Below, piece after piece: positions 1 through 64,000 of a DNA stretch of 64,000 nucleotides. The DNA lies in NCBI GenBank assembly GCA_019752595.1, contig JAIELV010000001.1, positions 184,486 through 248,485 of the forward strand, read 5' to 3'. The DNA is from Patescibacteria group bacterium (GTDB lineage Bacteria; Patescibacteriota; Minisyncoccia; Phycocordibacterales; Phycocordibacteraceae). Position numbers and translations under genes: made by a program. Within the stretch, counting starts at the first letter, position 1; each line of letters begins with the position of its first letter. Under the pieces are notes generated by a model that did not search any database, was not told the DNA's origin, and saw only the letters and a list, made by a program, of their open reading frames with translations.

Positions 1-306
1 GAGACTGGTGAGAGTTACAGAGGAAGTGTGTACGGTCGTATGAGTTGGGACAAGCCGGCTCCTACGATGACTACGCAGTGTACAGGGTTAGGAAATGGAA
101 GATACGGCCATCCAGTTCAAGACAGAGCCATATCTCTCAGAGAAGCAGCATTTTTCCAAACCTTTGGAAAAGACTATAAATTTGTTGCGCCTGACCAGAA
201 GTTAATTGTGAAACAGATCTCTCGTTTTATTGGGAACGCGGTTCCCGTAAGAGGAGGAGAAGTGATCGCAGAGAGTATCCGAAGGCACCTCAACCTTGTG
301 CCCTAA
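1..306 (+). CDS. DNA (cytosine-5)-methyltransferase, C-terminal fragment (5' end lies outside the window)
   Basis: Frame open from the window edge. Motif RAISLREAAFFQTFGKDYKF...IGNAVPV matches C5-MTase motifs IX-X (R.LT.RE.ARLQ.FPD.F.F ... GNSV.VP). Confidence 0.7.
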   Translation, partial: ETGESYRGSVYGRMSWDKPAPTMTTQCTGLGNGRYGHPVQDRAISLREAAFFQTFGKDYKFVAPDQKLIVKQISRFIGNAVPVRGGEVIAESIRRHLNLVP

Positions 307-2201
307 GTTGATACAAGTGAGTTTAGTTTCGTTTTATTTGCAGATTCAGATTGTGGCCTGTAGCCCAGTTTTTCGGATACAAAAATCATCCTTTCAACAA
401 ACTTGTCAAACTCCAGCGGGTCCATTCTGATATCTCCACTCGTATCTAAATAAGTTGATTGCCATAACTTTGCTACGTCTAGAGGGGCTTCAGGTCTGTG
501 GCCTTTTACATTGAAGATTAAATGAATGCTTTGTGCTACCCACCCAGCCCCAACTTCTGCAACTGGATTCCATTCCTTTGCCATTCTCTCGCTCGTAACA
601 TATAGGACGAGTATTTTTTCATTGGAAATGCTATCGATAAAGAACGAACGAAGATAGTCAAAAAGGCTTTCGTCTATCGGGAGACGCGATTCTCTAGATC
701 CACTGGTATAAAGGATTACGTCTTCAGGTATGTTATTAAAAACGAGCATTTGAAAAATTAAGTCGGCTAAAGGCTTATCAAGTCCGGAATGACTGATTAA
801 TACTTTCTTCTTGTTGGAATCTACCGTGTTTTTTAATTTCAGAATCTTGCGCGACTCATCTAGTTTCCTAACAACACGTAGGGTCATTTCTTCTTTGGAA
901 AGGTTCTCATTTTTCAAGACCTCACGGACAATTTTAGTGGCAGTTAAATTACTGAAATTATCCACGGTTTCTCGCAACTTCTGCTCTTGTCTTTTTTGTC
1001 GTTCGAGTTTCTCTTTATCCTTTTGTTCGTTTTTAAAACCAACCCACTTGTTTCTCAATTCAATTAGCTCTGGCAATAATTTGTCTCTTATTATTTCTGT
1101 AGCCTTGATATACCTAGGATCGTCAGATTTATAACCCTGTCTGTTGCTGAGTGCCATATCAGGTAGCTCCGTTTCTTCAAAAAGATCAATGTGCAGCTGA
1201 CCCACAACATACACTTCCTGGAGTTTATTTTTACCCGCAATAGGGAGAATATTATATTCACCCATCTTTCCATTTGATAAAAGCGAAATAAAATTGTCAG
1301 GAAAGTCGCCTTTATGTTTTTTCCTATCTTTCGTAGTCTTATAGATACCAAGCCACCCTTCTATCTTGAGGTCATAATCTCGCGTTTCTAGATTTATTGT
1401 CTTCAACGAGAGGGGAATAGAGATAGGGTCCGCTTGCTTCAAGAGATCTTTCAAAACTCGATATTTTTTTTGCGGAAGTTCAGGATCAAAGTACTTTGAA
1501 AGACTTTTATATTTATGTCCAAAGGTCATTAGGCCGCCAAGTTGTTTTACTATCTCGGTATCGAAACTTTTAATTGTTACAGCATCATTGCTCGGTGTCT
1601 CTATGTGAATTTGGAAGTCTTTGCTTATAAGGGGAAATATTTTCACCACGTTAGCTTTAATAACTTGAGGATCTGAAGGAAAGTCGTATTCGGGGTCTCG
1701 CATCACAATTGACGTACCATGTGTTGATATTTTATCGAACTTAATGTCTTCCTGATTGATAGGTATAAGACGTTTACTAGAAGGAACCTTACGAGGAAGA
1801 ATAAATCCCGACCTCTGCTCGTTTTTGATAGTTTTCACAAGCACCTCTTTTGATACTGCTAAAGCAGCCAATTTACCGATACCTTTTCTTCCAAGCCGAC
1901 GGCGGGTTTTACTCGAACCCTTAACGTACACGTCGCCACTGCTGGTCCTCGTTTCTTCAGCGACCCTTAAGTAGTGATCTGTATCACCGTCGTCATAAGA
2001 CATTCCGAAACCATCATCTTCCACTATTATTTCATTGCTTCTTTTAATAATGTAAATGTTTTTTGCATTAGCATCATAAGCATTCGCAATAAGTTCGGCG
2101 AGTACGTAATATATATTGGTGTATAAACTTGGGCCAAGTAGTTCAAGAATCCCTGGCTCAATGCTAATCGGGTATATTCGATCTTCTGATTTAGGAGTCA
2201 C
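303..2201 (-). CDS. GHKL-superfamily ATPase (MORC/HATPase_c_3-like) with an uncharacterised C-terminal domain
   Basis: Bergerat-fold motifs: N-box ELIANAYDA, G1 DDGFGM, G2 GRKGIGKLAA. 632 aa. Overlaps the MTase fragment by 4 nt. The C-terminal ~150 aa (VLISHSGLDKPLADL...ILVLYVTSERMAKEW) is of unknown, possibly TIR-like, nature. Confidence 0.6.
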   Translation of the reverse strand: MTPKSEDRIYPISIEPGILELLGPSLYTNIYYVLAELIANAYDANAKNIYIIKRSNEIIVEDDGFGMSYDDGDTDHYLRVAEETRTSSGDVYVKGSSKTRRRLGRKGIGKLAALAVSKEVLVKTIKNEQRSGFILPRKVPSSKRLIPINQEDIKFDKISTHGTSIVMRDPEYDFPSDPQVIKANVVKIFPLISKDFQIHIETPSNDAVTIKSFDTEIVKQLGGLMTFGHKYKSLSKYFDPELPQKKYRVLKDLLKQADPISIPLSLKTINLETRDYDLKIEGWLGIYKTTKDRKKHKGDFPDNFISLLSNGKMGEYNILPIAGKNKLQEVYVVGQLHIDLFEETELPDMALSNRQGYKSDDPRYIKATEIIRDKLLPELIELRNKWVGFKNEQKDKEKLERQKRQEQKLRETVDNFSNLTATKIVREVLKNENLSKEEMTLRVVRKLDESRKILKLKNTVDSNKKKVLISHSGLDKPLADLIFQMLVFNNIPEDVILYTSGSRESRLPIDESLFDYLRSFFIDSISNEKILVLYVTSERMAKEWNPVAEVGAGWVAQSIHLIFNVKGHRPEAPLDVAKLWQSTYLDTSGDIRMDPLEFDKFVERMIFVSEKLGYRPQSESANKTKLNSLVST

Positions 2202-2559
2202 TTATTAACTCTACGCCCTTCATCAAGTACCGCAAGTTATGCGGGGAACTGAAGAGGGGATATGCAATGGTGGCATAAACGTAAATAGGTGGACCATAAC
2301 CCCCCCGGTTCTAAGTTTCGTGTGGGGCCTCCAAAAAAACGCGTGGGCTTTCCAAAAGTAGCACCAAAAATACTGTACGTTCGTTTGATTTTCTCACCCC
2401 CGATTGGGTGAGTGTTTCAAGAGTGTGTCATTAATAAGTAGGGAGAAGGGCTTTCAGGTCCCTGTCTCCCTACGAAGATACTTCGCACAATATATCTTTT
2501 GCGAAGTAATATAGGCAAGGATACAGGGGCTTTTCGCCCCCTGCATCTACCTCGTCTTT

Positions 2560-2841
2560 CTAGACTCCTCGTAGACCTATTGATGTTCCTGGAATGTTCT
2601 CGCGGTTGATTACGCGTACGCTTGCCCAAAATGCCTGACGTGGAGTCTGATTCCTTTTGTTTTGTGAGATAAAGTCTGGAAATTCTGTACCAGTTAGATC
2701 AAATACAGGCTCTCCGTTCAATTCGCCGTCGTAGTCTACCTGTAGGCATCCATTTATGTACCAAACCTTTACTGGAGTTCCGTCTCGCAATTTTCCTGGA
2801 AATGTTATCGCTAGAAGTTTTTCTTTTGTCATGGCTTGCAA
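2560..2841 (-). CDS. hypothetical protein (93 aa)
   Basis: ORF only; no recognisable motifs. Confidence 0.3.
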   Translation of the reverse strand: MQAMTKEKLLAITFPGKLRDGTPVKVWYINGCLQVDYDGELNGEPVFDLTGTEFPDFISQNKRNQTPRQAFWASVRVINRENIPGTSIGLRGV

Positions 2842-2929
2842 CTGTATTTCTTATTGCAGTTCTTGTCAAAGAATTTCGTGGTTTTTTGTACGTCAGAGGA
2901 TGTTATTTTCTTTTGTCCACACCCATATA

Positions 2930-2959
2930 TTGCATAAATTTAAAACAATGGTCTAATAT
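2930..2959 (+). promoter_or_regulatory. sigma70-like promoter TTGCAT-18-TAATAT, predicted leaderless transcript
   Basis: -10 ends 7 nt before the ATG at 2967. Confidence 0.3.
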
Positions 2960-2966
2960 ACTGAGC

Positions 2967-3260
2967 ATGGTAAACACCAGACTTTCAGAAGTAGGTCCCG
3001 CCACTCCCCGTCTACTCGATAAAATGCGCGAGGAGCTTGAGGGACTGTCTAATCAAACAGGCATCATTGCGCGTCGCGTGTCGGCCGTTACGCGTGTGCG
3101 TGGCATCAGAAACGCACACATAGGGCGTTTAGGTGCTATTTTCTTCACTACCAACAAGTTCGGCAAGGTTATTTTCTTCCCCAAAGGTGGGCGGATGCTT
3201 TTACACGCTCTCTTTGTCGATCCCGTGCCTGCGCGCTCAATTCAGAGTTCGCGATTGTGA
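2967..3260 (+). CDS. hypothetical protein (97 aa; start chosen at an internal Met of ORF 2802..3260)
   Basis: ORF preceded by a promoter-like element; no family recognised. Confidence 0.3.
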   Translation: MVNTRLSEVGPATPRLLDKMREELEGLSNQTGIIARRVSAVTRVRGIRNAHIGRLGAIFFTTNKFGKVIFFPKGGRMLLHALFVDPVPARSIQSSRL

Positions 3261-3262
3261 AC

Positions 3263-3502
3263 TCACGCTTTCTTTTCCTCCGTCACGCACAACCTACAGG
3301 TCTTTTTATGTTCGAGCAACAGATACACCGCTGATAATGCTACGAGTACGTACATAATTTTAGACATTGAGGCGTCCATACCGCCAAACAGATTACCCAG
3401 CTCCCAGCCTGTTACTGCAAGTAAGCCCCAATTCAGGGCTCCTATAACGACTAAAACGAACGCTACTGTGTGTACGTATTTCATATACGCATAGGATATC
3501 AA
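3263..3502 (-). CDS. DUF378-family small membrane protein
   Basis: 79 aa with two TM segments. GALNWGLLAVTGWELGNLFGG...YVLVALSAVY matches the DUF378 pattern. Confidence 0.55.
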   Translation of the reverse strand: MISYAYMKYVHTVAFVLVVIGALNWGLLAVTGWELGNLFGGMDASMSKIMYVLVALSAVYLLLEHKKTCRLCVTEEKKA

Positions 3503-3546
3503 AAAACCTCGTCTCCGAGGTTTTTATACAGGTACTCTTGTTTTAA

Positions 3547-3750
3547 TTAATCCGCGTTTCTGCCTACGGCGTCTGCGAATGCATCAAACGAATGCGATAC
3601 AAGCGTTGTGCCAAGTTGCGCATTCTGATTAAGAATGTCACTGAGAATAAGTGTTGCGGCATGTGCAGTGTCTACACCGCCAAGCTCACGAGCTTCAGCA
3701 ACAATTTTCACAACAACATCAGGCGTCAATGCAATTTTTTCTGTAGCCAT
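3547..3750 (-). CDS. hypothetical protein (67 aa)
   Basis: ORF only. Confidence 0.25.
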   Translation of the reverse strand: MATEKIALTPDVVVKIVAEARELGGVDTAHAATLILSDILNQNAQLGTTLVSHSFDAFADAVGRNAD

Positions 3751-3800
3751 ATAGGTTAGATTAACACGGACTTAAAATAAGTCAATAGTAGAGCCGTATT

Positions 3801-5171
3801 CTAGAGATATTTCAACGGATCAAGGTACGCATCCGTTGGCGCCACAGGAATTGTGGCGTTTGCGCAATTTGTTTTTGCTTTCACGTCGCCGTAACGCACA
3901 ACTTTAACCGCATCCGATACATAGAGCGTAAAGTGCAGGTGCGGGCCCGTAGCGTAGCCTGTTTTACCTGAATAGCCGATTAAACCTCCGCGTGATACTG
4001 CCTCCCCCTTTGTAACGCTAATTACCGAAAGGTGGGCGTAGAGCGTGGAGAGGCCGTTTGTATGCTTTACCAGAACCCATTTACCGTACGAATAGCAGCC
4101 TTTATACGCGTCTGTGTTCCCTGTCGCAGTTACTTCACCAGGGAGGGCAGAAACTATTTTAGTGCCCGTTGGAGTGCCGAAATCGATGCCGTTGTGGTCT
4201 TTTCCGTTATATGCGCCTGATTGTGCGAACGAAGTGTTGCCATAATACTGAGTAATGCAGTAGTTGTTTTTAAACGTACTGTAGCGGTCTTTGCACTTCG
4301 CCATAAACGCAGAGTCGACAGGGAAACTCAACACGCCACTCCCCGCTTTCGGAATTGATGTAGGGTCAAGGTTAAATTGAAGCGCAGCTTCGTAATCACC
4401 TAACTGTTTTTCAAACTCCAGTTTCGCAGCCTGTTTTTCGGCAAGAAGAGTTTGGAACTCTGATTCTTTGTTTTTTGTATCTGCTAGAAGGTTTGCCTGT
4501 TCTTTGCGGTTTTGATCCAATACTAATTTTTGATTCGCCAGTTCGCGTTTAAGGTTTTTCAGTTGATTTTGTTTCTTTTGGGTTTCGGTTAAATCGAGCG
4601 TGAGTTCTTGTTTCGTATCAAGAAGGTTATCAATCTGCGCGCGAAGTTTTTCTTGTACGATTCGCTCGCGGTCTGCAGTAGTCCACGCGTTCTCTAAACC
4701 GTTTGCCGTCAGCAAGTGTTCAACAAGTGTTGTTTCGCCAATTTTATAAATATTTTGAAATGCAAGATTAACCGCTTCCTTCCCAGCGTTGATACTTTTT
4801 TCTTTTTGACTGATTTCACCACCAAGTTCTTTAATCTCGAGGCTTGCTTCCGTAATCCTGTTTTCAGTAACAGAAATATCCGTACCGATTTTTTTGCGAG
4901 AAACGTCAATGCGCTTCACCTCGCTCTCTAATGTTGATTTTGCCGAGCCGATAACCACCAACTGGCGCTCATATTCGGCAATTTCTTTTTCAAGCTGAGC
5001 TATTTTTGCGTTTTGAGTGGCAATCCTTGCTGCTATTTCTTCAGCTGTTTCGGCTAGAGTATTTGTAGGTAATGTAAAAAGTGCACCCAGAACGAGGAGT
5101 GCAACTATACAAAGAGGCGCAATCCTATGAAAGCGAATCGATAGCACGGTTGATGCGCTTTTCAGTTTCAT
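3801..5171 (-). CDS. M23-family peptidoglycan metalloendopeptidase with N-terminal signal/TM and a long coiled coil (EnvC-like)
   Basis: C-terminal GIDFG...PHLHF (HxH) M23 motif. N-terminal hydrophobic segment, then a Gln/Glu/Lys-rich coiled coil. Confidence 0.8.
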   Translation of the reverse strand: MKLKSASTVLSIRFHRIAPLCIVALLVLGALFTLPTNTLAETAEEIAARIATQNAKIAQLEKEIAEYERQLVVIGSAKSTLESEVKRIDVSRKKIGTDISVTENRITEASLEIKELGGEISQKEKSINAGKEAVNLAFQNIYKIGETTLVEHLLTANGLENAWTTADRERIVQEKLRAQIDNLLDTKQELTLDLTETQKKQNQLKNLKRELANQKLVLDQNRKEQANLLADTKNKESEFQTLLAEKQAAKLEFEKQLGDYEAALQFNLDPTSIPKAGSGVLSFPVDSAFMAKCKDRYSTFKNNYCITQYYGNTSFAQSGAYNGKDHNGIDFGTPTGTKIVSALPGEVTATGNTDAYKGCYSYGKWVLVKHTNGLSTLYAHLSVISVTKGEAVSRGGLIGYSGKTGYATGPHLHFTLYVSDAVKVVRYGDVKAKTNCANATIPVAPTDAYLDPLKYL

Positions 5172-6567
5172 CTTTCCCTATAATACCTGCAATAGTAAAC
5201 GGATCAGGAGACTTTTCCTTACCAGAGAGGGCAAAGCGCAATGGCCACAGCACATTTCCCCTCCCTTCAGCCTCTGCGTACTCCCATACAGCGTTTTTGA
5301 CCGTCTCGGCTGTCCAACTTCCCTCTTGAACTGCCTGCAGGCGTGTGAGAGCTTCTGTAAGGCGAGAAGCGGTACCTGTAGCATCGGCGTTTTTTGGAAT
5401 GAGTTTTACCACCTCTACGTTTGGTGTTTCGGCAAAGTACAACCATTCTCCAGCAGAATCCATCTCTGTCAGATCTTTAAACACCTGAATGCGCTCGTGC
5501 ATTATCGGCACCAATTTTTCAAGCACTCCTTTTGTTTCAAGCGCTGCGCATGTGTCGGAAGACAGAAACTTTTTTGCGTACTGTATAAATTCAGTTTCAG
5601 GAAGTTTTAAAATGTGTTCGCGGTTAAACCATTTTAGCTTCTCTTCATTCAAAATCCCGCCGTGGGTTTGAATTTGATCAATAGAAAATACTTGCACCAG
5701 CTCTTCTTGTGAAAATATTTCTTTCTCACCCCCAGGATTCCAGCCAATAAGCGCTAAGAAATTTACAATTCCTGCAGGTAGGTATCCTTCAGTTCGGTAC
5801 TCAAGAATGTCTTTTGCGCCATCACGCTTGCCGAGTTTCTTTTTCCCGTCCGCACCCAAAATCGGTGGAAGTGTGACAAACACTGGATATGGAATACCTA
5901 ACGCATCATAGAGCGAGAGAAATTTTGGCGTAGACGCAATAAATTCATCAGCCCGAAACACGTGGGTCACGCCCATGTGCAAGTCGTCAATGATGTGTGC
6001 GAAGTTGTAGGTTGGATATCCATCACCCTTAATAAGAATAAAATCGTCGAGTGCCTCTTCTCCAGCCTCAAGTTCTCCGCGAACCGCATCATTCCACTTG
6101 TATCTCTTGATTTCTGGTACACGAAAGCGAAGTGGTTTTTTCCCATCCCACGTTTCAATTTTTTCTGGACGGTGATTTCTATACAAAAACGGGCGTCTTT
6201 CTTCCTCTGCTTTTTTTCGAAACGCTTCAACTTCTGCTTCTGTGTAGGGATCGGGGTACGCGTGACCTTTTGCAATCAGTTCATGCGCAGCCTTCACATA
6301 GGTATCCAAACGCTGAGATTGAATAGCCGAACCAAAAGGGTTTTTCTTGTCAGGGCCGTAATCCCAATCAAGGCCAAGCCACTGCAAGGATTCCTGAATA
6401 TGTTCAAGCGAGCCCGCCACTTCGCGCGCTTTGTCGGTGTCTTCGATGCGCAAAATAAATGTACCGTTTGTTTTACGTGCAATAAGCCACGCAAAAAGGG
6501 CGGTTCTGATTCCACCGATGTGCATGAATCCCGTCGGAGACGGTGCAAAACGCGTAACGACTTTCAT
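5125..6567 (-). CDS. gltX: glutamate--tRNA ligase
   Basis: N-terminal RFAPSPTGFMHIGG (HIGH), KLGKRDG (KMSKS-like), 480 aa class I aaRS. Confidence 0.9.
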   Translation of the reverse strand: MKVVTRFAPSPTGFMHIGGIRTALFAWLIARKTNGTFILRIEDTDKAREVAGSLEHIQESLQWLGLDWDYGPDKKNPFGSAIQSQRLDTYVKAAHELIAKGHAYPDPYTEAEVEAFRKKAEEERRPFLYRNHRPEKIETWDGKKPLRFRVPEIKRYKWNDAVRGELEAGEEALDDFILIKGDGYPTYNFAHIIDDLHMGVTHVFRADEFIASTPKFLSLYDALGIPYPVFVTLPPILGADGKKKLGKRDGAKDILEYRTEGYLPAGIVNFLALIGWNPGGEKEIFSQEELVQVFSIDQIQTHGGILNEEKLKWFNREHILKLPETEFIQYAKKFLSSDTCAALETKGVLEKLVPIMHERIQVFKDLTEMDSAGEWLYFAETPNVEVVKLIPKNADATGTASRLTEALTRLQAVQEGSWTAETVKNAVWEYAEAEGRGNVLWPLRFALSGKEKSPDPFTIAGIIGKDETEKRINRAIDSLS

Positions 6568-6591
6568 TCGCTACAGTGTACAACCTTCGCT

Positions 6592-7020
6592 TTAATCCTG
6601 GAATTGCGGAACTGAGAGTTTTCTTGGTCGTTTCAGGGCATATATTGTTCCTTCAGGTGAACCCGCAGTAACATAGGCAAGAGAAAGTAAAAAACCTGTG
6701 AAAAAGAATTGTGGGTATATCTTGTCTGAAACTCGCACATACAAATCGCCGTATTCTGCATATTCCATATAGTCGTCCTTCACTCGCCGTGCTTTATCTG
6801 CTGCTGCCGCTTCTTGGGGAGAGAGTTTCCCTTTTTCGCGCTTCCTATTTGCAATATGAATTGCTTCCAGTAATCGACCCTGTCTCCACCCGACAACCGT
6901 CCAATCCCAAGGAGCTCTTTCGCCGTTTATGACGCGTTTGAATGTTTTTTCCGCCGAATCCGCATTATTCCGTAAACCTTTTTCAAGGTTGATAATCATT
7001 AAAACATTATAACACGGCAT
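6592..7020 (-). CDS. hypothetical protein with C-terminal TM segment
   Basis: 142-aa ORF between gltX and murG. Confidence 0.35.
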   Translation of the reverse strand: MPCYNVLMIINLEKGLRNNADSAEKTFKRVINGERAPWDWTVVGWRQGRLLEAIHIANRKREKGKLSPQEAAAADKARRVKDDYMEYAEYGDLYVRVSDKIYPQFFFTGFLLSLAYVTAGSPEGTIYALKRPRKLSVPQFQD

Positions 7021-7036
7021 TGCTAAAAAAGCAATG

Positions 7037-8176
7037 TTACTGTTCGTGTTGCAAAGAAGTGTCTACGAGTGCGTTTGCAAGCATTTTTGCTGCATCTTTC
7101 TTCGCAAATTTCTTTGCCGCTTCAGCCAAATCATTTCGAGCTTTCGGGTTGGTGAACAAGCGATCTATTTCTGAAAGCATGACGTGTGGGGTCAAATTCC
7201 CCTGCTCGAGAACCACTGTGGCACCCGTTCGCGCAAATGCAAATGCGTTTGAGCGTTGGTCGCGAGATACGTCCTCAGGAATGGGCACTAAAATCGACGC
7301 TTTGCCCCACGCGCTGATTTCCGCAATCGAGCCCGAGCCAGCGCGGGCGATAACCAAATCAGCAGCACCCGCCGCCATTTTCATAGCCAAAGGGGTGAGG
7401 TATCCGTAGGGCTTGTAGTGGTATCTGCGTTCGTTTTTTTCAAGAATAACGCGTGCGGTTGAAGAAACGGATTCAAAATGCGCTTGCCCTGTTTGGTGAA
7501 TCACTTGATAGCGCTGTACCAAGTCAGGTAAAGCTTCAAGAACGGTATTATTCAACACTTCAGCGCCCAAGGAACCTCCGAGAATCAAAAGAACAGGCAC
7601 ATTGTTTTCGAGTTCGAGAAATTCATGCGAACCATCGCGCGCAGGGTTCATTAAATCTCTCCTGATGGGGTTTCCTGTGAGTGCAATTTTGCCACGCACT
7701 TTTTCAGGAAAATACTGAAGTGCTTCGTCGTATGAAATAGCAATACGTTTTGCAAATGGCGCTGCCATTAATGTCGAACGCCCAGGAATCGCATCCGAGT
7801 CGTGAGCGATTATTGGGATGTTTAGAATGCGTGCAGCAATAACGGTCGGCACTGAGCCGTAACCGCCTTTTGAGAAAACCACACTCGGGAAAATAGCGTA
7901 GAGCTTGAATACGGTATCTAAAATTCCCCACGCGGTTGTGAAGATGTCAAAGAAATTCATGAGCGAGAAATATCGACGCATTTTGCCTGCAGGTGTCTGC
8001 ACGAACGTAATACCGTTTTCGTAGAGCGCACGTTCGTCAAAGGCGTTCGGGCCGAAATAGTAGAGTTCAGGCTCCAAAAGCTTCCTCTCTTTTTCTATGT
8101 CGTGCAGTGCTTCAGCAACCGCTATGATCGGGTAAAAGTGTCCTCCAGTTCCTCCTCCAGTAAATACGATTTTCAT
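7037..8176 (-). CDS. murG: UDP-GlcNAc:undecaprenyl-PP-MurNAc-pentapeptide GlcNAc transferase
   Basis: N-terminal MKIVFTGGGTGGHFYP, GT28 architecture. Confidence 0.9.
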   Translation of the reverse strand: MKIVFTGGGTGGHFYPIIAVAEALHDIEKERKLLEPELYYFGPNAFDERALYENGITFVQTPAGKMRRYFSLMNFFDIFTTAWGILDTVFKLYAIFPSVVFSKGGYGSVPTVIAARILNIPIIAHDSDAIPGRSTLMAAPFAKRIAISYDEALQYFPEKVRGKIALTGNPIRRDLMNPARDGSHEFLELENNVPVLLILGGSLGAEVLNNTVLEALPDLVQRYQVIHQTGQAHFESVSSTARVILEKNERRYHYKPYGYLTPLAMKMAAGAADLVIARAGSGSIAEISAWGKASILVPIPEDVSRDQRSNAFAFARTGATVVLEQGNLTPHVMLSEIDRLFTNPKARNDLAEAAKKFAKKDAAKMLANALVDTSLQHEQ

Positions 8177-8220
8177 TGCTTTTCAGGGCATTTTAGCACT
8201 TTCCTGGGGTTGTGGCTCTG

Positions 8221-9321
8221 TTATGTATGCACGCTTCGAGAAACTGAGAGCAGTATGCCCGCTGCTCCCATTGATGCCAAAAGCGCACTCCCCCCATGCG
8301 AGACGAACACGAGAGGAAGTCCTGAGAGCGGAAATACGCCAAGCATCGCGGCTATATTCAGATACGATTCAGAAACAATCAGAACCACAATGCCAAGCGC
8401 CAAAAGACCACCGAAAACATCGGGAGCGCGGGCAGCAATCCAAAAACCGCGTAGCGCAAACACTAGGTACGCAATAACTAACGCAGAAGCACCTACAAAT
8501 CCTGCTTCTTCAGCGAACACAGAAAAGATTGAATCGGATGTGGGTTCAGGAAGTTTTCCAAATTTTTGCACACTTTGTCCAAAGCCTCTCCCAAAAATTT
8601 CTCCCGCGCCGACCGCCATAAGCGATTGCTGAATTTGGTATCCCGTTCCTTGCGGGTCGAGCCCAGGGTTTAAGAAACTCGTAATTCGATCTGCAACATA
8701 CGGACGAAAAGTGATCACGATAATGCCCGCAATCACGCCCAAGAGAACAATAATAGCGAGGTCACGTACTTTTGCTCCAGAGGCTGCAAACATTGCAAGT
8801 CCCGAGAGCGCGATAATCATAAACGTGTCGGTGTCTGGCTGAAGCAGAAGCGTTGCCCCCACGATTCCTGTGATGACGAGAAATGGCAAAAGTCCGTACC
8901 GCATCTCCCCTATTTTTGACTTTGCACCTGAAAGCCATGTAGCCAAATACAGCAGATAGCCAATTTTCAAAAATTCCGCAGGTTGCACCGTAAAGATTCC
9001 GAGGTCAATCCAGCGTCTGGCGCCGTTCAATTCAAGTCCGAGAGGTGTGAATACTAAAAAGCAAAGCGCGAGAGAACTTAAAAATAGGTACAGAGAAACA
9101 CCTCGCCAAAACCGATAGTGAATCGCAAGGCATATAAGAAAGACTACGGTACCGCCACCTAAGCCCAAGACCAGCTGGTTTCTTGCAACGTTCCCGAATT
9201 CAGGACCGCTTCCAGCCAAGAGACCAAGCGAGGCGGAGAGAAAAATTAAAAATCCTCCTACGATAAGGAGAATGATGGTAGAAAAAAGTATACGGTCCGA
9301 ATGTCCGCGCCCCTTAGTCAT
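8221..9321 (-). CDS. ftsW: SEDS-family peptidoglycan glycosyltransferase/lipid II flippase (FtsW/RodA)
   Basis: 10-TM SEDS protein with the conserved C-terminal region, between mraY and murG. Confidence 0.8.
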   Translation of the reverse strand: MTKGRGHSDRILFSTIILLIVGGFLIFLSASLGLLAGSGPEFGNVARNQLVLGLGGGTVVFLICLAIHYRFWRGVSLYLFLSSLALCFLVFTPLGLELNGARRWIDLGIFTVQPAEFLKIGYLLYLATWLSGAKSKIGEMRYGLLPFLVITGIVGATLLLQPDTDTFMIIALSGLAMFAASGAKVRDLAIIVLLGVIAGIIVITFRPYVADRITSFLNPGLDPQGTGYQIQQSLMAVGAGEIFGRGFGQSVQKFGKLPEPTSDSIFSVFAEEAGFVGASALVIAYLVFALRGFWIAARAPDVFGGLLALGIVVLIVSESYLNIAAMLGVFPLSGLPLVFVSHGGSALLASMGAAGILLSVSRSVHT

Positions 9322-9327
9322 GATCTC

Positions 9328-10395
9328 TTAGGGAATGAGCGCGACAGAAACACCGAGAATAGAAAAAATAATCGAAAGAATCCAGTAGCGCATCGTGACT
9401 TTGTATCCAGGCCAGCCGATTGCTTCAAAGTGGTGATGCAGAGGGGCAATCTTGAAAACCTTTTTGCCGTTTCTGAATTTTTTTGAAAGAACTTGAATGA
9501 TGTTTGAGAAAACTGTTGCAACTAAAAGAAATGCAATGATGGGGAGTGCGGTCAGCCCCTTCCCTTCTCCTAATGTGTCTGTCATGAACGCAACGACGGC
9601 AATAGTGAGCGTGAGGCCCATCGAGCCTGTTTCGGTCATCCAGAAGCGTGCGGGAGGAACGTTGAACCACAAGAACGCAAGGATACCGCCTACGAGTGCT
9701 GCGCAGAATGCTGCAAGATTTATTTGTCCTAAACTAAATGCGATAAACGCATACGCAAAAAAGATGCTGGAAAATACTCCGCCCGAAAGTCCGTCAATGC
9801 CGTCAATCACACCCGAGGCGTAGAGAAACAGAGAAACTGCCATGAAGAGCGGAATGATGAGCCACCCTATTTCAAGGTTGGGACCGAATGGATTTGAAAT
9901 TGAAGTGACGTCGAGCTTTTCGTAAAACCACCAACCAATAAAAAGTGAAAGTGTAGCAACAAACGTCAGACGTGTGGACAATGGAATTCCTTTTTCTCCG
10001 CGTGGGTCGGTAACGTCCAGAATGTCGTTAATAAGTCCGACGATGGCGCCAAGAAGAAGTGTGGTGAGTGGGATCCATGTTTGGTCGCGTGTCAGGAAGT
10101 CCAGCTTTGCAGTTACATCACTCGGAGCAAATTGTGCAAGGAGCCAGAGGCCGAACGTGGTGAATGCCACGGATGCCCAAATCAGAATTCCGCCCATGCG
10201 CGGTGTTTTTGTTTCCGTTTCTTCGCGCAGTTTTCCAAAGACAACAGCAGCAGTACCGTCAAACGCGGTTTTTCCTGGCTTTTTCTTCCAGATTTTGTAC
10301 TTGTAGAGGTAGTGCGTGAGAATTGGCGCAAGCGCAATTCCTATCCAAAAAGTGGCAACAGCGGGGATAAAAACTTTCAACAGGTCAAGAATCAT
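9328..10395 (-). CDS. mraY: phospho-N-acetylmuramoyl-pentapeptide transferase
   Basis: Polytopic membrane protein. VIDGIDGLSGG motif of the MraY/WecA GT4 family. Confidence 0.85.
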   Translation of the reverse strand: MILDLLKVFIPAVATFWIGIALAPILTHYLYKYKIWKKKPGKTAFDGTAAVVFGKLREETETKTPRMGGILIWASVAFTTFGLWLLAQFAPSDVTAKLDFLTRDQTWIPLTTLLLGAIVGLINDILDVTDPRGEKGIPLSTRLTFVATLSLFIGWWFYEKLDVTSISNPFGPNLEIGWLIIPLFMAVSLFLYASGVIDGIDGLSGGVFSSIFFAYAFIAFSLGQINLAAFCAALVGGILAFLWFNVPPARFWMTETGSMGLTLTIAVVAFMTDTLGEGKGLTALPIIAFLLVATVFSNIIQVLSKKFRNGKKVFKIAPLHHHFEAIGWPGYKVTMRYWILSIIFSILGVSVALIP

Positions 10396-11317
10396 CCTGA
10401 CATACTAGCATTCTGGTCATCCACTTTTTCACTCCTTCCGCGAGCATTTTCATATCTTCGTCACGCCCTTCCCGCGTCGAACCAAGAACGACTGCGACAA
10501 CAGGCCTTCCTGGAAGTGCCTCAAATACAATGCCTAAATTGCCACCCGCGATGTCTGTAAACCCCGTTTTCGAGCCGAGAGCCCCAGGGAGTGTGGCTAT
10601 AAGAGAAGAAGTATTTTTTCCTAGGTGTGCAGTGCCCGAAAGCGGGTCAAAAGTTTTTTCGCTTTTCGTGGTGGCTTCCAAAAGACGAGGATTATTGCGG
10701 TAGAGGTATTCAAACAGAAGTGTAATGTCTTCTGCAGAACCGTAGGATGCGCCGACAGTTTCTGAAATATCGAGCCCCGTTTCGTTCGCAAAATAGGTTT
10801 GCGCAAGACCCATTGATCGAGCGTTTGTATTCATTGCATCGATAAATGTTTCATAGGTACCCCCATTCTTTTCGATTGATGCAAGAAGAAGCGCGCGGGC
10901 GCCGTCGTTCACTGATGAAAGTAATGTGTAGTCCGCTAGTTCACCTGCGGTCCACACTTCACCTTGTGCAAGGCCGTTCCCTTCTGGGCGCATTGCATCC
11001 GCTGAAATTTTGACCTCATCTTCTAGCCCAAGCGTTTGGAGTGCCGTATAGACGGTCATCAATTTCGTCAACGACGCGAGTGGAAGCTGGGCTGTGGCAT
11101 TTTTCTGATAGATAACTTCGCCAGTCGTGAGGTCCTTCGCATACCCCGCGTTTGCCTGCATATCTACTGAAAGGCTTCTATCTAAGCAGTACGGAGACGC
11201 AAGCGCTGAATACGCTGATGTGGTTGGCTGTGGCCACGCAACAAAAACGATATTCGCAAAAATAAATACGACTCCCGCGAGGATAAGATTCAGGCGTGCG
11301 ATATCGTCTATGTTCAT
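10385..11317 (-). CDS. D-alanyl-D-alanine carboxypeptidase (S11 PBP5/6-like)
   Basis: SxxK (ASLTKLMT), SxN (SSVNDG) and KTG (SKTGFT) motifs. Confidence 0.75.
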   Translation of the reverse strand: MNIDDIARLNLILAGVVFIFANIVFVAWPQPTTSAYSALASPYCLDRSLSVDMQANAGYAKDLTTGEVIYQKNATAQLPLASLTKLMTVYTALQTLGLEDEVKISADAMRPEGNGLAQGEVWTAGELADYTLLSSVNDGARALLLASIEKNGGTYETFIDAMNTNARSMGLAQTYFANETGLDISETVGASYGSAEDITLLFEYLYRNNPRLLEATTKSEKTFDPLSGTAHLGKNTSSLIATLPGALGSKTGFTDIAGGNLGIVFEALPGRPVVAVVLGSTREGRDEDMKMLAEGVKKWMTRMLVCQDDS

Positions 11318-11916
11318 ATAGTTTCAGTATCTGAAGCTTCGCTCATGGCTTCCTTTTTAGCAAGCGCTGATGCCTGTTGATCACGTTCTGTAAATATCGC
11401 CTCTATCTGTGCGCGAGTTTCCGCAAACTGCGGAAGTTCAGAAATTTTTCCGATGCCAAAGTATGCAGGCAATTCCGCTGTTGTCTGGTAGAGGAAACTT
11501 CTTTTGTCGGTAGGGTTTTCTGTTCGTTCAATAAGACCGCGAATCAAGAGCGAACGCAAAATGGAAGAACAGTTTACACCGCGCACGTATTCAATATCCG
11601 CACGGGACAGTGGCCCGCGGAAAATAATAACTGAAAGCGTTTCTAGTCCCGCTTTCCCTAACGGCCCATCGAGCTCTTCGCGGCGCATTTTTTCAATAAG
11701 TTCGTGCGCGGAAGGCGCTGTCGCAAGGGCGAAGGTGTTCCCGTCTCGAACAACGCGTACTCCCCTTCCTTCTAGCGATGCGGAGAGTGATTCTGCATAC
11801 GTTAATACTTCTTCTTCCGAAACTGAAAGCGCTGATGCGAGTTCTTTTACAGAAACAGCACCTCCTTTATAAAAGAGTATTGCTTCAATTTGATTTTCGA
11901 GAGGTTCTTTTGGCAT
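11314..11916 (-). CDS. scpB: segregation and condensation protein B
   Basis: N-terminal IEAILFYKGGAVSVKELAS winged-helix pattern typical of ScpB. 4-nt overlap with the neighbour. Confidence 0.8.
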   Translation of the reverse strand: MPKEPLENQIEAILFYKGGAVSVKELASALSVSEEEVLTYAESLSASLEGRGVRVVRDGNTFALATAPSAHELIEKMRREELDGPLGKAGLETLSVIIFRGPLSRADIEYVRGVNCSSILRSLLIRGLIERTENPTDKRSFLYQTTAELPAYFGIGKISELPQFAETRAQIEAIFTERDQQASALAKKEAMSEASDTETI

Positions 11917-11919
11917 AGA

Positions 11920-12645
11920 TTAATCGTAGCGAGGCGCGCCCACACTGCCAGCGTAGTTCATGCGGATATCCGCAAAATCCCGCTCCTGCTCCACAAGAAG
12001 CATTCCGCGCTTCACGAGCTCAAGCATAGCAAGAAAACTAACCACTACTTCGCGCTTATCAGACGCTGAGCCAGCAAAGGTACTAAAACTCATATGTATT
12101 GCTTTTTGTATGCGCTCCGACAAACGATCAATCATGTCTTCAAGCGACATAACAGATTTCACATTTACTTCTGCGAGTTTTGTTTCTTTGGGCGCATTTG
12201 CCAACACGCGATTCACTGCATCTTGAATTGAATTCAAGGAAAGATCTTTTGATGGCATGAACACAGGGTCTTCAATCTTCGCGCCTGAACCGAAAAACAT
12301 ACGCGCGGTTCCATTCGGGAACAGTTTTGCCGCAGCCCTGACGATTTGATATACGGCCAATCTGAATTCTAAATCTTTCACGTCCCCTTCCTCCTCGTCC
12401 GAGAGGGTCAACACGGGAAGGAGTGAGCGAGACTTAAGAAGAAGGAGTGTAGCGGATACGTAGACGAAATTCGCTGCCTGTCCCAACGGGAACGTACCCT
12501 GGGTCTGAATGAACTTCAAAAAATCGTCGGCCACGGAAGTGATAGAAACGTCGTTGATGAGCATTTTCCGCTCCTCAATGAGGCTCAACAAGAGGTCCAG
12601 CGGGCCCTCAAAATCCCGTACTTTTACCGAAAAAGCGGTATTCAT
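11920..12645 (-). CDS. scpA: segregation and condensation protein A
   Basis: FEGPLDLLLSLIEERKMLINDVSITSVADDF kleisin N-terminus, 241 aa. Confidence 0.8.
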   Translation of the reverse strand: MNTAFSVKVRDFEGPLDLLLSLIEERKMLINDVSITSVADDFLKFIQTQGTFPLGQAANFVYVSATLLLLKSRSLLPVLTLSDEEEGDVKDLEFRLAVYQIVRAAAKLFPNGTARMFFGSGAKIEDPVFMPSKDLSLNSIQDAVNRVLANAPKETKLAEVNVKSVMSLEDMIDRLSERIQKAIHMSFSTFAGSASDKREVVVSFLAMLELVKRGMLLVEQERDFADIRMNYAGSVGAPRYD

Positions 12646-12725
12646 TTCCTGTAACTATACCGTAAATTCAGCATGGTACGCCGATACTTGACGTGTTGGT
12701 TTTCTGGGTGTACTTTCCATTCACT

Positions 12726-12962
12726 ATGTCGACTCCATTGGAAAAGCTCTCTCAGGCTCGTGAAAGATTACAAGTAGCTCTTTTGTTGGGGAAGGTTGTG
12801 CAGTCGGCAACAAAAGCAGAAGTGGAACCATACGTACCAGGAGAACCTACCCATACTGGTCACAAAAGAATCATTAGTCGCTTCACTAAGACAGCGCGTG
12901 AGCTTGTATTGAGTGTACCTGATTTGTTGGACACTGAAGGTAAAACCGCTCGCAGAAAATAG
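12726..12962 (+). CDS. hypothetical small protein (start at second Met)
   Basis: ORF only. Confidence 0.25.
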   Translation: MSTPLEKLSQARERLQVALLLGKVVQSATKAEVEPYVPGEPTHTGHKRIISRFTKTARELVLSVPDLLDTEGKTARRK

Positions 12963-12978
12963 AATCTGTTTTTTTGCA

Positions 12979-13006
12979 TTGACAAGTTTTTTGTACAATG
13001 TATTTT
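12979..13006 (+). promoter_or_regulatory. sigma70-like promoter TTGACA-16-(TG)TATTTT
   Basis: Perfect -35, extended -10. TSS predicted near 13013. Confidence 0.35.
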
Positions 13007-13012
13007 GATTGT

Positions 13013-13102
13013 ATGTCCGCACACACGGCATCACAGACGTCCAAAGGATTCGTCCTTGGTCTTATCGTCATCCTCTCCACCGAGGGGGTTTGTGATGTGT
13101 AG
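13013..13102 (+). CDS. 29-codon mini-ORF MSAHTASQTSKGFVLGLIVILSTEGVCDV (possibly leaderless), or a non-coding sRNA
   Basis: ATG sits at the predicted TSS. Hydrophobic core. Followed by a terminator. Confidence 0.25.
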   Translation: MSAHTASQTSKGFVLGLIVILSTEGVCDV

Positions 13103-13131
13103 GCAGACAGAAATATAAAGCCTCAAACACA

Positions 13132-13167
13132 ATCCAGCCCTCTCAAAAAGAGGGCTGGATTTTTTTG
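13132..13167 (+). terminator. rho-independent terminator
   Basis: 12-bp GC-rich stem ATCCAGCCCTCT/AGAGGGCTGGAT, 5-nt loop, then TTTTTTT. Confidence 0.7.
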
Positions 13168-13418
13168 TCGCTTAGGTCGAACATTTAACAGACAAAAAAT
13201 TTCTCTATGCAATCAATGAAAAAGCCTGAAAGTATGCGTGGGTTATCCCTATGGCTGACCCCAAATGCACGCTATATACCCCACCCAGATGGCAAACGAC
13301 CAGCACGACGTTTTGAGCCTACCGAAAGAGCGTTAACTGACTGTGTTCACAATCCCCCAGGATACGGGTGGTGTCACAACTGTTTTCCTAAAACTTGTTA
13401 ACTAATTAATACAAAAAC

Positions 13419-13571
13419 ATGGACGGAATATTAGAAAAAAGAGGACGTGGCGACAGAAGCGCGCGAGCCTGTATGCGCTGCGGGCATGTATGCAGTCGCG
13501 GTTTTTGCGACTGTAAGCAGAGGCGCCAAGGAAGCCATAACTGCGGGTGCGGAGGGTGCCCTAAACACTAA
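13419..13571 (+). CDS. Cys-rich small protein (50 aa, 10 Cys; under the ORF-track length cutoff)
   Basis: MDGILEKRGRGDRSARACMRCGHVCSRGFCDCKQRRQGSHNCGCGGCPKH; intact ATG..TAA. Confidence 0.3.
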   Translation: MDGILEKRGRGDRSARACMRCGHVCSRGFCDCKQRRQGSHNCGCGGCPKH

Positions 13572-13636
13572 GTAAAATGTTCAATACTTCGTATAGCACA
13601 TTTTTGAATCGCACGGTGATGCGGTAAAATGATCGC

Positions 13637-15016
13637 ATGAAAATAGAATTCACCGCCCCCAAGAACGCGACTCAGGTAGACCTCATCGCAGGAGATCAGA
13701 CAAAAATCGTTGAAGACCAAAAAGGCACCGCGATTATCAAGATAGCTGTCGGTAAAGCTGATGACGTAACGCGTCGCAAGCTCATTCCCCTCGCCCGAAA
13801 AGCAGTCCGTTTAGCGAAGGACTACAAATTGAAAGTACTTTCTGTTTCTTTCAAAGACTTTCAGTTCAGAAAGGCAGAGATTGACGATTATCGTTTGGGC
13901 AGGCTTTTGGCAGAAGCGTTTGAAATGGCGAACTACGAGTTCACCAAATACAAAACTCCACCGAAAGAAGGCTTTGCCAAAGTGGAAACAATCTACGTCA
14001 CTGACGCTACGGAGGACGCAAAACGCGGGTTTAAGGACGGCTTGGTGATTGCCGAGGAAATTAATTATGCACGCGATCTTGCCAACACTCCTGGTGGCGA
14101 CATGACGCCCACTGTTCTTGCAAACGCTGCTATCAAACAGTTGAAAGGCACCAAAGCGATGGTGACTGTCTTGGACACTGCGCAGATAAAGAAATTGAAA
14201 ATGGGCATGATGCTCGCGGTTGATAAAGGTTCTGCGGAACCGTGTAAGTTCATCATTGCGGAATACTGGGGTGCAGGAAAAGGTAAAGAAGATCCGATTG
14301 TGCTCGTTGGCAAAGGAATTACATTCGATACAGGTGGTGTGAATTTGAAACCATCAAACTCAATGGTGGGAATGAATCAAGATATGTCGGGTGGTTCAGC
14401 AGTGATTGCTTCAATTGCGATTGCCGCAAAGCTTGGCATCAAGAGAAATGTGGTAGCACTTGTGCCTGCAGTTGAAAATGCAATTTCAGGTTCAGCCACA
14501 CTTCCAGGCGACATTGTGACCGCGATGAACGGGAAAACTGTTGAGATTTTGAATACTGATGCTGAAGGACGATTGGTTCTTGGTGATGCGTTTACGTATG
14601 CAGAGCGCTACTCCCCTCGCCTGGTGATTGACGTAGCGACGCTCACAGGCGCAGCGCTCGTAGCGCTTGGAAAACGCGCTTCGGCGTTGATGACGAACGA
14701 TAGAAAGGTGGAAGACACACTTAGGGATTTGGGTGAACGCTCAGGTGATTACGTGTGGCCGTTTCCTTTGTGGGATGAATTCAAAGCAGACATGAAAGGA
14801 ATAAGTGCTGATTATGCAAACATTCAGCCAGGCGACAAAGGTGGTGGCGGTGTGATTTTGGGAGGAACGTTCCTTTCGTTTTTTGCAGAAAAATTTCCAC
14901 GATGGGCACATTTGGATATTGCGCCTCGCATGGAATCAATTCCTGAAGATAATTTGGCCAAAGGCAATACGGGAGCACCCATTCGCCTCTTGGTTCGCGC
15001 GATTGAGACTTTTTAA
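13637..15016 (+). CDS. pepA: leucyl aminopeptidase (M17)
   Basis: NTDAEGRLVLGDA M17 signature, 459 aa. Confidence 0.9.
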   Translation: MKIEFTAPKNATQVDLIAGDQTKIVEDQKGTAIIKIAVGKADDVTRRKLIPLARKAVRLAKDYKLKVLSVSFKDFQFRKAEIDDYRLGRLLAEAFEMANYEFTKYKTPPKEGFAKVETIYVTDATEDAKRGFKDGLVIAEEINYARDLANTPGGDMTPTVLANAAIKQLKGTKAMVTVLDTAQIKKLKMGMMLAVDKGSAEPCKFIIAEYWGAGKGKEDPIVLVGKGITFDTGGVNLKPSNSMVGMNQDMSGGSAVIASIAIAAKLGIKRNVVALVPAVENAISGSATLPGDIVTAMNGKTVEILNTDAEGRLVLGDAFTYAERYSPRLVIDVATLTGAALVALGKRASALMTNDRKVEDTLRDLGERSGDYVWPFPLWDEFKADMKGISADYANIQPGDKGGGGVILGGTFLSFFAEKFPRWAHLDIAPRMESIPEDNLAKGNTGAPIRLLVRAIETF

Positions 15017-15024
15017 TTTGAATT

Positions 15025-15243
15025 ATGGATAGACGCGAACTGCGACGGCGGGCAGGTTTTCGATGGCCCCAAAATGCCACGATGTATTCAGAGGTACGAA
15101 TACATTTCAAAGACGGCAGAGAAGCAATGGTCGGTGTTTTAACGGGTACAGCAGACGTAGTGCAGTTAAACCGTGAGCACACCTTTACGCACGAAGAAAT
15201 CGCCTCAATTGACGTCATAAAACCCCACGAAGAAATTTTGTAA
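15025..15243 (+). CDS. hypothetical small protein (72 aa)
   Basis: ORF only. Confidence 0.3.
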   Translation: MDRRELRRRAGFRWPQNATMYSEVRIHFKDGREAMVGVLTGTADVVQLNREHTFTHEEIASIDVIKPHEEIL

Positions 15244-15286
15244 TCGGTCCTTGTGTCCTGGGCGTCTCTGCCTATAATGCGAAGAT

Positions 15287-15544
15287 ATGGCAGAAGCAAA
15301 GGTAGGCGCTACGCCCGCCCTTAACCCACAAGGAGAAGTTTTAGCCTCTATGGCGCGACAGAATTTGGACCGTGGTAGCCGCGTGTGGCTTGTATTAAAA
15401 GAGATCTACCTTGGCAGAGAAATTCACCCAGGCACTATCGGTGAATATAAAGATGCACAGAACCTGCATATCACAACGGAAGAAGGCGCTGATTTACCCA
15501 TTCCGTGGTCAAAAATTCATCACGTTGAATCGCGCGCTGATTAA
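15287..15544 (+). CDS. hypothetical small protein (85 aa)
   Basis: ORF only. Confidence 0.3.
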   Translation: MAEAKVGATPALNPQGEVLASMARQNLDRGSRVWLVLKEIYLGREIHPGTIGEYKDAQNLHITTEEGADLPIPWSKIHHVESRAD

Positions 15545-15549
15545 GCGCG

Positions 15550-16971
15550 TTACTGTTTTTTCTTGAGTTCCAACCCCAGCTCATTGAGCTGTTTTTTTGT
15601 GAGTTCCTTTGGAGCTTTCATTACGGATGTCTGGCCACCTCGTGTCATCGGAAACGCCTGTACTTCACGAAGTTGAGTTTCGTTTGCCAAAGTCATTGCA
15701 ATTCTTTCCACTCCGATAGCAATACCACCGTGCGGAGGAGCGCCGTATTTGAATGCCTCGAGCATGTGCCCCACTTTTTCTTGCGTCTCATCATCGGTGT
15801 TGCCCATTACTCGGTATGTGGCTTTCAGAATTTCAGGGTCATGCGCGCGGATAGAACCGCCACCAGTTTCAAAGCCGTTGCAGACCAAGTCGTACTGCGT
15901 GGTCAAAATGTCGCCGATGTTCTCCCCTTTCAGCAAAGATTCCACATGTTCAGGAATCGGCATGGAGAACGGGTTGTGCGTAAACGTCCACTCCCCCTTC
16001 GCCTGCCCTGAGTTTGTCGAAGGGTCTGTTTTCTCGAAGAATGGGAAATTCACGACCCATGCAAACGCAAGAACGCCGTTTGCTTTGTCTTCCTCTGTTC
16101 GCATGTCGAATTTGTCTGCGCCGTATTTTGCCATAGCGTCCTTGTAACTGATTCTTGGGAAGGGCTTTTCTTTTATCTTGTAGCCGAGCTTTTCTACGGA
16201 TTGCGTTATCATCGCTTCCACGGTGCTCATGACGTCCTCCATTTCAACGAACGACATTTCCAAGTCTATCTGCGTGTGTTCAAAGCCACGGTCTGCACGA
16301 AGGTCTTCGTCGCGGATAGCGCGAGCAATCTGGAAGTAGCGTTCCATGCCGCCGACCATCAAGAGTTGTTTGTACTGCTGGGGCGATTGTGGAAGTGCGT
16401 AAAACTTTCCTGGGTTCAGGCGTGACGGCACTACGAAGTCGCGAGAGCCTTCGGGAGTAGATTCAGTAAGAAGTGGAGTTTCAATTTCGACGAAACCCTC
16501 TTTGAAAAGAAATTCACGTGCGTTCTGGATAAAGGCAGAACGCGTGCGGATGTTTTTTTGCATTCTTTCCGAGCGGAGGTCGAGGTAGCGGTACTTGAGG
16601 CGAGCGTCTTCGTCGATTCCTGATGTATCAGCCGAGATATCAAACGGCGGAGTTTCAGATTTTGAAATGAGAGTGATTTTTGAAATTTGCATCTCAATGT
16701 CTCCGTTCTGCATGTTCGGGTTTACGTTTTTCTCTGGGCGTTTTACCACGGTGCCTGTAAATGCCACCACCCATTCAGGGCGTATTTCTTTGAGTTCAAA
16801 CGCGCCCTCCACCTGTACGTCCTGCATCGCAACACACTGAATCTTCCCGCTTCTGTCGCGAAGGTTCAGGAATGACATTTTTGACTGATGGCGGACTACG
16901 TCTACCCAGCCTTTAATAGTCACCGACTCGTCAATGTGGTTTTTCAGGTCTCCTATGAGGGTTCTAGTCAT
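15550..16971 (-). CDS. aspS: aspartate--tRNA ligase, short archaeal/eukaryal-type (no GAD insertion)
   Basis: N-terminal OB fold, class II motifs FEHTQIDLEMSF and GGGSIRAHDPE, 473 aa. Confidence 0.8.
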   Translation of the reverse strand: MTRTLIGDLKNHIDESVTIKGWVDVVRHQSKMSFLNLRDRSGKIQCVAMQDVQVEGAFELKEIRPEWVVAFTGTVVKRPEKNVNPNMQNGDIEMQISKITLISKSETPPFDISADTSGIDEDARLKYRYLDLRSERMQKNIRTRSAFIQNAREFLFKEGFVEIETPLLTESTPEGSRDFVVPSRLNPGKFYALPQSPQQYKQLLMVGGMERYFQIARAIRDEDLRADRGFEHTQIDLEMSFVEMEDVMSTVEAMITQSVEKLGYKIKEKPFPRISYKDAMAKYGADKFDMRTEEDKANGVLAFAWVVNFPFFEKTDPSTNSGQAKGEWTFTHNPFSMPIPEHVESLLKGENIGDILTTQYDLVCNGFETGGGSIRAHDPEILKATYRVMGNTDDETQEKVGHMLEAFKYGAPPHGGIAIGVERIAMTLANETQLREVQAFPMTRGGQTSVMKAPKELTKKQLNELGLELKKKQ

Positions 16972-17078
16972 AAAAAATACTTTATCACGAATACATTTCT
17001 TCTTCCTCTACATTCCTCTACAGATTCCTGGTAGCGCTACATGACTAACTCAATAAATATATATGAGTAAAACTCTAT

Positions 17079-17112
17079 GAATAACTGATATGATATATCA
17101 TATCAGTTATTC
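17079..17112. promoter_or_regulatory. 34-nt perfect palindrome GAATAACTGATATGATATATCATATCAGTTATTC (putative operator)
   Basis: Self-complementary. Lies between the TrpR-like gene's 3' end and the aspS 5' region. Confidence 0.5.
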
Positions 17113-17135
17113 ACGAAGCTTGACCCCTGACTTCT

Positions 17136-17534
17136 TTAGGGGAAAAGGAGGAAATGGAGAGGATATTTTTTCTTTAATCCTTTGTATAGGTTTTTTGCAC
17201 TCAAAGGGTCTTTGCGTGAAGCAAATTCTTTCTCCAAGCCTTGAATAGCGTTTTCATATCCTGGCATTTGGTCTGATAGCCACTTCTGTACGCGCGCAAT
17301 GGTGTCAAAACCTACACCCAATCTTTTGCTTATCTCGCGCGTTTTCTCGCCCTGAATCAAAAGGCGGGCAATGATAATTCTGCGTCCGAGCATCACGCGC
17401 TCGCTTTCTGTAAGCAGGTCGCGCAGGAAGTTCTTGACCGCGCCTTTCCCCTGCACCGAAGCGGCAGCCGTGTACAAACTGTCGAGAAGCACCATTCGCT
17501 CCTTCTCTCCTAAATCTTTCAGTTTTACTTTCAT
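17136..17534 (-). CDS. TrpR-like YerC/YecD-family DNA-binding protein (paralog 1)
   Basis: FLRDLLTESERVMLGRRIIIARLLIQGEKTREISKRLGV...RVQKWL matches the Trp_repressor/YerC family. Start set at MKVKL by alignment with paralog 2. Confidence 0.65.
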   Translation of the reverse strand: MKVKLKDLGEKERMVLLDSLYTAAASVQGKGAVKNFLRDLLTESERVMLGRRIIIARLLIQGEKTREISKRLGVGFDTIARVQKWLSDQMPGYENAIQGLEKEFASRKDPLSAKNLYKGLKKKYPLHFLLFP

Positions 17535-17578
17535 AAAAAGTGAATATACATAATATGAACCAATATACATACAGCTAC

Positions 17579-17606
17579 TAACTGATATGATATATCATAT
17601 CAGTTA
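17579..17606. promoter_or_regulatory. 28-nt perfect palindrome TAACTGATATGATATATCATATCAGTTA (same core as 17079..17112)
   Basis: In the upstream region of the TrpR-like gene, between it and the trpS stop. Confidence 0.5.
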
Positions 17607-17703
17607 TTGAGTGTATAAGAACCATCTAAGAGGTGGAGGTGGGGATTCTGAAAATAGACCTAAAAATAAATCCAAAAATAAATCTAAGAAAGATTATAGC
17701 GGG

Positions 17704-18657
17704 TTATATAGTTAGGCCGATTTTCTCGCGCACTACTTTCATTTTGGCTTCGGCCTGCGAGCGAGCTTTTTCGTTACCTTCTTTCAGGATTGCGTCTACC
17801 GCAGGCCTATCTGATGCATAACGCTCACGGCGTTCGCGCATGGGAGCGATAAATGATTCTAAATCTTCAATGAGCGCTTCTTTCAGGTCTTTGTACTTCC
17901 CTTTCTTTTCTTCATACAGTGGTGCGAGTTCGGCTTCCGATTTCAGAAGGCGGTGGATGGAATATACATTTGCGGGGCGTTCACCCGATGAATCCGTAAC
18001 GATTCTCATCACGGCTTTTGATATTTCGTCTTTCGTGCCGAAAAGCGGAATGGTGTTGCCGTAACTCTTGCTCATTTTTTGGCCGTCGGTTCCCGGAACG
18101 GTGGCGACCTCTTCAAGGAAAATTCCTTTTGGGTCTTTGAATGTTTCTCCGAATGCGTTGTTGAATTTCGATGCCGCTTCGCGCGCGTATTCAATGTGCT
18201 GAGCTTGGTCTTTGCCGACGGGTACTAAATCAGTGTCGTAAAGAAGAATGTCTGCGGCCATCAGCATCGGGTAGTTGAAAAGCCCTGCGTTTGCCTCCAT
18301 GCCTTTCGCCACTTTGTCTTTATATGAATGCGCCTGCTGCAAGAAAGGAACGGTAACCAAACATTCAAAAATCCATGCAAGTTCTGTGTGTTGAGAAACT
18401 TCCGATTGGCGGAAGATAACCGCTTCTTTCGGGTCGAGGCCCGCGCCTAGGTAATCCAAAACGACGTCCAAAGTGTTCTTCTTCAGCTCCGCAGGGTTCT
18501 TGAGGCTCGTCAGGGCGTGGTAATCGGCCACCATCAGCATGCTCTCAAATTCGCTGTGACGGTCTATAAAAGGCTTCAGAGCCCCGAAATAGTTCCCGAT
18601 ATGCAGCTGCCCCGAGGGCTGTAGCCCGGTCAGAAGCCTTTTTTTGCCATTTGACAT
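17704..18657 (-). CDS. trpS: tryptophan--tRNA ligase
   Basis: GLQPSGQLHIGNYFGA (HIGH) and KMSKSYGN (KMSKS). Start set at MSNGKKRLL. Confidence 0.85.
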   Translation of the reverse strand: MSNGKKRLLTGLQPSGQLHIGNYFGALKPFIDRHSEFESMLMVADYHALTSLKNPAELKKNTLDVVLDYLGAGLDPKEAVIFRQSEVSQHTELAWIFECLVTVPFLQQAHSYKDKVAKGMEANAGLFNYPMLMAADILLYDTDLVPVGKDQAQHIEYAREAASKFNNAFGETFKDPKGIFLEEVATVPGTDGQKMSKSYGNTIPLFGTKDEISKAVMRIVTDSSGERPANVYSIHRLLKSEAELAPLYEEKKGKYKDLKEALIEDLESFIAPMRERRERYASDRPAVDAILKEGNEKARSQAEAKMKVVREKIGLTI

Positions 18658-18676
18658 GCCCCAATAATAGCAGAAA

Positions 18677-19582
18677 ATGAAGAGAATTATGGACGAAACA
18701 AATCCTGCCCACGGAATTGATCTCAAGAGTCTCTCGAAGTCTCAACTTCGCCAATTACTTGATGGCGCACTTCAAAAAATTCAGGAGATAAATGAAAAAT
18801 ATCCCAATGTAACTGCGCAATATTCAGAAATAGAGAGAGCTCATGGAGCGTTGTTCAGTGCAGAAAATCCTCTTGCATTGAAAGCAGAGACTGCTACAGA
18901 AGATATAGAAAAATACCGCAGTCAACTTGATTCGGAAATCAAGCCAGAGATTCAAACAACAAGAAATGAGTTGACTGGACTCTTGTCTAGTACGACACTT
19001 GCGACACTCGCAAATGCATATGAACAGGCGAAAACAGAGTACTCACGTGTTCCGCTCAGGAAATACGAAGGCAAGATTCTATCCCACATCTTCACTTTCT
19101 TTTACAATACCGTGTGGCGGAATCTTGATTTCTTTTTCAGCTACGCCTTTTTCGTGGCTCCGCTACTCGCGATTTGTTTCATATTCCTTTACGAGGACAC
19201 AGCAAAGGTCGTGCTGGACACATTGACTACAGCCAACTCAGTACCAACCGCACTCGAGTTAATTTATATAAAGACAATTATTTCGTTGCCTTTGATTTGG
19301 ATTGCTTGGTACGGGCAAAGAAATATCTCTCAAAGAAAGAGAATGTTTGAGGAATACAATCACAAATTACGCGTCGTGCAGATGTACACCATGTTCACGT
19401 CAGATGACACTTCGTATCGATTCTCCGATAATCAGAATAGTCTTAAATTAGAGACTCTTCTTATCGACACTATTGGTAATAACGCAAGTAAAGTTTTTGG
19501 AATGGACGAAACTATTTTGGATAAAATCAAAGAAATTATCCGTGCGAATAAGGGTGGCGCGGAAGAGAAAGACGGTGAGTAG
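18677..19582 (+). CDS. hypothetical membrane protein (301 aa)
   Basis: Long ORF with hydrophobic segments in the C-terminal half. Confidence 0.4.
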   Translation: MKRIMDETNPAHGIDLKSLSKSQLRQLLDGALQKIQEINEKYPNVTAQYSEIERAHGALFSAENPLALKAETATEDIEKYRSQLDSEIKPEIQTTRNELTGLLSSTTLATLANAYEQAKTEYSRVPLRKYEGKILSHIFTFFYNTVWRNLDFFFSYAFFVAPLLAICFIFLYEDTAKVVLDTLTTANSVPTALELIYIKTIISLPLIWIAWYGQRNISQRKRMFEEYNHKLRVVQMYTMFTSDDTSYRFSDNQNSLKLETLLIDTIGNNASKVFGMDETILDKIKEIIRANKGGAEEKDGE

Positions 19583-19583
19583 A

Positions 19584-19612
19584 TTGACAAATCCCCTATT
19601 TCCGTGTATTCT
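19584..19612 (+). promoter_or_regulatory. sigma70-like promoter TTGACA-17-TATTCT with a ~200-nt 5' UTR before the helicase gene
   Basis: Consensus -35 with a 17-nt spacer. Confidence 0.35.
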
Positions 19613-19816
19613 ACCTGAGTAACTTAAATCTCTTGGTTTTTCTTTTTTAGGTATTTCCTAGAAACGCCAAAGCCCCACAGCAGCCCTCTGCTAACCAGGC
19701 TTTTCTAAAAACTCACGAGGCAGGCCGATTCTTTATATTTAGGGCCTAGGGTTATAGAAAAGCTCTTTTTGCTATTCATTTTTTAATGAAATGGTGGGGT
19801 GAGCGACTAAAAAATT

Positions 19817-21088
19817 ATGATAGGTAAAAACTATTATGGCAAAGGAGGCCGTCCTTCTTTCCGTTCTTCCGCATCACGCTTCAAAAGCGGCGGCGCACGA
19901 GGGGGTTCACGTTTCGGTGGTAACACTGGAGGTGGACGTTTTAACAATGCTCGCCGCCGTGGACCGGTAGACGAGCGCATTGAACATGCACGCTTCATCA
20001 ACAAGGCAACGGAAACGGCGCCTGCTGATGTGTATGTGAACAAACACACCTTCGCGGACTTCGCACTTCATGAAAACATGAAAGACGCTGTTCTCAAGAG
20101 AGGTTATTTGGTTCCTACGCCGATTCAGGATTCTGCGATTCCGCACATCCTTGAAGGCAAGGACATTGTAGGTATTGCAAACACTGGTACTGGTAAAACA
20201 GGCGCTTTCCTTATTCCCCTCTTGAACAAAGTAGGAATGAACATTGATGAAAAAGTGCTTGTCATGGTTCCGACTCGCGAGCTCGCGGTTCAGATTCAGG
20301 ATGAGTTCAAAGGTTTCGCGAAACACCTTCGCATCTTTTCGGTGTGTGTGGTGGGCGGAGCGGCTATCGGTCGTCAGATTTCTGATTTGCGCCGTGAGCA
20401 CAACTTCGTTATCGGAACCCCTGGACGTATTAAGGACTTGATTGAACGCGGAGTTCTGGACCCTGCTGAATTCAACACCGTTGTGTTGGATGAAGCAGAC
20501 CGCATGTTGGACATGGGTTTTGTGCATGACATGCGCGAAATCATGGACAAAATGCCAACGGAGCGCCACACCTTGTTCTTCTCAGCTACCCTTTCCCGTG
20601 ATATTGAAAAATTGATTGGGGACTTCTTGAATAACCCTGTTCGTGTCTCAGTTAAAACCCGCGACACATCTTCGAATGTGGATCAGGACGTGGTTCGCGT
20701 GAAGCGTGGCGACAACAAGGTGGATGTTCTTCATGACCTTTTGGCCAAGGAGGAATTCAGCAAGGTGTTGATCTTCGGTCGCACGAAGCACGGCGTTGAG
20801 AAGCTTTCAAAGGTTCTTACTGAACGTGGTTTCAAGGCTGAATCTATTCACGGCAACAAAAGCCACTCACAGCGCCAGCGCGCACTCGGCAATTTTAAAG
20901 ACAGCCGTTCAAACGTGCTCGTGGCAACAGACGTTGCTGCCCGCGGTTTGGATATTCCTGACGTGAGTCACGTGATTAACTTCGAACTTCCTGCAACGTA
21001 CGATGATTACGTACACCGCATCGGAAGAACAGGTAGAAACGATAAGAAAGGTAAAGCACTTACCTTCGTTGACTCTCATGGCGCTTAA
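19817..21088 (+). CDS. DEAD-box ATP-dependent RNA helicase with N-terminal RGG/Gly-Arg-rich tail
   Basis: Q-motif/PTPIQ, Walker A ANTGTGKTGAF, PTRELA, DEAD, SAT, HRIGRTGR. Confidence 0.9.
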   Translation: MIGKNYYGKGGRPSFRSSASRFKSGGARGGSRFGGNTGGGRFNNARRRGPVDERIEHARFINKATETAPADVYVNKHTFADFALHENMKDAVLKRGYLVPTPIQDSAIPHILEGKDIVGIANTGTGKTGAFLIPLLNKVGMNIDEKVLVMVPTRELAVQIQDEFKGFAKHLRIFSVCVVGGAAIGRQISDLRREHNFVIGTPGRIKDLIERGVLDPAEFNTVVLDEADRMLDMGFVHDMREIMDKMPTERHTLFFSATLSRDIEKLIGDFLNNPVRVSVKTRDTSSNVDQDVVRVKRGDNKVDVLHDLLAKEEFSKVLIFGRTKHGVEKLSKVLTERGFKAESIHGNKSHSQRQRALGNFKDSRSNVLVATDVAARGLDIPDVSHVINFELPATYDDYVHRIGRTGRNDKKGKALTFVDSHGA

Positions 21089-21290
21089 CAAAAAGAGTCA
21101 GGCACTAAAGCCTGTGGCCCGCACGCAGAATTCATATAACGGTTGGAAACCAAAAGTTACCCAGTCCGTTATTTTGGTCTGCAAGGAATGCAAAGTGAAG
21201 TACATCAAGACCCGCGAACCGCAAATCGTGTGCATCAAATGCATGCGCATGGAGGTCGCAAGCCCTGTCTTCAGACTTCAGAAGGACTAA
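21078..21290 (+). CDS. small zinc-ribbon protein (CxxC-x13-CxxC), paralog A
   Basis: MALNKK...SVILVCKECKVKYIKTREPQIVCIKCM. Start overlaps the helicase stop by 11 nt. Confidence 0.45.
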   Translation: MALNKKSQALKPVARTQNSYNGWKPKVTQSVILVCKECKVKYIKTREPQIVCIKCMRMEVASPVFRLQKD

Positions 21291-21304
21291 TGTAGTCCCA
21301 AAAA

Positions 21305-21333
21305 ACTCCCGCGCACAAGCGGGAGTTTTTTTG
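21305..21333 (+). terminator. rho-independent terminator
   Basis: ACTCCCGC-gcacaa-GCGGGAGT followed by TTTTTTT. Confidence 0.75.
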
Positions 21334-21349
21334 TATACTGGGAAGAGAA

Positions 21350-22357
21350 ATGTCTTTGCGTAAAACTCAAGGTTTTGTATCAGTCGGTGTAGCGATAGCT
21401 GGCAACGGCTTCGTCACCATCCTCAAATTCATTGCTGCAACCGTTTCGGGTTCAAGCGTGATGTTCTCAGAAGCTATACACAGCCTCGCTGACACCACGA
21501 ACCAAGTACTTCTTTTGGTCGGATTGAACCAATCTTTAAGAAAGGCTGACGATAAGCACGAGTATGGCTATGGCACCGAGAGGTTTTTCTGGGCACTGAT
21601 TTCAGCCTGTGGCATTTTCTTCCTTGGCGCAGGCATTACGCTTGTTCATAGCGTCGAAGCACTCCTCCATCCAGAAGAAGTGGTTTTCAGCCCGCTGGTT
21701 TTTGGAGTGCTGCTTATCGCTCTCGTTGTCGAGGCGTACACGCTTGTTGTTGCCGTGAAGGAAATCAAACGCCACTTCCCTGGTTTGTCGTGGGCTGAGA
21801 GGTTACAAGAAGCTGATTCGGCTACTCTTGCTGTTTTACTTGAAGACTCGGTTGCCGTTCTGGGAGTAATGGTGGCAGCGGGCAGTATTGGGCTTGCCTA
21901 CTACACAGGGAACCCCGCATGGGACGCGCTTGGAGGCCTTGTTATTGCGGTTCTCTTGGCGTTTGTGGCAGTCTTTCTCATCATCAGGAATCGCGAATAC
22001 CTGTTGGGGCGTGCGCTTTCTGAGGAAATCAGAGAAGAAGTTATTGAGCTTCTGAATAAAGAGCCTTCGATTGATAAAGTGATTGATTTCAAATCAAGCG
22101 CGCTGGCGTTTGGTGTGTATCGCATAAAATGCGAAGTGGAATTCAACGGCGCGTCGCTTCTAAAAGAGGCGTATCGCGGGCAGACGATGCGCGACCAGTA
22201 TGATGAGATTGATGGTGACTTTGAGGAGTTTAAGAAATTCAATGCGTATTTTGCAGACAGAATCCCTCGCCTTATCGGTAAAAAAGTAGACGACATAGAG
22301 GCGAAAATCAAAAAAGCTTTTCCGATGATTCGTCATATCGACATCGAAATTAACTAG
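21350..22357 (+). CDS. cation diffusion facilitator (CDF) family metal transporter
   Basis: 6 TM. HSLAD in TM2. Acidic pair in TM5. C-terminal cytoplasmic domain. 335 aa. Confidence 0.7.
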   Translation: MSLRKTQGFVSVGVAIAGNGFVTILKFIAATVSGSSVMFSEAIHSLADTTNQVLLLVGLNQSLRKADDKHEYGYGTERFFWALISACGIFFLGAGITLVHSVEALLHPEEVVFSPLVFGVLLIALVVEAYTLVVAVKEIKRHFPGLSWAERLQEADSATLAVLLEDSVAVLGVMVAAGSIGLAYYTGNPAWDALGGLVIAVLLAFVAVFLIIRNREYLLGRALSEEIREEVIELLNKEPSIDKVIDFKSSALAFGVYRIKCEVEFNGASLLKEAYRGQTMRDQYDEIDGDFEEFKKFNAYFADRIPRLIGKKVDDIEAKIKKAFPMIRHIDIEIN

Positions 22358-22367
22358 ACCACAATAT

Positions 22368-22396
22368 TTGACAAATAGCTTTTTTGGGTGTATTAT
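22368..22396 (+). promoter_or_regulatory. sigma70-like promoter TTGACA-17-TATTAT
   Basis: Near-consensus; 27 nt upstream of the ATG at 22424. Confidence 0.45.
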
Positions 22397-22423
22397 ATAA
22401 ATAGGGTTTTTCCCTATATTTGT

Positions 22424-22582
22424 ATGGCTAAAAAGGTTATTTCTACTCGTCCAAATCCTGGAGTGTACGTACATCGCATTACCCGTTCGACCATTTTGAT
22501 TTGCAAAACGTGCGTTACGAAGTTCGTAAAGACTCGTGACCGCCAGACTTTGTGCCTCCGCTGCATTTTTAAGGCGAAATAA
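22424..22582 (+). CDS. small zinc-ribbon protein (CxxC-x13-CxxC), paralog B
   Basis: MAKKVISTR...STILICKTCVTKFVKTRDRQTLCLRCI; aligns with 21078..21290. Confidence 0.45.
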   Translation: MAKKVISTRPNPGVYVHRITRSTILICKTCVTKFVKTRDRQTLCLRCIFKAK

Positions 22583-22585
22583 ATT

Positions 22586-22777
22586 ATGTCTAGACAAAAT
22601 TCACGTAGAGAGGCTTCGCTTCGAATTGGCTACCAGTTCGCAACTGGGCTTATTCGTCCAGTCGACAGAACTGAAGATAATCGAAGACGTAGAAACGCTA
22701 TAGCGCAAAGAGCTCGCTCAGAACATCCAGTTACGGATTACCGAAACGGATACACACACTGGAAAATTGGAGTGTAA
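22586..22777 (+). CDS. hypothetical Arg-rich small protein (63 aa), translationally coupled to paralog B
   Basis: ATG 3 nt after the preceding stop. Confidence 0.25.
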   Translation: MSRQNSRREASLRIGYQFATGLIRPVDRTEDNRRRRNAIAQRARSEHPVTDYRNGYTHWKIGV

Positions 22778-22836
22778 GACTCCCCTAGCTCGCGATAAGC
22801 GAGTAGCTGGTGAGTACACCACTACACTTGGATTCT

Positions 22837-23700
22837 CTAAGACGGGGTACCGTCAAGAGAATCTCGGCGGCTTTCTTTTTTGGCTTTAAGGTTTAGCGTC
22901 AACAAAAACGCAAACAGAAGAATATCCAAAAACGGTGGGAAGGCGCCAACGCCAAGGAAAAGCCAAGCGGAGGTAAGGAACATAATAGGCACCGTGGCAT
23001 AGAGCGCGGTTTTGTATGCCCCCTCGTATGTCATAGGAATTTTGCGGAGCTTTGCAATAAGAAGCGGTATCACAGCACCAAAAATCGACACGAAAAGATA
23101 AAAACCTGTCATGATGAACGCGAATAGTGGCGCACCAAAGATAATGAGGAGCGGGACTATAACCCACAAAAACGTCATCAAACCTTGTACAGCCGATGTA
23201 AGAAACGGTTTATCAAACGTGACGTCTTCGCCGAGTTCAGAGAGCGCAATCACACGCCCTTCCCCGCCGTCCTGATTTATATACAGTGATTCCTTTGTTA
23301 CTACTGCAACCGCCTTATACTCCTCGAGCGCCTGCACGGTAGTTTCAGGGCGGGTGTCAATAACAAGATAGTTTTCAAATGTACTGTTTTTTACTCTTTC
23401 ATCTTCAGGTATAGGAATGATATATGGCTCCTGGGCGCTGGTACTTGCTTTACCGTCTTTTATGCTAACGCTGAGTTCAGTGGGAAAATTTTCTTCAATA
23501 AAACTACTCGGTTGTATTGAGAGGAGCGATGAAATAGTGAATGCTGCTCCAACAATAACAACCGAGGTTGATACAAGGAGCGTGGAGAGAAACAAAAAAC
23601 CCACACTCGCACCGAATGATTTGTCGCGCGTGGAGGCGTAAAAAGAAGGCCCAAAGAATGAACTTTTAAGCTCTTCAAAAAAGCTTTTTATCTTAGACAT
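22837..23700 (-). CDS. hypothetical polytopic membrane protein (287 aa)
   Basis: Multiple TM segments; no family recognised. Confidence 0.4.
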   Translation of the reverse strand: MSKIKSFFEELKSSFFGPSFYASTRDKSFGASVGFLFLSTLLVSTSVVIVGAAFTISSLLSIQPSSFIEENFPTELSVSIKDGKASTSAQEPYIIPIPEDERVKNSTFENYLVIDTRPETTVQALEEYKAVAVVTKESLYINQDGGEGRVIALSELGEDVTFDKPFLTSAVQGLMTFLWVIVPLLIIFGAPLFAFIMTGFYLFVSIFGAVIPLLIAKLRKIPMTYEGAYKTALYATVPIMFLTSAWLFLGVGAFPPFLDILLFAFLLTLNLKAKKESRRDSLDGTPS

Positions 23701-23718
23701 TGAAACAGTATACCGATT

Positions 23719-25356
23719 TTAGTTTAAAAGCGGGAGTTCAAGGATAAAACGTGAGCCCTTGCCTTCCCCGTCCGATTCTGCCCATATTTTGCCTTTATGG
23801 GCTAGTACGTGTGCCTTGGTGATGTAGAGGCCGACTCCTGTTGAGGCTATGTTTATCTTCAGAGAGTTTTCCCCTGCAGAAAAAAGTTGGAATAATTTTG
23901 CAATGGTCTCCTTGGACATGCCGATTCCTGTGTCTTTCAATGTTATACGAGCCACAGAGCCCACTTTTTCTGCAACGACAGAAATAGTGCCTTTGGGTGT
24001 GTATTTAATTGAGTTATCCAAAAGATTATTAAATACCTCGTTAATTTTTGCCACGTCTAATCGTGCTTTTTTGTTCTCAAGTTCGGGGTTGAGAGTAAAC
24101 GTCATATGGACGCCTTTCTTCTCGGCGTTCGGCGTAAAGTCTTTTACGGCTTTTTTGAGTATCGGCGCGAGATCAACATTGATAAAATCGTACTTCATTC
24201 TGCCCTGTTCAATACGAGAAACGTTGAGGTAGGTATCAACTGATTTCGCCATGTCTGTGGCGCGTTCAAACACTTGGTGGAGGCCTTCTTCTGCGGCTTT
24301 TGGCATCTTGCCGTACGAGCCATCAAGAACCAGGGAAACGTAGTTTCGAATGACGGTCAATGGCGCGCGCAGGTCGTGGGAAGCAATTGAGAGAAATTCT
24401 GACTTCAACTTATCGAGTTCTTTTAACTTTTCATTTGCCAATTGAAGGTTTTTTGCTAGTTCCTGAATCTGTTCTCTTTGCTCAACTTCCTTCATGACTG
24501 AGCGTATTAAGAGAACGCCAGTGACGAGGATGAGAACAAAGATGCTTAAACGGAAGACAATTTGAGAAAAATCATCTGCAAAAAAGATTTCAAGTAAGCT
24601 GGTGAGTGCCAAAAGGCCGACGATGAATTGCGTGGCAAGGATTTTAATATCCAAGAGGTGGTGTTTAGTAATTGCATATGCGGTAAGGAAAATAAACGGA
24701 AAGGTAAAGACGCCCGCAAACGGCGCGAAGGTTGGGTTGTTTAAAATTGCTGGAAAGACAAAATTAAATATAAGTATCAATGTGTACGTCACCAGGGTGC
24801 CAGTTGCAATATACGTATATGCAGAGCGGGTAGAACCTCGTGAGGCAAAGAGTTTCTTAAAGATAATCAGAAGTGCCGAAAGGTGTAGAAGAATGACAGT
24901 TATACCGAACACAGGAACTGCGGGGCCGTTCGTGACCGTTGCCACTTGCCCTGCCACTATATTTTCAACGCCCTGAAACACGAGCGGGGTCAGCGTGAGA
25001 AGCGATACCAGTCCAACAAAAGGAATGAGGAGAAATCGATACCATGACGGAAGCACTACTGCAGGCTTGGGGAATACATAAAATAGCTGAAACACAGAGA
25101 ACGCGTGCCAGACGGCAAAAAAGACTGCGGCACGCAGGGTCCAGATAATTAGTGTGGGATCTGTTAACCGAAAGACTATGAGGTTGAGCGCCCCCCAGAG
25201 AATGACAGTTATTGAAGCAAACAGGAATGAGCGGTTAGTGAGGCTTTTGGGATTGTTGAAAAATACAATAAAACCAAAAATACCAATAGCGACCGCTACC
25301 AATCCGATAATAAAAATGTCTAGATTCTGCGTTTTCAGAATCTCACTGATTTCCAT
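23719..25356 (-). CDS. sensor histidine kinase with N-terminal 7-TM sensor domain (orphan; no adjacent response regulator)
   Basis: H-box LSIASHDLRAPLT, N-box LLDNSIKYT, G1 LKDTGIGM, G2 STGVGLYI. Confidence 0.8.
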   Translation of the reverse strand: MEISEILKTQNLDIFIIGLVAVAIGIFGFIVFFNNPKSLTNRSFLFASITVILWGALNLIVFRLTDPTLIIWTLRAAVFFAVWHAFSVFQLFYVFPKPAVVLPSWYRFLLIPFVGLVSLLTLTPLVFQGVENIVAGQVATVTNGPAVPVFGITVILLHLSALLIIFKKLFASRGSTRSAYTYIATGTLVTYTLILIFNFVFPAILNNPTFAPFAGVFTFPFIFLTAYAITKHHLLDIKILATQFIVGLLALTSLLEIFFADDFSQIVFRLSIFVLILVTGVLLIRSVMKEVEQREQIQELAKNLQLANEKLKELDKLKSEFLSIASHDLRAPLTVIRNYVSLVLDGSYGKMPKAAEEGLHQVFERATDMAKSVDTYLNVSRIEQGRMKYDFINVDLAPILKKAVKDFTPNAEKKGVHMTFTLNPELENKKARLDVAKINEVFNNLLDNSIKYTPKGTISVVAEKVGSVARITLKDTGIGMSKETIAKLFQLFSAGENSLKINIASTGVGLYITKAHVLAHKGKIWAESDGEGKGSRFILELPLLN

Positions 25357-25379
25357 ACTAGAGTTCTAGTATAACTCGC

Positions 25380-26435
25380 CTAAATGATGTGGGGTGGTTT
25401 TTTTGAAGAAAATGCGGATGGAGAGTCGCTCTCACCTATTCTAAAGAACACCGCGGGAACTCCGCTCACGTTTTTGAGTGTTGTTGTCAATACTTTTTTT
25501 GCTTCAGCAAGTTTTGTTTTCTGCTCCGAGGTCAGTTGAAGCGCTGTGTCTTCTTCGGCGCGGAGCGCAAGGTAATACGCACCCATGATTGGCTGAAGCG
25601 AAAGTCCTAGAGAGCCCGCCTTAAGCCAGACGTGCTCAAGTGCTCTACCTGCCTGAACTAGGTTTTCTTTAGTAAGGCTCGGGACAGTAATAACTCCTAT
25701 TGCGCCGACACTTGCATACACATTCTCGACATTTTGTTTTGCGGCAACACTTCCAAAACCGATAGCGCCGAATGTGCGTGCAACTGCGGGGTATTTGAGG
25801 ATGTTGAACATCCCACGAACAGGTGGCGGTAATTCAAACGTATCGATAAAAAGACCGCTCTTTTTTGTAGCTTCTTCCTTAGCAGTCCACACCAGATGCG
25901 GGAAAAGCGCGTCATGCACCACGTGTGCATTAAAGATGAGCCAGTCATTTACGCTCCATGCGTTTGCGACTGATTCAATATCCGTTTTTTCAGTGAGAAA
26001 AGAAACCCGAGCCGAAGATTGTATATCTCCAGGTAACACAGACAATTGCTGTAGTTTATTTTGCTCGAGCACTTTTTTGTATGGTTTACGGTTTGTTGTC
26101 CGCGTATCAATGTGTGCTACCAGCGAGGCTCTCCCTGTCCCCTGTCCTTTTGAAAGTATAAGTTTTAAGACGGTGTCGGATTCTTCTGGAAGTACCTCAA
26201 CTACGCACGCGTATCCAAGCGTTTCGGCAGTTATGACAGCGTTTTCGAGAGCAGCGCCGTGCGCCACCATTGAGCCGCGCTGTTTGTAGTTATATACAGT
26301 TGTGTCGTTTTCGGGTGCGTTTTGAAACACTATCGCATCATCTAGAATTTTGAACTTCCATGGCTGATAGTTGTGGCCAGATGGGGCCTGTACCGCTGCT
26401 TTCAAGATAATGTCGATGTCTTGTTTTGGAATCAT
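25380..26435 (-). CDS. extended nitroreductase-superfamily protein (351 aa; SagB-like or tandem-NTR size)
   Basis: N-terminal AAVQAPSGHNYQPWKF nitroreductase motif. Second NTR-like region near the C-terminus (AGRALEHVWLKAGSLGLSLQPI). Confidence 0.6.
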   Translation of the reverse strand: MIPKQDIDIILKAAVQAPSGHNYQPWKFKILDDAIVFQNAPENDTTVYNYKQRGSMVAHGAALENAVITAETLGYACVVEVLPEESDTVLKLILSKGQGTGRASLVAHIDTRTTNRKPYKKVLEQNKLQQLSVLPGDIQSSARVSFLTEKTDIESVANAWSVNDWLIFNAHVVHDALFPHLVWTAKEEATKKSGLFIDTFELPPPVRGMFNILKYPAVARTFGAIGFGSVAAKQNVENVYASVGAIGVITVPSLTKENLVQAGRALEHVWLKAGSLGLSLQPIMGAYYLALRAEEDTALQLTSEQKTKLAEAKKVLTTTLKNVSGVPAVFFRIGESDSPSAFSSKKPPHII

Positions 26436-27841
26436 GATGATATAACCAAACGAGGTTTTTTACCTGAAATCTGGAGGAGCGCCTTCTTTTCAAAGCGGGT
26501 CTCCGTACTTACTGTACCGCGTTTTTTGAGGCGTATTCGGGGAACGGCTGCACTTCCTATTCGGTCGTAAAGTTGCTTAAACTCAGAACTTACAGTGAGA
26601 AGTTTTTCCGTTATTTTCGTTGCAATCTTTACTTCCATTTCTTTAGTCGCCCGTACCTTTTCTTTCAGTTCGACGTCAATAATGAGTTCTTCAGAGTATG
26701 CCCCTTTACGCTTTCTGGTATATGCAAAATAGGAGCCAGTGCTGACCCCGTGCGGAATGCCAGAAGCTATCTGATCAGGATATATGTTGAGGGCGTACAG
26801 AGTAACGGCAACATCCGTTCTTCCGCTTATAGTGACCGCAGGAAGACGATCCCACACGGCCTTCTTGCTTCGCTTTTCAATCACTGCGAGCGCGCCTGGA
26901 GCGAATACGCTTCCTGTGTCGTGGATGTTGTAGCGAACCAACGGAATCGGCATATGTTTGGTAATCAGAAGTTCTTCCCCGCTTTCCTCTATATAGAGTG
27001 AGTCAGGCAAATACTGATAGATACCCCCTTGCTTCTCATCCTTCCCAAACAATTTTGAGTAGAGAGCCTTGTCAGTCCTCGCTTTACGACGCAAACGTAT
27101 AGTTGCAGGTGTTTCAAATGCCATTGAGCCTGCGTCCGCGGAACCGTAGAGGCTGATTATTCTTTCATACGAAGTCGGCTTGCCGATAAGTTTTGCAGCT
27201 TCGTCGCGCCATTCTTCAGAGAATTTATCGCCTGCCGTCAGAAGAAATAGCGAGCGGTGCATCTCCGTGTCGGTCGTCTTAAGCTCGCGAAGAAAATCCA
27301 TAACGTACGGTGGATACCCCGCTATAACAACGTGCCTGAAAAGGTGTACTGAATTTTTGTACGCAATCAGACCGTCCTTGCGGTCGATTCCTGGGGTAGC
27401 AACGGTGATATTGAAACCATCTTTTCGTAGTTCGCGCACGGCGTCTGCGGTAAAAAGACCCGCAACCCAGAGGCCCATTGAAAATGTGATGAGAACCAAG
27501 GTTGGCTCGTTCGGCTTTATTCCGTAAATTTTTTCAATAATGTATCGGTGCAGCGCTGCGCCCTCTGCGAGTGTTTGTTCGTCTCTAAACCAAACCGAAG
27601 GCTTGCCCGATGAGCCAGAGCTCACGTATGTTACTGCTCCTGCAGATTCATCCTGCAAAAGGTCATCCGCAGCGTACTTCTTTATGAAAGATTCTTTTGA
27701 GGTTACGGGTAGTTTAAAAAATGTTGCACTCGATACTTTTTTCGGCACGGTTCCCGTCATTTTTTTTACATACCTCTTATACGCAAGGGAGTGCTTCAGA
27801 GCCTTCTCAGCAACGCTACAGATTTTTCTAGAAGGTTTCAT
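26432..27841 (-). CDS. PaaK/coenzyme-F390-synthetase-like adenylate-forming ligase
   Basis: ANL P-loop YVSSGSSGKPSVW, A8-like YNIHDTG, 469 aa. Confidence 0.6.
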   Translation of the reverse strand: MKPSRKICSVAEKALKHSLAYKRYVKKMTGTVPKKVSSATFFKLPVTSKESFIKKYAADDLLQDESAGAVTYVSSGSSGKPSVWFRDEQTLAEGAALHRYIIEKIYGIKPNEPTLVLITFSMGLWVAGLFTADAVRELRKDGFNITVATPGIDRKDGLIAYKNSVHLFRHVVIAGYPPYVMDFLRELKTTDTEMHRSLFLLTAGDKFSEEWRDEAAKLIGKPTSYERIISLYGSADAGSMAFETPATIRLRRKARTDKALYSKLFGKDEKQGGIYQYLPDSLYIEESGEELLITKHMPIPLVRYNIHDTGSVFAPGALAVIEKRSKKAVWDRLPAVTISGRTDVAVTLYALNIYPDQIASGIPHGVSTGSYFAYTRKRKGAYSEELIIDVELKEKVRATKEMEVKIATKITEKLLTVSSEFKQLYDRIGSAAVPRIRLKKRGTVSTETRFEKKALLQISGKKPRLVISS

Positions 27842-28947
27842 GCGTGCTTCGGATTCTTTACCAAACTTTCTAAAGTATAGCTGTAACGACCTGAAGGTAC
27901 CGATTGCCCCGAAAGTATCTGGCGTGCCGTATACGCGACCGCAGCCCCCGCAAAGGCTGCTGAGGCGCCCAGCTGAGGTATTGAAGGAATGGTTTTACCA
28001 AGCTCCCCTATTGAAAAACGCATCGATTCTTCAAGCTCGTTTATACCCACTATGGCGTTGGCTAACTTCAACCACTCTTCGTAGCTTAAGTTTTTAAGTG
28101 TGTCAGGATCTACGTCGGTTCCAGGAAGATTGTAAAAAAGAGGTCGTTCTGGCTCAAGATCAAAGCGTTCAATGTCGAGAATAATGCCGTTACCGTTGTC
28201 GGTTGCCATGATGACGGGAATTTTTTCCCGCTTTGCAATCTGGCGCATGCGTATTTTGAATTCAATGGATTCTACCTCGTCTATGAGGAGGTCTAGCTTT
28301 GGAGAGCACATAAACGCTTCTATGTTTTCTGAGGTAACACCGTTTTCAAAAAGTTCGACGTTTGTGTAGGGGTCTAATTCCCACACTGCGCGGGCGGCGG
28401 TTTCAGTTTTCGGTTGAAGTATGTCGGGAAGACCCGCGCGAAGGCGATTCAGATTTGTTGTCTCAACGACATCCATGTCAGCTATCTTTATGTTTTTTGG
28501 ACCGCCCGATTGCACGAGGGCATTCAAAATTGCCGAGCCTACCGAGAGGCCTGCAACCGCTACGGTACCCGCACGGAACTTTTCTTGAACCTCTTTCGTG
28601 ATGAGGTGTTTGTTTCTGGCGGTCCTGAGTTCAAAGTATTCCGCCTCAGGCAAGGAACGTACCGCCCTTTTCAACCAGGGGTAAAAAATGAATACCGAAG
28701 TAATGTTTTTTTCGGCAACAAATGCTGTGCGTGCCCTTTCGAACTCTGGAGTGCCTTTTTTCGTGCCTGGATTACGGATAGAAAAAAGCTCTCCGCGCAT
28801 TGATGCGGTCGCATCAACAATTTCCGTACCTTTTGGTATATCTTTTTCTTCCTTGAATATCTGAGGCGCGTTTACCGCGTCGAACGAGGAAGAAAACGAG
28901 CGTTCACGTTCGTTTTTTCCAAGTGATGATGAGGAAAGACCTACCAT
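27838..28947 (-). CDS. E1-like (ThiF/MoeB/HesA-family) adenylyltransferase with ~120-aa N-terminal extension
   Basis: Rossmann VAVAGLSVGSAI and E1 signature DMDVVETTNLNRL. Confidence 0.7.
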   Translation of the reverse strand: MVGLSSSSLGKNERERSFSSSFDAVNAPQIFKEEKDIPKGTEIVDATASMRGELFSIRNPGTKKGTPEFERARTAFVAEKNITSVFIFYPWLKRAVRSLPEAEYFELRTARNKHLITKEVQEKFRAGTVAVAGLSVGSAILNALVQSGGPKNIKIADMDVVETTNLNRLRAGLPDILQPKTETAARAVWELDPYTNVELFENGVTSENIEAFMCSPKLDLLIDEVESIEFKIRMRQIAKREKIPVIMATDNGNGIILDIERFDLEPERPLFYNLPGTDVDPDTLKNLSYEEWLKLANAIVGINELEESMRFSIGELGKTIPSIPQLGASAAFAGAAVAYTARQILSGQSVPSGRYSYTLESLVKNPKHA

Positions 28948-30515
28948 GCGTCACCGTGTCCGTTTTGGATGGTTTTTATAAGGTTATTCAACTCTCCCGA
29001 GAACGAACGGTCTTCAATAACCACAGGTACTTCTTTTCGCACTTTCTCGTAAAGCTCGCGGCTCTTCACTGACAAACGAGCAGATGATTTTAGAACATCG
29101 GTTGCTTGTGCGAGTGTTATGAGTTCAATGGCTATCACGACAAACGCGTTCTCAATCGCTTTTGCAGCTATGAGCGCGGCGTCGGTACCCATTGAAACAA
29201 CGTCTTGGTTGTCAGCGTTCGTGGAGATTGAATGCAGTGAGTGCGGGTAGCCCATCGACTGACTGTCAGCCGTGGTTGACGTCGCTACGAACTGGAGGCC
29301 CTGCAAACCAAGTGTGAGTCCAGGTTGCTTCAGGTTCAAGAACGGTGGGAATGTTTGGTTTACATTTCGGTTCAAAAAGAAGTTGATTCTTCTCTCCGAA
29401 AGCATGGTGGTCTTAATCATTCCGATTTTCAGCTGGTCAACAGCAGCGGCGATGTATTCACCGTGGAAGTTACCACCGTGAATAAACTGTTTTTCCTTAA
29501 GGTCGATGATGGGGTTGTCGGTAACGGAGTTAAGCTCAACCGTTACATCCCCACGAGCTTTCTGAACAATGTCATACACAGGGCCTAAAATTTGAGGCAC
29601 ACAACGGAATGAATAGACATCCTGAATATGTTCAGGGGTCACATAGACGTTATCAATAACATGTACACGTGATTGAAGATCCTCTCTGTTCGTAAGCAAT
29701 TTCGAGGTTGCAACAATTTCGCGTAAACGACGCGCAACTTCGCGCTGACCCACGTGTGGACGGACAGCCGAAAGGCCGTCTGAGATAGCGTCGCTGATAC
29801 CGTTCACGAGCTCGAATGAAAGTGCGCTTGTCTGAATCGCCAAATCAAGCACTTTCGTAGCGCGGTACACGAGAAGTGCGCTGATACCTGTCATGAACGA
29901 GGTGCCGTTAATCAACGAGAGTCCTTCTTTTGGCAACAAGCGGTGTGGCTTGATGCGGAGTTTCTTCAGGACGCCTTTGGTTGGCTGGCGCTTTCCTTTA
30001 TAGAAAACTTCCCCTTCGCCTATGAGCGCGAGCGCAATGTGGGCAAGCTGAACCAAGTCGCCAGAGGTGCCTACAGCACCGTGACGCGGGACTATAGGAA
30101 TGATTCGGTGATTGATGAAGGATGCGAGGTGGTTGACCAGTGCTTCTGAGATACCCGAATGCCCCTTCACCATAGAGTTGAGGCGGTCCACCATTGCCGC
30201 AAGCACGAAATCTTCCTCGACTGGTTTTCCTGCGCCTACCGCATGGCTTCTGATGAGGTTGTACTGAAGTTCCTCAAGCTGGCTCTTGCCGATAATGTGC
30301 GATGCCATGGGACCGAATCCTGTAGTGATTCCGTACAAAACCTTCTTGTCCATTTCTTTAATTAAAAAGGCATTCGCGTCATGCACGCGCTTCATTGCCT
30401 CATGTGAGATGCTTACTTTAACTTTCGGATTCGCTACGACCTGATTTACTTTCTCAGGCGTAAGAGAGTTTCCGTCGAGCACTACAACAAGACCTTTCTG
30501 TGGTTTAGAAGACAT
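28941..30515 (-). CDS. MIO-dependent ammonia-lyase/aminomutase family protein (HAL/PAL/TAL-like)
   Basis: YGITTGFG, RSHAVGAG, GAVGTSGDLVQLAH (MIO triad as Thr-Ser-Gly), 524 aa. Confidence 0.8.
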   Translation of the reverse strand: MSSKPQKGLVVVLDGNSLTPEKVNQVVANPKVKVSISHEAMKRVHDANAFLIKEMDKKVLYGITTGFGPMASHIIGKSQLEELQYNLIRSHAVGAGKPVEEDFVLAAMVDRLNSMVKGHSGISEALVNHLASFINHRIIPIVPRHGAVGTSGDLVQLAHIALALIGEGEVFYKGKRQPTKGVLKKLRIKPHRLLPKEGLSLINGTSFMTGISALLVYRATKVLDLAIQTSALSFELVNGISDAISDGLSAVRPHVGQREVARRLREIVATSKLLTNREDLQSRVHVIDNVYVTPEHIQDVYSFRCVPQILGPVYDIVQKARGDVTVELNSVTDNPIIDLKEKQFIHGGNFHGEYIAAAVDQLKIGMIKTTMLSERRINFFLNRNVNQTFPPFLNLKQPGLTLGLQGLQFVATSTTADSQSMGYPHSLHSISTNADNQDVVSMGTDAALIAAKAIENAFVVIAIELITLAQATDVLKSSARLSVKSRELYEKVRKEVPVVIEDRSFSGELNNLIKTIQNGHGDAW

Positions 30516-30525
30516 ACATTAATTA

Positions 30526-31035
30526 TTATCTACCAAAAAAGAATAGACCGGCTAAAGGCGCTACGAGCCACCAGAAAAACATTTCTGGAGAGGCAAAGAG
30601 CGCAAGAGTAGGGGCACTGAACGTGTAGATCGTCTGCACAGGAAGCACGTGAATACTGATAGCAAGAATCAAGCCCGCAGTAACCCCTGAGAGGATTGCA
30701 GTCCCTAGGAAACTTGAGGTTGAGCGTGCAAGGAAAAAGGAGAGACCTGAAAACGCGAGTAGCGATACAAGTGTAAAACCCACAAAGACACCGATTTGGA
30801 TGTAGGCGTTATCTGCTGGAAATAGTGAGCCATAAGGGAAGGCTCTGTAGAGGACGATACCCGCATAGAGGGCTGCAATAAGAGAAATGAGGCGGTCGCG
30901 ACCGAAGTAGAACGCGATGGTTGCTATGGCGCCTGCAACGACAATGAAGGCAAAAAAATCAGCCCCAAACGCGATGACGTAATCAAGCGCTGCTTTGAGG
31001 GGCTCTGCAATACCAGGGTTCCCCAGCAAATCCAT
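30526..31035 (-). CDS. hypothetical polytopic membrane protein (169 aa)
   Basis: 4-5 TM segments; 10 nt upstream of the lyase gene. Confidence 0.4.
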   Translation of the reverse strand: MDLLGNPGIAEPLKAALDYVIAFGADFFAFIVVAGAIATIAFYFGRDRLISLIAALYAGIVLYRAFPYGSLFPADNAYIQIGVFVGFTLVSLLAFSGLSFFLARSTSSFLGTAILSGVTAGLILAISIHVLPVQTIYTFSAPTLALFASPEMFFWWLVAPLAGLFFFGR

Positions 31036-31071
31036 ATGGGGCTATAGTAGCACACAAGGAATACCAAAAGT

Positions 31072-32139
31072 CTATATCCCCTCCTTCTTCAGCTTCTCCA
31101 AGAGCTCCTTTGCTTCCTTTGAAAGTTTCTGTGGGAACTCGACTTTTACGCGAATCAACAAGTCACCGCGTTTTGAACGGTCCATGGGCACACCCTTCCC
31201 TTTCACTCTCAGTATTTCGTCAGTTGAGCGAAGCGGGGGCACATTAATGGTTACTTCACCATCCAATGTGTCGAGTTTGTACTCAGAACCGATGAGTGCG
31301 TCGGTAATTTTGACAGGCAAATCGGTCACGATGTTGTAGCCCTCTTTACGGAATTTTCTGTCAGGGCGTACGTGTACTTTGACGTACAAATCTCCTGGCC
31401 CGCCTGCTGAAACTGCTTCACCCAAACCACCCATTCTGATTACTTGACCACTGTCGATACCCGCGGGTACTTGCACCGTAATCTCTTCTTCTTTTCTCTC
31501 TACACCCTGACCGCGGCACATAGTGCATGGCTTTTCAGGCACCACGCGCCTTCCTTTGCAGGTCTGGCAGGTAGTAGATACGGAAAATACACCGAACGGA
31601 GAACGGCGTGATTCAACAACCTGCCCTTTGCCGTTACAGGTGGCGCAGGTCTTTGTTTTTGTGTTTGGTTCCGCTCCACTTCCAGTGCAGCGCTCGCACG
31701 TGCTGTCCTTGGTGATAAGCACTTTGCGGGTGACACCAAAGATTGATTCTTTGAACGAAAGTTCTATATCAATAGAGATGTCCCGACCACGATGCGAGCG
31801 CCCACCGCCCCCAAAAATGTCATTAAAGCCACCGAATATGTCGTTGAGATCTATATCAAATTCAACTCCATTTTGGCCACCGAAACCTGAGAAATCAAAA
31901 CCCTCCGCACCTCCTGCACCGCCTCCGCCTGAGAACACGCGTCCGTATGAGTCGTACTCTGCGCGTTTCTTATCATCAGAAAGAACCGTATACGCTTCGC
32001 TTACCTCTTTGAACTTTGCCTCGTCGCCTCCTTTTTTGTCAGGATGATACTTATGAGCCAGCGTTCGAAACGCTTTTTTTATATCTTCCTTTGTTGCTTT
32101 CTTTTCAACGCCGAGAATTTGATAGTAGTCCTTGCTCAT
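31072..32139 (-). CDS. dnaJ: chaperone DnaJ
   Basis: J-domain with HPD. G/F region. Four CxxCxGxG repeats. Confidence 0.9.
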
Positions 32140-32185
32140 AGTGTATCCATACTACTCTAAAACTGAAAACCGCCAAACAGGTGAG

Positions 32186-32494
32186 TTATTTTTCAACCGT
32201 GAACCGACTTGGGCGCGCCGTGTAAACCTTCTCGTACCCGTCCTCGAATGTTTTTAGCGCCCGCACTTTTGCAAGGTCAGTGAAGCCTATGACCACGCAT
32301 CCAGTAATGGGGGTTTTGCTGGCGAAGCCGCCATTATTTGTTGGGTTAAAGTAGGACACTTTAGCCCCAACTTGGATATCTCGTAATCTAAGCTCACGCG
32401 TATTACTAATTCGTTCAGAATCCTGCTGTGGCGTAAGACGGCGATTCGTCTCCGTCGGAAGCCCAACAAATATATAGTCTCGCTCTACGTTCAT
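32186..32494 (-). CDS. hypothetical protein (102 aa) inserted between dnaK and dnaJ
   Basis: ORF overlaps the dnaK stop by 4 nt. Confidence 0.4.
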
Positions 32495-34353
32495 ACGTCA
32501 GTGACGTTTCCCTCAGGTGCTGTACCTGCTTCAGGTGGTTTTTCGTCTTTCTTTTCCTCCTGCATGTACTGGCCAATTTTCTGCATCTCAGTTGAGAGTG
32601 CCTGTGTTGTTGATTTAATACCTTCTACATCCCCCGTATCGCGTCTTTCTTTCGCGGCAGTGATTGCAGTTTGAACGCCTGTTTTTACATCCTCAGGGAT
32701 TTTTGCACCGTGGTCTACGAGGGCTTTTTCTGCTGTGTAGATTGCTTGGTCTGCAAAGTTTCGCACCTCAACAAGCTCTTTTGCGCTCTTGTCTTTATCC
32801 GCATTCATTTCTGCGTCTTTTTTCATGCGTTCGATATCTGCATCCGTAAGGCCAGAACGCGCCTCAATCTTGATGGTCTGCTCTTTACCTGTCGCTTTGT
32901 CTTTTGCAGTTACTTTCAAAATGCCGTTCGCGTCGACATCAAATGTGACTTCTACTTGTGGCATACCGCGTGGCGCTGGTGGAATACCCTCGAGGATGAA
33001 TCGTCCGAGTGATTTGTTATCGTTTGCCATTGCGCGCTCGCCTTGAACCACATGCACCTCCACCGATGTCTGATTGTCTGCTGCTGTTGAGAATGTCTGA
33101 CCTTTTGCAGTCGGGATAGTGGTGTTCTTTTCAATAAGTTTCGTAGCCACACCTCCCATGGTTTCAATACCAAGTGAGAGCGGAATAACATCCAAGAGAA
33201 GAACATCTTTCACATCGCCCTGCAAGATTCCTCCCTGAATAGCGGCACCGAGCGCGACTACTTCGTCGGGGTTTACACCGAGGTGTGGTTCTTTTCCGAA
33301 GTAATCCTTTACCGCTTTCTGAATCATTGGCATTCGTGTCTGACCGCCAACCAAAATGACTTCATTAATTTCACCAATCTTAAAAGGCGAGGCCTCCATC
33401 GCGCGCTTGGTGATTGCCATTGAGCGCGCCACAAACTCGTCTGTGAGTTCTTCTAGTTTTGCGCGTGAGAGCGTCAAAAGGAGATGTTTCGGCCCTGAAG
33501 CGTCTGAGGTAATGAAGGGAATGTTAATTTCAGATTGAACGGCGCTTGAAAGTTCAATCTTCGCCTTTTCAGCTGCTTCGTCCAATCGCTGTCGCGCCAA
33601 TGGATCACCCATGATGTCGATACCCGATTCTTTTTTGAATTCGTCGGCAATCCACTGAATGATTTTTTGATCGATGTCACGACCACCAAGGTGCGAGTCG
33701 CCGTCCGTCGATTTCACTTCAATAACGTCATCCCCCACTTCAAGAATGGAAATATCGAATGTTCCCCCGCCGAAGTCGTAGACTGCAATTTTTTCATTTT
33801 TCTTTTTATCAAAACCGTATGCAAGCGCGGCTGCAGTTGGTTCATTAATGATGCGCTTCACATCGAGGCCTGCAATTTTACCCGCATCTTTTGTAGCTTG
33901 CCTCTGAGAGTCGTTGAAGTATGCAGGGACAGTAATCACGGCTTCAGTAATCGGTTCACCCAGGCGGGCTTCTGCGTCTGCCTTCAACTTCTGTAGAATC
34001 ATTGCTGAAACTTCCTCAGGGCGATAATTTTTATCACCCATTTTCACCTCAATACCGCCATTCGCGCTTTTGAGGAGTTCGTACGCCAGTGCAGATTTAT
34101 CTTTCTGCACCGCTTGTTCGTCAAATGTGTGCCCGATAAATCGCTTTATCTGATAGACAGTGTTTTTCGGATTTGTGACTGCCTGACGCTTTGCGAGAAG
34201 TCCAGCGAGGCGTTCTCCTGTCTTTGAGACAGCGACTACCGAAGGCGTCGTACGATTTCCCTCCGCATTTTCAATGATGCGCGGTTCGCCGCCTTCGACA
34301 ATAGCCATCGCCGAATTTGTAGTGCCCAAGTCAATACCAAGAATTTTTCCCAT
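32491..34353 (-). CDS. dnaK: chaperone DnaK (Hsp70)
   Basis: [17 protein letters not shown], 620 aa. Confidence 0.95.
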
Positions 34354-34365
34354 AGTTATTTCTAT

Positions 34366-34890
34366 TTATTTTTGATAATGCGCGACCGCAATGCGTGCCG
34401 GTCGGATGATGCGCCCGTTAAGGGAGTACCCTTTCTGGTGCACCTTGGTAACTCTATTATCCTCCTCTAGGGTTTCAACTGCAAGTGTTTCGACAGGTTC
34501 ATGAAGCGCGGGATCAAAGACCTCTCCTGTTTCACCGAATGAGCTGACGCCGTTTTCGGCAAAAACCTTTTCAAGTTGCGTTTTGATATTTTTTATACCT
34601 TCAATCTCGCCACCTCCGTGCTGGAGTGCCATCTCCAAGGCATCCATGACAGGCAAAAGCTCTGCCACCACTGATTCAGCCGCAAAGCGAGCCATACTCT
34701 TACCGTCTTCTTCGAAACGCTTTCGGGCGTTTATGTAGTCCGCCTTCATTCTTTGAAGAGAATCCAGATATTCGTCACGCTCTTTCTGAGTTTTTTTGAG
34801 CTTCTCACGCAAATCGGCGAGCTTCTGAGCACCAGTTTGGGTATTACCCTCCCCGTCTTCAGCCTCAAGTGTTACATCGTCTTCGTTCAT
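34366..34890 (-). CDS. grpE: nucleotide exchange factor GrpE
   Basis: Coiled-coil N-terminus plus the GrpE C-terminal beta-domain pattern. Confidence 0.85.
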   Translation of the reverse strand: MNEDDVTLEAEDGEGNTQTGAQKLADLREKLKKTQKERDEYLDSLQRMKADYINARKRFEEDGKSMARFAAESVVAELLPVMDALEMALQHGGGEIEGIKNIKTQLEKVFAENGVSSFGETGEVFDPALHEPVETLAVETLEEDNRVTKVHQKGYSLNGRIIRPARIAVAHYQK

Positions 34891-35073
34891 AGGGATTCTA
34901 TTTTACAAAACGTGTACAGTGGTCGTCAAAATTATCAAGATAACGCTTCGGTCACAACTCTCGTCATGCCGTCGCACTCCTCGGTCGCGACCCCGCCTCG
35001 TCCGTTTTCTGAAACAGAAAACATGACTCTGGCCGTCGAAACTGCTATCTAAAAACAAGCAGTTGTTTTTAGA

Positions 35074-35466
35074 TTAGCGTTTCGACCAAGATGGTCTCTT
35101 GCGGGCCTTGAGGAGCCCTGGTTTCTTGCGTTCAACAGCTCTTGGATCGCGCTTCAAGTACCCCGCAGCTTTCAATACACCTCTTTTCGAGGCGTCATGA
35201 GCAAGAATTGCGCGGGCAATGCCGTGCCTTAATGCGTCAGATTGACCTGAAATACCACCTCCCGAAAGGAGGGCGGTGATAGTGAATTTGTCTTCAGATT
35301 CTTTGAGTGGCAAAAGCGCGTTGTCGGCCTGCTCTTTGATTGGGAAGAAATCTGCAATGGTTTTACCGTTTACAGTGATCGACTGCTTTGCAGAAGGTGT
35401 AAGGCGGACGCGTGCTTTTGCGGTTTTTCTTCGGCCAATAGCTTCAATGTAGCGTGCTGTACTCAT
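35074..35466 (-). CDS. rpsI: 30S ribosomal protein S9
   Basis: GGGISGQSDALRHGIARAL...C-terminal KARKRPSWSKR. Confidence 0.9.
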   Translation of the reverse strand: MSTARYIEAIGRRKTAKARVRLTPSAKQSITVNGKTIADFFPIKEQADNALLPLKESEDKFTITALLSGGGISGQSDALRHGIARAILAHDASKRGVLKAAGYLKRDPRAVERKKPGLLKARKRPSWSKR

Positions 35467-35468
35467 AG

Positions 35469-35813
35469 TTATTCGGTAATGTTGAGGTTTTTAAGCATTC
35501 CAGGGCGGAGTTTGTTGTTTGGAATCATACCGCGTACTGCGCGTCGTACTACTTCTTTGACACCAAGACGAGTGGTGACTGCTTCGTCGGATTCAAATTT
35601 TTGACTTCCTGGGTAGCCTGAGAAACGAATGTGGCGCTTTTCTTTTGTCTTTGCTTCAGTACGGCTTATTTTGCCAACATTAATGATTGAAACTTTTACT
35701 GCAGGAGCTTTGTGACGAGCGAATGTAGCAAGGTTCTTACCCATCAAAATAGAAGCTGCTTGAGAAGCAATGCGCCCGAGTTTCTTTCCTTTTGCGTCAA
35801 TAGTGTGTTCCAT
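35469..35813 (-). CDS. rplM: 50S ribosomal protein L13 (start set at MEHTIDAKGKKLGRIAS)
   Basis: L13 N-terminal LGRIASQAA pattern. The longer ORF would overlap rplQ by 47 nt. Confidence 0.85.
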   Translation of the reverse strand: MEHTIDAKGKKLGRIASQAASILMGKNLATFARHKAPAVKVSIINVGKISRTEAKTKEKRHIRFSGYPGSQKFESDEAVTTRLGVKEVVRRAVRGMIPNNKLRPGMLKNLNITE

Positions 35814-35817
35814 ATGT

Positions 35818-36174
35818 TTATACAACGAATTCAATAACCGCGCTCTGTCTTCCGTCGGATGCACGCTTTACCACTTTCGTGATGCGGAGGTATCCACCTT
35901 TTCGGTCTTTGTATCGAGGTGCCAACACTTCAATCAATTTCTTAGCGGTCGAAGTTCTACCACCTAATGTTGAGATAAGGTCACGACGTACCGCAAGCGT
36001 GCCTTTCTTTGCCTTCGTAATCATCGATTCAACAATCGGGCGAAGTTCTTTTGCGCGCGCTTCAGTAGTCAAAATCTTCTCACGAGACACAAGCGCTTCA
36101 ACCAATGAAGATTTGAGGGCCGTACGTACGTCCTTTGTTCTACCGAATTTTCTTCCTATTTTCGAGTGCCTCAT
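35818..36174 (-). CDS. rplQ: 50S ribosomal protein L17
   Basis: MRHSKIGRKFGRT...EKILTTEARAKELRP. Confidence 0.9.
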   Translation of the reverse strand: MRHSKIGRKFGRTKDVRTALKSSLVEALVSREKILTTEARAKELRPIVESMITKAKKGTLAVRRDLISTLGGRTSTAKKLIEVLAPRYKDRKGGYLRITKVVKRASDGRQSAVIEFVV

Positions 36175-36176
36175 AG

Positions 36177-37121
36177 TTATGATTTCAGAGTCACGCCGTA
36201 CTTTGCCAATCCCTGGCGAAGTTCTTCAACTGCTTTTTCACCAATGCCCTCGATTGAGAGAAGGTCTTCCGCACTCTTTCGTACCAAACCGCCTACAGTT
36301 CGGATACCTGCCGTTGTAAGCGCGTTTGCGGTGCGTGTTGAGAGTTCAAGAGATTCAACGCGGGTCTTCATGACGTCCTCGCGTGTCTCTGCGCCCATTT
36401 CTTCCTCTTCTTCAGCTGATACAGGTTCGTCTTCTTTGAAGCCTACAACTGCTTTCAACTGCTGAATCATGACACCGATTGAATGTTCCAATGCTTCACG
36501 TGGGGTCAATGTGCCGTCTGTTTCAATCATAATGCGCAAACGATTGAAGTCAGTTCTGTCGCCAACGCGCATGTTCTCCACTTCGTAGTTCACGCGGCGG
36601 ATAGGTGTAAAGACTGCATCAAGCGCGATAGTGCCGATATCAACGCGCTCCTTCTGAACGATTTCTTTCGGGACGTAGCCCAAGCCAGTATCGACAGTAA
36701 TTTCCATTTCCAACTTTGCGCTCTTGTCAGTAATTTCTGCAATGTGCGCTTCGGGGTTCAAAATTTCAACCTGACCAGGAGTCTGGATATTTTTTGCAGT
36801 AACGGTTTCAACGCCTTTCACTGAAAGCGTGAGCGAGTGTGACTGATTATCAAGAATCTTCAAACGAACTTTCTTCAAGTTAAGGATGATGGAGATAACG
36901 TCTTCCTTAACACCTGAAAGCGTACCGAACTCATGAGAAACGCCGTCAATTTTGACCGAAACAATAGCAGAGCCTGGAATTGAAGAGAGGATGATACGGC
37001 GAAGAGAGTTACCGAGCGTATGGCCGTACCCAGGGTACAAACCGTCAATTTCATAGACACCTGTCTTACCTTCTTCGGAAACGATGCGAGGCTTTGAGGG
37101 AAGTGAGATTGAATAGTCCAT
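36177..37121 (-). CDS. rpoA: DNA-directed RNA polymerase subunit alpha
   Basis: GNSLRRIILSSIPG N-terminal domain and C-terminal CTD. Confidence 0.9.
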   Translation of the reverse strand: MDYSISLPSKPRIVSEEGKTGVYEIDGLYPGYGHTLGNSLRRIILSSIPGSAIVSVKIDGVSHEFGTLSGVKEDVISIILNLKKVRLKILDNQSHSLTLSVKGVETVTAKNIQTPGQVEILNPEAHIAEITDKSAKLEMEITVDTGLGYVPKEIVQKERVDIGTIALDAVFTPIRRVNYEVENMRVGDRTDFNRLRIMIETDGTLTPREALEHSIGVMIQQLKAVVGFKEDEPVSAEEEEEMGAETREDVMKTRVESLELSTRTANALTTAGIRTVGGLVRKSAEDLLSIEGIGEKAVEELRQGLAKYGVTLKS

Positions 37122-37154
37122 AATAAAAAATTAGCTCTATTAAAGATGTGAAGC

Positions 37155-37757
37155 TTATCGGGTGTAATACTCGAACACTGCGCCCATGTCAGCTGCGGCG
37201 TCCTGCTCTGCAAGTACTGGATCTTTAGTCATTGTGCCTTCAAGCGTACCTGTATCGAATGAAACCCATGACGGCATTTTAAATTCCTTCATTTTATCTA
37301 CGACATTTGCAAACAACGCGCTTCCTCGACTTCCTTCGCGAATAGCTACTGTGTCTGAAGAAGACACGCGGTATGAAGGAATGGTGACGCGACGACCATT
37401 AACCGTGAAGTGACCGTGAGAGACCAACTGTCGCGCATGACGACGTGTAAGCGCAAGACCCATACGATACACAACAGAATCGAGACGGGTTTCGAGCTCA
37501 TTGAACAAAGTCGTCTGCGGATTTGAAGATTCAAGCGCGCGCTTCACGTACATAGAAAACTGCTTCTCAGTCAAACCGTACGTCAGACGCATCTTCTGCT
37601 TTTCAATCAACTGACGCTGGAAGTCTGAACCTCCACGACGACCTTTTTTGTTTTTCTCAGAACGTTCTTTTGAAAGAACGAAACGCTGTGTTTGCGTTTT
37701 TTCGAAGATAGGGCTACCCAATCTTTTTGCAATTTTATATCGTGGTCCTAGTTTCAT
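37155..37757 (-). CDS. rpsD: 30S ribosomal protein S4
   Basis: MKLGPRYKIAKRLG...S4 domain. Confidence 0.9.
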   Translation of the reverse strand: MKLGPRYKIAKRLGSPIFEKTQTQRFVLSKERSEKNKKGRRGGSDFQRQLIEKQKMRLTYGLTEKQFSMYVKRALESSNPQTTLFNELETRLDSVVYRMGLALTRRHARQLVSHGHFTVNGRRVTIPSYRVSSSDTVAIREGSRGSALFANVVDKMKEFKMPSWVSFDTGTLEGTMTKDPVLAEQDAAADMGAVFEYYTR

Positions 37758-37769
37758 ATATCAAAAATA

Positions 37770-38204
37770 TTAGACGCGACGAGGCTTACATGGGCGAGGG
37801 CCGTTATGAGGCACTGGAGTGACATCGTGAATTGAGAGCACCTGAATCCCCTTACCTGCAAACGCACGAAGTGCTGACTCGCGACCTGAACCTACACCTT
37901 TAATGTAGACATCCACTTCTTTAACACCAATAGTTGCTGACTTTTCGCCAATAACCTCTCCCACCTTTGCAGCTGCAAACGGAGTTGATTTTCTGTTACC
38001 CGTAAAGCCCATTGAGCCTGACGAAGCCCACATTACCGTGCCACCGTTAACGTCCGCGAGAGAAACACGAGTGTTGTTGTAGCTCGATTCAATATGCAAA
38101 ACTGCGCGATCCAATTTGCGCTTTGCAATTTTAGAAAGAGCGCGATCCCGCTTACCAGAATCAACACCGCTTCCCTGCTTTTTAAGAATTCGTCTTTTTC
38201 CCAT
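37770..38204 (-). CDS. rpsK: 30S ribosomal protein S11
   Basis: C-terminal ...GVGSGRESALRAF...HDVTPVPHNGPRPCKPRRV. Confidence 0.9.
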   Translation of the reverse strand: MGKRRILKKQGSGVDSGKRDRALSKIAKRKLDRAVLHIESSYNNTRVSLADVNGGTVMWASSGSMGFTGNRKSTPFAAAKVGEVIGEKSATIGVKEVDVYIKGVGSGRESALRAFAGKGIQVLSIHDVTPVPHNGPRPCKPRRV

Positions 38205-38210
38205 AGTATT

Positions 38211-38591
38211 TTATGTTTTCTCAAGCTTACGACGACCTGAACCCATGGTCTTCCTGACGTTACCTCGGACGGTTCGCGAATTAGTTTTCGTGCGCTGTCC
38301 GCGGGTTGGAAGGCCTCTCGTGTGGCGGATGCCTCTGTGCGCCTTAATGTCTTTTAAGCGTTTTACGTTTCCTGAAACTTCTCTGCGCAAATCGCCCTCG
38401 ATGGTGTAAGCCTCAACTGCTTGTCTGATTGCTTGTTCTTTTTCTGCAGACAAATCCTTTGCAAGTGCGTTCCCCGCTACTCCTGTTTTCTTCAAAATGT
38501 CAGCTGCGCGGTTAGGGCCAATACCATAAACTGCCGTCAATGCGTGCGATAAATGCTTCGTATCTGGAATGGTAATGCCTGCTATACGCAT
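38211..38591 (-). CDS. rpsM: 30S ribosomal protein S13
   Basis: MRIAGITIPDTKHLSHALTAVYGIG. Confidence 0.9.
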   Translation of the reverse strand: MRIAGITIPDTKHLSHALTAVYGIGPNRAADILKKTGVAGNALAKDLSAEKEQAIRQAVEAYTIEGDLRREVSGNVKRLKDIKAHRGIRHTRGLPTRGQRTKTNSRTVRGNVRKTMGSGRRKLEKT

Positions 38592-38595
38592 GTGA

Positions 38596-38716
38596 TTTAG
38601 TAGCCCTGACGCGCTTTACGGCGTGGATTTCTCTTATTGATTCTGTACAAACGACCACGACGACGAACCAAAATGTCGCCAGCCTGTTGGACCTTGAGTG
38701 ATGCGAGTACTTTCAT
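38596..38716 (-). pseudogene. rpmJ: 50S ribosomal protein L36 (rpmJ), apparently disrupted by a 1-nt frameshift
   Basis: Frame 1 gives MKVLASLKVQQAGDILVRRRGRLYRNQ*. An alternate frame gives ...VVCTEINKRNPRRKARQGY*. Together these resemble L36 (MKVRAS...RRGRV.VIC.NPKHKQRQG). The shift lies in an ACGACGACG run near 38650-38665. Confidence 0.35.
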
Positions 38717-38723
38717 AAATGAA

Positions 38724-38942
38724 TTAGAGTCTGCGCACTATTCGTGCACGGCCCCCGTACGGATCGAGGATCATGGCAACCTTATCGCCGACGAGAACAC
38801 GAATTCTGTGAAGTCGCATTTTACCTGCAAGGTATGCAAGTATTTCTTCGCCGCCTTCTAAGGTGACGCGAAAGAGAGCATTCGGCAGAGACTCGGCCAC
38901 TTGGCCGATAACCTCCTCCGTCGTGTCTTTCGGGCGTACCAT
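38724..38942 (-). CDS. infA: translation initiation factor IF-1
   Basis: GQVAESLPNALFRVTLEGGEEILAYLAGKMRLHRIRVLVGDKV. Confidence 0.85.
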   Translation of the reverse strand: MVRPKDTTEEVIGQVAESLPNALFRVTLEGGEEILAYLAGKMRLHRIRVLVGDKVAMILDPYGGRARIVRRL

Positions 38943-38994
38943 TTGATCGTATCTGAAACCGACTAGGGCGAAAGCTATAGTAACAGAAACAGCC

Positions 38995-40290
38995 TTACTG
39001 CGTCAAGCCTTCGGCGGGGGCTATCTCTACTTTTACGTTCTTTGCGTCCATAGGAATTTGGACCCTCCAGAACGGGTAGACTTTGACAAGCAAATCTGCG
39101 ATACCAGGGTACTGTGCAAGGACCTCATTCACGGTGTTTTTGCTCTTCCCCAGGAGGTCGTTTGCAAGTTGTTCAGTGGGTATCATGGCTACGAGTGAAG
39201 CAGAACCCGAAACGGTAATTGAGAACGGCGAATCTGTACCCACGGAATCAGGAGTTGTGACTTTGACTGTAAGCGAAGCGGGGTTTTCGACCATAAGGGG
39301 CGTGTTTGCAGTCACCGCTCCTGCTGTTGCCAAGGCCTGTGCGAATGCAGCCTGAGGGAATGCAGGGGCAGAAGCAGTACCAGAAACACGCACAATTGCA
39401 TTGCTACCTTCTGCGGTGTCGGTTCCTTCTGCGTATACAACAGAGATAGTGTCAGCAAAAATCAAATAGTCAGCAGGAGCATTTTGCTGAAGCTTATCTC
39501 GGAGTGCGCGGTCAAGCTCTGCCTTGAGTTCTGAAACTGTCTGGGCGCGAAGCGAAGGTTCTACAACCGCCTGTTTGCCAACAAACCCACCACTCATAGG
39601 TGTTTTTGATTTCGCGTAAATAAGTTCCGCTTGTTTTGGATCTTTAAGCCCAGGCAATTTGAAATCTGAGAGACCTATGTTGTATGTCTCACCGGGTTCC
39701 GACGCATACACCGTGACGTCAAGACTTCCAGGAACCTTGATACCCGCCTTCATGGTGTAGCCAGGAACCACTATTGGAGTGTGCACGCGGTAAATTTTCC
39801 CTTCAGGAGTTTCGAAGCGGGTGTTCGTGATAAGGCGTTCAGACTTTGTGCTGAATGCGTTGTAGACGGTTATGGTGCCTGACGCTCTGTTTTCTACGTC
39901 CTTAGTTCCTGTTGCAGGTACCGATTTTGTTTTTGTATCTTCAGAGGTAACTTTTTTATGCGGGAGAAGCGGATTTTCTGAAGACGTTTCAAATGTTGAA
40001 TCGACGGTTGCCGTATAGCGATGTGGTGTGACGACCACGTCAGCCCGATGGAAAAATACACTAACCGCTGCGAGTGCGGCTGCGACGAGAATAAGAGCTC
40101 CAACAACAAAAATAACCAGATTCACAGGACCTTTCGGTCTATCGGGGCGCAAATCCAGTGGTTGTGGCGGAGTGGGGGGCGGTGGTGGCGGAGGAGTGGT
40201 GCCCACAGGGTTCATATTCGGACGAATAGGGCGACTCCGTGCAGGCGGAATTATGTCCTGAATTGAACGATGGGGTTCTTGTTGAGACAT
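38995..40290 (-). CDS. hypothetical membrane-anchored protein with Pro-rich N-terminus (PPPPPPPTPP) and single TM
   Basis: 431-aa ORF. Extracytoplasmic Thr/Ser-rich domain. Confidence 0.4.
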   Translation of the reverse strand: MSQQEPHRSIQDIIPPARSRPIRPNMNPVGTTPPPPPPPTPPQPLDLRPDRPKGPVNLVIFVVGALILVAAALAAVSVFFHRADVVVTPHRYTATVDSTFETSSENPLLPHKKVTSEDTKTKSVPATGTKDVENRASGTITVYNAFSTKSERLITNTRFETPEGKIYRVHTPIVVPGYTMKAGIKVPGSLDVTVYASEPGETYNIGLSDFKLPGLKDPKQAELIYAKSKTPMSGGFVGKQAVVEPSLRAQTVSELKAELDRALRDKLQQNAPADYLIFADTISVVYAEGTDTAEGSNAIVRVSGTASAPAFPQAAFAQALATAGAVTANTPLMVENPASLTVKVTTPDSVGTDSPFSITVSGSASLVAMIPTEQLANDLLGKSKNTVNEVLAQYPGIADLLVKVYPFWRVQIPMDAKNVKVEIAPAEGLTQ

Positions 40291-40315
40291 AGCTTGGATT
40301 TGAAGTATACCTCGC

Positions 40316-41428
40316 TTATGAACGTACCTCTATAAGTCGGTCCCTGTTTCTGTGGAAATACAACGATTCTACGCAAAGGAAAGAGTCGTAAAATGCTTCT
40401 TCTTCAATCATTACAAACGGTTGGAAAAAATCGGGCGGTATAGGGATAGCGCGAGTTGAAAATGCTCCATGGGTTGCAGAAATAAAACTCTCAAGCCATT
40501 TCAACTGTTCGGGGTCTCCAAAAAGGAACGTTGTCTGCGGAATTGCCACCTCGTTTGCAGCAGTTTCAAGGATCGCAGTGAAATTCTTTTTCCATTCTTC
40601 CGCAGCTGCCGAAAATTTACCTCCCACTGCGGCATTCTCGTCATTTGAAAGTTCATTTTTCGCATACAGAGTTAACCGTGAAGCCGCCTCCCCCACGCTT
40701 CCACCTTGCGCGACGGCACGAATGATGGAAAGTGTACCTATGGGGAATGTGCCGATAAAGCGAAAGCCGTCGTGATGGGCCACACCAACATCAGTTATTT
40801 CTCCGCCAACGTCGAGAAGTACGAAGTTTTCCTCGTCACGAAGTGCACGGAGTGCTGCAAACGCAACAAACGCGAATGAATGGAATGTGACTTTTGCGTT
40901 TGGGAACGTCTTTTTCACACTCGCAGTTATCTGATTTACAAACTGAGTGTCTGCCTCCGAAGAATAGTGATTCACACGAAGCGTAGTCCCGAGAAGTGCC
41001 TCTTTAATTGCCGTTGGATAGCCGTTAACGTAGGCCTGACTCACCACAGACTCCAGTAGTGTGCGGCCCTGGGGTGTTGCTTCGTTCTTTTGCGCAAAAT
41101 ACTGCTTAACCGTACGCACTACCGTTTCAGTAGTAACCCGCACAGGACGTTCTGATTTGGTAGTTATTGTCCTTATCTTCGCGTCATACCAAGGCGAAGC
41201 AAGGACAATACGCACGAACTGCGGAGACGCAGTTTTGTGGAAAGATTCCAAGGATTTCGTAACAGCCTGAACCGTGAGTTCAGTGATTGCCGTTTTTGCT
41301 TCTTCCGTTCCAGAAGAAATGGGAGTGCGTACGGTTTTACCGACAACAGGTTGCAGTTTTCCTTTTTCCAAAATACACACGCCGACAGACGCGCTTCCAA
41401 CATCAATAATGCACTCAGTAGAGGCCAT
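40316..41428 (-). CDS. actin-like ATPase (PilM/FtsA family)
   Basis: Phosphate-1 IIDVGSASVGV and phosphate-2 LDVGGEITDVGV ASKHA motifs. 370 aa. Confidence 0.5.
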   Translation of the reverse strand: MASTECIIDVGSASVGVCILEKGKLQPVVGKTVRTPISSGTEEAKTAITELTVQAVTKSLESFHKTASPQFVRIVLASPWYDAKIRTITTKSERPVRVTTETVVRTVKQYFAQKNEATPQGRTLLESVVSQAYVNGYPTAIKEALLGTTLRVNHYSSEADTQFVNQITASVKKTFPNAKVTFHSFAFVAFAALRALRDEENFVLLDVGGEITDVGVAHHDGFRFIGTFPIGTLSIIRAVAQGGSVGEAASRLTLYAKNELSNDENAAVGGKFSAAAEEWKKNFTAILETAANEVAIPQTTFLFGDPEQLKWLESFISATHGAFSTRAIPIPPDFFQPFVMIEEEAFYDSFLCVESLYFHRNRDRLIEVRS

Positions 41429-41445
41429 TAGTGCATTCTAACCTG

Positions 41446-43353
41446 TCATTGCACAACAGCTTTGATTCTACGCACACCCTGTGCGACCGCTTCTTCTTTC
41501 AGAATTTTAAATTTCTTTCCGCCTTCACCTATCAGACTCGTGTTTTCTACATGCGGACCGCCACAAAACTCCAACGAGAACGCTTCAGGAATTTTCGGAG
41601 TATCTTGCGTAGCGTCTTTCGGTCCAACTGAATACACCGAAACCATGTCAGGATATTTCACGCCGAATTCCATCTGTGCTCCCAACTTCTCCGCTTCTTC
41701 TCGTGGCATCACGGTTCGAGTGACAGGAAGATTTTGGGAAATGATGTCGTTCACGATGTCTTCTGCTCTCTTTTTCTCCTCGTCGGTCATTTTACGAGGT
41801 GCAGAAAAATCTATGCGCAAACGCTCCGAAGTAATGTTGCTTCCCCGTTGTTTTACTTCTTCGCCGAGAACCATCTGTAAGGCTTTGAGCAGAATGTGGT
41901 GGGTGGTGTGGTACTTCACCGTCTGTTCCTGATGATCGGCAAGCCCCCCTGCAAACTTTTGCGCAGCACCCGCACGAGACTCCTGACGGTGCTTTTCCAT
42001 CGCTTTGTCAAAATCTTCGCGGTTTATGGCAATTCCCTGTTCTTTTGCCAACTCTTCAGTCAATTCAAATGGGAAACCATATGTCGTAAAAAGAACGAAG
42101 GCATCGTCGGCAGATACGCTCCCTTTTGCTGTGATTTTTGAGAGTTCACGCATTCCTTCAGACAGTGTTTTTCTAAATCTTTTTTCTTCCTCAAGAAGTC
42201 CCATGAGAATAGTTGAATGGTTTGCTGAAAGTTCGGAATATTGGTCTTTATATGAAGCAATAATCGAATCAATAATCCTGCTAACCGTACCTTCCTGAAC
42301 CTGTAGCTTGTCCATGTGGCGTACTGCTCGCCGAATAAGACGGCGAAGGATGTATCCCTGGTCGGTATTACTTGGCAACACTCCATCGCCAAGCATGAAG
42401 ATTGCAGCACGCATGTGATCTGCAATCACACGGAATGATGCCTGATATTCAGAGTGATTGTAGTCTTTTCCTGAGCCTGCTGCGATTTCAACAATGATTC
42501 TCTGTAAGACATCAATCATGAAGACGTCGCTTCTGTTGTTTGCTGCCGCCGTGATGCGCTCCAGTCCTCCGCCGTAATCGACATTCTTCTTGGGAAGCGG
42601 GACGAAGCCGTCCGCTGTCCGCATGTACTCCATGAATACGGAATTACCGAGCTCAATGTAACGTCCGCAATCGCAGTTTGGATGGCAATGTTCCCCGTAC
42701 TTCGTGTTGTGCTGAATCTCAGGAAACATGTAAAACATTTCCGTGTCGCCCCCTCCTGGCTCTCCCACAGGCATTTTGTCTGGCGTACCCGAACGACTCC
42801 ACCAATTTTTCTTAGCGTCATAGAAAAAGATCCGCTCACCTGACTTCATGCCGCGCACATATCCGTCTGCTTCCGAGCCGATTTCAGCAATACCGTTTGT
42901 AATTCCTGCTTCCGCGAACATGCTCTGCCAAATTTCTGCTGATTCAGTGTCTTTAGGAATATTATTTGAAGGGTCACCGATAAAACAGGTGACGTAAATC
43001 CTCTCGGGATCAAGCTGTATTTCTTCTGTTAAAAATTGCCAGAACCAACTTATTTGTTCTTTCTTAAAGTAATCGCCCAACGACCAGTTACCAAGCATTT
43101 CAAAGAACGTGGTATGGCGGTTATCACCCACCTCTTCAATGTCACCCGCACGAAACGATTTTTGTGAATCTGCAATCCGTGTGCCCTGCGGATGCGGTTG
43201 CCCAAGAAGGTACGGAATCAGAGGCTGCATGCCTGAGGAGGTGAACAGTGTTGTGGGGTCGTTTTCAGGTACGAGGCGAGACGACGGAACAATGGCGTGT
43301 CCGTTTTTTCTGAAAAAATCTAGGTATTTTTGTCTGACTTCGGAAAGGGTCAT
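41446..43353 (-). CDS. alaS: alanine--tRNA ligase (635 aa; lacks C-terminal C-Ala domain)
   Basis: N-terminal FFRKNGHAIVPSSRLVP...FFEMLGNWSLGDYFK. Editing-domain HxxxH/CGGPHV present. Confidence 0.85.
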   Translation of the reverse strand: MTLSEVRQKYLDFFRKNGHAIVPSSRLVPENDPTTLFTSSGMQPLIPYLLGQPHPQGTRIADSQKSFRAGDIEEVGDNRHTTFFEMLGNWSLGDYFKKEQISWFWQFLTEEIQLDPERIYVTCFIGDPSNNIPKDTESAEIWQSMFAEAGITNGIAEIGSEADGYVRGMKSGERIFFYDAKKNWWSRSGTPDKMPVGEPGGGDTEMFYMFPEIQHNTKYGEHCHPNCDCGRYIELGNSVFMEYMRTADGFVPLPKKNVDYGGGLERITAAANNRSDVFMIDVLQRIIVEIAAGSGKDYNHSEYQASFRVIADHMRAAIFMLGDGVLPSNTDQGYILRRLIRRAVRHMDKLQVQEGTVSRIIDSIIASYKDQYSELSANHSTILMGLLEEEKRFRKTLSEGMRELSKITAKGSVSADDAFVLFTTYGFPFELTEELAKEQGIAINREDFDKAMEKHRQESRAGAAQKFAGGLADHQEQTVKYHTTHHILLKALQMVLGEEVKQRGSNITSERLRIDFSAPRKMTDEEKKRAEDIVNDIISQNLPVTRTVMPREEAEKLGAQMEFGVKYPDMVSVYSVGPKDATQDTPKIPEAFSLEFCGGPHVENTSLIGEGGKKFKILKEEAVAQGVRRIKAVVQ

Positions 43354-43437
43354 CGGTTCAGTCTACAAGCGACGTAGAGCGAGAGCAATAGGAAATAGTA
43401 TTTCTTTTGCCGAACCGAGGATACTTGAAAGCTTTGC

Positions 43438-44721
43438 TTAAAGGAGATTACCGTTTGTATCGATCGCACCCGCAGCGGAAATGGCATCAATCTTGAGATA
43501 TTTGCGCGCTGCAGATTCAACAGTTTTTGCATCCAGTGCCTTTAATTTTGTGACAAAGGCATCGGATTCCGAAGGATTCCCAGTCGTCAGCATGCCTGAA
43601 ATAATTTCTGAGACCGCAGAAAGCGGACTTGAGAATGACACCGCAAGCTTGCCTTCAAGTTCTTGTATCTTTTCTTCATACCTCTTCTGAGGTATGCCTG
43701 CGTTCAAGAATACTTGAATTTCTTTTTCTAGTGTTTCTGTGCCTTTTTTGAAAAGCGTATTTCCAAACATTGCCCACGCAAACCAATAGAAACCATTTCC
43801 CGATTCCCGTCCGCGTATGCGCGCCAGTGTTCCGTAGGTCAAGCCGTCGCGATCTCTCACTGTTTGCATCAGGTGATCAGAGAAACCTCCACCCAAGAGG
43901 TCGAGTGCTGCAAGAACGGCTGGGGTTTCTTTGTCTTCTGACTTCAAGGGAACGTAGGAGCCCATGAAGACATCGACTGATTCTTTTCCTGGAACAGAAG
44001 AGAATGTCTTCTGTACTGCATCTTTCTGTGGCTCCAACTCGACAGGACGCATGACTGACGCAGACGTGTGATTCCAAGCTTTGCCCGCCTCAAGAAGCAG
44101 GTGTTCCATATCTTCAGGACGTATATCGCCGACAACAGCAATTTTCATCGGACCGCAATACGCCTTTTTAAAGAATTCTTTAATGTCGTTGCTTGTAACG
44201 CTTAATGTCTGCGCGCGTTCATCAAGAGGCGCAAAGCGGTACCCAGCGGAATTTGGTGTAAACAATGCTCTCGTGAGGGCGTGGCGAGCCAAAAGACGCG
44301 TATCTTCGGAGTCTTGTAGGCGAGCTGCTGATTCCCGCTCCACAACTTGTATACGCGATGCATCGTTCAGCGCAGGTTCGGTGAGCGCTTCAAACAAAAG
44401 AGAAAGTGCTTCTGGTAGTGCGAGCGTTGTTGCGCGAAGTGTAAACATCACAAACCTTCCATCGGCCCAGAAATTAAGCGATGTTCCTTTTTGTTCAAGA
44501 GTGTTTCTAAAATCCTCGCGAGTTCTCTTCTTAGTACCTTCATCCAACAGTGACGCAAGGACTTCGGCAACAGGCCCTTTCTGGGCTGAGCCGTGCCATG
44601 GGCCTGCTTCTATCGCGCCCGAGAGCGTAACAACACCAGTGCCGTATCGTGGAAGTACTGCAACGTTAAATGCCTGCGTCTTGAATTCCGTAATGCCTCG
44701 TGTGAATTTTAAATCACTCAT
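43438..44721 (-). CDS. M16-family peptidase homolog without HxxEH (non-catalytic partner subunit)
   Basis: M16 fold-like. 4-nt overlap with the upstream active M16 gene. Confidence 0.6.
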   Translation of the reverse strand: MSDLKFTRGITEFKTQAFNVAVLPRYGTGVVTLSGAIEAGPWHGSAQKGPVAEVLASLLDEGTKKRTREDFRNTLEQKGTSLNFWADGRFVMFTLRATTLALPEALSLLFEALTEPALNDASRIQVVERESAARLQDSEDTRLLARHALTRALFTPNSAGYRFAPLDERAQTLSVTSNDIKEFFKKAYCGPMKIAVVGDIRPEDMEHLLLEAGKAWNHTSASVMRPVELEPQKDAVQKTFSSVPGKESVDVFMGSYVPLKSEDKETPAVLAALDLLGGGFSDHLMQTVRDRDGLTYGTLARIRGRESGNGFYWFAWAMFGNTLFKKGTETLEKEIQVFLNAGIPQKRYEEKIQELEGKLAVSFSSPLSAVSEIISGMLTTGNPSESDAFVTKLKALDAKTVESAARKYLKIDAISAAGAIDTNGNLL

Positions 44722-46004
44722 ACGGCTTTCAAATATCCAACAGTGACTAAATCTTTTCCTAGGTACTTCTTTGCCGCCTCTGCAACCTCTGTGAGAGTTA
44801 CCTGCTGAAGTTTATGTTGAAACGAATAGGTGTCCTTCCAGTCACCGCGTGCAATTGACTCATTCATTGCTGACAGCATTCCTGCAACGGAAGAAAGTGA
44901 GTAAAGTCTGTCAGCAATTTTAAAGTGAACAGCACGCTCAAGGTCAGCTTCCTTTAGCTCACCCTTTGCAACAGATTCAACGATTTCAAAAATAACCTGC
45001 TCAACTTTTTCATGCGGAACGTTTTCAGAAAGCGCGACATATATTTCAAATAACGAGGGGTCTTTAAACCGTGGGAAATCGGCATGAAGCTCAGTCGCGA
45101 GCCCAGTATCGATAAGTGCACGATACAAAAGGCTTGATTTACCTTTTGAAAGCACTGCGGAAAGCGCTGAAACGGCATAGGCATCATCTGCAAGCCCAGC
45201 GGGTGCTTTGAAACACATCATGAGCGCGTTCACGGCGCCCTGGCGCTTCAACTCAAACCTACGCTCGCCTTTTTGTTCTGGCTCAACATGAAATTCTGGT
45301 TCAATGATTTCTCCTTTCGCGAATGAACCGAAAGCTTCTTCTGCAAGAAGTAATGCCGATTCAGTGTCTGTGTCACCGACAATCGTCACCGTAGCGTTAT
45401 TTGGCCAATAGAATGCGTCATAAAACTTTTTTAACTTCTCTACCGTTATGCCTTCAATGTCTTCCTTTGTTCCAATTGTTGGTATGCGGTACGGGTGAAC
45501 AGAAAAAGCTTGATACCACGCCTGTTTACCCAAGCGTTGCATCGGATCGTTCTCGCCTGATTCGTATTCGTTTCTAACTACGGTCATTTCAGATGCCAAA
45601 TCCTCAGCGCGCAGAAGTGCATTTCTCATTCTGTCGGCCTCAATGTGCAAAGCATCTTCTTTTAGAGAGACAGGAGAAATCCAGTAGTAGTTTGTTCTAT
45701 CACACCAGGTGGTTGCGTTTCCTTGCGAACCCTTTTTCTCTAAGAGCGACCAAATACCATTCCCCTTTTTCGGGTCGTATTTTTTTGAACCCTTAAACAT
45801 CAGATGTTCAAGAATATGCGTCGCACCAGTGTGGCCTGGGAGTTCGTGACGGCTACCCACATGATACGTGACCATAGTCCCAATGACGGGGAGTTCTCTT
45901 TTTTCGGCAATCAATAGTTTGAGACCGTTCTTTCTGTGTATGTACGACGAGAAACCGTGCGCCTCCTCAACAAGTTCAAAATCATGTGTTTTCCCCTTCG
46001 GCAT
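44718..46004 (-). CDS. M16-family zinc metallopeptidase (pitrilysin-like)
   Basis: Inverted zinc motif HILEHLMFKGS (HxxEH). Confidence 0.8.
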   Translation of the reverse strand: MPKGKTHDFELVEEAHGFSSYIHRKNGLKLLIAEKRELPVIGTMVTYHVGSRHELPGHTGATHILEHLMFKGSKKYDPKKGNGIWSLLEKKGSQGNATTWCDRTNYYWISPVSLKEDALHIEADRMRNALLRAEDLASEMTVVRNEYESGENDPMQRLGKQAWYQAFSVHPYRIPTIGTKEDIEGITVEKLKKFYDAFYWPNNATVTIVGDTDTESALLLAEEAFGSFAKGEIIEPEFHVEPEQKGERRFELKRQGAVNALMMCFKAPAGLADDAYAVSALSAVLSKGKSSLLYRALIDTGLATELHADFPRFKDPSLFEIYVALSENVPHEKVEQVIFEIVESVAKGELKEADLERAVHFKIADRLYSLSSVAGMLSAMNESIARGDWKDTYSFQHKLQQVTLTEVAEAAKKYLGKDLVTVGYLKAV

Positions 46005-46028
46005 GAGTATCTACAATACACTATTCTC

Positions 46029-46697
46029 CTAAAGCCAATCTATCGGCTTTTTACCCTGCTCTGTGAGGTACGTATTCGTTTGGCTAAATGGCTTTGAACC
46101 GAAAAAGCCGTTATACGCGGAAAACGGCGACGGGTGCGGAGATTCAATAACGAAATGCTTTGTACGGTCTATGTGGGCGCCCTTTGCTTTTGCGTAATTA
46201 CCCCATAGTATAAAAACTAAGTGTTCGCGCTCTTCTGAAAGTTTTTTTATAACTACATCAGTAAATTCTTCCCAGCCTTTTTCCTGATGGGAACCTGGCA
46301 TATTTCCCCGCACGGTCAATGTTGCATTCAAAAGTAACACTCCCTGCGTTGCCCAACGGGACAAATCTCCGCTTTTGTTTTTTAGTGGCGCTTTGAGGTC
46401 TGACTCTATTTCTTTAAAGATATTCTGCAGAGATGGTGGAAGCGGAACATTTTGGCCGACCGCGAAGCAAAGCCCGTTTGCCTGCCCTTTACCGTGATAC
46501 GGATCCTGCCCGAGAATCACCACACTCACTTTTTCAAACGGACACAAATCAAACGCACGAAAAATTACTTTCGGTGCTGGATAGACAATCTGCGTGTTGT
46601 ACTCACTCCTAACGAAGTTAGTCAATTTCGCAAAATACGGTTTTTCAAACTCCGCTTCAAGTTCCTTTTTCCACGACGACTCGATAACTACATTCAT
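46029..46697 (-). CDS. ung: uracil-DNA glycosylase, family 1
   Basis: VVILGQDPYHGKGQANGLCF and HPSP motifs. Confidence 0.9.
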   Translation of the reverse strand: MNVVIESSWKKELEAEFEKPYFAKLTNFVRSEYNTQIVYPAPKVIFRAFDLCPFEKVSVVILGQDPYHGKGQANGLCFAVGQNVPLPPSLQNIFKEIESDLKAPLKNKSGDLSRWATQGVLLLNATLTVRGNMPGSHQEKGWEEFTDVVIKKLSEEREHLVFILWGNYAKAKGAHIDRTKHFVIESPHPSPFSAYNGFFGSKPFSQTNTYLTEQGKKPIDWL

Positions 46698-46741
46698 ACC
46701 AGGTATTCTACCCGCATTAGATTGAAAATCCGCAATTCAAA

Positions 46742-46761
46742 GATTACCATATATGTTAATC
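46742..46761. promoter_or_regulatory. 20-nt near-palindrome GATTACCATATATGTTAATC (1 mismatch; putative operator) in the ung/TrpR-like divergent region
   Basis: Seen in sequence. Related to the perfect copy at 47214..47231. Confidence 0.45.
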
Positions 46762-46769
46762 TTTGATCT

Positions 46770-47183
46770 ATGAAGAAAAAGATTGTTGACTTAACCGAAC
46801 CAGAAAGGATAAAGACTCTTGATCTTCTGTACACAGCTGCTGCTTCAATTCGCGGACGCGACGCAATGAAACTGTTTCTCCGTGACCTTCTCACGGAAAG
46901 CGAACGCGTTATGTTGGGAAGACGCATCTGGGTAGCCAGGCTTCTTATGCAAGGACAGACAACTGAAGATATAGCGCGTGATTTAAAAATGAGTCTCAGA
47001 ACTGTGTATCGTGTGCAGTACTGGTTAAAAGATCAATTCCCTGGCTATGAAACTACACTAAAAGAGATGGAAAAAGTTATGGATACCCGAGCAAAACTTC
47101 ACGAGGCCAAGGCAGAGCCTTTCTCATACGCAGCGCTGAAAAAACGTTTTCCTCTCCACTCTCCACTTTCTACTTTTCCCTGA
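46770..47183 (+). CDS. TrpR-like YerC/YecD-family DNA-binding protein (paralog 2)
   Basis: LLYTAAASIRGRDAMKLFLRDLLTESERVMLGRRIWVARLL...RVQYWL. Shares the C-terminal tail KKRFPLH..L..FP with paralog 1. Confidence 0.65.
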   Translation: MKKKIVDLTEPERIKTLDLLYTAAASIRGRDAMKLFLRDLLTESERVMLGRRIWVARLLMQGQTTEDIARDLKMSLRTVYRVQYWLKDQFPGYETTLKEMEKVMDTRAKLHEAKAEPFSYAALKKRFPLHSPLSTFP

Positions 47184-47213
47184 ACCAAAGCCGAAAAAGA
47201 AATTTATAGATTG

Positions 47214-47231
47214 ATTACCATATATGGTAAT
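47214..47231. promoter_or_regulatory. 18-nt perfect palindrome ATTACCATATATGGTAAT followed by a T-run (operator and/or weak terminator)
   Basis: Immediately downstream of the TrpR-like paralog 2 stop. Confidence 0.45.
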
Positions 47232-47265
47232 TTTTTGTTAGAGAGCAGACAAGGTAGCAGACTGT

Positions 47266-47532
47266 TTAGAGTGCGCCTTCTTTTTTCAAAAGCCTTTCTT
47301 TTTCCCCGCGCAAACCGTTATAACCTCCTAAACCGCGAACACCAACCACTCTGTGACAAGGAATACTTTTGTCCTTATTTGAGCGCATGATTGCTCCCAC
47401 AGCGCGTGCGGCTAACGGATGCCCTGCTTTTGCTGCCACCGCTTTGTAGGTCATCGTTTTGCCTTTGGGGATACTTTTTACAACGAGCACTACCTTAGTT
47501 CTAAAATCTTTCTTTGAAAAATCAGAAATCAT
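47266..47532 (-). CDS. methylated-DNA--protein-cysteine methyltransferase, C-terminal (active-site/DNA-binding) domain only
   Basis: LAARAVGAIMRSN...IPCHRVVG...GGY.GL...RLLKKEG matches the Ogt/Ada C-domain, including PCHR. Confidence 0.75.
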   Translation of the reverse strand: MISDFSKKDFRTKVVLVVKSIPKGKTMTYKAVAAKAGHPLAARAVGAIMRSNKDKSIPCHRVVGVRGLGGYNGLRGEKERLLKKEGAL

Positions 47533-47909
47533 AATTTCAGGTTACGCTTTGCCGCAAAGAGCGCGAGTATAGAGTCTGATTGAGTCTCCGAAATAAGGTC
47601 GGGTTTGTTCTTTTTTGTTCTCTCAAGATATGCGCGAACTATGCGGACCTGATCTTCAGGAGAGTAGTGCGCTTCAGGGTAGTGTCGGCGGGTGTCTTCG
47701 TCTATCAAAAAGTAATGAGGTGTCGGCTGGGGCTCTACATATTGCATGAAGTTGCTCAGATTAATCATGGGATCGTAATCTAATTTAAGAACCTCCTGTA
47801 TAGAAGACGTTAATGCTCTTCCTATATCCTGATGCAAAAATCCCCAATCAGGCGGAGGAAGTGAATCCTTTTTTTCTCGGACGTGTTTTTTCTTAGCTTC
47901 CTGAGTCAT
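47529..47909 (-). CDS. hypothetical protein (126 aa)
   Basis: ORF, 4-nt overlap with MGMT. Confidence 0.3.
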   Translation of the reverse strand: MTQEAKKKHVREKKDSLPPPDWGFLHQDIGRALTSSIQEVLKLDYDPMINLSNFMQYVEPQPTPHYFLIDEDTRRHYPEAHYSPEDQVRIVRAYLERTKKNKPDLISETQSDSILALFAAKRNLKL

Positions 47910-47933
47910 ACAAACAGTGTAGTACTATCAACC

Positions 47934-48752
47934 TTAATCGAAAAGTTTTTGTTCATTTTTCTCAGACTTCGCAGATTTATTCTTCTCCACGTGCGCTTTA
48001 AATTTCTTACCTGCCATGTCGCGGTATCGGCAGTAATCGCAGTCCTCGGTCGCTTCTGGAATTGCGGTGCTCGTAAGGCATGCTTTTATATCGCGAATTG
48101 TTCCGTCAACCCAGGACGTATTCCCGACGTGCGGTATGAGGGTGACTTCAAATTCCAGTTTTGCATCAAAAGCTTCTCTATCTTTCGATGCATTCGCGTA
48201 CACGAAATATCCTGTATCTGAAACCGTAAAGCCGTTCATGCGGAAAAGCCACTGATAGATTTCCATCTGTCGCTTGTATCCGTTATGCCACTCTTCTTCC
48301 AACGCCACTATGCTCTCGTCTTTACTGGTTGATTTATAGTCAACGATAATCAACTCTCCTTTTGGATTCACCCATACGTCGTCAACCGCACCCGAAACGG
48401 TCATGCCTGTTTCTGGGTGTGCGTAATCGATTCCCTTAAAGTTTTCTCTCCAAATATCCATTTTTGGATGTTGAAACGGCACAGCGTCAACACCGTACTT
48501 TTCCATGAGTGGGTGCGCTGTTTTACCCGCACGATGTATGTCGAATTCTTTCTTAAAGAGGGCGTCGACTGCGGAGTTTAAGTTAAACGGAAAACCAGGA
48601 GGTCGGGCCGTGCCAAGTGCGTTATCAAGGTAAAAACAGCGCGGACATTCCTGAAACAAGCCAATTTTTGAACGCGACAACCGCCATCGGGGTCCGCCGA
48701 AATTCCAATCTGCTTTTCTGTCAGGTTTGTAATAAAGACTCATACTCCGCAC
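47934..48752 (-). CDS. PD-(D/E)xK nuclease, Cas4/RecB-nuclease-like, with 4 Cys (CPRC...CDYC)
   Basis: IIVDYKSTSK...EIYQW core. N-terminal CxxC and C-terminal CxxC, as in Cas4/AddB Fe-S nucleases. Confidence 0.45.
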   Translation of the reverse strand: MRSMSLYYKPDRKADWNFGGPRWRLSRSKIGLFQECPRCFYLDNALGTARPPGFPFNLNSAVDALFKKEFDIHRAGKTAHPLMEKYGVDAVPFQHPKMDIWRENFKGIDYAHPETGMTVSGAVDDVWVNPKGELIIVDYKSTSKDESIVALEEEWHNGYKRQMEIYQWLFRMNGFTVSDTGYFVYANASKDREAFDAKLEFEVTLIPHVGNTSWVDGTIRDIKACLTSTAIPEATEDCDYCRYRDMAGKKFKAHVEKNKSAKSEKNEQKLFD

Positions 48753-49567
48753 AGCGCTCTGCTTTCCTTAATGACGTCGTCTAATTTTTTACCACCAATA
48801 CCGATACGCTGAAGAGACTCAGGGTTTTCTGCCACCATCTTGCAAAGCGTAATGCCATTCTTCAAAAGTCGCGCTTTGTCTGCTGAGGTAAGTGTGGTTA
48901 AAACCGTTACGGGATACACTTTCGTGCGGTCAATCATGTCGGCAATACTGTTGCCGTGCGGAAAACTCCAGCCGATAAGACGTATACCAGCGCAGCTCGC
49001 ATAATCAATAGCGTTGCCTGTAAATTTTGTGTTCGTAATCAACCACCCTTCGTTTATTCCCGCCTCTTCACCTCTATCTTTCGCCCCCCACTCAATATCC
49101 CAATAACGAGCGCGAACGTAGAGTGCGGTTTTCAAATCAGTTTTAAAACCTGGTGTGTTGTGGAACTTGAGTTCCGCACCTGCGGTTTTTCCGTCCTTTT
49201 TCAAAACGACATCCACTTCGTGCTCGATACATCTTCCAGCAACCATGACCCGAAGTTGAGTTTCGTACCCTTCGGCTTTCATGAGCTCCGCAATAAAATC
49301 TTCAAACGGAAAACCTGTAGGACCAAGCTCAAGAATGGCGCGACGCATAGAATAACGTGCAGCAGTGGTGCGCTCATCTTTGCGGAGAATTTTAAATGCT
49401 TCGCGATAAATGTGCGTTGTCGACATCCCTTCACGCACCATTTTGACTATGCGTGCGGCAATTTGTTTTGAGAGCTCTTCGTCAGCACCTGAGTGCTGAA
49501 GCGAGCGTAAAAGTTTTTCAACCTGAAATTCTTCGCGTGTTCCGTCTCCTTTTACGACTATCGGCAT
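48740..49567 (-). CDS. ATP-cone domain fused to Mrr-like restriction-endonuclease (PD-(D/E)xK) domain
   Basis: N-terminal VVKGDGTREEFQVEKLLRSL (ATP-cone-like). Then RCIEHEVDVVLKK...ELKF nuclease motif. Start set at MPIVVKGDG. Confidence 0.45.
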   Translation of the reverse strand: MPIVVKGDGTREEFQVEKLLRSLQHSGADEELSKQIAARIVKMVREGMSTTHIYREAFKILRKDERTTAARYSMRRAILELGPTGFPFEDFIAELMKAEGYETQLRVMVAGRCIEHEVDVVLKKDGKTAGAELKFHNTPGFKTDLKTALYVRARYWDIEWGAKDRGEEAGINEGWLITNTKFTGNAIDYASCAGIRLIGWSFPHGNSIADMIDRTKVYPVTVLTTLTSADKARLLKNGITLCKMVAENPESLQRIGIGGKKLDDVIKESRALCGV

Positions 49568-50607
49568 TACGCAATAATACCACCACCCCTCATGTACCCG
49601 TCTTGTGTGTATAAGACGCATGATTGACCTGGAGCGATGCTTTGTGGATCTCTAAAAGTGACGGAATCTCCACTAACAACAGCGTGAATTAGTGGTTGAC
49701 GATAGCGATATCGAACCAGCACATCGCCCGCCACGGGAACGCCAGAGACCGAACTGACAGTAATGAGCTTGAAAGTCTTTTTTGCCTTATCACCAACTGG
49801 ATTTTCAGAAACGTACAGAATGTTTTTCTCGACGTCCTTCCCTACGACGTACATCTTTGGAGCATCCGCACCATCTTTTTTGACTCTTTGATATCCATGT
49901 CGCTGTCCTAAAGTGTAAAACCAAACCCCCTCGTGCTCGCCCACCGTCTTTCCATCCTCAGTCATTACCGAACCTTTTTTTTCAGGAATGTAACGTTTTA
50001 AAAAACCCTTCATGTCTACATGACCCAGAAAACACAAGCCTTGCGAATCGCGACGTTTTGCATTTGGAAGTTCAGCCTTTTCTGCTAGTTTCCGTACTTC
50101 TTCCTTTTCAAGATTGCCTACTGGAAAAAGTGCGTGAGCTAAATCATCTTTCGTAAGCGTCCAGAGAAAGTATGTTTGGTCTTTTTCGGTATCAACGCTG
50201 GCTTTTAGGTTCCAGGTGTCAGCTTCCAGGCAAGAAACAGCATAGTGCCCTGTCGCGATATAGTCAGCACCATCCGCCTTCGCTTTCTCCCAGAACGCTC
50301 CAAACTTAATGGCACGATTACACATGACGTCAGGATTCGGAGTTCGTCCTGCCTTGTATTCAGAAATAAAATAATCTACAACGTCACGTTTGTATTCTTC
50401 TTCTAGATCGTACGTCACAAACGGAATATCCAAATGTGCAGCAACACGCATTGCTTCAAGCCTGTCTTCTTTGCCCGTACACGGCAAAAAATCAGGCTCC
50501 CACCCTTTTATAAATGCACCCACTACGCGGTAGCCTTGTTTTTTTAAAAGATACGCAGAAACGGCAGAATCAACGCCACCTGAAAGACCAACAAAAACTG
50601 TTTTCAT
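49567..50607 (-). CDS. mnmA: tRNA-specific 2-thiouridylase
   Basis: PP-loop VGLSGGVDSAV, 346 aa. Confidence 0.85.
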   Translation of the reverse strand: MKTVFVGLSGGVDSAVSAYLLKKQGYRVVGAFIKGWEPDFLPCTGKEDRLEAMRVAAHLDIPFVTYDLEEEYKRDVVDYFISEYKAGRTPNPDVMCNRAIKFGAFWEKAKADGADYIATGHYAVSCLEADTWNLKASVDTEKDQTYFLWTLTKDDLAHALFPVGNLEKEEVRKLAEKAELPNAKRRDSQGLCFLGHVDMKGFLKRYIPEKKGSVMTEDGKTVGEHEGVWFYTLGQRHGYQRVKKDGADAPKMYVVGKDVEKNILYVSENPVGDKAKKTFKLITVSSVSGVPVAGDVLVRYRYRQPLIHAVVSGDSVTFRDPQSIAPGQSCVLYTQDGYMRGGGIIA

Positions 50608-50625
50608 TTTGATGAGTGTACCAGT

Positions 50626-51015
50626 CTAGTGAATTGTTACAGAATTTGACTCAAGCTGCAGAAGCGCTGCACTGGCATTATGCTCTGCTACGACACGCCC
50701 AATCTCTTCGGAGAAGGTGTGCACAAGAAGTGCCTGCACGCACGGCGACGGAACGTTTGGAAAAGTAAGGGTAAGTTCCTTTAATTCAATAGGTTCTTCA
50801 GCAGGAGTTTGTTTGAGTTTATAGCAGATAATAAAAACCGTTTTCCGAAACCACGGCACGAGCGCACGCAATTCGGATTGCTCTTCAAAAGAAAGATTGT
50901 CTACAGCAATTTGATATTCATCACGAGAATCTGTTTCCTTAAACGGAGGGTACTCGACCAAAATAAGATTTGGAAGGGCAGTTGTTTCGAGAAGCATTCT
51001 TCTGCGTTCGGACAT
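50626..51015 (-). CDS. hypothetical protein (129 aa)
   Basis: ORF only. Confidence 0.3.
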   Translation of the reverse strand: MSERRRMLLETTALPNLILVEYPPFKETDSRDEYQIAVDNLSFEEQSELRALVPWFRKTVFIICYKLKQTPAEEPIELKELTLTFPNVPSPCVQALLVHTFSEEIGRVVAEHNASAALLQLESNSVTIH

Positions 51016-51025
51016 ACACTAAATG

Positions 51026-51553
51026 TTAGAGGCCCTGTTCGCGTGACCATCGTTCTTTGTCACCAGCTGGGTCTCTCCCTATCTCAATGTGCACCCATTT
51101 ATTCCACATATTCTGTTCCGACTCGGAAAGAGGAGCAGAAAAACCTTTCCCTGGTAGAGGGCGGTCGCGCCAGTTCGGGTCCTGCACAAGTTCTCGCATA
51201 TAACTTCGAAACTGTGCATACGCATTCGAATCTCTTTCAGTAAAGATGGGTGTAAAAAAGTTTCCATTAACACCATTTGGACGAAGAGTAACTCCGACAA
51301 CTTTCTTTGGATTTCGACTTGCGTGTATATCTGCCTTTTCGCGAACAAGCGCTAACGCAGGCTCTTCAAAGTGCACCATCCCGCGTTCATCGACTTTCAG
51401 AGGGTTCGCGCTTCCAAGAGCAAGTATTTCCATACCTTGAGGGGCATAGTTTTGCACTAGTTGAGGGATAACCGAGGCAGAATATGGCCCGAGGAATGAC
51501 TCGCGCTCTGCTTGGCGTTCTCTTTGTATTGCCGCTAAAACTTCGTTCATCAA
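51026..51553 (-). CDS. hypothetical protein (175 aa)
   Basis: ORF only. Confidence 0.3.
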   Translation of the reverse strand: MMNEVLAAIQRERQAERESFLGPYSASVIPQLVQNYAPQGMEILALGSANPLKVDERGMVHFEEPALALVREKADIHASRNPKKVVGVTLRPNGVNGNFFTPIFTERDSNAYAQFRSYMRELVQDPNWRDRPLPGKGFSAPLSESEQNMWNKWVHIEIGRDPAGDKERWSREQGL

Positions 51554-51596
51554 TTCAACTTACAAGCATTCAATCTGCGAGGCAAGCCCGTCCGGT

Positions 51597-52547
51597 TTAT
51601 CTTAAATGCACCCTGTTCGCAACATGCTTTTCAAAGGTCTTTGCGTAGTACATAACACCGTCTGAACCAGTCAGATAATAGAGCCAATCATTGGCTTTTG
51701 GCTCAACCGCCGCAAGAATTGAATCAATGCCTGGGTTCGCGATAGGCCCTGGTGGCAAGCCACGATTAAGATACGTGTTATACGGTGAAACAATTTTTAG
51801 ATCATCAAAATTCGGCGCATAGCCACTTTTGCCCAAGATGTAGCCAAACACCGCGTCAACCTGCAGTGGCATACCGAGCTCTATTCGGCGCCAGAGAATG
51901 TCAGAAATAATTCTGCGTGTTTCTGGCTTTCTCGCTTCGCGTTCGATTATGGATGCCATAGTCACCACTTCGTGGACAGATTTTCCGCTTGCACGAATTT
52001 TCTCTTCTATGGGCCCCACTTTTTCTGCAAATGTACTTTTCATAAGCCGTACTGCAGCGGATGGGTCTGTACCTGGCAACAAATAATACGTTTCAGGGAA
52101 CAAATATCCTTCTTCTGCTTCCGCAAGAATACGAAAGCGCTCCGAGTCAAAGTTTCCCAAACGCTCTTTTAAAAGTTCAGCGATTTCCCTGCTCGTAAGT
52201 CCTTCGGGAATTGTTATGCGAACAGCTTCAATGCCCGTATCACCATGCGCAAAACGGTACGCAAGCTGTAGTGCGCTTTCTTTTTTGGAAAGTGCATACG
52301 TATTTGCTAATACTCCACCACCAGGATTCCACAGTCGAACGGCGAGCGTAAACGCTTCAGCGGAACGGAGTGCGCCTGCATTTTTCAAAATCACGGAGGC
52401 TTCACGAACACTGGCCCCTTCGGGAACTGTAACGGTAAAGCCTACTGGGTACGCGCGAGGGGCGACTATGAAGACCGCGTAGCCTGCCAAAAGTACAAAT
52501 GCAACGCCAAAAAGAACGAACTGGCTGTCTTTGAAAAAGAGTTTCAT
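51597..52547 (-). CDS. mltG: endolytic murein transglycosylase MltG/YceG family
   Basis: N-terminal TM. SPYNTYLNRGLPPGPIANPG signature. Confidence 0.8.
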   Translation of the reverse strand: MKLFFKDSQFVLFGVAFVLLAGYAVFIVAPRAYPVGFTVTVPEGASVREASVILKNAGALRSAEAFTLAVRLWNPGGGVLANTYALSKKESALQLAYRFAHGDTGIEAVRITIPEGLTSREIAELLKERLGNFDSERFRILAEAEEGYLFPETYYLLPGTDPSAAVRLMKSTFAEKVGPIEEKIRASGKSVHEVVTMASIIEREARKPETRRIISDILWRRIELGMPLQVDAVFGYILGKSGYAPNFDDLKIVSPYNTYLNRGLPPGPIANPGIDSILAAVEPKANDWLYYLTGSDGVMYYAKTFEKHVANRVHLR

Positions 52548-53770
52548 AGTGGAAGATTGTCTGGAGGTTCAATTCGTACGCCGTGTATGTTTGCCATCAC
52601 GCTTGCTCGTGCGAAATGTGGAAGATGGAACAGTGTTGCTAATTCTTCGGTATTGAGGACGAATGCGTTTCCTATATACGGAGGAAAAAAGAATGCGCGT
52701 CGCCTGTACATCTGAAGAAAATATTCACTCCACAGTGCGGGCACCGCAGTGAAAATATCTGACAGGGGCCACCCTACTTTCTTTTTTGGATCATAGGCTT
52801 CAAAACAGTTCAAATCGACGTCATTAAATCCTTCAAAAATTTGATCGATCTCTTCTGCAAATTTTTCTGAGTATGACTCACGATGTGCCACATACATCAT
52901 GCGTACTCCGCAATCGAAGGAAGGTTTTTTGAGGGCTGCTTCAATAGCGGCGATAGTTTTTTTTGTTTTCTCTGGAACAGCATTTATGTCACCCTGTTTC
53001 CCCAAGAGTTTTACGATTTCTTTTTGCGCGTCGTCGTGAAGTGAATCCTTCAGAGGGTCGAAGATTTTTTTTCTTTCACGTTGGTGTGGACGAATAATAA
53101 CTGAAAGCGCCGCATACTCTTGGTCACCGACTGCAACCATACGTTCCAACACTTCAGTAAACGCATCGCGTCTATCTTTTTTGTCCTCGTAATCAACGTA
53201 CGTCTTCAGGGGATACGGATCGGGCTTCACCAAATCAAATTCTCGCACCGCGAGCTTCATTTCGTATGGATTCCACGGTATTTCGCGAGCATAATCACGC
53301 ACTTGATCAATATCGATGTCGCGGTATTCAGCGCGAATACGTGCCTCCACTGCCTGGCGATGCGCAGTGGGCACATGTACAAAGAAACGAACCGCATTTG
53401 CGTGTCCAAGTATTTCAAATGACCATGGCATTCGCACGTGGCCCTTGAGATAGGTTTCTGTTAGCGAGAGGTCGGTGCGGTGGTAGAGCGCGTAGAAGAT
53501 TAATTCCATTGGGCGTGCGGAACGCGGGGTTTCGGGCCCTGGTTTTAGTTCTATGGTCGAGTACGGAATACTCATCACGAAGTACGAACGAATGAACGTG
53601 AGCCACAAAGGCCACGCAATCCATGCCAAAAGAAGTGGAAGCCATAAAGGCGCAAAGAAGGCTATGAATGCCACTATGCCCGCTGAAAGTTCTGGTGCGA
53701 TATAGATGAGAACTGGTATCGCGACAAGCACGCCGACAATAGCCCAGCTTATCGGCAAGCGGTTTTTCAT
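52544..53770 (-). CDS. hypothetical protein with N-terminal TM segments and large soluble domain (408 aa)
   Basis: ORF; no Walker motifs; no family recognised. Confidence 0.35.
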   Translation of the reverse strand: MKNRLPISWAIVGVLVAIPVLIYIAPELSAGIVAFIAFFAPLWLPLLLAWIAWPLWLTFIRSYFVMSIPYSTIELKPGPETPRSARPMELIFYALYHRTDLSLTETYLKGHVRMPWSFEILGHANAVRFFVHVPTAHRQAVEARIRAEYRDIDIDQVRDYAREIPWNPYEMKLAVREFDLVKPDPYPLKTYVDYEDKKDRRDAFTEVLERMVAVGDQEYAALSVIIRPHQRERKKIFDPLKDSLHDDAQKEIVKLLGKQGDINAVPEKTKKTIAAIEAALKKPSFDCGVRMMYVAHRESYSEKFAEEIDQIFEGFNDVDLNCFEAYDPKKKVGWPLSDIFTAVPALWSEYFLQMYRRRAFFFPPYIGNAFVLNTEELATLFHLPHFARASVMANIHGVRIEPPDNLPL

Positions 53771-53831
53771 ATCAAAAATATATCACGCTTGGCGCTTCGT
53801 TTAAGAAAAAACCGCCTCACGGCGGTTTTTG

Positions 53832-54860
53832 TTAAGCGTTTTTGAGTGCGTATTTACCTTTTACTTTTACGAATGCGGGATTTTGAAGGTTTACGATGAT
53901 TGTGTTTGGCTTTACATATCTTTCCTTACCGACACGCTTCATGATTTCATCTTTCGTCAAAGCACCTGCTTCTTTCAAAATGTGTTTGATGATTTCAACC
54001 ACAGGTCCCGCGCGGTACCCCCATTCTTTCAAAGCGTAAATACCCCTCCCGACGAGTACGAAACGATCATCCTTGATGAGTTCGTTGTGGGTTGTAGCTT
54101 CGTGTGCCCCTTTACCGAACAATTTTTCAATTGCTTTTGCTACTTCTCTAAAGTGCATTGGGGAACCATGGCGCTTCAATGCAAGATACGCATGATCACG
54201 AATATTCTTTACTTTAATGCCTGGCGCTGAAACACGACCCCACTCTCCTAATGGATTTCTCATGAGGCACGCTGAAAGTTCCAACCAACGACGAACAGTG
54301 TCTTTTGATTTGTATTTTGTATTGACGCGTGAAAGACAGGTCATGACATGGTCAACCATCTTTTCTTCAGACAAAACATCGGTTGATTTCACTGAACCAT
54401 GAACCTGCTTCAAAGCGTCTTCAACTGATTTCGCAAGGTCAGTATCAACGTACCAACGTGTTTTAAAGTCATCAGTCTCTTTCGCCATGATGAATGGCTT
54501 ACCGACGACGAGCAGGAAGTAGAGGTGATTTCTTGTTTCGTCGTCCTTTGCGAATTCTGAAAGCAATGTGTGCTCAGGCAAAATACCGCCCATGTCGCGG
54601 ATAGCAGACTCAAGAGCCTGGAAAGAAGCAGATTCTTTCTCCAGAGCTGGTGAATCTTGCAGTGCTTTGATAGCGTGATTTTCTATCTGACGAACACGCT
54701 CACGGGTGATGTTGTAGCGCTTGCCGATGGCATCCAAGGTCTCTCCACGGTTTTTACCTGAAAGACCGTAGCGAGAAACAATGACGTCACGAGCGCGTTC
54801 TGGGAGGGCCTGCACGAGGCGCTTTGATATTTGGCTGGGCTTGATAGCGAGTTTGGGCAT
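53832..54860 (-). CDS. sigma-70 region-4-like HTH plus C-terminal HARE-HTH domain protein
   Basis: N-terminal LDAIGKRYNITRERVRQIENHAIKAL (sigma r4). C-terminal AYLALKRHGSPMHFREVAKAI...RFVLVGRGIYALKEW (HARE-HTH pattern). Confidence 0.45.
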   Translation of the reverse strand: MPKLAIKPSQISKRLVQALPERARDVIVSRYGLSGKNRGETLDAIGKRYNITRERVRQIENHAIKALQDSPALEKESASFQALESAIRDMGGILPEHTLLSEFAKDDETRNHLYFLLVVGKPFIMAKETDDFKTRWYVDTDLAKSVEDALKQVHGSVKSTDVLSEEKMVDHVMTCLSRVNTKYKSKDTVRRWLELSACLMRNPLGEWGRVSAPGIKVKNIRDHAYLALKRHGSPMHFREVAKAIEKLFGKGAHEATTHNELIKDDRFVLVGRGIYALKEWGYRAGPVVEIIKHILKEAGALTKDEIMKRVGKERYVKPNTIIVNLQNPAFVKVKGKYALKNA

Positions 54861-54945
54861 ATCCGATGTCTTACCTTTATATCACAATTTTTCTATAAGG
54901 TCAAACTCCTGTCAAGAGCCTGTGGATAGCCTATTTCAAGGAACC

Positions 54946-57348
54946 CTAGGGAATGAAATTAATGATTCTTCCAGGCACAAAGACCACTTTTTTTGAATTT
55001 TCAGGGACGTACGCATTGAGTTTTACGTCTTTTTTCAATAACGCAATTACGTCTTCTTCAGAAGCAGAGCGCGGCACCACACAGGTGCCTTTTGTTTTAC
55101 CTGCAATTTGAAGGGCCAGTGTAACTGTTTCAGATTCAAGTTTTGCAGAGTTAAACACTGGCCATGGTGCTGTATGAATTGAATCTGTGTGACCGAGCTC
55201 GCGCCACAGTTCTTCCGTTATATGCGGAGCAAACGGCGCGAGTAATTTCAAAAAATCTTGGTATGCGTCTTTAGGCACAGCGGGAAGCGCTTCGAAAGCG
55301 TTCAGGCAAATCATTAACTGAGAAACTGCGGTGTTCATGTTGAAAGTTTCTATGTCCGCACCTACTTTTTTTATTGTCTGATGGAACACCGTTTCAGCGC
55401 CCCCCAAAGAATCTCCGTCAATTTTTTGAGACAAGCGCCACACTCGCTCCACGAATCTACGCGAGCCGATGATGCTTGCAGTGTTCCAAGGCTTCATTGC
55501 CTCGAGAGGACCCATGAACATCTCATAGATACGTATAGTGTCTGCGCCATAGAGCTCTACTACTTCATCGGGATTAATCACGTTCCCTTTTGACTTCGAC
55601 ATCTTACTTCCATCCTCCGCTAAAATCATTCCCTGGTGACGTAACTTTTTGAATGGCTCGGTAAACGAAATCATTCCGTGTCTATGCAAAGCTTTCGTAA
55701 AGAAACGCGCGTACATAAGGTGTAAGACGGTGTGTTCAGCACCCCCCATATATAAATCAACAGGAAGCCATTTCTTAATTGCTTCTGGTGAGGCAAACAA
55801 GTCTTCGTTACGCGGATCTGCGAAACGGAAGAAATACCACGATGAACAGACGAAGGTGTCCATGGTGTCTATCTCGGGTTTCCATCCTTTTCCAAAAATT
55901 CGCTCAGTTCTTTCTAAAAGCTCTTTCGAAGTACCTAATGGTGCGGTTCCTTTCGGTAAATATTCAACATCTGTCGGAAGAATCCAGGGCAAATGTTCTT
56001 CGGGAACAGCGTGCGGATTTCCTTCTGGGTCATACACAACAGGTATAGGAGCGCCCCAGTATCTCTGACGCGAAATCAGCCAATCACGCAGGCGATACGT
56101 AACTTTTCGTCTCGCTATCGATTCTTTTTCCATCCAATCCACCATTTCTGTAATTAACTCGGGTGAAATGCTTCGACCGGTGAAAGGACCTGAATCTTTC
56201 AAAACACCTACGTTGTCGTGTGCATTCACGAATTCCCCTTCTTCCCCGACCACGTGGCGAAGTGGAATGTGATACTTCTGTGCGAATTCAACGTCACGCG
56301 GGTCATGCGCAGAACAGCGAATAACTCCTGTACCAAAATCCATTAGAACAAAGTTTGCAATCCACACTGGCATACGGACACCTTTTCGGTACGGATCTTC
56401 TACATACCGCCCCGTAAACACACCAAGTTTTTCTTTTGCTTCACCGCGTTCTGCAGTCGTTGTTTTTGCAACCGTAGCAAGAAAAGCTCTGACTTCGGAT
56501 TCCTCTTTTTGTCCTCGTATCAAATCTTCTACCTGAGGATGTTCGGGAGCAATAACAATGAACGTGTCGGCGAACATCCATGCAGGATACGCGCTGAAGG
56601 TTTCGATACTGAAATCAGCATCGACCACTTTGTGCGGAACAACTATCCCCTCTTTGCGTCCAATCCAGTTTCTCTGATTAATTTTTGTTGACTCTGGCCA
56701 GTCGACATCATCTAGACCCTTGATAAGGTCATCACAGAACTCTGTTATTTTGAAAAACCACTGTGAGAGTTCTTTTTGAATAACAGGAGTGCCACAACGA
56801 AAACATACACCCTTTGTGCCGTCTTCGGCTACCGTTTGCTCGTTTGCAAGAACGGTTTGGTCTTTTGAACACCAATTAACCCGTGCAAGTTTTTTCTCTG
56901 CCAATCCATTTTTGTAGAGAAAGAGAAAAAACCACTGAGTGAATTTGTAATACTCGGGAGTGTGCGTACCTATTTCGCGCGACCAATCGTACGAAAGACC
57001 AAGACTTTGAATTTGTGTACGAAAATTTTGTATTGCGACATCTGTCGAAGCCTGCGGAGCAGTACCTGTTTTGATAGCGTAGTTTTCTGCAGGCAAACCG
57101 AACGCATCCCAACCCATCGGGTGCAACACTTCCTTACCCTGCATTCGCTGATAACGCGTGATGACGTCCGTTGCCGTATAGCCTTCTACGTGCCCCACAT
57201 GAAGCCCTGAGCCCGAGGGGTACGGAAACATGTCCAAAATATAGTGAGGTTCTTTTTTCGTATCAGAATCGGCTTGGTAGATACCCGTTTTCTTCCACTC
57301 ATCCTGCCACTTCTCTTCTATTTCCTTATGATCGTATTCTTTCGCCAT
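54946..57348 (-). CDS. leuS: leucine--tRNA ligase
   Basis: HVGHVEGYT (HIGH), KMSKSKGN, 800 aa. Confidence 0.9.
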   Translation of the reverse strand: MAKEYDHKEIEEKWQDEWKKTGIYQADSDTKKEPHYILDMFPYPSGSGLHVGHVEGYTATDVITRYQRMQGKEVLHPMGWDAFGLPAENYAIKTGTAPQASTDVAIQNFRTQIQSLGLSYDWSREIGTHTPEYYKFTQWFFLFLYKNGLAEKKLARVNWCSKDQTVLANEQTVAEDGTKGVCFRCGTPVIQKELSQWFFKITEFCDDLIKGLDDVDWPESTKINQRNWIGRKEGIVVPHKVVDADFSIETFSAYPAWMFADTFIVIAPEHPQVEDLIRGQKEESEVRAFLATVAKTTTAERGEAKEKLGVFTGRYVEDPYRKGVRMPVWIANFVLMDFGTGVIRCSAHDPRDVEFAQKYHIPLRHVVGEEGEFVNAHDNVGVLKDSGPFTGRSISPELITEMVDWMEKESIARRKVTYRLRDWLISRQRYWGAPIPVVYDPEGNPHAVPEEHLPWILPTDVEYLPKGTAPLGTSKELLERTERIFGKGWKPEIDTMDTFVCSSWYFFRFADPRNEDLFASPEAIKKWLPVDLYMGGAEHTVLHLMYARFFTKALHRHGMISFTEPFKKLRHQGMILAEDGSKMSKSKGNVINPDEVVELYGADTIRIYEMFMGPLEAMKPWNTASIIGSRRFVERVWRLSQKIDGDSLGGAETVFHQTIKKVGADIETFNMNTAVSQLMICLNAFEALPAVPKDAYQDFLKLLAPFAPHITEELWRELGHTDSIHTAPWPVFNSAKLESETVTLALQIAGKTKGTCVVPRSASEEDVIALLKKDVKLNAYVPENSKKVVFVPGRIINFIP

Positions 57349-57379
57349 CAGGCGATTATACCCCTTCTCTTAAATCTTT

Positions 57380-57949
57380 TTAACGACTTCGTCTTGCACG
57401 CACTGCTTCAGCTTTTTGGTACGTCATATTTTCGTTACGAATTTGAAATGCTGCCCAAAGTAGAAAAGCTGCTCCTACAGCAAGCCCAACGGGTGGGTAC
57501 GCCAAAGTGGCTCCTACAACTCCGAGTGCCTTTCCTCCTGCAACGAGGACTCCTGTGCCAAGCAATTCAAGTGCTCCAGGAATCAACGGAGCAAGGTATG
57601 CAAGTATACCCGCTACGCTTCCGAGGGCAGCAGCAGGGACAAGAATTTTTGCGAGCATTTGCGAAATCTCGATAAAGTCTGTTGGCACGCGCAGTGCTTC
57701 ATCTACGTATCTTTCAGCGGTCATAGGGTGTTTAATTTTGTAAATAGGCGGAGGTTCTGTTATATCGAAAAACCGAGTGTGCGGTTGAGCTTCAGAGCGA
57801 GGTAATCGGCTTTCAAGTTTTGCTCGTGAATCAGAGATTCTTTCTGCTTTTGGAACAAATACATCACCAGACACGGGGCGAGATTCGCGTCTCGAATATG
57901 AAGACTGCCTTGTGGCACCTAGTTCCTGTGTTGAGCCTGTATCAAACAT
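57380..57949 (-). CDS. hypothetical membrane protein (189 aa; C-terminal Gly/Ala-rich TM pair)
   Basis: ORF only. Confidence 0.3.
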   Translation of the reverse strand: MFDTGSTQELGATRQSSYSRRESRPVSGDVFVPKAERISDSRAKLESRLPRSEAQPHTRFFDITEPPPIYKIKHPMTAERYVDEALRVPTDFIEISQMLAKILVPAAALGSVAGILAYLAPLIPGALELLGTGVLVAGGKALGVVGATLAYPPVGLAVGAAFLLWAAFQIRNENMTYQKAEAVRARRSR

Positions 57950-58003
57950 AAGTCAATTATACCACATATAGTGGCTGTTTGTCAAATACCGCTCTGTTGA
58001 GGG

Positions 58004-58936
58004 TTAAATGGTCTTTTTGTACGGAGGGTAGCGTTCGGGGTCTATAGTTCTGTCGAAACACACTTCCCCTTCCGCGTGTTGCCAATTTTCGTTTGAAAGA
58101 TCTGGGCGCATAGGTGTTGAAACACCTGCAGTGTCACGACTTGGCATATTGAATACCGCACACAGCTTGAATGACGCATCAGAGGTTCGTTCGTACGTGT
58201 ATGAAGCACCTGTCTGCGTGTCTAACGGCGGAACAAAACCGCCTATCGGGTCTTTCAGCTCGTCCATCGATTCAGGAAGAGTTTCTTTTGTTTGCCAGAA
58301 ACTGACAATCTGCCACTGAATGTTTTGAAGGTCGGCAACTTTTTGATCATCAAACTTCATAAGGCGTGCTGATTCAGGAGAACCGATGATGAGGAATGAA
58401 GATACGACTGCGATTGCGACAACGAGCGAAACAACGCCTCCGATTGCAACAGAAAGTCCTGCTTTTCTCTCCCACGTTCCGCGCAGTTCTTCAATGAAGT
58501 AGGAAAAGACACCTGCAAGTACCGCAAAGACGACACCTGCTTTGAGTGCGAAACGAATTGAAAGGTCGCCCTGAAGATACGAGTTAATCAGGATGATGAC
58601 GTCAATTGCCATTACCAATCCTGCAATAAACAGAGTGATGAACACGAGCCAGCGACGAACCCAAATTTCTTTCTTTTCAGGTACTTTTCGAATGTCCTGA
58701 TGAATCATACGAAGCATCCAGACAAAGAGCGGGAACATTACGAGAAGTGAAGCAATAGCAAAACGTATTGGGCCCGAGTACGGGTCACCATACATAATCA
58801 TTTCGTTCGGGAACCAAATATCAATGTACTGATGCGAAAGAAGGATAAAAGAAACTGCAGAGATATACAGCGCAACCATTGCGCCGAGCCATAGGAAAAA
58901 ATCTTTCGGGGTTGTTTTTGGTTTTACTGTGTCCAT
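58004..58936 (-). CDS. hypothetical polytopic membrane protein (start set at MDTVKPK)
   Basis: Several TM segments followed by a soluble C-terminal domain. Confidence 0.4.
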   Translation of the reverse strand: MDTVKPKTTPKDFFLWLGAMVALYISAVSFILLSHQYIDIWFPNEMIMYGDPYSGPIRFAIASLLVMFPLFVWMLRMIHQDIRKVPEKKEIWVRRWLVFITLFIAGLVMAIDVIILINSYLQGDLSIRFALKAGVVFAVLAGVFSYFIEELRGTWERKAGLSVAIGGVVSLVVAIAVVSSFLIIGSPESARLMKFDDQKVADLQNIQWQIVSFWQTKETLPESMDELKDPIGGFVPPLDTQTGASYTYERTSDASFKLCAVFNMPSRDTAGVSTPMRPDLSNENWQHAEGEVCFDRTIDPERYPPYKKTI

Positions 58937-58943
58937 GTACCTA

Positions 58944-59144
58944 TTATAACGTATGCGGATGGTGTTCGTGACAGCGGTAAAACGGTCCTCCGCCGTCAGG
59001 TGTGCATTCAAAGGCCGCATCTCGACGACATTCAAACGTCCAATCGCATTGCGGAGAATAAACGGGTATTGTTTTTTCTTGACGTTTGAGGCCAGTAATT
59101 TTTACTTGCACTCCGACAGGATCAAATTGTTCTGGGTAACTCAT
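58944..59144 (-). CDS. hypothetical Cys/His-rich small protein (66 aa)
   Basis: CDWTFECRRDAAFECTPDGGGPFYRCHEHHPH. Confidence 0.3.
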   Translation of the reverse strand: MSYPEQFDPVGVQVKITGLKRQEKTIPVYSPQCDWTFECRRDAAFECTPDGGGPFYRCHEHHPHTL

Positions 59145-59176
59145 AGAAACAGTTAACTACGAATTTAAATTGAGAC

Positions 59177-59208
59177 AAACAAAAAAGTGCTATACTAAGT
59201 ATAGCACT
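59177..59208 (-). terminator. rho-independent terminator (minus strand)
   Basis: Perfect 10-bp stem AGTGCTATAC/GTATAGCACT with a 3-nt loop. On the minus strand it is followed by TTTTTTGTTTG. Confidence 0.65.
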
Positions 59209-59223
59209 TTGGCGGGCGTTTTA

Positions 59224-59409
59224 TTACGATCGATCTGGACGCTCACTGACTTCAACGTAAGGCTTTGGATGAGCATCTTCCCTTTCTTGGGCAGACAATT
59301 GATGTCCAACCAGCACCTTGCCGAGAGCAGCAATGAGTTCGCGTGGGGTGAAGTCGAGCTTATAGCCTTCTTCCCAGGGCATTATCTCTCTTTCAGGTTT
59401 TATAGCCAT
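59224..59409 (-). CDS. hypothetical small protein (61 aa)
   Basis: ORF immediately upstream of the terminator. Confidence 0.3.
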   Translation of the reverse strand: MAIKPEREIMPWEEGYKLDFTPRELIAALGKVLVGHQLSAQEREDAHPKPYVEVSERPDRS

Positions 59410-59482
59410 GTTTTGTGGTTTATATTATATATGTGAATTTTGTCAACCTTTGTGCAACACTGAGTATTGCACAAGGTGGGGA

Positions 59483-60580
59483 TTAGATTTTGAACTCTAT
59501 AACGTCGCCGTCTTTGACGATGTATTCCTTTCCTTCTGTACGCACCCACCCTTTTTCCCTTGCCTTCACGAGTGACCCTGCTTCTACGAGCTGGTCATAG
59601 GCAACTACTTCTGCACGAATAAATTTATCTTTAAAATCCGTGTGTATTGCCTGCCCCGCTTCAGGTGCGGAAGCGCCGACCTTCACAGTCCATGCACGTG
59701 TCTCGTCTTCACCTGTGGTGAAATACATCATAAGTCCAAGCAGTCGATATCCTGCACGAATCAGGTCGTCGATACCGTCGTTAAAAACTCCAAACTCGCG
59801 ACGCAAATTTTCCCTGTCTTCATCCGCAACGTCTCTTAATTCGTTTTCTATTGCAGCATCGACAACCGCGTAGGTCGCTCCCATGCTTTCTATAAACTGA
59901 ATGAGCTCTGTGTAGCGGGCATCCTTCATCTCATCCAAATTGTGACCGCCCGCCTTTTTGTTGAGGATGTACATAATTGGTTTCATGGTCAAAAGCTGCA
60001 ACCCGCGTACAGCAAATTTTTCTTCGTCTGTCAGCGTTGTGGTTGATGCCAGTTTTCCTTCTGAAAGAGTTTTGTCTAACTTCTGAAGAGTTAGTTGTTC
60101 AAGGATGGCTGCTTTGTCTCCGCGTTTTACATCGCGGTCTACGGAGTTGAGGCGCTTTGCAACAACTTGCAGATCCGAAAGGACAAGCTCAAGGTTAATG
60201 ACCTCAATATCATTCACTGGATGAATGCGGCCTTCCACATGCAAAATGTCAGGATCTTCAAAGATACGAACTACTTGTGCGATAGCGTTCGTCTCACGAA
60301 TGTGTTGGAGAAATTGATTTCCTAACCCCTGCCCTTCAGAAGCACCTTTCACCAAACCTGCAATGTCGACGAATTCAACTATTGCGGGGATAGTTTTTTT
60401 AGAATTCGAAATTTCAGTAAGTACCTGAAGACGCGGGTCTGGCACGCTCACCACACCGACCGAAGGGTCGATAGTGGCAAAGGGATAATTGGCAATCAAA
60501 ATATCTTTGCGGGTAAGCGCTTTGAAAAGAGTTGATTTCCCCACGTTGGGGAGTCCGACAATACCTAATGAAAGACCCAT
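59483..60580 (-). CDS. ychF: ribosome-binding ATPase YchF
   Basis: GIVGLPNVGKSTLF...ANYPFATIDP and C-terminal TGS domain. Confidence 0.9.
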   Translation of the reverse strand: MGLSLGIVGLPNVGKSTLFKALTRKDILIANYPFATIDPSVGVVSVPDPRLQVLTEISNSKKTIPAIVEFVDIAGLVKGASEGQGLGNQFLQHIRETNAIAQVVRIFEDPDILHVEGRIHPVNDIEVINLELVLSDLQVVAKRLNSVDRDVKRGDKAAILEQLTLQKLDKTLSEGKLASTTTLTDEEKFAVRGLQLLTMKPIMYILNKKAGGHNLDEMKDARYTELIQFIESMGATYAVVDAAIENELRDVADEDRENLRREFGVFNDGIDDLIRAGYRLLGLMMYFTTGEDETRAWTVKVGASAPEAGQAIHTDFKDKFIRAEVVAYDQLVEAGSLVKAREKGWVRTEGKEYIVKDGDVIEFKI

Positions 60581-60621
60581 AGTTCGCCAATACTAGCGGT
60601 TTTTTCTCTTACGTCCAAATT

Positions 60622-61203
60622 CTATCTGTCTTTTTCGTTTGTAAATACATACCGCTCGCCTGTTGCGGTCGAATGTTTCTCTGCGAAACCATCGCGTTCA
60701 AGTGCTTGCCAGGTTCGTGAACCGCCGTCTCCCCACGGTCCTTTATTGTATGTTTCAAAATCAGACCAAAGCGGCCCTTGCCCAAGTTCCACCAGACGCG
60801 TATGCATACTCTTAAAAAGGCGTGTGCCGATTCCTTTTTTCTGAAGCCCGTCTTGAACTTTTATTCCCCAAAGAATGTATTGATCTTTATACTCTGCTGC
60901 CTGCTCGGGATTTTGATTCGGATGCCCCTTCGGCGAATACGCAGCGTACGCTTGAGCAGCAACAACTCCGTCCCTGACAACGTAGCATTGCAAAATTGAC
61001 GGGGTTTCTTTCTCTTCGAAGGCATATGTAATTTCCCCTTGCCCCACACTTTCAGAGACTCGAACATATTGCTCGTGCGCTTTTTTCCCCTTCGCATTCA
61101 ACTCAATAGTAGAGATGACTGCTTTCGGTACACGCTCAAAAGGAATTTCGGTAAAACCAGGAATAGTTTCTCTCTGTTCTGCTCCAGAAAATTCCCCAAC
61201 CAT
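60622..61203 (-). CDS. GNAT-family acetyltransferase (putative)
   Basis: QKKGIGTRLF motif-A-like segment. Confidence 0.4.
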   Translation of the reverse strand: MVGEFSGAEQRETIPGFTEIPFERVPKAVISTIELNAKGKKAHEQYVRVSESVGQGEITYAFEEKETPSILQCYVVRDGVVAAQAYAAYSPKGHPNQNPEQAAEYKDQYILWGIKVQDGLQKKGIGTRLFKSMHTRLVELGQGPLWSDFETYNKGPWGDGGSRTWQALERDGFAEKHSTATGERYVFTNEKDR

Positions 61204-61252
61204 GTACGGTTAAGTATACGCAAAAAATGAAGCGGTGTATGGTATCTAAAAA

Positions 61253-61837
61253 CTAAACACCTCGTCTACCTATCCTACGAACTTCATCAAGCCACTTTGC
61301 TTTTTTTGGTTCGGAAACAGTTTCGGATGGATAAAAGATAGAGAGTGGGATAGGACTGAAGCCTGCAAAACCCAAGGTTGCTCTCTGAAGCTCATTGGTA
61401 AATTCGCCAAATAGAAACCACTGTATAAGAGGGCTTGTGTTTGCAAGAAGAATAATGCGAGCAGAACGGCCTTTCAGGCGTGCCGTCCACCACCAGTCGC
61501 CCTTGTGAAAATTAAACGCGAACCCAGGAAGCCATGCGCGGTCAAAGACACCTTTTAGAAGTGCTGGTGTCGTACACCACCAGTTGGGATACACAACGAC
61601 AAAGTGATCGCACCACTTTACGTTCTCCTGAAATGTTTTCAGGTCTGGTTCAAGTTCTTGAATGACTCGGTAGCCCTTATGCAAAATGGGGTCAAATTTC
61701 ATTTCGGGAAGGTTTTGACGTCTGACTTCATGCCCCGCTTCTAAAGCGCCCGCTTCATACGCATCAGCCATTTTTTTGGAAAGGGTTTCCATGTCCGGAT
61801 TCCCCATCAGGATGTAAATTTTCTTTTTCTGGATCAT
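61253..61837 (-). CDS. flavodoxin-like-fold NAD(P)H-dependent oxidoreductase (NQO/MdaB/KefF-like)
   Basis: IYILMGNP...HFVVVYPNWW...P.LLKGVFDR pattern of the Flavodoxin_2 family. Confidence 0.55.
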   Translation of the reverse strand: MIQKKKIYILMGNPDMETLSKKMADAYEAGALEAGHEVRRQNLPEMKFDPILHKGYRVIQELEPDLKTFQENVKWCDHFVVVYPNWWCTTPALLKGVFDRAWLPGFAFNFHKGDWWWTARLKGRSARIILLANTSPLIQWFLFGEFTNELQRATLGFAGFSPIPLSIFYPSETVSEPKKAKWLDEVRRIGRRGV

Positions 61838-61844
61838 AGGCGAG

Positions 61845-62120
61845 TTAGGGTTTCAGTATACGTTCGAGTTCGGCCTTATGAGTCGTGAGTACCCCCATAA
61901 TAGCTGCCTGTTGCGGCTCGCCTTTCTTCAGCCGTTCTGAAATTTCCGCAATAAGGTTCTTGAAAAAATCTGGATTATCGTCAAACGCCTTCATGACCTT
62001 CGCTTTTTGATCAGCTGGCATGTTTGCCAACTGCTTTGCGAGCATTTGTTTAATGAAGAAGTTCATCATAAAGTCATATGCTAACAGAAATTTGTCTCTG
62101 ATGGTCATTTTTTCCCACAC
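61845..62120 (-). CDS. hypothetical protein (91 aa)
   Basis: ORF only. Confidence 0.3.
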   Translation of the reverse strand: MWEKMTIRDKFLLAYDFMMNFFIKQMLAKQLANMPADQKAKVMKAFDDNPDFFKNLIAEISERLKKGEPQQAAIMGVLTTHKAELERILKP

Positions 62121-62177
62121 GTAAAGTCATACATTTCGTACTTGTACGTCTCTTGGGGGTCGTGGTACGCTCGATGC

Positions 62178-62429
62178 ATGTTAAAAGCAAACTTGGACGG
62201 GAACGAGTTCTTAGGCTCAACCACGGTCGGCGCAAAAGGTCAGGCGGTAATACCCGCTGAAGCCAGAAAAGCAATGAACCTTAAGGAGGGCGACAAACTT
62301 CTTGTTTTTCGGATAGGATGCGACATGGTTGCATTCTCAAAGGTTTCTCAGATGGAACGTTTTGCGAACCATCTTTCAAAAAAACTTACTACCGTCCGTT
62401 CAGCAATTAAAAAAGCTCAGCACCCTTAA
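62178..62429 (+). CDS. AbrB/MazE/SpoVT-type swapped-hairpin DNA-binding protein
   Basis: VGAKGQAVIPAEARKAMNLKEGDKLLVF matches the SpoVT_AbrB pattern. Start at an internal Met. Confidence 0.5.
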   Translation: MLKANLDGNEFLGSTTVGAKGQAVIPAEARKAMNLKEGDKLLVFRIGCDMVAFSKVSQMERFANHLSKKLTTVRSAIKKAQHP

Positions 62430-62434
62430 ATCAT

Positions 62435-64000
62435 ATGCAAGAACACCTCACCCGCGCGCTTACTCTTTTGAAAAGCGCAGCGAACCTTTTTGTAAAAGCC
62501 TCTGTTGAACTGTGGGCCTGGGCACGTGCGAATAAAAAGTTCTCTATACCTGGCGCTCTTGTTTTGGTTGTGCTCATTGGAGCTGGAGTATATTTTCTTG
62601 GTATGTCGGCAAAACCTGAAGATGCCGATACCCGCCGTGAAGTAGAGCTCACTTCGGTTGCTGATGTTTCCTCTGGCGAGCCTATTACCGTTATTGGTGA
62701 AATCCGTTCCGTATCTGAAGCTGACGTTGCACCAGATTCAAGTGGTCGCATTATCGGTGTCTATCGAAAGATTGGTGACTATGTAGGCGCAGGTGCAGTT
62801 ATTGCGGAAATCGAGAACTCGTCTCAGCGCGCCGCAGTAGCGCAAGCGGAGGCCGCACTTCAGCGTGCAAAGAGCGCCTCCACTATCTCGGGGATTTCGG
62901 TCGGTTCAGCGTCTGCAGGTGCTGAAACTGCTCGTCAAAGCGCGTACGCAGCGATAAATGACGCGATTGTAAGAAAGGCGGACGAAACGTTCACAAACGG
63001 GAGTTCAAAAACTTTCTTTGTGTCAGTCACTAACTCACAGCTGAAATACACACTTGAGGCAAAGCGCCTGGAGATGGAGGTTATCTTACAGCGACACGCC
63101 TCAGTTCGTTCTCAGACACTCTCTGACACTGAACTAATTGCGGAACTTCAGACACTTGAAAACGAGGTGCGCGCCGTTCGTGGTTTTATGAGCGATTTAG
63201 TGAATGCACTTGCGGGAGGAATTTCAACAGGCTCTGTAACAACTGCACAGATAGAGGGTTATGAGGCAAATGCAAACGCAGGTCTCTCTTCAATTACAGC
63301 ACTTGAAGGAAGTTTGGCAGCTGCTTCAGGCGGACTTCAGAGCGCGAAAGAAAACTTGAGCCAGGGAACGAGCGGAGAAAGCGCAGACATTGCGATTGCA
63401 CAGGCTTCCCTTTCAGCAGCAAAAGCAGTTCTTGAAAAAACAATTGTACGAGCACCAATTTCAGGAACTATAAATTCGATTTCTCTTGAGCAGGGTAACT
63501 TCGCGGCAGCAGGTGTTCCTGCAGTTCGCATCGTGAACGTGAGCGGCCTTGAAGCCGTTGCGTACCTCTCAGAGCGAGATCTTCCGCGCGTTACCGCTGG
63601 TTCGTCAGTGCGCATTTCTGGTATCGCGGACGGTAGAGTGAGTCGTGTTGCGCCAGCCTTAGACTCAAACACCCGTAAAGCGGAGATTCGAATCTCGATT
63701 CTCGGAACGGATTCAGGTGCAAATCGTTTTGTGGCGGGTCAGTCTGCAACCATTGAACTCTCACCTGCTCGTAAAGAAACAGATAAAGCAATTTTCATTC
63801 CTATTTCCTCTGTAAAAATTACACCTGACGGTGCTGTGGTATTTATTGCAAATGATGTGGGAGAGGACGGTACAACCACACTTCAGTCAATTCCGGTTAC
63901 CTTGGGCGCACTCTCTGGAGGAAAGGTGGAAATTACCAGCGGACTTTCACTCGACAATGTCATTGTCGCGGATGCTCGAGGTTTGAAGAACGGCCAGGAG
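62435..64000 (+). CDS. efflux-pump periplasmic adaptor (membrane fusion protein, HlyD family); 3' end outside the window
   Basis: N-terminal TM, long coiled-coil hairpin, C-terminal beta-barrel motifs (IVRAPISGTI...). Frame open to the window end; not in the ORF track because no stop. Confidence 0.7.
   Translation, partial: MQEHLTRALTLLKSAANLFVKASVELWAWARANKKFSIPGALVLVVLIGAGVYFLGMSAKPEDADTRREVELTSVADVSSGEPITVIGEIRSVSEADVAPDSSGRIIGVYRKIGDYVGAGAVIAEIENSSQRAAVAQAEAALQRAKSASTISGISVGSASAGAETARQSAYAAINDAIVRKADETFTNGSSKTFFVSVTNSQLKYTLEAKRLEMEVILQRHASVRSQTLSDTELIAELQTLENEVRAVRGFMSDLVNALAGGISTGSVTTAQIEGYEANANAGLSSITALEGSLAAASGGLQSAKENLSQGTSGESADIAIAQASLSAAKAVLEKTIVRAPISGTINSISLEQGNFAAAGVPAVRIVNVSGLEAVAYLSERDLPRVTAGSSVRISGIADGRVSRVAPALDSNTRKAEIRISILGTDSGANRFVAGQSATIELSPARKETDKAIFIPISSVKITPDGAVVFIANDVGEDGTTTLQSIPVTLGALSGGKVEITSGLSLDNVIVADARGLKNGQE

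Follow-up and report, generated by a model that had tools for sequence, protein, structure and literature searches.

Gene layout at the edge of the window

Two convergent genes occupy the left edge of the window, as we call the whole 64-kb stretch of DNA from a Patescibacteria group bacterium that was analysed. On the + strand, frame 1 is open from nt 1 to a TAA stop codon at 304-306, and this stretch (1..306) encodes 101 aa, the C-terminal part of a C5-cytosine DNA methyltransferase. The fragment takes in motifs IX-X and the final portion of the target-recognition region, and the remainder of the gene lies beyond the window edge. On the - strand, from a GTG start codon to a TAG stop codon at 305-303, is a 632-aa ORF (303..2201) with a GHKL-S5-helical linker-TIR architecture. 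Read directly from the sequence, the stop codons of these convergent genes overlap by 4 nt (CTAA, 303..306). An earlier note on this DNA had described the same convergence of a methylase 3' end with a 632-aa ORF, including the 4-nt overlap, and its coordinates and gene calls were confirmed. The 632-aa protein is identical to an NCBI entry called 'ATP-binding protein [Patescibacteria group bacterium]'. Its closest relative (81% identical) is found in the same convergent arrangement, and similarly tight 3'-3' junctions are seen in five other convergent relatives (L008, L062, L064, L071 and L083).

Although truncated by the window edge, the methylase is readily recognised. It matches positions 243-323 of the 324 in PF00145 (Pfam, E 3.3e-10), and the PADLOC models MTase_II (8e-25), DruM (2e-22) and DrmMII (1.5e-19). 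It is 76% identical to the partner methylase of the closest relative and 56-65% identical to full-length methylases of ~350-370 aa that adjoin GHKL-TIR genes in other genomes. The visible methylase end has kept motifs IX-X and all 36 invariant columns of an alignment of eight methylases.

The region up to ~3.8 kb had been viewed as an accessory island, which is borne out in part. Only nt 1-2300 are foreign in composition (GC 40.1% vs 46.6%, with an 8-fold higher density of CCGG), and the island consists essentially of the two genes. The region also contains three small ORFs, including a DUF378, and an intergenic sequence that folds well (z -4.1). The idea that structured RNA or a regulatory element separates the cassette from neighbouring genes was set aside, there being no Rfam match at E <= 0.01. 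Searches of the whole window gave no Rfam match at gathering thresholds and no tRNA, and promoter and terminator scans returned nothing above chance level.

Domain architecture of the 632-aa protein

The protein starts with a GHKL (Bergerat-fold) ATPase domain, aa ~10-190 (1632..2174, - strand), which matches PF13589 (HATPase_c_3) over aa 32-149 with E 8.7e-18. Its key residues are E36/N40 in motif I, D62-G64-G66 in motif II, G104-K110 in motif III and T163 in motif IV, and the three motifs quoted in the earlier note are all present (ELIANAYDA at aa 36-44, DDGFGM at aa 62-67 and GRKGIGKLAA at aa 104-113). Residue conservation was assessed in 195 relatives, in all of which E36, N40, D62, G64, G66, G104, K106, G107, G109 and K110 are invariant, while the T163 position is occupied by T or S. 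Next comes a middle domain of the transducer (S5-like) type, aa ~195-360 (1122..1619, - strand), identified by Foldseek and by homology to an HgiDII-family enzyme, with the family signature DFPDNF ... VVGQLH.DLFEE..LPDMALSNRQGYK. In its SNRQ..K loop, which we infer to be the sensor of the ATP gamma-phosphate, R354 is found in 195/195 relatives and S352, N353, Q355 and K358 each in 194/195.

When the AF2 model of the whole protein (mean pLDDT 78) was submitted to Foldseek, 390-470 columns aligned to two-domain ATPase modules, namely those of MutL (LN40, 1nhh/1b63), MORC3 (5ix2), MORC2 (9cdj) and GyrB (43K), and also Hsp90, with moderate TM scores that represent a match at the level of the fold. 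The N-terminal ~400 aa thus share their GHKL plus transducer fold with MutL, MORC and Hsp90. The earlier designation of the protein as a MORC-like ATPase is apt as far as this shared fold goes, but a regex search of the 632-aa protein for the MORC-specific S5 motif GhXhhpXXRhl gave no match, and the protein belongs instead to the paraMORC radiation. The ATPase module is followed by a long helical linker of ~90 residues, aa 362-451 (849..1118, - strand), in which AF2/DSSP place helices at 362-430 and 436-451. The linker sequence is charged, heptad-like and little conserved, and probably forms a coiled-coil.

The C-terminal domain, aa 464-632 (306..812, - strand), is a TIR domain of the SpbK type. 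The guess that the last ~150 aa might be TIR-like has therefore proved right, and the proposed search of this domain revealed a TIR rather than a MutL dimerisation domain. The evidence comes from PADLOC (spbK model, E 3.2e-17), from sequence matches to SpbK in PDB entry 9phb (E 4.6e-5 with the single protein and 1.7e-15 with a family profile) and from Foldseek. In Foldseek searches, the modelled domain (pLDDT 83) has the SpbK TIR 9phb_A as its best match (E 8.4e-9, TM 0.69/0.77, rmsd 3.1 A, 23% identity), followed by the TIRs of SPARTA, MyD88 and SARM1, with nucleoside 2'-deoxyribosyltransferases among the weaker fold matches. As for a MutL-type C-terminal dimerisation domain, the MutL models cover only ~40 residues near GHKL motif I, with E-values of at least 1e-3.

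The predicted catalytic glutamate, E549 (codon 555..557, - strand), aligns with E192 of SpbK (E216 of the PDB chain), and E549, G551 and W554, equivalent to SpbK E192, G194 and W197, are invariant in 195/195 relatives. In SpbK, an NADase by experiment whose activity needs TIR self-association, E192 is among the residues of the modelled NAD+ site and was mutated to Ala, as G194 and W197 were mutated too in the same study (PMC12847820). By homology to SpbK, the TIR domain is predicted to be an NADase. The beta1-alpha1 loop reads S-H471-S-G-L-D475-K and conforms to a family motif [HQ]-[TSA]-x-x-D-K, in which the first position is H in 127/195 relatives and Gln in 68/195, and D475 is present in 193/195. 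Compared with the published motif Hx[ST]xD, the H...D spacing agrees and the [ST] position is shifted. Searches of Pfam, NCBIfam, PADLOC and folds found no endonuclease domain, only GHKL, transducer and TIR, and no DNA-recognition domain was identified in the 632-aa protein.

Relatives and genomic context

More than 2,359 homologues of the 632-aa protein were found, with full-length relatives of ~630 aa at ~50% identity in both bacteria and archaea; the ORF is not a chance one. A further 553 relatives came from 185,579 species genomes, the best locus there being 52% identical, and the family is present in roughly 0.3% of species genomes. Its distribution across bacteria and archaea is wide and patchy, with a range that includes Patescibacteria, archaea, Listeria, Bacteroides and Segatella (formerly Prevotella), and also Marinobacter. 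One methylase plus GHKL-TIR pair is that of Listeria monocytogenes FDAARGOS_57 (NZ_CP030101, about 1,893,257-1,896,252; locus L081, 4916-7911).

Gene neighbourhoods were counted in a sample of 80 related loci. An m5C methylase of the window family is found in 72 of these, with 50-68% identity to the window fragment; it is directly adjacent in 53, no more than 3 kb away in 5 and the first gene of a DISARM operon in 14. The window methylase is likewise paired; an orphan would have spoken against the reading in the earlier note. In L009, L031, L049, L072 and L080, the contig or the 10-kb flank stops too early for a full methylase to be scored; a terminal methylase fragment is retained in the first two and the other three are cut. 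In the DISARM loci L041, L051 and L056, there is no methylase within ~10 kb upstream, so it is either further away or absent. Self-contained two-gene cassettes account for 57/80 loci, and apart from Vsr, which is frequent, no third gene is conserved among these. Vsr sits beside the methylase in 39/80 loci and is absent from the visible part of the window. A separate nuclease partner, which it had been suggested to look for, was not seen among these 57 stand-alone cassettes either. The pairing of methylase and ATPase genes across related loci bears out the earlier view of a restriction-modification or defence module. The window edge most likely corresponds to a mobile two-gene defence cassette in its stand-alone form, with the 632-aa protein as the predicted 'restriction' or effector subunit.

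The second context is DISARM. In 20/80 loci, the gene is inside a class 1 DISARM operon with the order DrmMII-(Vsr)-DrmD-DrmMI-[GHKL-TIR]-DrmA-DrmB(-DrmC), i.e. between drmMI and drmA or drmD, and is co-directional with drmA and drmB. These operons start with a DrmMII-type m5C methylase of the window methylase family; in L013, the best PADLOC match of the methylase is the DrmMII model, over its full length. Class 1 DISARM with an additional DrmMII has been reported (Ofir 2018; Serratia sp. SCBI), and the six-gene Serratia operon was described without a GHKL-TIR gene or ATPase (bioRxiv 10.1101/2021.12.28.474362). In the window, by contrast, the cassette stands alone: DrmA, DrmB, DrmD and DrmMI have no tblastn match in the 64 kb, and the methylase sits where drmA sits in DISARM loci, with what is left of nt 1 lying outside the window.

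Relationship to known families

On the basis of its architecture, the window protein is most likely a paraMORC4, a GHKL+S5+TIR family in restriction-modification operons that was described in silico by Iyer, Abhiman and Aravind (2008, Biol Direct 3:8; PMC2292703). The family is therefore less new than the earlier note implied. Like paraMORC4, it has an N-terminal GHKL domain whose motifs are intact, followed by an S5/transducer domain and, at the C terminus, a TIR whose beta1-alpha1 loop carries a conserved polar motif, the latter being Hx[ST]xD in the 2008 paper versus [HQ]-[TSA]-x-x-D-K in the window family. Also shared are a patchy lateral spread and restriction-modification-type operons with cytosine methylases and SF2 helicases (DISARM SF2 helicases are neighbours in 20/80 related loci), and Listeria and Marinobacter, both carriers of the window-type family, are on the species list of that paper (PMC2292703). 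Iyer et al., whose work is older than the discovery of TIR NADases, suggested a nuclease or an allosteric site as possible roles of the paraMORC4 TIR (PMC2292703). What is new with respect to 2008 is the relationship to SpbK, the homology to HgiDII cassettes, the insertion into DISARM and the accompaniment by one methylase family in related loci. We found no experimental study of a paraMORC4-like family in the literature, and PADLOC has no model for the GHKL-TIR family.

The closest restriction enzymes are those of the BbrUII/HgiDII family. The window protein matches the NCBIfam model NF050001 over positions 2-402 of 659 (E 2.4e-57), and it is not a member of this family since its score of 195 bits is below the cut-off of 550, where a true member reaches 779 bits over positions 1-659. 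In BLASTP with a bona fide HgiDII-family member, it shows 28% identity over aa 5-399 (E 7e-40, SNRQ loop included), the similarity stops at aa 399 and the family-specific C-terminal domain is missing. That member's partner methylase shares 56% identity with the window fragment, and the stretch between motifs VIII and IX is conserved. The two systems thus have in common the GHKL plus transducer module, a partner m5C methylase, an operon logic and often Vsr, but their C-terminal ~250 residues are unrelated, the HgiDII domain being non-TIR and possibly a nuclease. Orlowski and Bujnicki (2008) gave the HgiDII C-terminus no domain assignment. It has a weak, sub-threshold match to Shedu/DUF4263 (SduA_C, PF14082, E 5.4e-4) and no match among PDB sequences, which makes a Shedu nuclease identity a hint.

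Other known systems resemble parts of the window protein. SpbK of Bacillus subtilis ICEBs1 (PDB 9phb) has the closest solved TIR but, in contrast to the window protein, has neither an ATPase nor a methylase partner, and senses a protein, its N-terminal four-helix bundle docking on a phage portal protein (PMC12847820). GHKL-Shedu (paraMORC3, such as V. cholerae VcSduA) likewise combines a GHKL ATPase, a middle clamp and a C-terminal effector in one polypeptide, and mutating either the ATPase or the effector of VcSduA abolishes defence (PMC12137116). However, it is a single gene with no obligate methylase, and its effector is a PD-(D/E)xK nuclease. A conceptual parallel is offered by SPARTA (TIR-APAZ-Argonaute), in which invader nucleic acid leads to TIR oligomerisation and NAD+ depletion, although recognition there depends on guide RNA and Argonaute instead of a GHKL clamp and methylation status, and the likeness in sequence is limited to the TIR fold.

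Target site of the methylase

Homology to the BbrUII/HgiDII partner methylases, and perhaps also to DISARM DrmMII, suggests that the methylase probably recognises a site with a TCGA core, of an NTCGAN type. R.HgiDII, of the NF050001 family, cuts GTCGAC, and the DrmMII methylase of Serratia DISARM recognises MTCGAK (bioRxiv 10.1101/2021.12.28.474362). Site-avoidance analysis of the window and of the hosts of related loci failed to disclose this site. When 6-mers were pooled, the strongest depletion was that of CTCGAG (0.56), with GTCGAC at 0.71, a result that is not discriminating because many GC-rich palindromes are depleted to a similar degree. CCGG was also considered as the site of the cassette, being strikingly rare in the window (13 observed versus 141.5 expected). 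It was rejected since the hosts of the 80 related loci show no CCGG depletion, which makes its rarity in the window a feature of the host.

Proposed mechanism and alternatives

The domain architecture, catalytic residues, linkage to a methylase, homology to restriction enzymes and insertion into DISARM are observed; from these we infer a system with DNA as trigger, methylation as block and NAD+ cleavage as output. The m5C methyltransferase would mark host DNA at its own target site. Its 632-aa partner would be an ATP-driven clamp of the MutL/MORC type (GHKL, transducer and coiled-coil linker), the ATPase module of which would engage unmethylated target DNA of a phage or plasmid. ATP-dependent dimerisation or oligomerisation could then bring the TIR domains into the head-to-tail assembly required by TIR NADases, and NAD+ would be hydrolysed, so that the infected cell might no longer support the invader (restriction of the abortive-infection type). 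To our mind, there is about an even chance that the pair is such a mobile, restriction-modification-like defence cassette, in which methylation gates the ATP-driven sensing of unmethylated DNA that leads to NAD+ hydrolysis. We are slightly less inclined to believe, although it comes close, that an HgiDII-type nuclease was replaced by a TIR NADase, converting the detection of unmethylated DNA into NAD+ depletion, and that the protein also serves as a so far unrecognised accessory effector in class 1 DISARM systems bearing DrmMII. Several points weigh against the proposed mechanism: (i) other restriction or defence proteins fused to GHKL, e.g. GHKL-Shedu, use nucleases, (ii) Iyer et al. suggested a nuclease or allosteric role (PMC2292703), (iii) the His of Hx[ST]xD is replaced by Gln in 68/195 members, (iv) the analyses gave neither a DNA-recognition domain nor a target site and (v) the methylase is cut by the window edge. 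Other N-glycosidic chemistry is possible, given the nucleoside 2'-deoxyribosyltransferases among the weaker fold matches.

A more unusual variant would have DNA itself as the substrate of the TIR, which would work either as a nuclease or as a restriction glycosylase cleaving the N-glycosidic bond. The cassette would then encode a true restriction enzyme, with a TIR that attacks DNA at unmethylated sites while the ATPase clamps and loops it, for a protection that is direct and non-abortive. Strict pairing with a site-specific methylase is a hallmark of DNA-targeting restriction, the TIR holds the C-terminal place of a non-TIR, possibly nuclease, domain in the HgiDII family, a TIR nuclease was proposed in 2008 (PMC2292703) and deoxyribosyltransferase folds are among the weaker structural matches. 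We nevertheless find this unlikely, as SpbK, by far the closest homologue, is a proven NADase whose E192 has an invariant equivalent here, a metal-binding nuclease motif is not evident in the TIR domain and we came across no bacterial TIR described in the literature as a site-specific DNase. Quite improbable in our eyes is that the TIR produces a nucleotide signal (a cADPR isomer or ADPR conjugate) for an effector encoded elsewhere or, in the DISARM copies, perhaps modulates DrmABC instead. Many bacterial TIRs do generate signals, as in Thoeris, SpbK makes N1-cADPR (PMC12847820), and a quarter of the sampled loci are within DISARM operons, co-directional with drmA and drmB. Yet 57/80 loci are self-contained, with no conserved third gene but Vsr, and transfer of the cassette across phyla, and even across domains, speaks against a need for an effector encoded elsewhere in the host.

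The ATPase module could also be read as that of a housekeeping or repair protein, one that resembles MutL and assists Dcm/Vsr very-short-patch repair of the T:G mismatches that arise by m5C deamination. In E. coli, Vsr is stimulated by MutL, whose fold the N-terminal module resembles, and Vsr adjoins the methylase in many loci. Such a role is very improbable, since half of the loci and the visible part of the window lack Vsr, this kind of repair has no place for a TIR whose catalytic Glu is invariant, and the gene, whose ATPase module is nearest to a restriction-enzyme family, is embedded in DISARM and horizontally mobile. We lend just as little credence to the idea of an inactive remnant, a recently acquired pair decaying in a reduced Patescibacteria genome, for which the foreign composition of the cassette and a methylase visible only in part might be invoked, because the ORF of 632 aa runs to full length with all catalytic and family-invariant residues intact, and the methylase end keeps motifs IX-X and the 36 invariant columns.

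Implications

The window copy by itself is a modest result, being another copy of a family predicted in 2008. If the proposed coupling of methylation-gated sensing to NAD+ hydrolysis is true, however, this small cassette would (i) join the two principal strategies of prokaryotic immunity, methylation-based self/non-self discrimination and abortive infection by NAD+ depletion, (ii) represent a clear natural swap of effectors, from nuclease to TIR, on a conserved chassis of sensor and methylase and (iii) assign a role to the extra m5C methylase of some class 1 DISARM operons. Annotation of many genomes, in which NCBI names the family only 'ATP-binding protein', would benefit from a validated function, which would also help to explain barriers to DNA transfer into the organisms that carry it.

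Two convergent genes at the edge of the window

Frame 1 of the + strand is open from nt 1 and encodes the C-terminal quarter (101 residues; 1-306, TAA at 304-306) of a C5-cytosine methyltransferase, which matches positions 243-323/324 of PF00145 in Pfam (E 3.3e-10), as well as the PADLOC MTase_II, DruM and DrmMII models (best E 8e-25). Converging on it is the GHKL-TIR gene, a 632-aa ORF with a GTG start on the - strand (2201-303, TAG at 305-303), and the two stop codons overlap in CTAA. An earlier note made from the sequence alone had described this overlapping pair, and both ORFs are indeed found, as are the motifs it quoted (aa 36-44, 62-67 and 104-113). NCBI lists an identical protein, from a Patescibacteria MAG, under the name 'ATP-binding protein'.

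Genes neighbouring this cassette are ordinary. Upstream of the GHKL-TIR gene, a non-coding stretch of ~360 nt forms consecutive hairpins (2205-2565, - strand; MFE -122.8 kcal/mol, z -4.1 vs shuffles), and has no Rfam match. It could be an RNA gene missing from the annotation, or a stack of terminators serving the small gene upstream. Three small ORFs come next, followed by an M23 peptidase gene and gltX; found here are a DUF378 small membrane protein (3263-3502, - strand) and the peptidase, a coiled-coil protein (3801-5171, - strand) overlapping the gltX 3' end by ~47 nt. There are no DISARM genes or Vsr in the 64-kb window, and with these neighbours beyond the cassette, the visible mobile unit is just two genes. 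Of the accessory island previously proposed to extend to ~3.8 kb, the small ORFs and hairpins are there, but the mobile unit is shorter. The entire 64 kb contains no tRNA, tmRNA or Rfam family at gathering threshold.

The GC content is 40.1% in the cassette (1-2310) and 46.6% in the remaining window sequence, and three of the window's 13 CCGG sites lie in it or at its edge (nt 55, 784 and 2305; binomial P 0.01), a composition consistent with recent horizontal acquisition. Against 141.5 CCGG sites expected under a maximal-order Markov model, these 13 are very few (z -10.8), and GATC is halved (97 observed vs 197 expected), suggesting that systems other than the cassette exert strong restriction pressure, specific for CCGG and GATC, on the genome. 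CCGG depletion is not seen in the hosts of 80 related loci.

A GHKL ATPase module joined to a TIR domain

The sole Pfam match in the protein is HATPase_c_3 (aa 32-149, E 8.7e-18). In fold searches, its AlphaFold2 model (32 homologues, mean pLDDT 78) gives alignments of 390-470 columns to GHKL ATPase modules of two domains, i.e. Hsp90/GRP94, MutL LN40 (1nhh, 1b63), MORC3 (5ix2), MORC2 (9cdj), GyrB 43K and topoisomerase VI-B, and aa ~10-360 therefore make up a Bergerat domain and, after it, a transducer (S5-like) domain. In the model, a long linker follows (helices 362-430 and 436-451). The protein is thus MORC-like in fold, as the earlier note had it, but lacks the MORC-specific S5 motif. No GHKL motif residue varies among 195 family members, and the middle-domain SNRQ..K loop is close to invariant. 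GHKL transducer domains typically sense the gamma-phosphate through such a loop, a role we infer for this one; confidence in the monomer model is low at 351-357, which is what a switch loop of this kind would show.

The guess that the C-terminus might be TIR-like proved right. When the last ~170 residues are modelled on their own (pLDDT 83), the only Foldseek match below E 1e-3 is the TIR domain of SpbK from Bacillus (9phb_A; E 8.4e-9, TM 0.69/0.77, rmsd 3.1 Å), followed by the TIRs of SPARTA, MyD88 and SARM1. Sequence matches agree, whether with the PADLOC spbK model (E 3.2e-17) or with SpbK in PDB searches by phmmer (E 4.6e-5) and by the family profile (E 1.7e-15). SpbK is an experimentally established NADase, whose activity needs TIR self-association and whose E192, mutated to alanine, is among the modelled NAD+-site residues (PMC12847820). 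E192, G194 and W197 align with E549, G551 and W554 in the window protein, which are invariant in the 195 family members.

Kinship with restriction enzymes

The NCBIfam BbrUII/HgiDII restriction-enzyme model matches aa 11-432 (E 2.4e-57; profile positions 2-402/659), at 195 bits and thus below its cut-off of 550, whereas a true member of that family, encoded by a Rhizobium plasmid in a Vsr-methylase-enzyme operon, scores 779 bits. The Rhizobium enzyme is 28% identical to the window protein over aa 5-399 (E 7e-40), SNRQ loop included, with no alignment beyond; its C-terminus gives a weak Shedu/DUF4263 hint and no PDB match, and that of R.HgiDII was likewise left unassigned (Orlowski and Bujnicki, 2008). 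The methylase partnered with the Rhizobium enzyme shares 56% identity with the window fragment, and conservation extends through the segment that separates motifs VIII and IX. HgiDII and GHKL-TIR cassettes are therefore homologous in sensor and methylase but unlike in effector domain. The HgiDII recognition site is GTCGAC. The class 1 DISARM methylase DrmMII of Serratia, perhaps of the same family as the window's, methylates MTCGAK (bioRxiv 10.1101/2021.12.28.474362). From these two sites, a TCGA core is a reasonable guess for the cassette methylase target, which site-avoidance tests did not confirm.

Distribution and gene neighbours

The family has 553 matches in 185,579 species genomes, with full-length relatives (~50% identical) in Patescibacteria, ANME-1 and Altiarchaeales archaea, Actinomycetota, Bacillota, Bacteroidota, Pseudomonadota and others. 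A methylase of the window's family (50-68% identical to its 101 residues) adjoins the GHKL-TIR gene in 53 of the 80 loci, being upstream and co-directional, mostly overlapping, in 47, convergent as in the window in four and downstream in two; it lies <3 kb away in five more. Full-length methylases score in all but eight loci, in five of which the sequence stops at that point with the end of the contig or of the 10-kb flank (a terminal fragment remains in L009 and L031; L049, L072 and L080 are cut). In the DISARM loci L041, L051 and L056, no methylase is found in the ~10-kb upstream flank; these loci either lack one or have it at a greater distance. In the closest relative (81% identical), too, the methylase (76% identical) is convergent, and the two genes overlap at their 3' ends. 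In four Bacteroidales loci (L037, L050, L068, L070), two or three tandem m5C methyltransferase genes adjoin the GHKL-TIR gene, and L037, L040, L050 and L068 have an ORF of ~600 aa, part of which is Vsr-like.

PADLOC models identify class 1 DISARM operons at 20 of the 80 loci, in the order DrmMII-(Vsr)-DrmD-DrmMI-[GHKL-TIR]-DrmA-DrmB(-DrmC), where the methylase, found in 14 of the 20, opens the operon ~8 kb upstream of the GHKL-TIR gene. Apart from four scattered loci, the DISARM copies cluster in two clades, and the association therefore had few independent origins. In L015 (11872-13074) and L016 (11875-13074), an AspBHI-like methyl-directed restriction enzyme (PF18062 and Mrr_cat; PADLOC mREase_II, E 6e-153) sits between the GHKL-TIR gene and drmA, i.e. 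a modification-dependent enzyme within a modification-protected system. A subset of DISARM loci has a conserved 541-571-aa ORF between drmD and drmA (L031 15009-16634; L041 and L042 15009-16724; L080 9526-11223) with no Pfam or PADLOC match.

A methylation-gated defence cassette?

GHKL+S5 proteins in restriction-modification operons were defined as paraMORC families by Iyer, Abhiman and Aravind (2008; PMC2292703). Compared by description only, the GHKL-TIR family fits paraMORC4, whose C-terminal TIR bears an Hx[ST]xD motif, against [HQ]-[TSA]-x-x-D-K here; Listeria and Marinobacter, both in the species list of that study, carry GHKL-TIR family members. The GHKL-Shedu protein VcSduA (paraMORC3) has been studied experimentally (PMC12137116). 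Full-text literature searches found no experimental work on any GHKL-TIR protein, and PADLOC has no dedicated model; the window locus is a further member of a family known by sequence analysis.

The best-supported reading, given the architecture, conserved catalytic residues and mobility of the cassette, is methylation-gated defence, and the restriction-modification/defence role first suggested for it gains support from obligate methylase linkage, restriction-family homology and DISARM embedding. The methylase would mark self DNA, and the GHKL-transducer module would act as an ATP-driven clamp on DNA without the mark, like MutL, MORC and VcSduA; ATP-dependent dimerisation or higher assembly would then gather TIR domains, which would hydrolyse NAD+.

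Other readings are less probable. The TIR of paraMORC4 was proposed as a possible nuclease or allosteric site (PMC2292703), and action of the TIR on DNA itself is the most serious alternative, albeit an unlikely one; no library or fold search detected a nuclease domain in the window protein. That the TIR product signals to another effector, or to DISARM where embedded, is more doubtful still. Vsr is the usual companion of m5C methylases and the only other recurrent neighbour here (39 of the 80 loci), yet a MutL-like helper of Vsr repair is very improbable, and we give equally little credence to an inactive remnant.

We see three additions to earlier knowledge: (i) the SpbK-type NADase assignment, (ii) the exchange, compared with HgiDII systems, of a possible nuclease for a TIR domain and (iii) repeated insertion into class 1 DISARM operons. 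Listeria monocytogenes FDAARGOS_57 has a full-length methylase and GHKL-TIR cassette (46% identity) between thiamine-phosphate synthase and family 1 glycosidase genes (L081; NZ_CP030101 ~1,893,257-1,896,252, a 2.9-Mb chromosome entered in PLSDB as 'plasmid', almost without annotation there), and this strain, being cultivable, would lend itself well to experiments.

Follow-up and report, generated by a model that had tools for sequence, protein, structure and literature searches.

The two long palindromes that flank the TrpR-like gene between trpS and aspS are probably operators of the protein encoded between them, with the upstream copy serving autorepression and the 3' copy being a part of the same module. 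The palindromes are almost certainly cognate to this protein because palindrome pairs are found family-wide, operator bases co-vary with residues of the protein, and a second paralog with its own pair follows the same residue-base code. Since the palindromes act as cognate operators in the comparative data, autoregulation through the upstream palindrome is the natural and best reading, and these data support the initial annotation on both points. We infer binding, repression, looping or a roadblock, and any ligand from sequence.

Two palindromes flank a TrpR-like gene

A repeat search of the window (the entire 64-kb stretch of DNA that was analysed) confirmed that two palindromes with the same core flank a Trp-repressor-family gene, one upstream and one toward aspS (Table 1). 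The initial annotation gave the correct length for the upstream palindrome (28 nt), whereas the other, described as 34 nt, is 36 nt long. The genes trpS, TrpR-like and aspS are all on the minus strand. On the coding strand, the upstream copy is located 98 nt past the trpS stop and 44 nt before the TrpR-like ATG (58 nt from its centre), and the 3' copy starts 22 nt past the TrpR-like stop and ends 106 nt ahead of the aspS ATG.

The 28-nt core, TAACTGATATGATATATCATATCAGTTA, has exactly two copies in the window (17082-17109 and 17579-17606). No third match was found in the window even with 3 mismatches, and a 22-mer with up to 5 mismatches still identified just the same two sites. The expected number of core matches was 0 in 100 shuffles of the window. 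Chance or a generic repeat inside the window was ruled out by the two-copy count and the shuffles. The occurrence of the palindrome at many unrelated loci, which the initial annotation had named as evidence against an operator, is absent in the window and is present in some other CPR genomes with an identical 20-mer. The 20-bp operator core of the upstream copy is TGATATGATA/TATCATATCA (the slash marks the centre), and both the position and the core of this copy fit the family-wide upstream site described below. No convincing -35/-10 elements could be assigned around the upstream copy in the window. In addition, a scan for intrinsic terminators flagged neither palindrome, and the core stem is A+T-rich, unlike the G+C-rich stem of a canonical terminator.

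Table 1. Positions of the operators, regulator genes and neighbouring genes in the window.
Feature	Position	Strand	Description
aspS (aspartate-tRNA ligase, short 473-aa form)	15550..16971	-	co-directional downstream neighbour, outside conserved module
3' operator (predicted), paralog 1	17078..17113		36-nt perfect palindrome, arm 18; dyad between 17095 and 17096
TrpR-family regulator, paralog 1	17136..17534	-	132 aa + stop; HTH residues R66, F76, D77, T78, A80, R81
Upstream (promoter-proximal) operator (predicted), paralog 1	17579..17606		28-nt perfect palindrome; dyad between 17592 and 17593
trpS (tryptophan-tRNA ligase)	17704..18660	-	upstream neighbour, outside conserved module
Upstream operator (predicted), paralog 2	46737..46766		30-nt palindrome, one mispair, TCAAAGATTACCATA/TATGTTAATCTTTGA; ends 3 nt before ATG
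TrpR-family regulator, paralog 2	46770..47183	+	137 aa, 54% identical to paralog 1
3' operator (predicted), paralog 2	47214..47231		18-nt perfect palindrome, ATTACCATA/TATGGTAAT; 30 nt past annotated stop

Family and fold of the regulator

The start codon of paralog 1 was set by alignment to homologs. Gene callers sometimes begin the ORF at an ATG within the palindrome, which produces a spurious "MIYH..." N-terminus. The assignment of the protein to the Trp-repressor family in the initial annotation was borne out by a Pfam PF01371 (Trp_repressor) score of 55.5 bits over residues 17-99 (gathering threshold 27), by an AF2 model (pLDDT 83, seven helices) and by Foldseek, in which the top 29 PDB matches were all TrpR or TrpR-like (probability 0.97-1.00, target-normalised TM 0.52-0.74). 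The nearest solved structures by sequence and fold were 3frw, 3g1c and 3kor, which belong with HisR (YerC/YecD). According to the model, paralog 1 has the all-helical TrpR fold, in which helices D and E form the HTH. The more specific YerC/YecD label is not supported, because the score for NCBIfam TIGR02531 (YerC/YecD, HisR) was 27.8 bits against a cut-off of 42.2 and because paralog 1 carries a family-specific C-terminal extension of 33 aa that ends KKKYPLHFLLFP. The score for NCBIfam TIGR01321 (TrpR) was also below its cut-off (31.3 bits against 67.25).

The best database matches to paralog 1 (57-68% identity) carry Parcubacteria/Paceibacterota names, and a Saccharibacteria member is about 54% identical. 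The relatives comprise about 500 clusters at 50% identity (E-value at most 1e-10), some of which may be HisR-type and not of the same subfamily. Family members are 132-150 aa long and have two additional C-terminal helices as well as an invariant YPLHFLLFP tail. Every member keeps the equivalents of the TrpR ligand pocket, T42, R52 and R81 (TrpR T44, R54 and R84), and in the profile alignment the counterpart of TrpR S88 is an invariant Trp (W85).

Conservation of the operator pair

The comparative set consisted of 88 homologous Patescibacteria genes in 86 loci. A palindrome centred on ATA/TAT was located within 250 nt upstream of 80 of the 88 genes and within 150 nt past the stop of 73, and 72 genes had both. 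The best palindrome was ATA/TAT-centred in most loci when the search was unconstrained. The centre of the upstream palindrome is mostly 15-60 nt ahead of the ATG. Perfect ATA/TAT palindromes with an arm of at least 8 occurred 172 times in 741 kb, and 160 of these were within 300 nt of a TrpR-like gene; such flanks amount to 87 kb, while the remaining 655 kb contain 12 such palindromes. A paralog of only 33% identity (L126) is also bracketed, as are Saccharibacteria members. Judged by sequence comparison, the operator-gene-operator module is a hallmark of a Patescibacteria-specific subfamily of PF01371.

The information content of the sites describes a 20-bp palindrome with the consensus TACTATGATATATCATAGTA and reaches the background level past positions +-10/11. 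Upstream and downstream copies within a genome are at least 94% identical to position 9, and they differ between genomes. The invariant part of the site is the centre, ATATAT, and positions -4 and -5 differ among lineages. This variability next to a conserved centre is unusual for HTH operators. The arms extend up to 25 nt, so that many sites are perfect palindromes well past 20 bp, and within one genome the two copies have different outer arms. These long, copy-specific outer arms are not explained by reading of the site by the protein.

In the ACTATGATA clade, a TTGnnA hexamer is located 17 nt ahead of TATCAT, which is the right half of the dyad. The distance from the centre to the ATG has a hard minimum of 15 nt, attained by 7 genes. 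The hexamer spacing and this minimum together indicate that the operator overlaps the -10 element in the ACTATGATA clade, and the ATATAT centre may be conserved partly as a -10 element. A -35 element at a fixed distance from the dyad was clear solely in this clade and weak family-wide. No helical phasing was detected in the centre-to-centre distances (Rayleigh R 0.08-0.24, p at least 0.07).

Co-variation of residues and operator bases

Protein-DNA mutual information was highest for residues 76, 66, 80 and 77. In a profile alignment to PDB TrpR they match I79, R69, T83 and A80, four of the six residues with which TrpR contacts DNA (PMC9413887). The residues at the other two contact positions, T78 and R81, are invariant or nearly so. 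R66 and G-9 were found together in 20 cases, R66 without G-9 in none, G-9 without R66 in 3 and neither in 48. For D77 and G-4 the corresponding counts were 48 (both), 3 (D77 alone), 1 (G-4 alone) and 19 (neither). On a neighbour-joining tree, which is noisy as it is built from short proteins, 9 of the 10-11 inferred changes in R66/G-9 and 7 of the 9-10 in D77/G-4 fell on a shared branch, against at most 5 for all control positions. This co-variation argues for sequence-specific reading of double-stranded DNA. Together with the 20-bp position matrix, it is also compatible with dimeric binding to a palindromic operator of about 20 bp, as is typical of the PF01371 superfamily.

The second paralog in the window is also a member of PF01371 (47.8 bits, threshold 27). 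It has E66 and R77 where paralog 1 has R66 and D77. The operators read T-G...G-ATA for paralog 1 (R66, D77) and G-A...C-ATA for paralog 2 (E66, R77). At the sequence level, the two paralogs are an internal control, as paralog 2 with its own palindrome pair follows the same residue-base code, and the source genome is predicted to hold two operator-gene-operator modules of differing specificity.

Proposed mechanism

In the proposed mechanism, a symmetric dimer of paralog 1 would read its 20-bp palindrome with the docking geometry of E. coli TrpR. Arg66 (TrpR Arg69) would contact the G at -9, and the start of the recognition helix, consisting of F76, D77 and A80 (TrpR I79, A80 and T83), would contact positions -4 to -8. 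Since the upstream operator would be at or over the gene's own promoter, the protein would repress its own transcription. The 3' operator past the stop would be a constant component of the module rather than a switch for the gene downstream, and we infer for it a role in looping, as a roadblock or in insulation. A second dimer at the 3' site could cooperate with the promoter-proximal dimer, perhaps by means of the family-specific C-terminal extension, and close a loop of about 0.45-0.5 kb. The 3' site may also be a roadblock or insulator that shields the small gene from transcription of its neighbours.

Dispersed copies in other genomes

The exact 20-mer was found at 25 sites in Paceibacterota bin.228, at 12 in a Saccharimonadales MAG and at 8, 8, 7 and 6 in other genomes, and just 1-2 sites in each multi-copy genome adjoin a TrpR-like gene. 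The dispersed sites are mostly intergenic at gene boundaries, and some are called inside ORFs. Their contexts are tandem in 30 cases, convergent in 13 and divergent in 4. The copies within one genome have 3-8 extra arm bases in common and nothing beyond the palindrome. The genes beside these sites, which we take to be pyrE, gatA, a sigma factor, RNase III, PNPase, trmD, ruvC, ybeY and gdh, revealed no common function when their translations were inspected, and no his genes were found near the sites. In sequence terms, the 8-25 dispersed copies fit either a global regulon or REP-like spread, and their distribution, mostly at gene boundaries and with more convergent than divergent contexts, is closer to that of 3'-end or REP-type elements than to that of promoter operators. 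For a genome-wide scan for the palindromes, the strings TGATATGATATATCATATCA and ATTACCATATATGGTAAT with at most 3 mismatches are proposed.

These copies bring up the possibility, which we consider improbable, that the palindromes are first and foremost dispersed REP-like or boundary elements (hairpins, cruciforms or terminators) spreading through intergenic DNA. The TrpR-like gene would then be a "master" locus like that of RAYT, or merely one site, and the protein may handle the elements rather than be a classical repressor. Such an element would agree with the 6-25 exact copies in some genomes, few of them beside the TrpR-like gene, with their contexts and unrelated neighbours, with the shared extra arm bases and arms that extend well past 20 bp, and with the bracketing of other single genes as well (for example L118 and L120). 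However, most of the genomes sampled have hardly any sites away from the flanks of the gene, and the residue-base co-variation falls at TrpR contact positions. The protein matches just Trp_repressor and generic HTH families and lacks any domain of a transposase or nuclease. The copies share nothing past the palindrome and thus have no MITE body. A canonical intrinsic terminator was also rejected: at least 6 T in the 8 bases that follow were found for just 17% of the 3' copies family-wide, the arm length does not depend on whether the 3' end of a neighbour faces the site, and the 3' copies have no G-U bias. No relatives of the regulator were found on viral contigs; a phage or mobile-element origin was rejected on this result and on the dispersed copies sharing just the palindrome.

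Gene neighbourhood

The initial annotation had suggested that the regulator is tied to trpS, tryptophan or aminoacylation and that the 3' palindrome controls aspS. That the regulator senses an amino acid or the aminoacylation state, with the 3' palindrome as the aspS operator and trpS suggesting a Trp-linked circuit, is now distinctly improbable. It is true that aspS is co-directional, with its start 106 nt past the 3' palindrome, and a small-molecule co-repressor is possible because the pocket equivalents T42, R52 and R81 are invariant. However, conserved synteny with trpS and aspS was absent: among 72 non-redundant homologous loci the trpS-gene-aspS order is unique to this window, and the neighbours at other loci, such as infA/rpmJ, mreB/tgt and obg, are unrelated. 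Of 56 loci, 36 have a convergent gene downstream, and the 3' palindrome is present there too. Thus, control of aspS, which may occur in this genome, is not needed to explain the 3' copy, which is a family-wide site. Paralog 2 is bracketed as well, with a gene for uracil-DNA glycosylase on one side and, on the other, a convergent gene that matches only the DNA-binding domain of O6-methylguanine methyltransferase. Lastly, no Rfam family, T-box, other leader RNA or sRNA was detected at gathering thresholds in the 64 kb, and local matches in the intergenic regions were sub-threshold noise. The bracketing is found in hundreds of related lineages independently of the neighbouring genes and is therefore a property of the regulator, not a link to the tRNA synthetases.

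RNA-level action

It is highly improbable that the palindromes act after transcription as 5' and 3' mRNA hairpins, or by pairing together, with the protein or RNases acting on them. They fold well as RNA (-18.9 kcal/mol, z -4.3, for 17579-17606 and -32.2 kcal/mol, z -10.1, for 17078-17113), their loop-forming centre is invariant while the stems vary with compensation, and at positions 11-18 of the upstream copies, G-T mispairs on the sense strand are slightly more frequent than A-C mispairs (57 vs 33). However, the 3' copies lack this bias (38 vs 42), stem positions -10 to -4 obey a position-specific matrix and track the HTH residues, and no Rfam family matched. Moreover, in the genes whose ATG is 15 nt from the centre, transcription is predicted to start within or past the right arm, which would leave the hairpin out of the transcript. 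Selection for an RNA hairpin as judged by G-U bias was rejected, being absent in the 3' copies and weak in the 5' copies.

Comparison with known systems

Operators of 20 bp are known for both TrpR and HisR (PMC9413887). The CPR regulator has its fold and the size of its predicted palindromic operator in common with E. coli TrpR, and the TrpR motif, TGTAcTnGTnnACnAgTACA, has T and G/A at -10 and -9 as do the CPR sites. The DNA-contact residues align one to one, and the Arg-G(-9) pairing recurs as co-variation. The trpR gene is autoregulated through an operator over its own promoter, as is proposed here. In contrast to TrpR, the centre of the CPR operator is ATATAT and not TTAA with CTAG half-sites, the module adds a second operator past the stop, no trp genes are involved, and the protein has a C-terminal two-helix extension and fails the TrpR equivalog model.

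HisR (YerC/YecD; B. subtilis yerC) is the histidine repressor of the TrpR family (PMC9413887). It has 20-bp palindromic operators whose consensus is lineage-specific, as is predicted for the CPR regulator, and in many cases it controls its own gene. However, HisR is shorter than 100 aa and its operator is cacTTTAnnnnnnTAAAgtg (cacTTTA-N6-TAAAgtg sites), whereas the CPR protein has 132 aa and the consensus TACTATGATATATCATAGTA. HisR sites are upstream of his and transporter genes, and the CPR sites are not beside his genes. A 3' site that brackets the regulator gene is present in the CPR module and is not described for TrpR or HisR.

Paired, cooperating operators occur in lambda (cI between OR and OL), gal (OE/OI) and lac (O1/O2). 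The CPR module is similar in that two like operators flank or lie within the regulated unit, an arrangement that points to autoregulation strengthened by looping. It differs in that one 0.4-kb gene is closely enclosed by the pair, which is conserved subfamily-wide and has no helical phasing.

In systems of REP elements and RAYT genes, too, short cognate palindromes flank a gene. Their copies number in the hundreds, and RAYT is an HUH/Y1 (IS200/IS605-like) transposase. The CPR palindromes are likewise lineage-specific and flank a gene, and their extra copies are mostly intergenic and depleted at divergent promoters. However, family scans identify the CPR protein as a TrpR-fold HTH without an HUH or Y1 domain, and the copy number is 2 to about 25 rather than hundreds, with most sampled genomes having essentially the flanking pair alone.

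Significance

In the literature searched, no paper ties TrpR or PF01371 to Patescibacteria or describes the bracketing of the gene. The annotation "trp operon repressor" is misleading for Patescibacteria proteins of this subfamily. This study offers an operator model and a two-position recognition code, in which R66 goes with G-9 and D77 with G-4.

A wider reading, which we regard as doubtful, is that the protein and its palindromes form a Patescibacteria-wide system of genome architecture and not a metabolite-responsive local repressor. If so, the palindromes would mark both ends of transcription units, always those of the regulator's own gene and in some genomes those of dozens more, and would form boundaries that depend on the protein (roadblock terminators, insulators or loop anchors). 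They could multiply in intergenic DNA as REPs do, but with no transposase, and re-coded paralogs would run parallel sets of sites in one genome.

Patescibacteria (CPR) have tiny genomes with very few recognisable transcription factors, and their transcription regulation is almost unknown. The regulator is a candidate core CPR regulator, because relatives are found in Parcubacteria/Paceibacterota and Saccharibacteria, in about 500 clusters. In these tightly packed genomes, the conserved 3' operator poses the question of looping versus roadblock or insulation.

Palindromes and genes of the two modules

The window contains two TrpR-like genes, each with its own palindrome pair. The initial annotation had placed a 133-aa gene (paralog 1) between two perfect palindromes; the pair was confirmed, while the length of the 3' palindrome was revised from 34 to 36 nt and that of the protein to 132 aa. 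The 28-nt core, TAACTGATATGATATATCATATCAGTTA, was read directly from the sequence at 17082-17109 and 17579-17606. No third copy with up to 3 mismatches was found in the 64-kb window (0 expected in shuffles), and a 22-mer of the core with up to 5 mismatches matched only the same two sites.

Coordinates of the two TrpR-like modules and adjoining genes in the window
Feature	Position	Strand	Remarks
aspS	16971..15550	minus	
3' palindrome of paralog 1, aspS-proximal	17078-17113		perfect, 36 nt
TrpR-like gene (paralog 1)	17534..17136	minus	132 aa; start set by alignment with homologs
Upstream palindrome of paralog 1	17579-17606		perfect, 28 nt
trpS	18660..17704	minus	
Uracil-DNA glycosylase gene	46029-46697		divergent from paralog 2
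Paralog 2 module with palindromes	46737-47231		
TrpR-family gene (paralog 2)	46770-47183	plus	137 aa; found by tblastn; 54% identical to paralog 1; Pfam 47.8 bits
Gene convergent to paralog 2	47266-47532		matches O6-methylguanine methyltransferase, DNA-binding domain only

The paralog 2 palindromes are distinct from those of paralog 1. The upstream one, TCAAAGATTACCATA|TATGTTAATCTTTGA, ends 3 nt 5' of the ATG and the 3' one, ATTACCATA|TATGGTAAT, follows the stop; no other copy of either motif was found in the window with up to 5 mismatches. The C-terminus of paralog 2 (47150-47212) reads ...RFPLHSPLSTFP*, in place of the family ending ...YPLHFLLFPxPK. If one unit of a tandem 5-nt duplication (CTCCA CTCCA) is deleted, RFPLHFLLFPEPKPKKKFID* is restored, with the stop right at the 3' palindrome. 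The altered tail reflects either a real frameshift destroying the conserved end or an assembly error.

Several other features were noted. At 473 aa the AspRS is short; bacterial AspRS models of 590 aa align to it in two stretches, and the large insertion domain of the bacterial-type enzyme appears to be missing. The aspS leader contains a tandem 10-nt direct repeat at 17003-17022, 32-51 nt 5' of the ATG (two copies of TTCCTCTACA on the plus strand, TGTAGAGGAA on the coding strand). Divergent to trpS, a plus-strand ORF of 301 aa (18677-19582) has predicted hydrophobic segments, no Pfam match and an atypical codon usage, and was missed by a codon-based gene caller. A repeat finder reported further inverted repeats at 44847-44937 (30-nt arms at 73%, spacer 31 nt) and 35035-35086 (24-nt arms at 83%, spacer 4 nt).

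Protein family and fold

The paralog 1 protein scored 55.5 bits against Pfam Trp_repressor (cut-off 27) and fell below the cut-offs of NCBIfam TrpR (31.3 bits against 67.25) and NCBIfam YerC/YecD (27.8 against 42.2). Thus, the first half of the original label, TrpR-like (YerC/YecD-family), is upheld and the second is not. An identical protein is on record from an 831-kb contig of a Patescibacteria MAG. Of more than 1,100 relatives, the best-scoring 120 are 57-84% identical and, where annotated, are called Trp family regulators of Parcubacteria or Paceibacterota; a full-library profile search gave 494 clusters at 50% identity with E-values of 1e-10 or better. In the alignment, homologs share a strongly conserved core; the C-terminal extension, which is specific to the family, ends in K-K-K-Y-P-L-H-F-L-L-F-P. 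The AlphaFold2 model is all-helical (pLDDT 83, lower in the extension), and its closest PDB matches are the TrpR-like 3frw, 3g1c (HisR) and 3kor, followed by E. coli TrpR; a PDB sequence profile search gave the same order. B. subtilis YerC is HisR, a histidine repressor binding 20-bp palindromes (PMC9413887).

Gene callers sometimes go wrong at the palindromes. The palindrome-internal start ATGATATATCAT encodes M-I-Y-H, and spurious MIYH... N-termini occur on three members (P0020, P0097, P0106) whose ORFs were begun or extended at that ATG. Calling at this ATG also produced spurious small ORFs across sites, as in locus L098 (5338-5640).

Conservation of the bracket

The bracket is a property of the TrpR-like gene and not of its neighbours. 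In three unrelated contexts (obg/gatB, infA/rpmJ-rpsM and mreB/tgt) a palindrome lies just 5' of the homolog and a second one 17-31 nt past its stop. The scan was extended to 80 further metagenomic loci, for 88 genes in total. An ATA|TAT-centred palindrome was found within 250 nt upstream of 80 genes, within 150 nt downstream of 73 and on both sides of 72; the exceptions mostly have a palindrome with another centre or lack flanking sequence. The upstream dyad is mostly 15-60 nt 5' of the ATG and never nearer than 15, and the downstream dyad mostly 2-60 nt past the stop. Within the 741 kb scanned, perfect palindromes of this type number 172; 160 were no more than 300 nt from a TrpR-like gene, and the other 12 were spread over the remaining 655 kb. 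A 33%-identical paralog (locus L126) and one Saccharibacteria member are bracketed too.

The initial annotation had also suggested control of aspS and hinted at control linked to amino acids or aminoacylation. The comparison of homologs across contexts supports neither this nor a tie to tryptophan: the bracket is kept and the synthetase neighbours are not. Of the homologous loci compared, this window alone has the gene flanked by trpS or aspS; in locus L065 the gene comes after a trpS-aaRS pair, the second member of which is just 31% identical to the window's AspS. In 36 of 56 loci the next gene downstream is convergent, and the 3' palindrome is retained there too.

Two loci deserve mention for their arrangement. 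Locus L031 (308-1173) carries two tandem copies of the gene, the first frameshifted within the HTH, with palindromes before, between and after them. At locus L002 (3700-4900), the inserted bracketed module separates infA from rpmJ-rpsM, whose adjacency is elsewhere highly conserved among bacteria, and its 3' palindrome is followed by about 250 nt of non-coding sequence that looks structured (4480-4700).

Predicted operator matrix and residue-base code

Sites of 72 non-redundant genes were aligned on the dyad. The resulting 20-bp palindromic matrix, T-[A/G]-n-T-[A/T]-[T/C]-[G/C]-A-T-A and its mirror image (consensus TACTATGATATATCATAGTA), falls to background information beyond ±10/11. Within a genome, the upstream and downstream copies share at least 94% identity through position 9, beyond which they diverge. 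The operators of TrpR (TGTAcTnGTnnACnAgTACA) and HisR are reported to have the same 20-bp palindromic architecture (PMC9413887).

When protein columns were compared with operator positions, mutual information was highest at residues 76, 66, 80 and 77. By HMMER alignment to E. coli TrpR, window residues R66, F76, D77, T78, A80 and R81 correspond to R69, I79, A80, T81, T83 and R84, precisely the six that PMC9413887 lists as contacting DNA in TrpR. Of these, the four that vary do so in step with the DNA; T78 is invariant and R81 nearly so (occasionally K). For example, R66 and G at -9 from the dyad occur together in 20 genes, R without G in none, G without R in 3 and neither in 48. Likewise, D77 and G at -4 occur together in 48, D alone in 3, G alone in 1 and neither in 19. 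On a tree of non-HTH columns, which is noisy and makes event counts approximate, 9 of 10-11 inferred changes at R66 and G-9 share a branch, as do 7 of 9-10 at D77 and G-4, and no control position exceeded 5. Because contact residues co-vary with operator bases, and both paralogs of the window obey this code, there is strong comparative evidence that the encoded protein reads double-stranded DNA sequence-specifically with TrpR-like docking. The matrix and the code support the earlier proposal that the palindromes are operators of the bracketed protein. Autoregulation, also proposed, is the most probable reading, with a predicted operator upstream of 80 of the 88 genes.

Promoter relation and possible role of the 3' site

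Members of the ACTATGATA clade have a TTGnnA hexamer 17 nt 5' of TATCAT, which forms the right half of the dyad. The dyad is exactly 15 nt from the ATG in seven genes and closer in none. Given this spacing and this minimum, the predicted operator overlaps the -10 element, and some mRNAs must have little or no leader. For paralog 1, whose dyad lies 58 nt 5' of the start codon, no convincing promoter could be assigned.

Both paralog 1 palindromes would fold stably if transcribed. Only 17% of the 3' copies are followed by the T-run that characterises intrinsic terminators. Neither a G-U bias in the 3' copies nor a dependence of arm length on neighbour orientation was found. Pairing reaches past the 20-bp core, to arm lengths of about 15 nt in upstream copies and 18 nt in downstream ones, and the outer arm sequences are unlike between the two copies of one genome. 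This pairing is not explained by protein reading; selection for extrusion or hairpin formation is a possible cause, as is quasipalindrome correction by template switching, a known mutational process.

In our preferred model, two dimers, one on each palindrome, would bind cooperatively and form a loop, perhaps in contact through the C-terminal extension. In addition or instead, the bound 3' operator may be a roadblock that insulates the TrpR-like gene. Helical phasing between the dyads was tested and not found.

Dispersed sites in other genomes

Although the window holds no extra copy, further copies of the palindrome, which the initial annotation had proposed to search for, exist in some other Patescibacteria (CPR) genomes. 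A scan with TGATATGATATATCATATCA, one genome per species, returned 75 stretches, nearly all from CPR MAGs; the window's own genome was not among them. Five single matches, in MAGs or genomes assigned to Clostridia, Nitrospirales, Proteobacteria, Lachnospiraceae and Vagococcus, are probably due to chance; another single match is in a Candidatus Saganbacteria MAG. Multiple sites occur in Paceibacterota bin.228 (25), a Saccharimonadales MAG (12), Bin_17_1 and LaPlata bin-2928 (8 each), a Kaiserbacteria MAG (7) and a Saccharibacteria MAG, CAYNOO (6). Only one or two sites per multi-copy genome flank a TrpR-like gene, and all four complete genes recovered from these genomes encode R66 and D77. By rough gene calls, 30 dispersed sites are in tandem, 13 in convergent and 4 in divergent contexts and 19 inside called ORFs. 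Diverse housekeeping genes adjoin the sites, and the sequence common to copies in one genome is limited to the palindrome and 3-8 further arm bases. REP-like amplification would account for these data, and so would a global regulon that uses an extended site.

Two CPR genomes (L099 at about 3705, L091 at about 159) carry the 20-mer inside a called ORF, where it reads AIDMIYHINKLP immediately ahead of an apparent PILVGGTGF; judging by that motif, the gene may be miaA. In Bin_17_1, the 33%-identical member (L126, 5476-5962) lies between two identical copies of CTATATTGCGATA|TATCGCAATATAG. Because this bracket differs from the dispersed TGATATGATA sites of that MAG, it suggests parallel systems of paralog and site.

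Significance

The regulators described here form a TrpR subfamily specific to Patescibacteria, and a pair of copies of the predicted operator brackets the gene. No description of this subfamily was found in the searchable literature. What is new is the bracket of this subfamily, its readable specificity code and the genome-wide spread of its sites in some genomes.

Follow-up and report, generated by a model that had tools for sequence, protein, structure and literature searches.

The window analyzed here, a stretch of 64,000 nucleotides from a Patescibacteria group bacterium, carries downstream of dnaJ a compact series of co-oriented genes, as follows:

31072..32139 (-): dnaJ, context gene (TIGR02349, 385 bits)
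30526..31035 (-): small polytopic membrane protein, between dnaJ and the lyase gene
28941..30515 (-): predicted MIO-type aromatic amino-acid ammonia-lyase (PF00221, 528 bits)
27838..28947 (-): predicted ThiF/E1-like ATP-dependent cyclase (NF005901, 270 bits)
26432..27841 (-): PaaK-fold adenylate-forming ligase (fold and adenylation motifs)
25380..26435 (-): Acg/TyzC-type flavin-dependent oxidase, nitroreductase-like (NF005901, 179 bits)
23719..25356 (-): multi-pass (7TM-type) sensor histidine kinase (HisKA and HATPase_c)

According to the confirmed ORF coordinates, the lyase and E1 genes overlap by 7 nt and the E1/ligase and ligase/oxidase pairs by 4 nt each, gaps of 36, 10, and 23 nt separate dnaJ from the membrane protein gene, the latter from the lyase gene, and the oxidase gene from the kinase gene, and a DUF1189 gene lies 18 nt from the kinase gene. 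The GC content is even across the region. The minus-strand layout and the domain calls (lyase, ThiF, PaaK-like, nitroreductase, and kinase) had already been proposed in an earlier, sequence-only reading of this DNA and both hold, the PaaK-like call being weak by sequence and confirmed by structure and motifs. The same reading had placed the small membrane protein just ahead of the operon, and we do not count it in the module: the protein has no family in Pfam, NCBIfam, or PADLOC, its single detected homolog is in locus L020 (tblastn, 48 bits, with a C-terminal motif that looks alike by eye), and the 189-aa polytopic ORF occupying the same post-dnaJ slot in L001/L005 has no detected similarity to it. 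It is probably a lineage-specific neighbor, and neither this gene nor the DUF1189 gene is a conserved part of the module described below.

Comparison with 50 distinct related loci (51 sources in the ORF clustering), almost all of them from Patescibacteria, bears out the suspicion that these enzymes form a genuine, conserved set. The ligase was recovered in 50 of the 51 sources, the kinase in 41, the oxidase in 40, the E1 in 39, and the lyase in 21, and ligase and E1 are co-localized in about 43 of 49 loci. The conserved core consists of the E1, the PaaK-like ligase, the oxidase, and the 7TM histidine kinase, whose orthologs (35–47% identity) are found immediately downstream of the enzymes in those 41 sources; the kinase is hence a core member and not the mere follower it had been taken for. 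Conversely, the "quartet" of enzymes initially put forward as the unit has to be amended, for the lyase is an optional "acid-donor" accessory, replaced in other lineages by an unrelated amino-acid-deaminating enzyme, a Leu/Phe-type ELFV dehydrogenase, and about half of the loci have neither. Module genes are always contiguous and co-oriented, with an internal order permuted between lineages. Dozens of independent genomes show this, far more than chance could explain, and the five-gene module is real and strongly conserved in ultra-small Patescibacteria (CPR). The set also occurs outside this group, in L003 and in Streptomyces (L038/L049). Moreover, three kinds of natural fusion exist, E1–ligase (P0401), ligase–E1 (P0423), and dehydrogenase–ligase–E1 (P0470), each adjoining an oxidase-like gene and/or a 7TM kinase gene, and in P0470 the domains follow one another in the order of the reactions proposed below. 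As for the suggested link with the chaperone genes, the adjacency does recur, 8 of the 50 distinct loci having dnaJ immediately upstream of the module, with differing internal gene orders, but it is not universal; in one complete Niyogibacteria genome region, the ligase alone follows dnaJ.

By homology, the E1 and the oxidase can be assigned as the two halves of an oxazolone synthetase of the kind that associates a ThiF domain with a flavin-dependent oxidase (OxzB; TyzB/TyzC; TrzS = Rv1355c). TrzS, TyzBC, and OxzB are experimentally demonstrated oxazolone synthetases that act on N-acyl Trp/Tyr/Phe, found with an N-acyltransferase partner in Pseudoalteromonas rubra (OxzB with OxzA) and in Mycobacterium tuberculosis (TyzB and TyzC with TyzA; TrzS with TrzA). 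The window E1, which appears to be a TyzB-like equivalent of the N-terminal half of TrzS/OxzB, matches positions 35–341 of the 722 positions of NF005901 ("Rv1355c family") with 270 bits (E 3e-80), when any other ThiF family model reaches at most 65 bits and Pfam ThiF 84 bits. It is 36% identical over 344 aa to a Rhodococcus qingshengii Rv1355c-family protein and has the clade-specific motifs of that family (YPW, RxxRN, GLSVGS, ADxDx5NLNR, DxERxD, and PQLG). This alignment includes the N-terminal extension of roughly 100 aa, so that the extension, once suspected to be RRE-like, is not an added RRE and belongs to the TrzS-like architecture itself.

The oxidase is the equivalent of the C-terminal half of TrzS, with a monomeric pseudo-dimeric nitroreductase fold, and is encoded one gene apart from the cyclase in the same operon. 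It matches positions 374–713 of NF005901 with 179 bits, the Acg family with 126 bits, and Pfam Nitroreductase with 45 bits, aligns with the Rhodococcus Rv1355c-family fusion protein at 25% identity across 275 aa (E 2e-20), and keeps the APSGxNxQPW and RxTNR motifs. The only strong PDB neighbor of its AF2 model (pLDDT 93.6) is the Acg homolog 2YMV (E 4e-14, TM 0.71–0.76), the structure to which the TrzS oxidase domain was also reported to be closest (PMC12856293). Neither the E1 (270 bits) nor the oxidase (179 bits) reaches the NCBIfam equivalog cutoff of 476 bits for Rv1355c. Mutagenesis of TrzS has pointed to Asp217 in the ATP site and to Arg540 and Gln651 in the oxidase (PMC12856293), and we aligned the window E1 and oxidase with three Rv1355c-family proteins from Rhodococcus and Mycolicibacterium, standing in for M. 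smegmatis TrzS. The acidic pair of the E1 is kept, with a Glu in the window where at least 90% of the aligned E1s, including these three proteins, have Asp ("DEVES" vs. "ExDS"); in the oxidase, the Gln of "LQP" is conserved, and the Patescibacteria sequences do not keep the "DRIRF" arginines, one of which is probably the studied R540. A Cap2-type anti-phage E1/E2 system was rejected, the matches being generic ones in the Rossmann region (at most 28.6 bits).

The third enzyme of the core is a PaaK-fold adenylate-forming enzyme whose family (948 representatives at E ≤ 1e-30) is distinct and found mostly in Patescibacteria. Sequence matches are weak (TIGR02155, 37 bits for a cutoff of 646; AMP-binding_C_2, 18.8 bits, below cutoff), and the best Foldseek matches of its AF2 model (pLDDT 85.6) are PaaK2 (2y4o, E 5e-20), BT_0428, NatL2, and AjiA1. 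Its adenylation motifs form a complete set (SSGSSGxP, YGSAD, RYNIHD, GRTD, and C-terminal GKKPR). With PaaK1/2 (phenylacetate–CoA ligase), BT_0428, and NatL2/AjiA1 (benzoxazole biosynthesis), it shares the fold (TM 0.61–0.69) and these motifs; unlike them, it belongs to a separate family (15–19% identity) and has no paa operon around it. That it could be PaaK itself was rejected on the TIGR02155 score and the absence of paa genes nearby. NatL2 and AjiA1 are PaaK-family enzymes that couple an aryl acid directly to another molecule without CoA. We propose that the window ligase likewise makes an N-acyl amino acid, in place of the N-acyltransferase, a family with no member in the window and none conserved across the 50 related loci; alternatively, its product could be a CoA thioester, or it could act once the ring has opened.

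The lyase is predicted to be a Tyr-type MIO aromatic amino-acid enzyme, either ammonia-lyase or aminomutase. Its best NCBIfam match is FlxA tyrosine ammonia-lyase (598.5 bits, cutoff 700), and it also falls below the cutoffs of the aminomutase models. Like FlxA, SgTAM, and HutH, it has the full-length MIO fold and all the catalytic residues (MIO triad, GFG, NGT, YSxRC, and NQD), the triad being TSG rather than ASG and no flexirubin genes being found alongside. At the selectivity site, where residues had been singled out for inspection, it reads "NQDVVSMG", identical to the tyrosine aminomutase SgTAM, when the histidine ammonia-lyase (HAL) 7tqr reads QEDH, whose Glu we take to be the HAL-specific Glu414; its "SH" selectivity pair is one that SgTAM and HAL both have. 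Together with the score against hutH (TIGR01225, 464 bits for a cutoff of 539) and the absence of hutU/I/G from the window, this upholds the earlier dismissal of histidine catabolism, and HutH was rejected as an identity for the enzyme.

From the observed homologies, folds, motifs, synteny, and fusions, we infer what the substrates and the product are, that the ligase forms an amide, and what the kinase does, as follows. The MIO lyase would deaminate an aromatic amino acid, most likely tyrosine, into an aryl-acrylic acid, when in other lineages the Leu/Phe-type dehydrogenase would supply a 2-oxo acid or the acid would come from another source. The PaaK-fold ligase would then adenylate this acid and couple it to an amino acid through the amino group of the latter, yielding an N-acyl amino acid; all described oxazolone pathways have for this an acyl-CoA-dependent N-acyltransferase (OxzA/TyzA/TrzA), for which the ligase would substitute. 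These two steps were already contemplated in the sequence-only reading and fit the comparative data. That reading then had the E1 activate a carrier or a peptide C-terminus; since the E1 and the extended nitroreductase form a known oxazolone synthetase pair, the substrate of the E1 is instead most likely a small N-acyl amino acid, which it would cyclodehydrate by adenylating the carboxylate, upon which the amide oxygen would close a 5(4H)-oxazolone ring. The oxidase, a proposed C-alpha/C-beta desaturase, would convert it into a conjugated 4-alkylidene or arylidene oxazolone or, if hydrolysis follows, an N-acyl dehydroamino acid, which the methyltransferases and hydrolases of other loci would tailor. 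Lastly, the 7TM histidine kinase would either sense the lipophilic product or control the operon. Against this scheme, the characterized oxidases of oxazolone synthetases require O2, whereas many Patescibacteria are anaerobes; the scores below the Rv1355c cutoff, the Glu of the window E1, the unconserved "DRIRF" arginines, the loci with neither lyase nor dehydrogenase, and the lone ligase of the Niyogibacteria region also count against it. Overall, we give roughly even chances to the reading of this locus as a small-molecule biosynthetic module that is coupled to a sensor kinase, widespread in Patescibacteria, and built around a split oxazolone synthetase, whose product may be a small signaling or envelope molecule.

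Like the known oxazolone synthetases, in which a cyclase resembling ThiF and an Acg-type oxidase are adjacent (TyzB/TyzC) or fused (OxzB/TrzS), the window has matches to both halves of the Rv1355c model, the clade-specific motifs, and the N-terminal extension. Unlike them, it has no adjacent N-acyltransferase (OxzA/TyzA/TrzA/NasY), and the operon holds a PaaK-fold ligase, which some genomes encode as a fusion with the E1, an accessory MIO lyase or amino-acid dehydrogenase, and a 7TM histidine kinase as a constant neighbor; the hosts belong to Patescibacteria and not to Proteobacteria, Actinomycetota, or Planctomycetota, the arginines of "DRIRF" have not been kept, and identity is only 25–36%. 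The clusters for N-acyl dehydrotyrosines (stieleriacines, thalassotalic and kyonggic acids) comprise NasY, ThiF, a nitroreductase, and a methyltransferase, the latter accompanying ThiF and nitroreductase as a tailoring enzyme in the stieleriacine clusters. They resemble the present module by the ThiF/nitroreductase pair and by the methyltransferases found in many Patescibacteria loci, and they end in a ring-opened N-acyl dehydroamino acid, which could be the product here too. However, an N-acyl amino acid synthase there draws on a fatty acyl thioester as the acyl donor, when in Patescibacteria an ATP-dependent ligase would use an amino-acid-derived acid. The claim that no pathway combines these enzyme classes has therefore to be split: the E1 and the extended nitroreductase are a known pair, but the full combination of split oxazolone synthetase, ligase, deaminating enzyme, and membrane sensor kinase had not been described before.

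An E1 accompanied by an FMN dehydrogenase recalls the C and B proteins of TOMM systems, and one could imagine, with a low probability in our view, a peptide- or protein-directed system, in which the E1 would adenylate a C-terminus (as do MccB, PaaA, and TOMM "C" proteins), the FMN enzyme would be a SagB-like dehydrogenase, the ligase and lyase would add an aryl-acryloyl cap, and the precursor would be unrecognized, encoded elsewhere, or the kinase itself. In favor of it, the usual substrates of E1-like enzymes are macromolecular carboxylates (PMC12596934), and the E1 has an N-terminal extension of roughly 100 aa. Yet this extension itself aligns with the Rhodococcus protein, and the E1 scores 270 bits against the small-molecule-acting Rv1355c/TrzS family versus at most 65 bits against other ThiF models; the window has no YcaO and no ThiS/MoaD, as was already noticed from the sequence, the intergenic gaps of 0–36 nt leave no room for a precursor gene, no conserved ORF of at least 50 aa besides the enzymes was found in the 50 loci, and the oxidase is of the Acg/TyzC type, not the SagB type. 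A TOMM/RiPP cyclodehydratase system was rejected for want of YcaO and of precursor space and on account of the Acg-type oxidase. No more probable is a catabolic or salvage route for aromatic amino acids, in which the lyase or dehydrogenase would deaminate, the PaaK-like enzyme would make a CoA thioester, and the nitroreductase-like protein would act as a reductase on the enoate or oxo acid, with the kinase as a sensor of the amino acid. If the PaaK-fold neighbors are aryl-acid CoA ligases and two different deaminating enzymes accompany the module, this route leaves no role for the invariably linked, even fused, TrzS-type E1, downstream CoA-dependent enzymes are absent from every locus examined, about half of the loci lack both lyase and dehydrogenase, and the in-module methyltransferases suggest tailoring of a product.

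In photoactive yellow protein (PYP), the chromophore is supplied by a tyrosine ammonia-lyase and a p-coumarate ligase, and an aryl-acryloyl group or a GFP-chromophore-like arylidene oxazolone might by analogy serve the adjacent kinase as a cofactor, covalent or bound, for sensing light or redox state. The window indeed brings together genes for a Tyr-type lyase, a ligase, and a kinase, PAS-containing hybrid kinases flank the four enzymes in L003 (an 8.78-Mb genome), and an arylidene oxazolone would be a conjugated chromophore. We nonetheless hold this idea to be quite improbable: the Patescibacteria kinases have a 7TM sensor and no detected PAS/PYP domain, and the lyase is optional. That unrelated genes are kept together merely by inherited synteny could be envisioned from the density of Patescibacteria genomes, the uniform regional GC content, and the flanks (dnaK/dnaJ upstream; TrpRS, AspRS, and ScpA/B downstream), which are also syntenic in several loci. 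This last explanation is strongly disfavored because of the three kinds of natural fusion, and extremely improbable given also that the set stays contiguous and co-oriented under permuted gene orders and is found outside Patescibacteria (L003, Streptomyces L038/L049).

Returning to the split oxazolone synthetase and its kinase, a more specific version would make them a synthase/receptor pair, in which an oxazolone or N-acyl dehydroamino acid made from scavenged amino acids would be detected by the co-inherited 7TM kinase. We consider this version rather unlikely, if conceivable; the molecule, whether alkylidene oxazolone or N-acyl dehydroamino acid, would be conjugated (aryl-acryloyl or 2-oxoacyl). 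If true, this would be the first candidate cell–cell or host-sensing signal circuit of ultra-small episymbionts, as well as the first candidate receptor for the oxazolone class. The kinase has HisKA (40.6 bits) and HATPase_c (76.9 bits) domains, with the H-box SHDLRAPL and the N and G boxes. HisKA_7TM scores 20.9 bits in the window for a cutoff of 28.6, and this Pfam family is on record for the module-adjacent kinases of the fusion loci L056, L058, and L059, which are among the orthologs counted above. Adjacency alone does not make the product of the enzymes a ligand of the kinase. No response regulator or receiver domain was found in the window, while 11 other loci have single-domain receivers in the vicinity of the module.

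The module is a real and conserved gene set, and the chemistry that we propose for it is drawn from its genes. The gene coordinates of the sequence-only reading were all reproduced by the ORF list, which gives the following layout:

32491-34353, minus strand, dnaK
32186-32494, minus strand, 102-aa ORF
31072-32139, minus strand, dnaJ
30526-31035, minus strand, 169-aa membrane protein
28941-30515, minus strand, lyase (Lyase_aromatic)
27838-28947, minus strand, E1-like protein (ThiF)
26432-27841, minus strand, ligase (weak PaaK signals)
25380-26435, minus strand, nitroreductase-like protein, hereafter oxidase (NF005901)
23719-25356, minus strand, histidine kinase (HisKA and HATPase_c)
22837-23700, minus strand, DUF1189 protein

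The four enzyme genes run into one another, with overlaps of 7, 4, and 4 nt; the remaining intergenic gaps of the array measure 36, 10, 23, and 18 nt, and grpE, S9, L13, L17, and rpoA lie upstream of the whole dnaK–dnaJ–module array. GC content is uniform over the region (0.44-0.50), which, together with the syntenic flanks, rules out a genomic island. A scan for consensus promoters and terminators returned fewer promoter-like sites than in shuffled sequence, and none between dnaJ and the module, and thus does not bear on co-transcription. The 102-aa ORF, which overlaps the dnaK stop by 4 nt, matched no Pfam, NCBIfam, or PADLOC family and is absent from related loci, where dnaK directly adjoins dnaJ.

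The initial view that no known pathway links the four enzyme classes proved wrong in part, as the E1-like protein (ThiF of Pfam, 84 bits) and the "double-length nitroreductase" both match one NCBIfam model, NF005901 "Rv1355c family protein": the E1 at model positions 35-341 (270 bits) and the oxidase at positions 374-713 (179 bits), neither half alone reaching the equivalog cut-off of 476 bits. Rv1355c of Mycobacterium tuberculosis (TrzS) is an oxazolone synthetase that converts N-acyl tryptophan to N-acyl tryptazolone, and the split TyzB/TyzC and the fused OxzB perform the same conversion on N-acyl Tyr/Phe (PMC12856293, PMC10404671, bioRxiv 10.1101/2020.06.11.147165, PMC12596934). A large-database search with the E1 did not reach TrzS and matched only stand-alone E1s of Patescibacteria; TrzS-like comparators were taken from a plasmid collection. 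One of these, from a Rhodococcus qingshengii plasmid (L051), is 36% identical to the window E1 over 344 residues and 25% identical to the oxidase over 275 residues (E 2e-20). The former alignment includes E1 residues 12-110, so that what had been taken for an N-terminal extension is characteristic of the family. When 39 E1s were aligned jointly with three Rv1355c-family proteins, both proved to share the clade-specific motifs YPW, RxxRN, GLSVGS, ADxDx5NLNR, ExDS..K..R, IPVxMAT, DxERxD, and PQLG; the window E1 carries Glu at a position where 90% or more of the sequences in the alignment have Asp. The "DRIRF" arginines of the Rv1355c family are not conserved among the aligned Patescibacteria oxidases. 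The AlphaFold model of the oxidase (pLDDT 93.6) has a sole strong PDB neighbor, the M. smegmatis Acg homologue 2YMV (E 4e-14, TM 0.71-0.76; next matches at E >= 1e-4), which the TrzS paper also names as the closest structure to that enzyme's oxidase domain (PMC12856293). On these sequence and model comparisons, we group the E1 and the oxidase with the oxazolone synthetases; yet the N-acyltransferase that is a feature of their systems, and for which we looked here, is conserved in none of the related loci examined. Other E1 functions were considered as well: sulfur-carrier activation of ThiS/MoaD type and TOMM/RiPP chemistry were rejected for the lack of their partners and for the position of the E1 in the TrzS clade, and an anti-phage E1–E2 system was rejected too. 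At L051, the Rv1355c-family gene adjoins a GGDEF-domain gene, and c-di-GMP genes are likewise described beside trzAS in the TrzS paper.

The ligase gave weak family signals (PaaK-type TIGR02155, 37 bits), and its relatives (122 matches) come nearly all from Patescibacteria metagenome-assembled genomes. The family alignment retains the adenylate-forming motifs SSGSSGxP, YGSAD, RYNIHD, GRTD, and a C-terminal GKKPR, and the closest structures to the AlphaFold model (pLDDT 85.6) are PaaK2 (2y4o, E 5e-20), BT_0428, NatL2, AjiA1, and 2-hydroxyisobutyryl-CoA ligase. A profile search of 1.84 billion representatives found 948 members at E <= 1e-30, so that a candidate function is offered here for a large unannotated family.

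The lyase matches Lyase_aromatic at 528 bits and, among NCBIfam models, comes closest to FlxA, the tyrosine ammonia-lyase of flexirubin synthesis (598.5 bits, below the cut-off of 700); every catalytic motif is conserved, in line with the active enzyme initially supposed. Its selectivity pair "SH" is common to histidine ammonia-lyase (HAL) and the tyrosine aminomutase SgTAM, but the HAL-specific "QEDH" is replaced by "NQDV", as in SgTAM. This replacement argues against a HutH-type lyase, confirming that histidine catabolism is not at stake, and for an aromatic amino-acid enzyme, probably of tyrosine type, be it an ammonia-lyase or an aminomutase. The MIO triad is TSG rather than the usual ASG (region 29985-30026, lyase residues ~146-159, GAVGTSGDLVQLAH), a form of which literature searches found no description; most copies from Patescibacteria have TSG, whereas a few, two close relatives among them, have ASG. 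A second, divergent lyase type (L007, L009, L010, L014), ~30% identical to that of the window, has the ASG triad and "NFMGY" in place of "NFHGD", and sits after the ligase, not before the E1, which suggests that MIO enzymes were recruited independently into the module.

Comparison with related loci, 47 found by searching species-representative genomes with the ligase alignment and three from contig look-ups, bears out that the genes lie side by side in one orientation. Clustering of the ORFs from 51 sources placed the ligase in 50, the kinase in 41, the oxidase in 40, the E1 in 39, and the lyase in 21, and gene order varies by lineage: lyase-E1-ligase-oxidase-kinase as in the window, E1-ligase-lyase-oxidase-kinase, oxidase-E1-[dehydrogenase]-ligase-kinase, or ligase-E1-oxidase-kinase. 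From these counts and permuted orders, the quartet first proposed as a unit survives in its E1, ligase, and oxidase, the lyase being optional and the kinase joining the core. Six loci without lyase have in its slot an amino-acid dehydrogenase of the Glu/Leu/Phe/Val family, similar in size to Leu/Phe-DH; the other inserted genes encode SAM methyltransferases, an M19 dipeptidase, and an alpha/beta hydrolase. Outside Patescibacteria, the module occurs in an 8.78-Mb genome (L003 6328-14887: lyase and ligase, a 640-bp gap, then E1 and oxidase, with PAS-rich hybrid histidine kinases on both sides) and in two Streptomyces loci, L038 454-4117 (ligase-E1-oxidase) and L049 8333-12467 (S. lomondensis: a PAL-type MIO lyase with an "FL" selectivity pair, then an apparently frameshifted ligase, then E1, no oxidase being detected). 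The L003 gap contains only one 97-aa ORF. Contigs labelled as Binatia, Armatimonadota, and Gammaproteobacteria MAGs (L008, L035, L036) carry modules and flanks typical of Patescibacteria, and their labels are probably due to mis-binning.

Natural fusions connect these enzymes further. Three long proteins were found among the best 150 of the ligase-family representatives:

P0401, 880 aa: E1 + ligase; locus order E1-ligase fusion, oxidase, hydrolase, kinase
P0423, 863 aa: ligase + E1; locus order ligase-E1 fusion, hydrolase, kinase, receiver
P0470, 1242 aa: amino-acid dehydrogenase + ligase + E1; locus order oxidase, triple fusion, alpha/beta hydrolase, HisKA_7TM kinase

Such gene architectures argue strongly for a single pathway in which the E1 and the ligase would work with the deaminating enzyme, and three-domain fusion enzymes of this kind are biocatalyst candidates.

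In the pathway that we propose, a deaminated amino acid would be supplied as an aryl-acrylate by the lyase here and as a 2-oxo acid by the dehydrogenase elsewhere. The ligase would adenylate that acid and couple it to an amino acid, yielding an N-acyl amino acid, whereas acyl-CoA-dependent transferases do so in all described oxazolone pathways. The E1 would then adenylate the carboxylate of the N-acyl amino acid, upon which the oxazolone ring would close, and the oxidase would put in the C-alpha/C-beta double bond; the domain order of P0470 agrees with this reaction order. The resulting compound, as such or hydrolysed to an N-acyl dehydroamino acid, would be a lipophilic conjugated molecule. 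The constancy of the 7TM kinase suggests, as the least supported step, either sensing of this molecule or control of the pathway by an external cue. The characterised oxidases depend on O2, which is difficult to reconcile with those Patescibacteria that are anaerobes. At L029 (11517-12458), an M19 "membrane dipeptidase" gene lies between ligase and kinase; the M19 family includes dehydropeptidases, which would fit a dehydroamino-acid-containing product.

The searchable literature yielded no description of an oxazolone-type ThiF/oxidase pair together with a PaaK-fold ligase, with a MIO lyase or amino-acid dehydrogenase, or with a histidine kinase, nor of such a system in Patescibacteria, and no match for oxazolone with Patescibacteria, kinase, ligase, or ammonia-lyase. 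Oxazolone synthetases were discovered as recently as 2020-21, and the physiological role of oxazolones is "a major unresolved question" according to the authors of the TrzS study. The proposed variant would be new in being CoA- and acyltransferase-independent, in drawing its acyl donor from amino-acid deamination, and in its almost invariable coupling to a membrane sensor kinase. It is conserved across many Patescibacteria lineages with genomes below 1 Mb, which spend ~7 kb on it, and offers a directly testable hypothesis of a metabolite that would serve signalling or the envelope in a radiation of uncultivated bacteria.

The genomic setting is less constant. The module had been read as fused to the grpE-dnaK-dnaJ unit; the adjacency stands, dnaJ lying directly upstream in 8 of 50 distinct loci (the window, L001, L002, L020, L021, L027, L041, L048) that differ in internal gene order, but it is not universal. 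In the complete 837-kb Niyogibacteria genome (L002, CP066691.1), the ligase (8001-9437) directly follows hrcA-grpE-dnaK-dnaJ; neither an E1 nor an oxidase or kinase gene lies within 8 kb, and the ligase is either a remnant or has its partners encoded elsewhere. This distribution is better read as a chromosomal position of long standing than as a functional fusion that holds everywhere. Nor is the 169-aa membrane protein, first counted in the operon, conserved with the module: its only detected homologue is in dnaJ-adjacent L020 (48 bits), and a polytopic ORF of similar size and position in L001/L005 has no detected similarity to it. The DUF1189 gene is not conserved with the module either.

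The window kinase has HisKA and HATPase_c, with a HisKA_7TM match (20.9 bits) below cut-off, and single-domain receivers occur near the module in 11 loci. On a "Saccharibacteria"-labelled MAG contig (L015) that ends before any kinase is visible, three ~255-aa paralogues with 6-8 TM segments (2463-3236, 4529-5302, 8381-9136) are interspersed among the lyase, ligase, and E1 genes; they have no BLAST similarity to the kinase sensor region. In Magasanikbacteria-type loci (L030, L036, L037, L039, L056, L058), bactofilin and diacylglycerol-kinase-like genes lie downstream of the kinase, which may be a sign of a link to the envelope or cytoskeleton.
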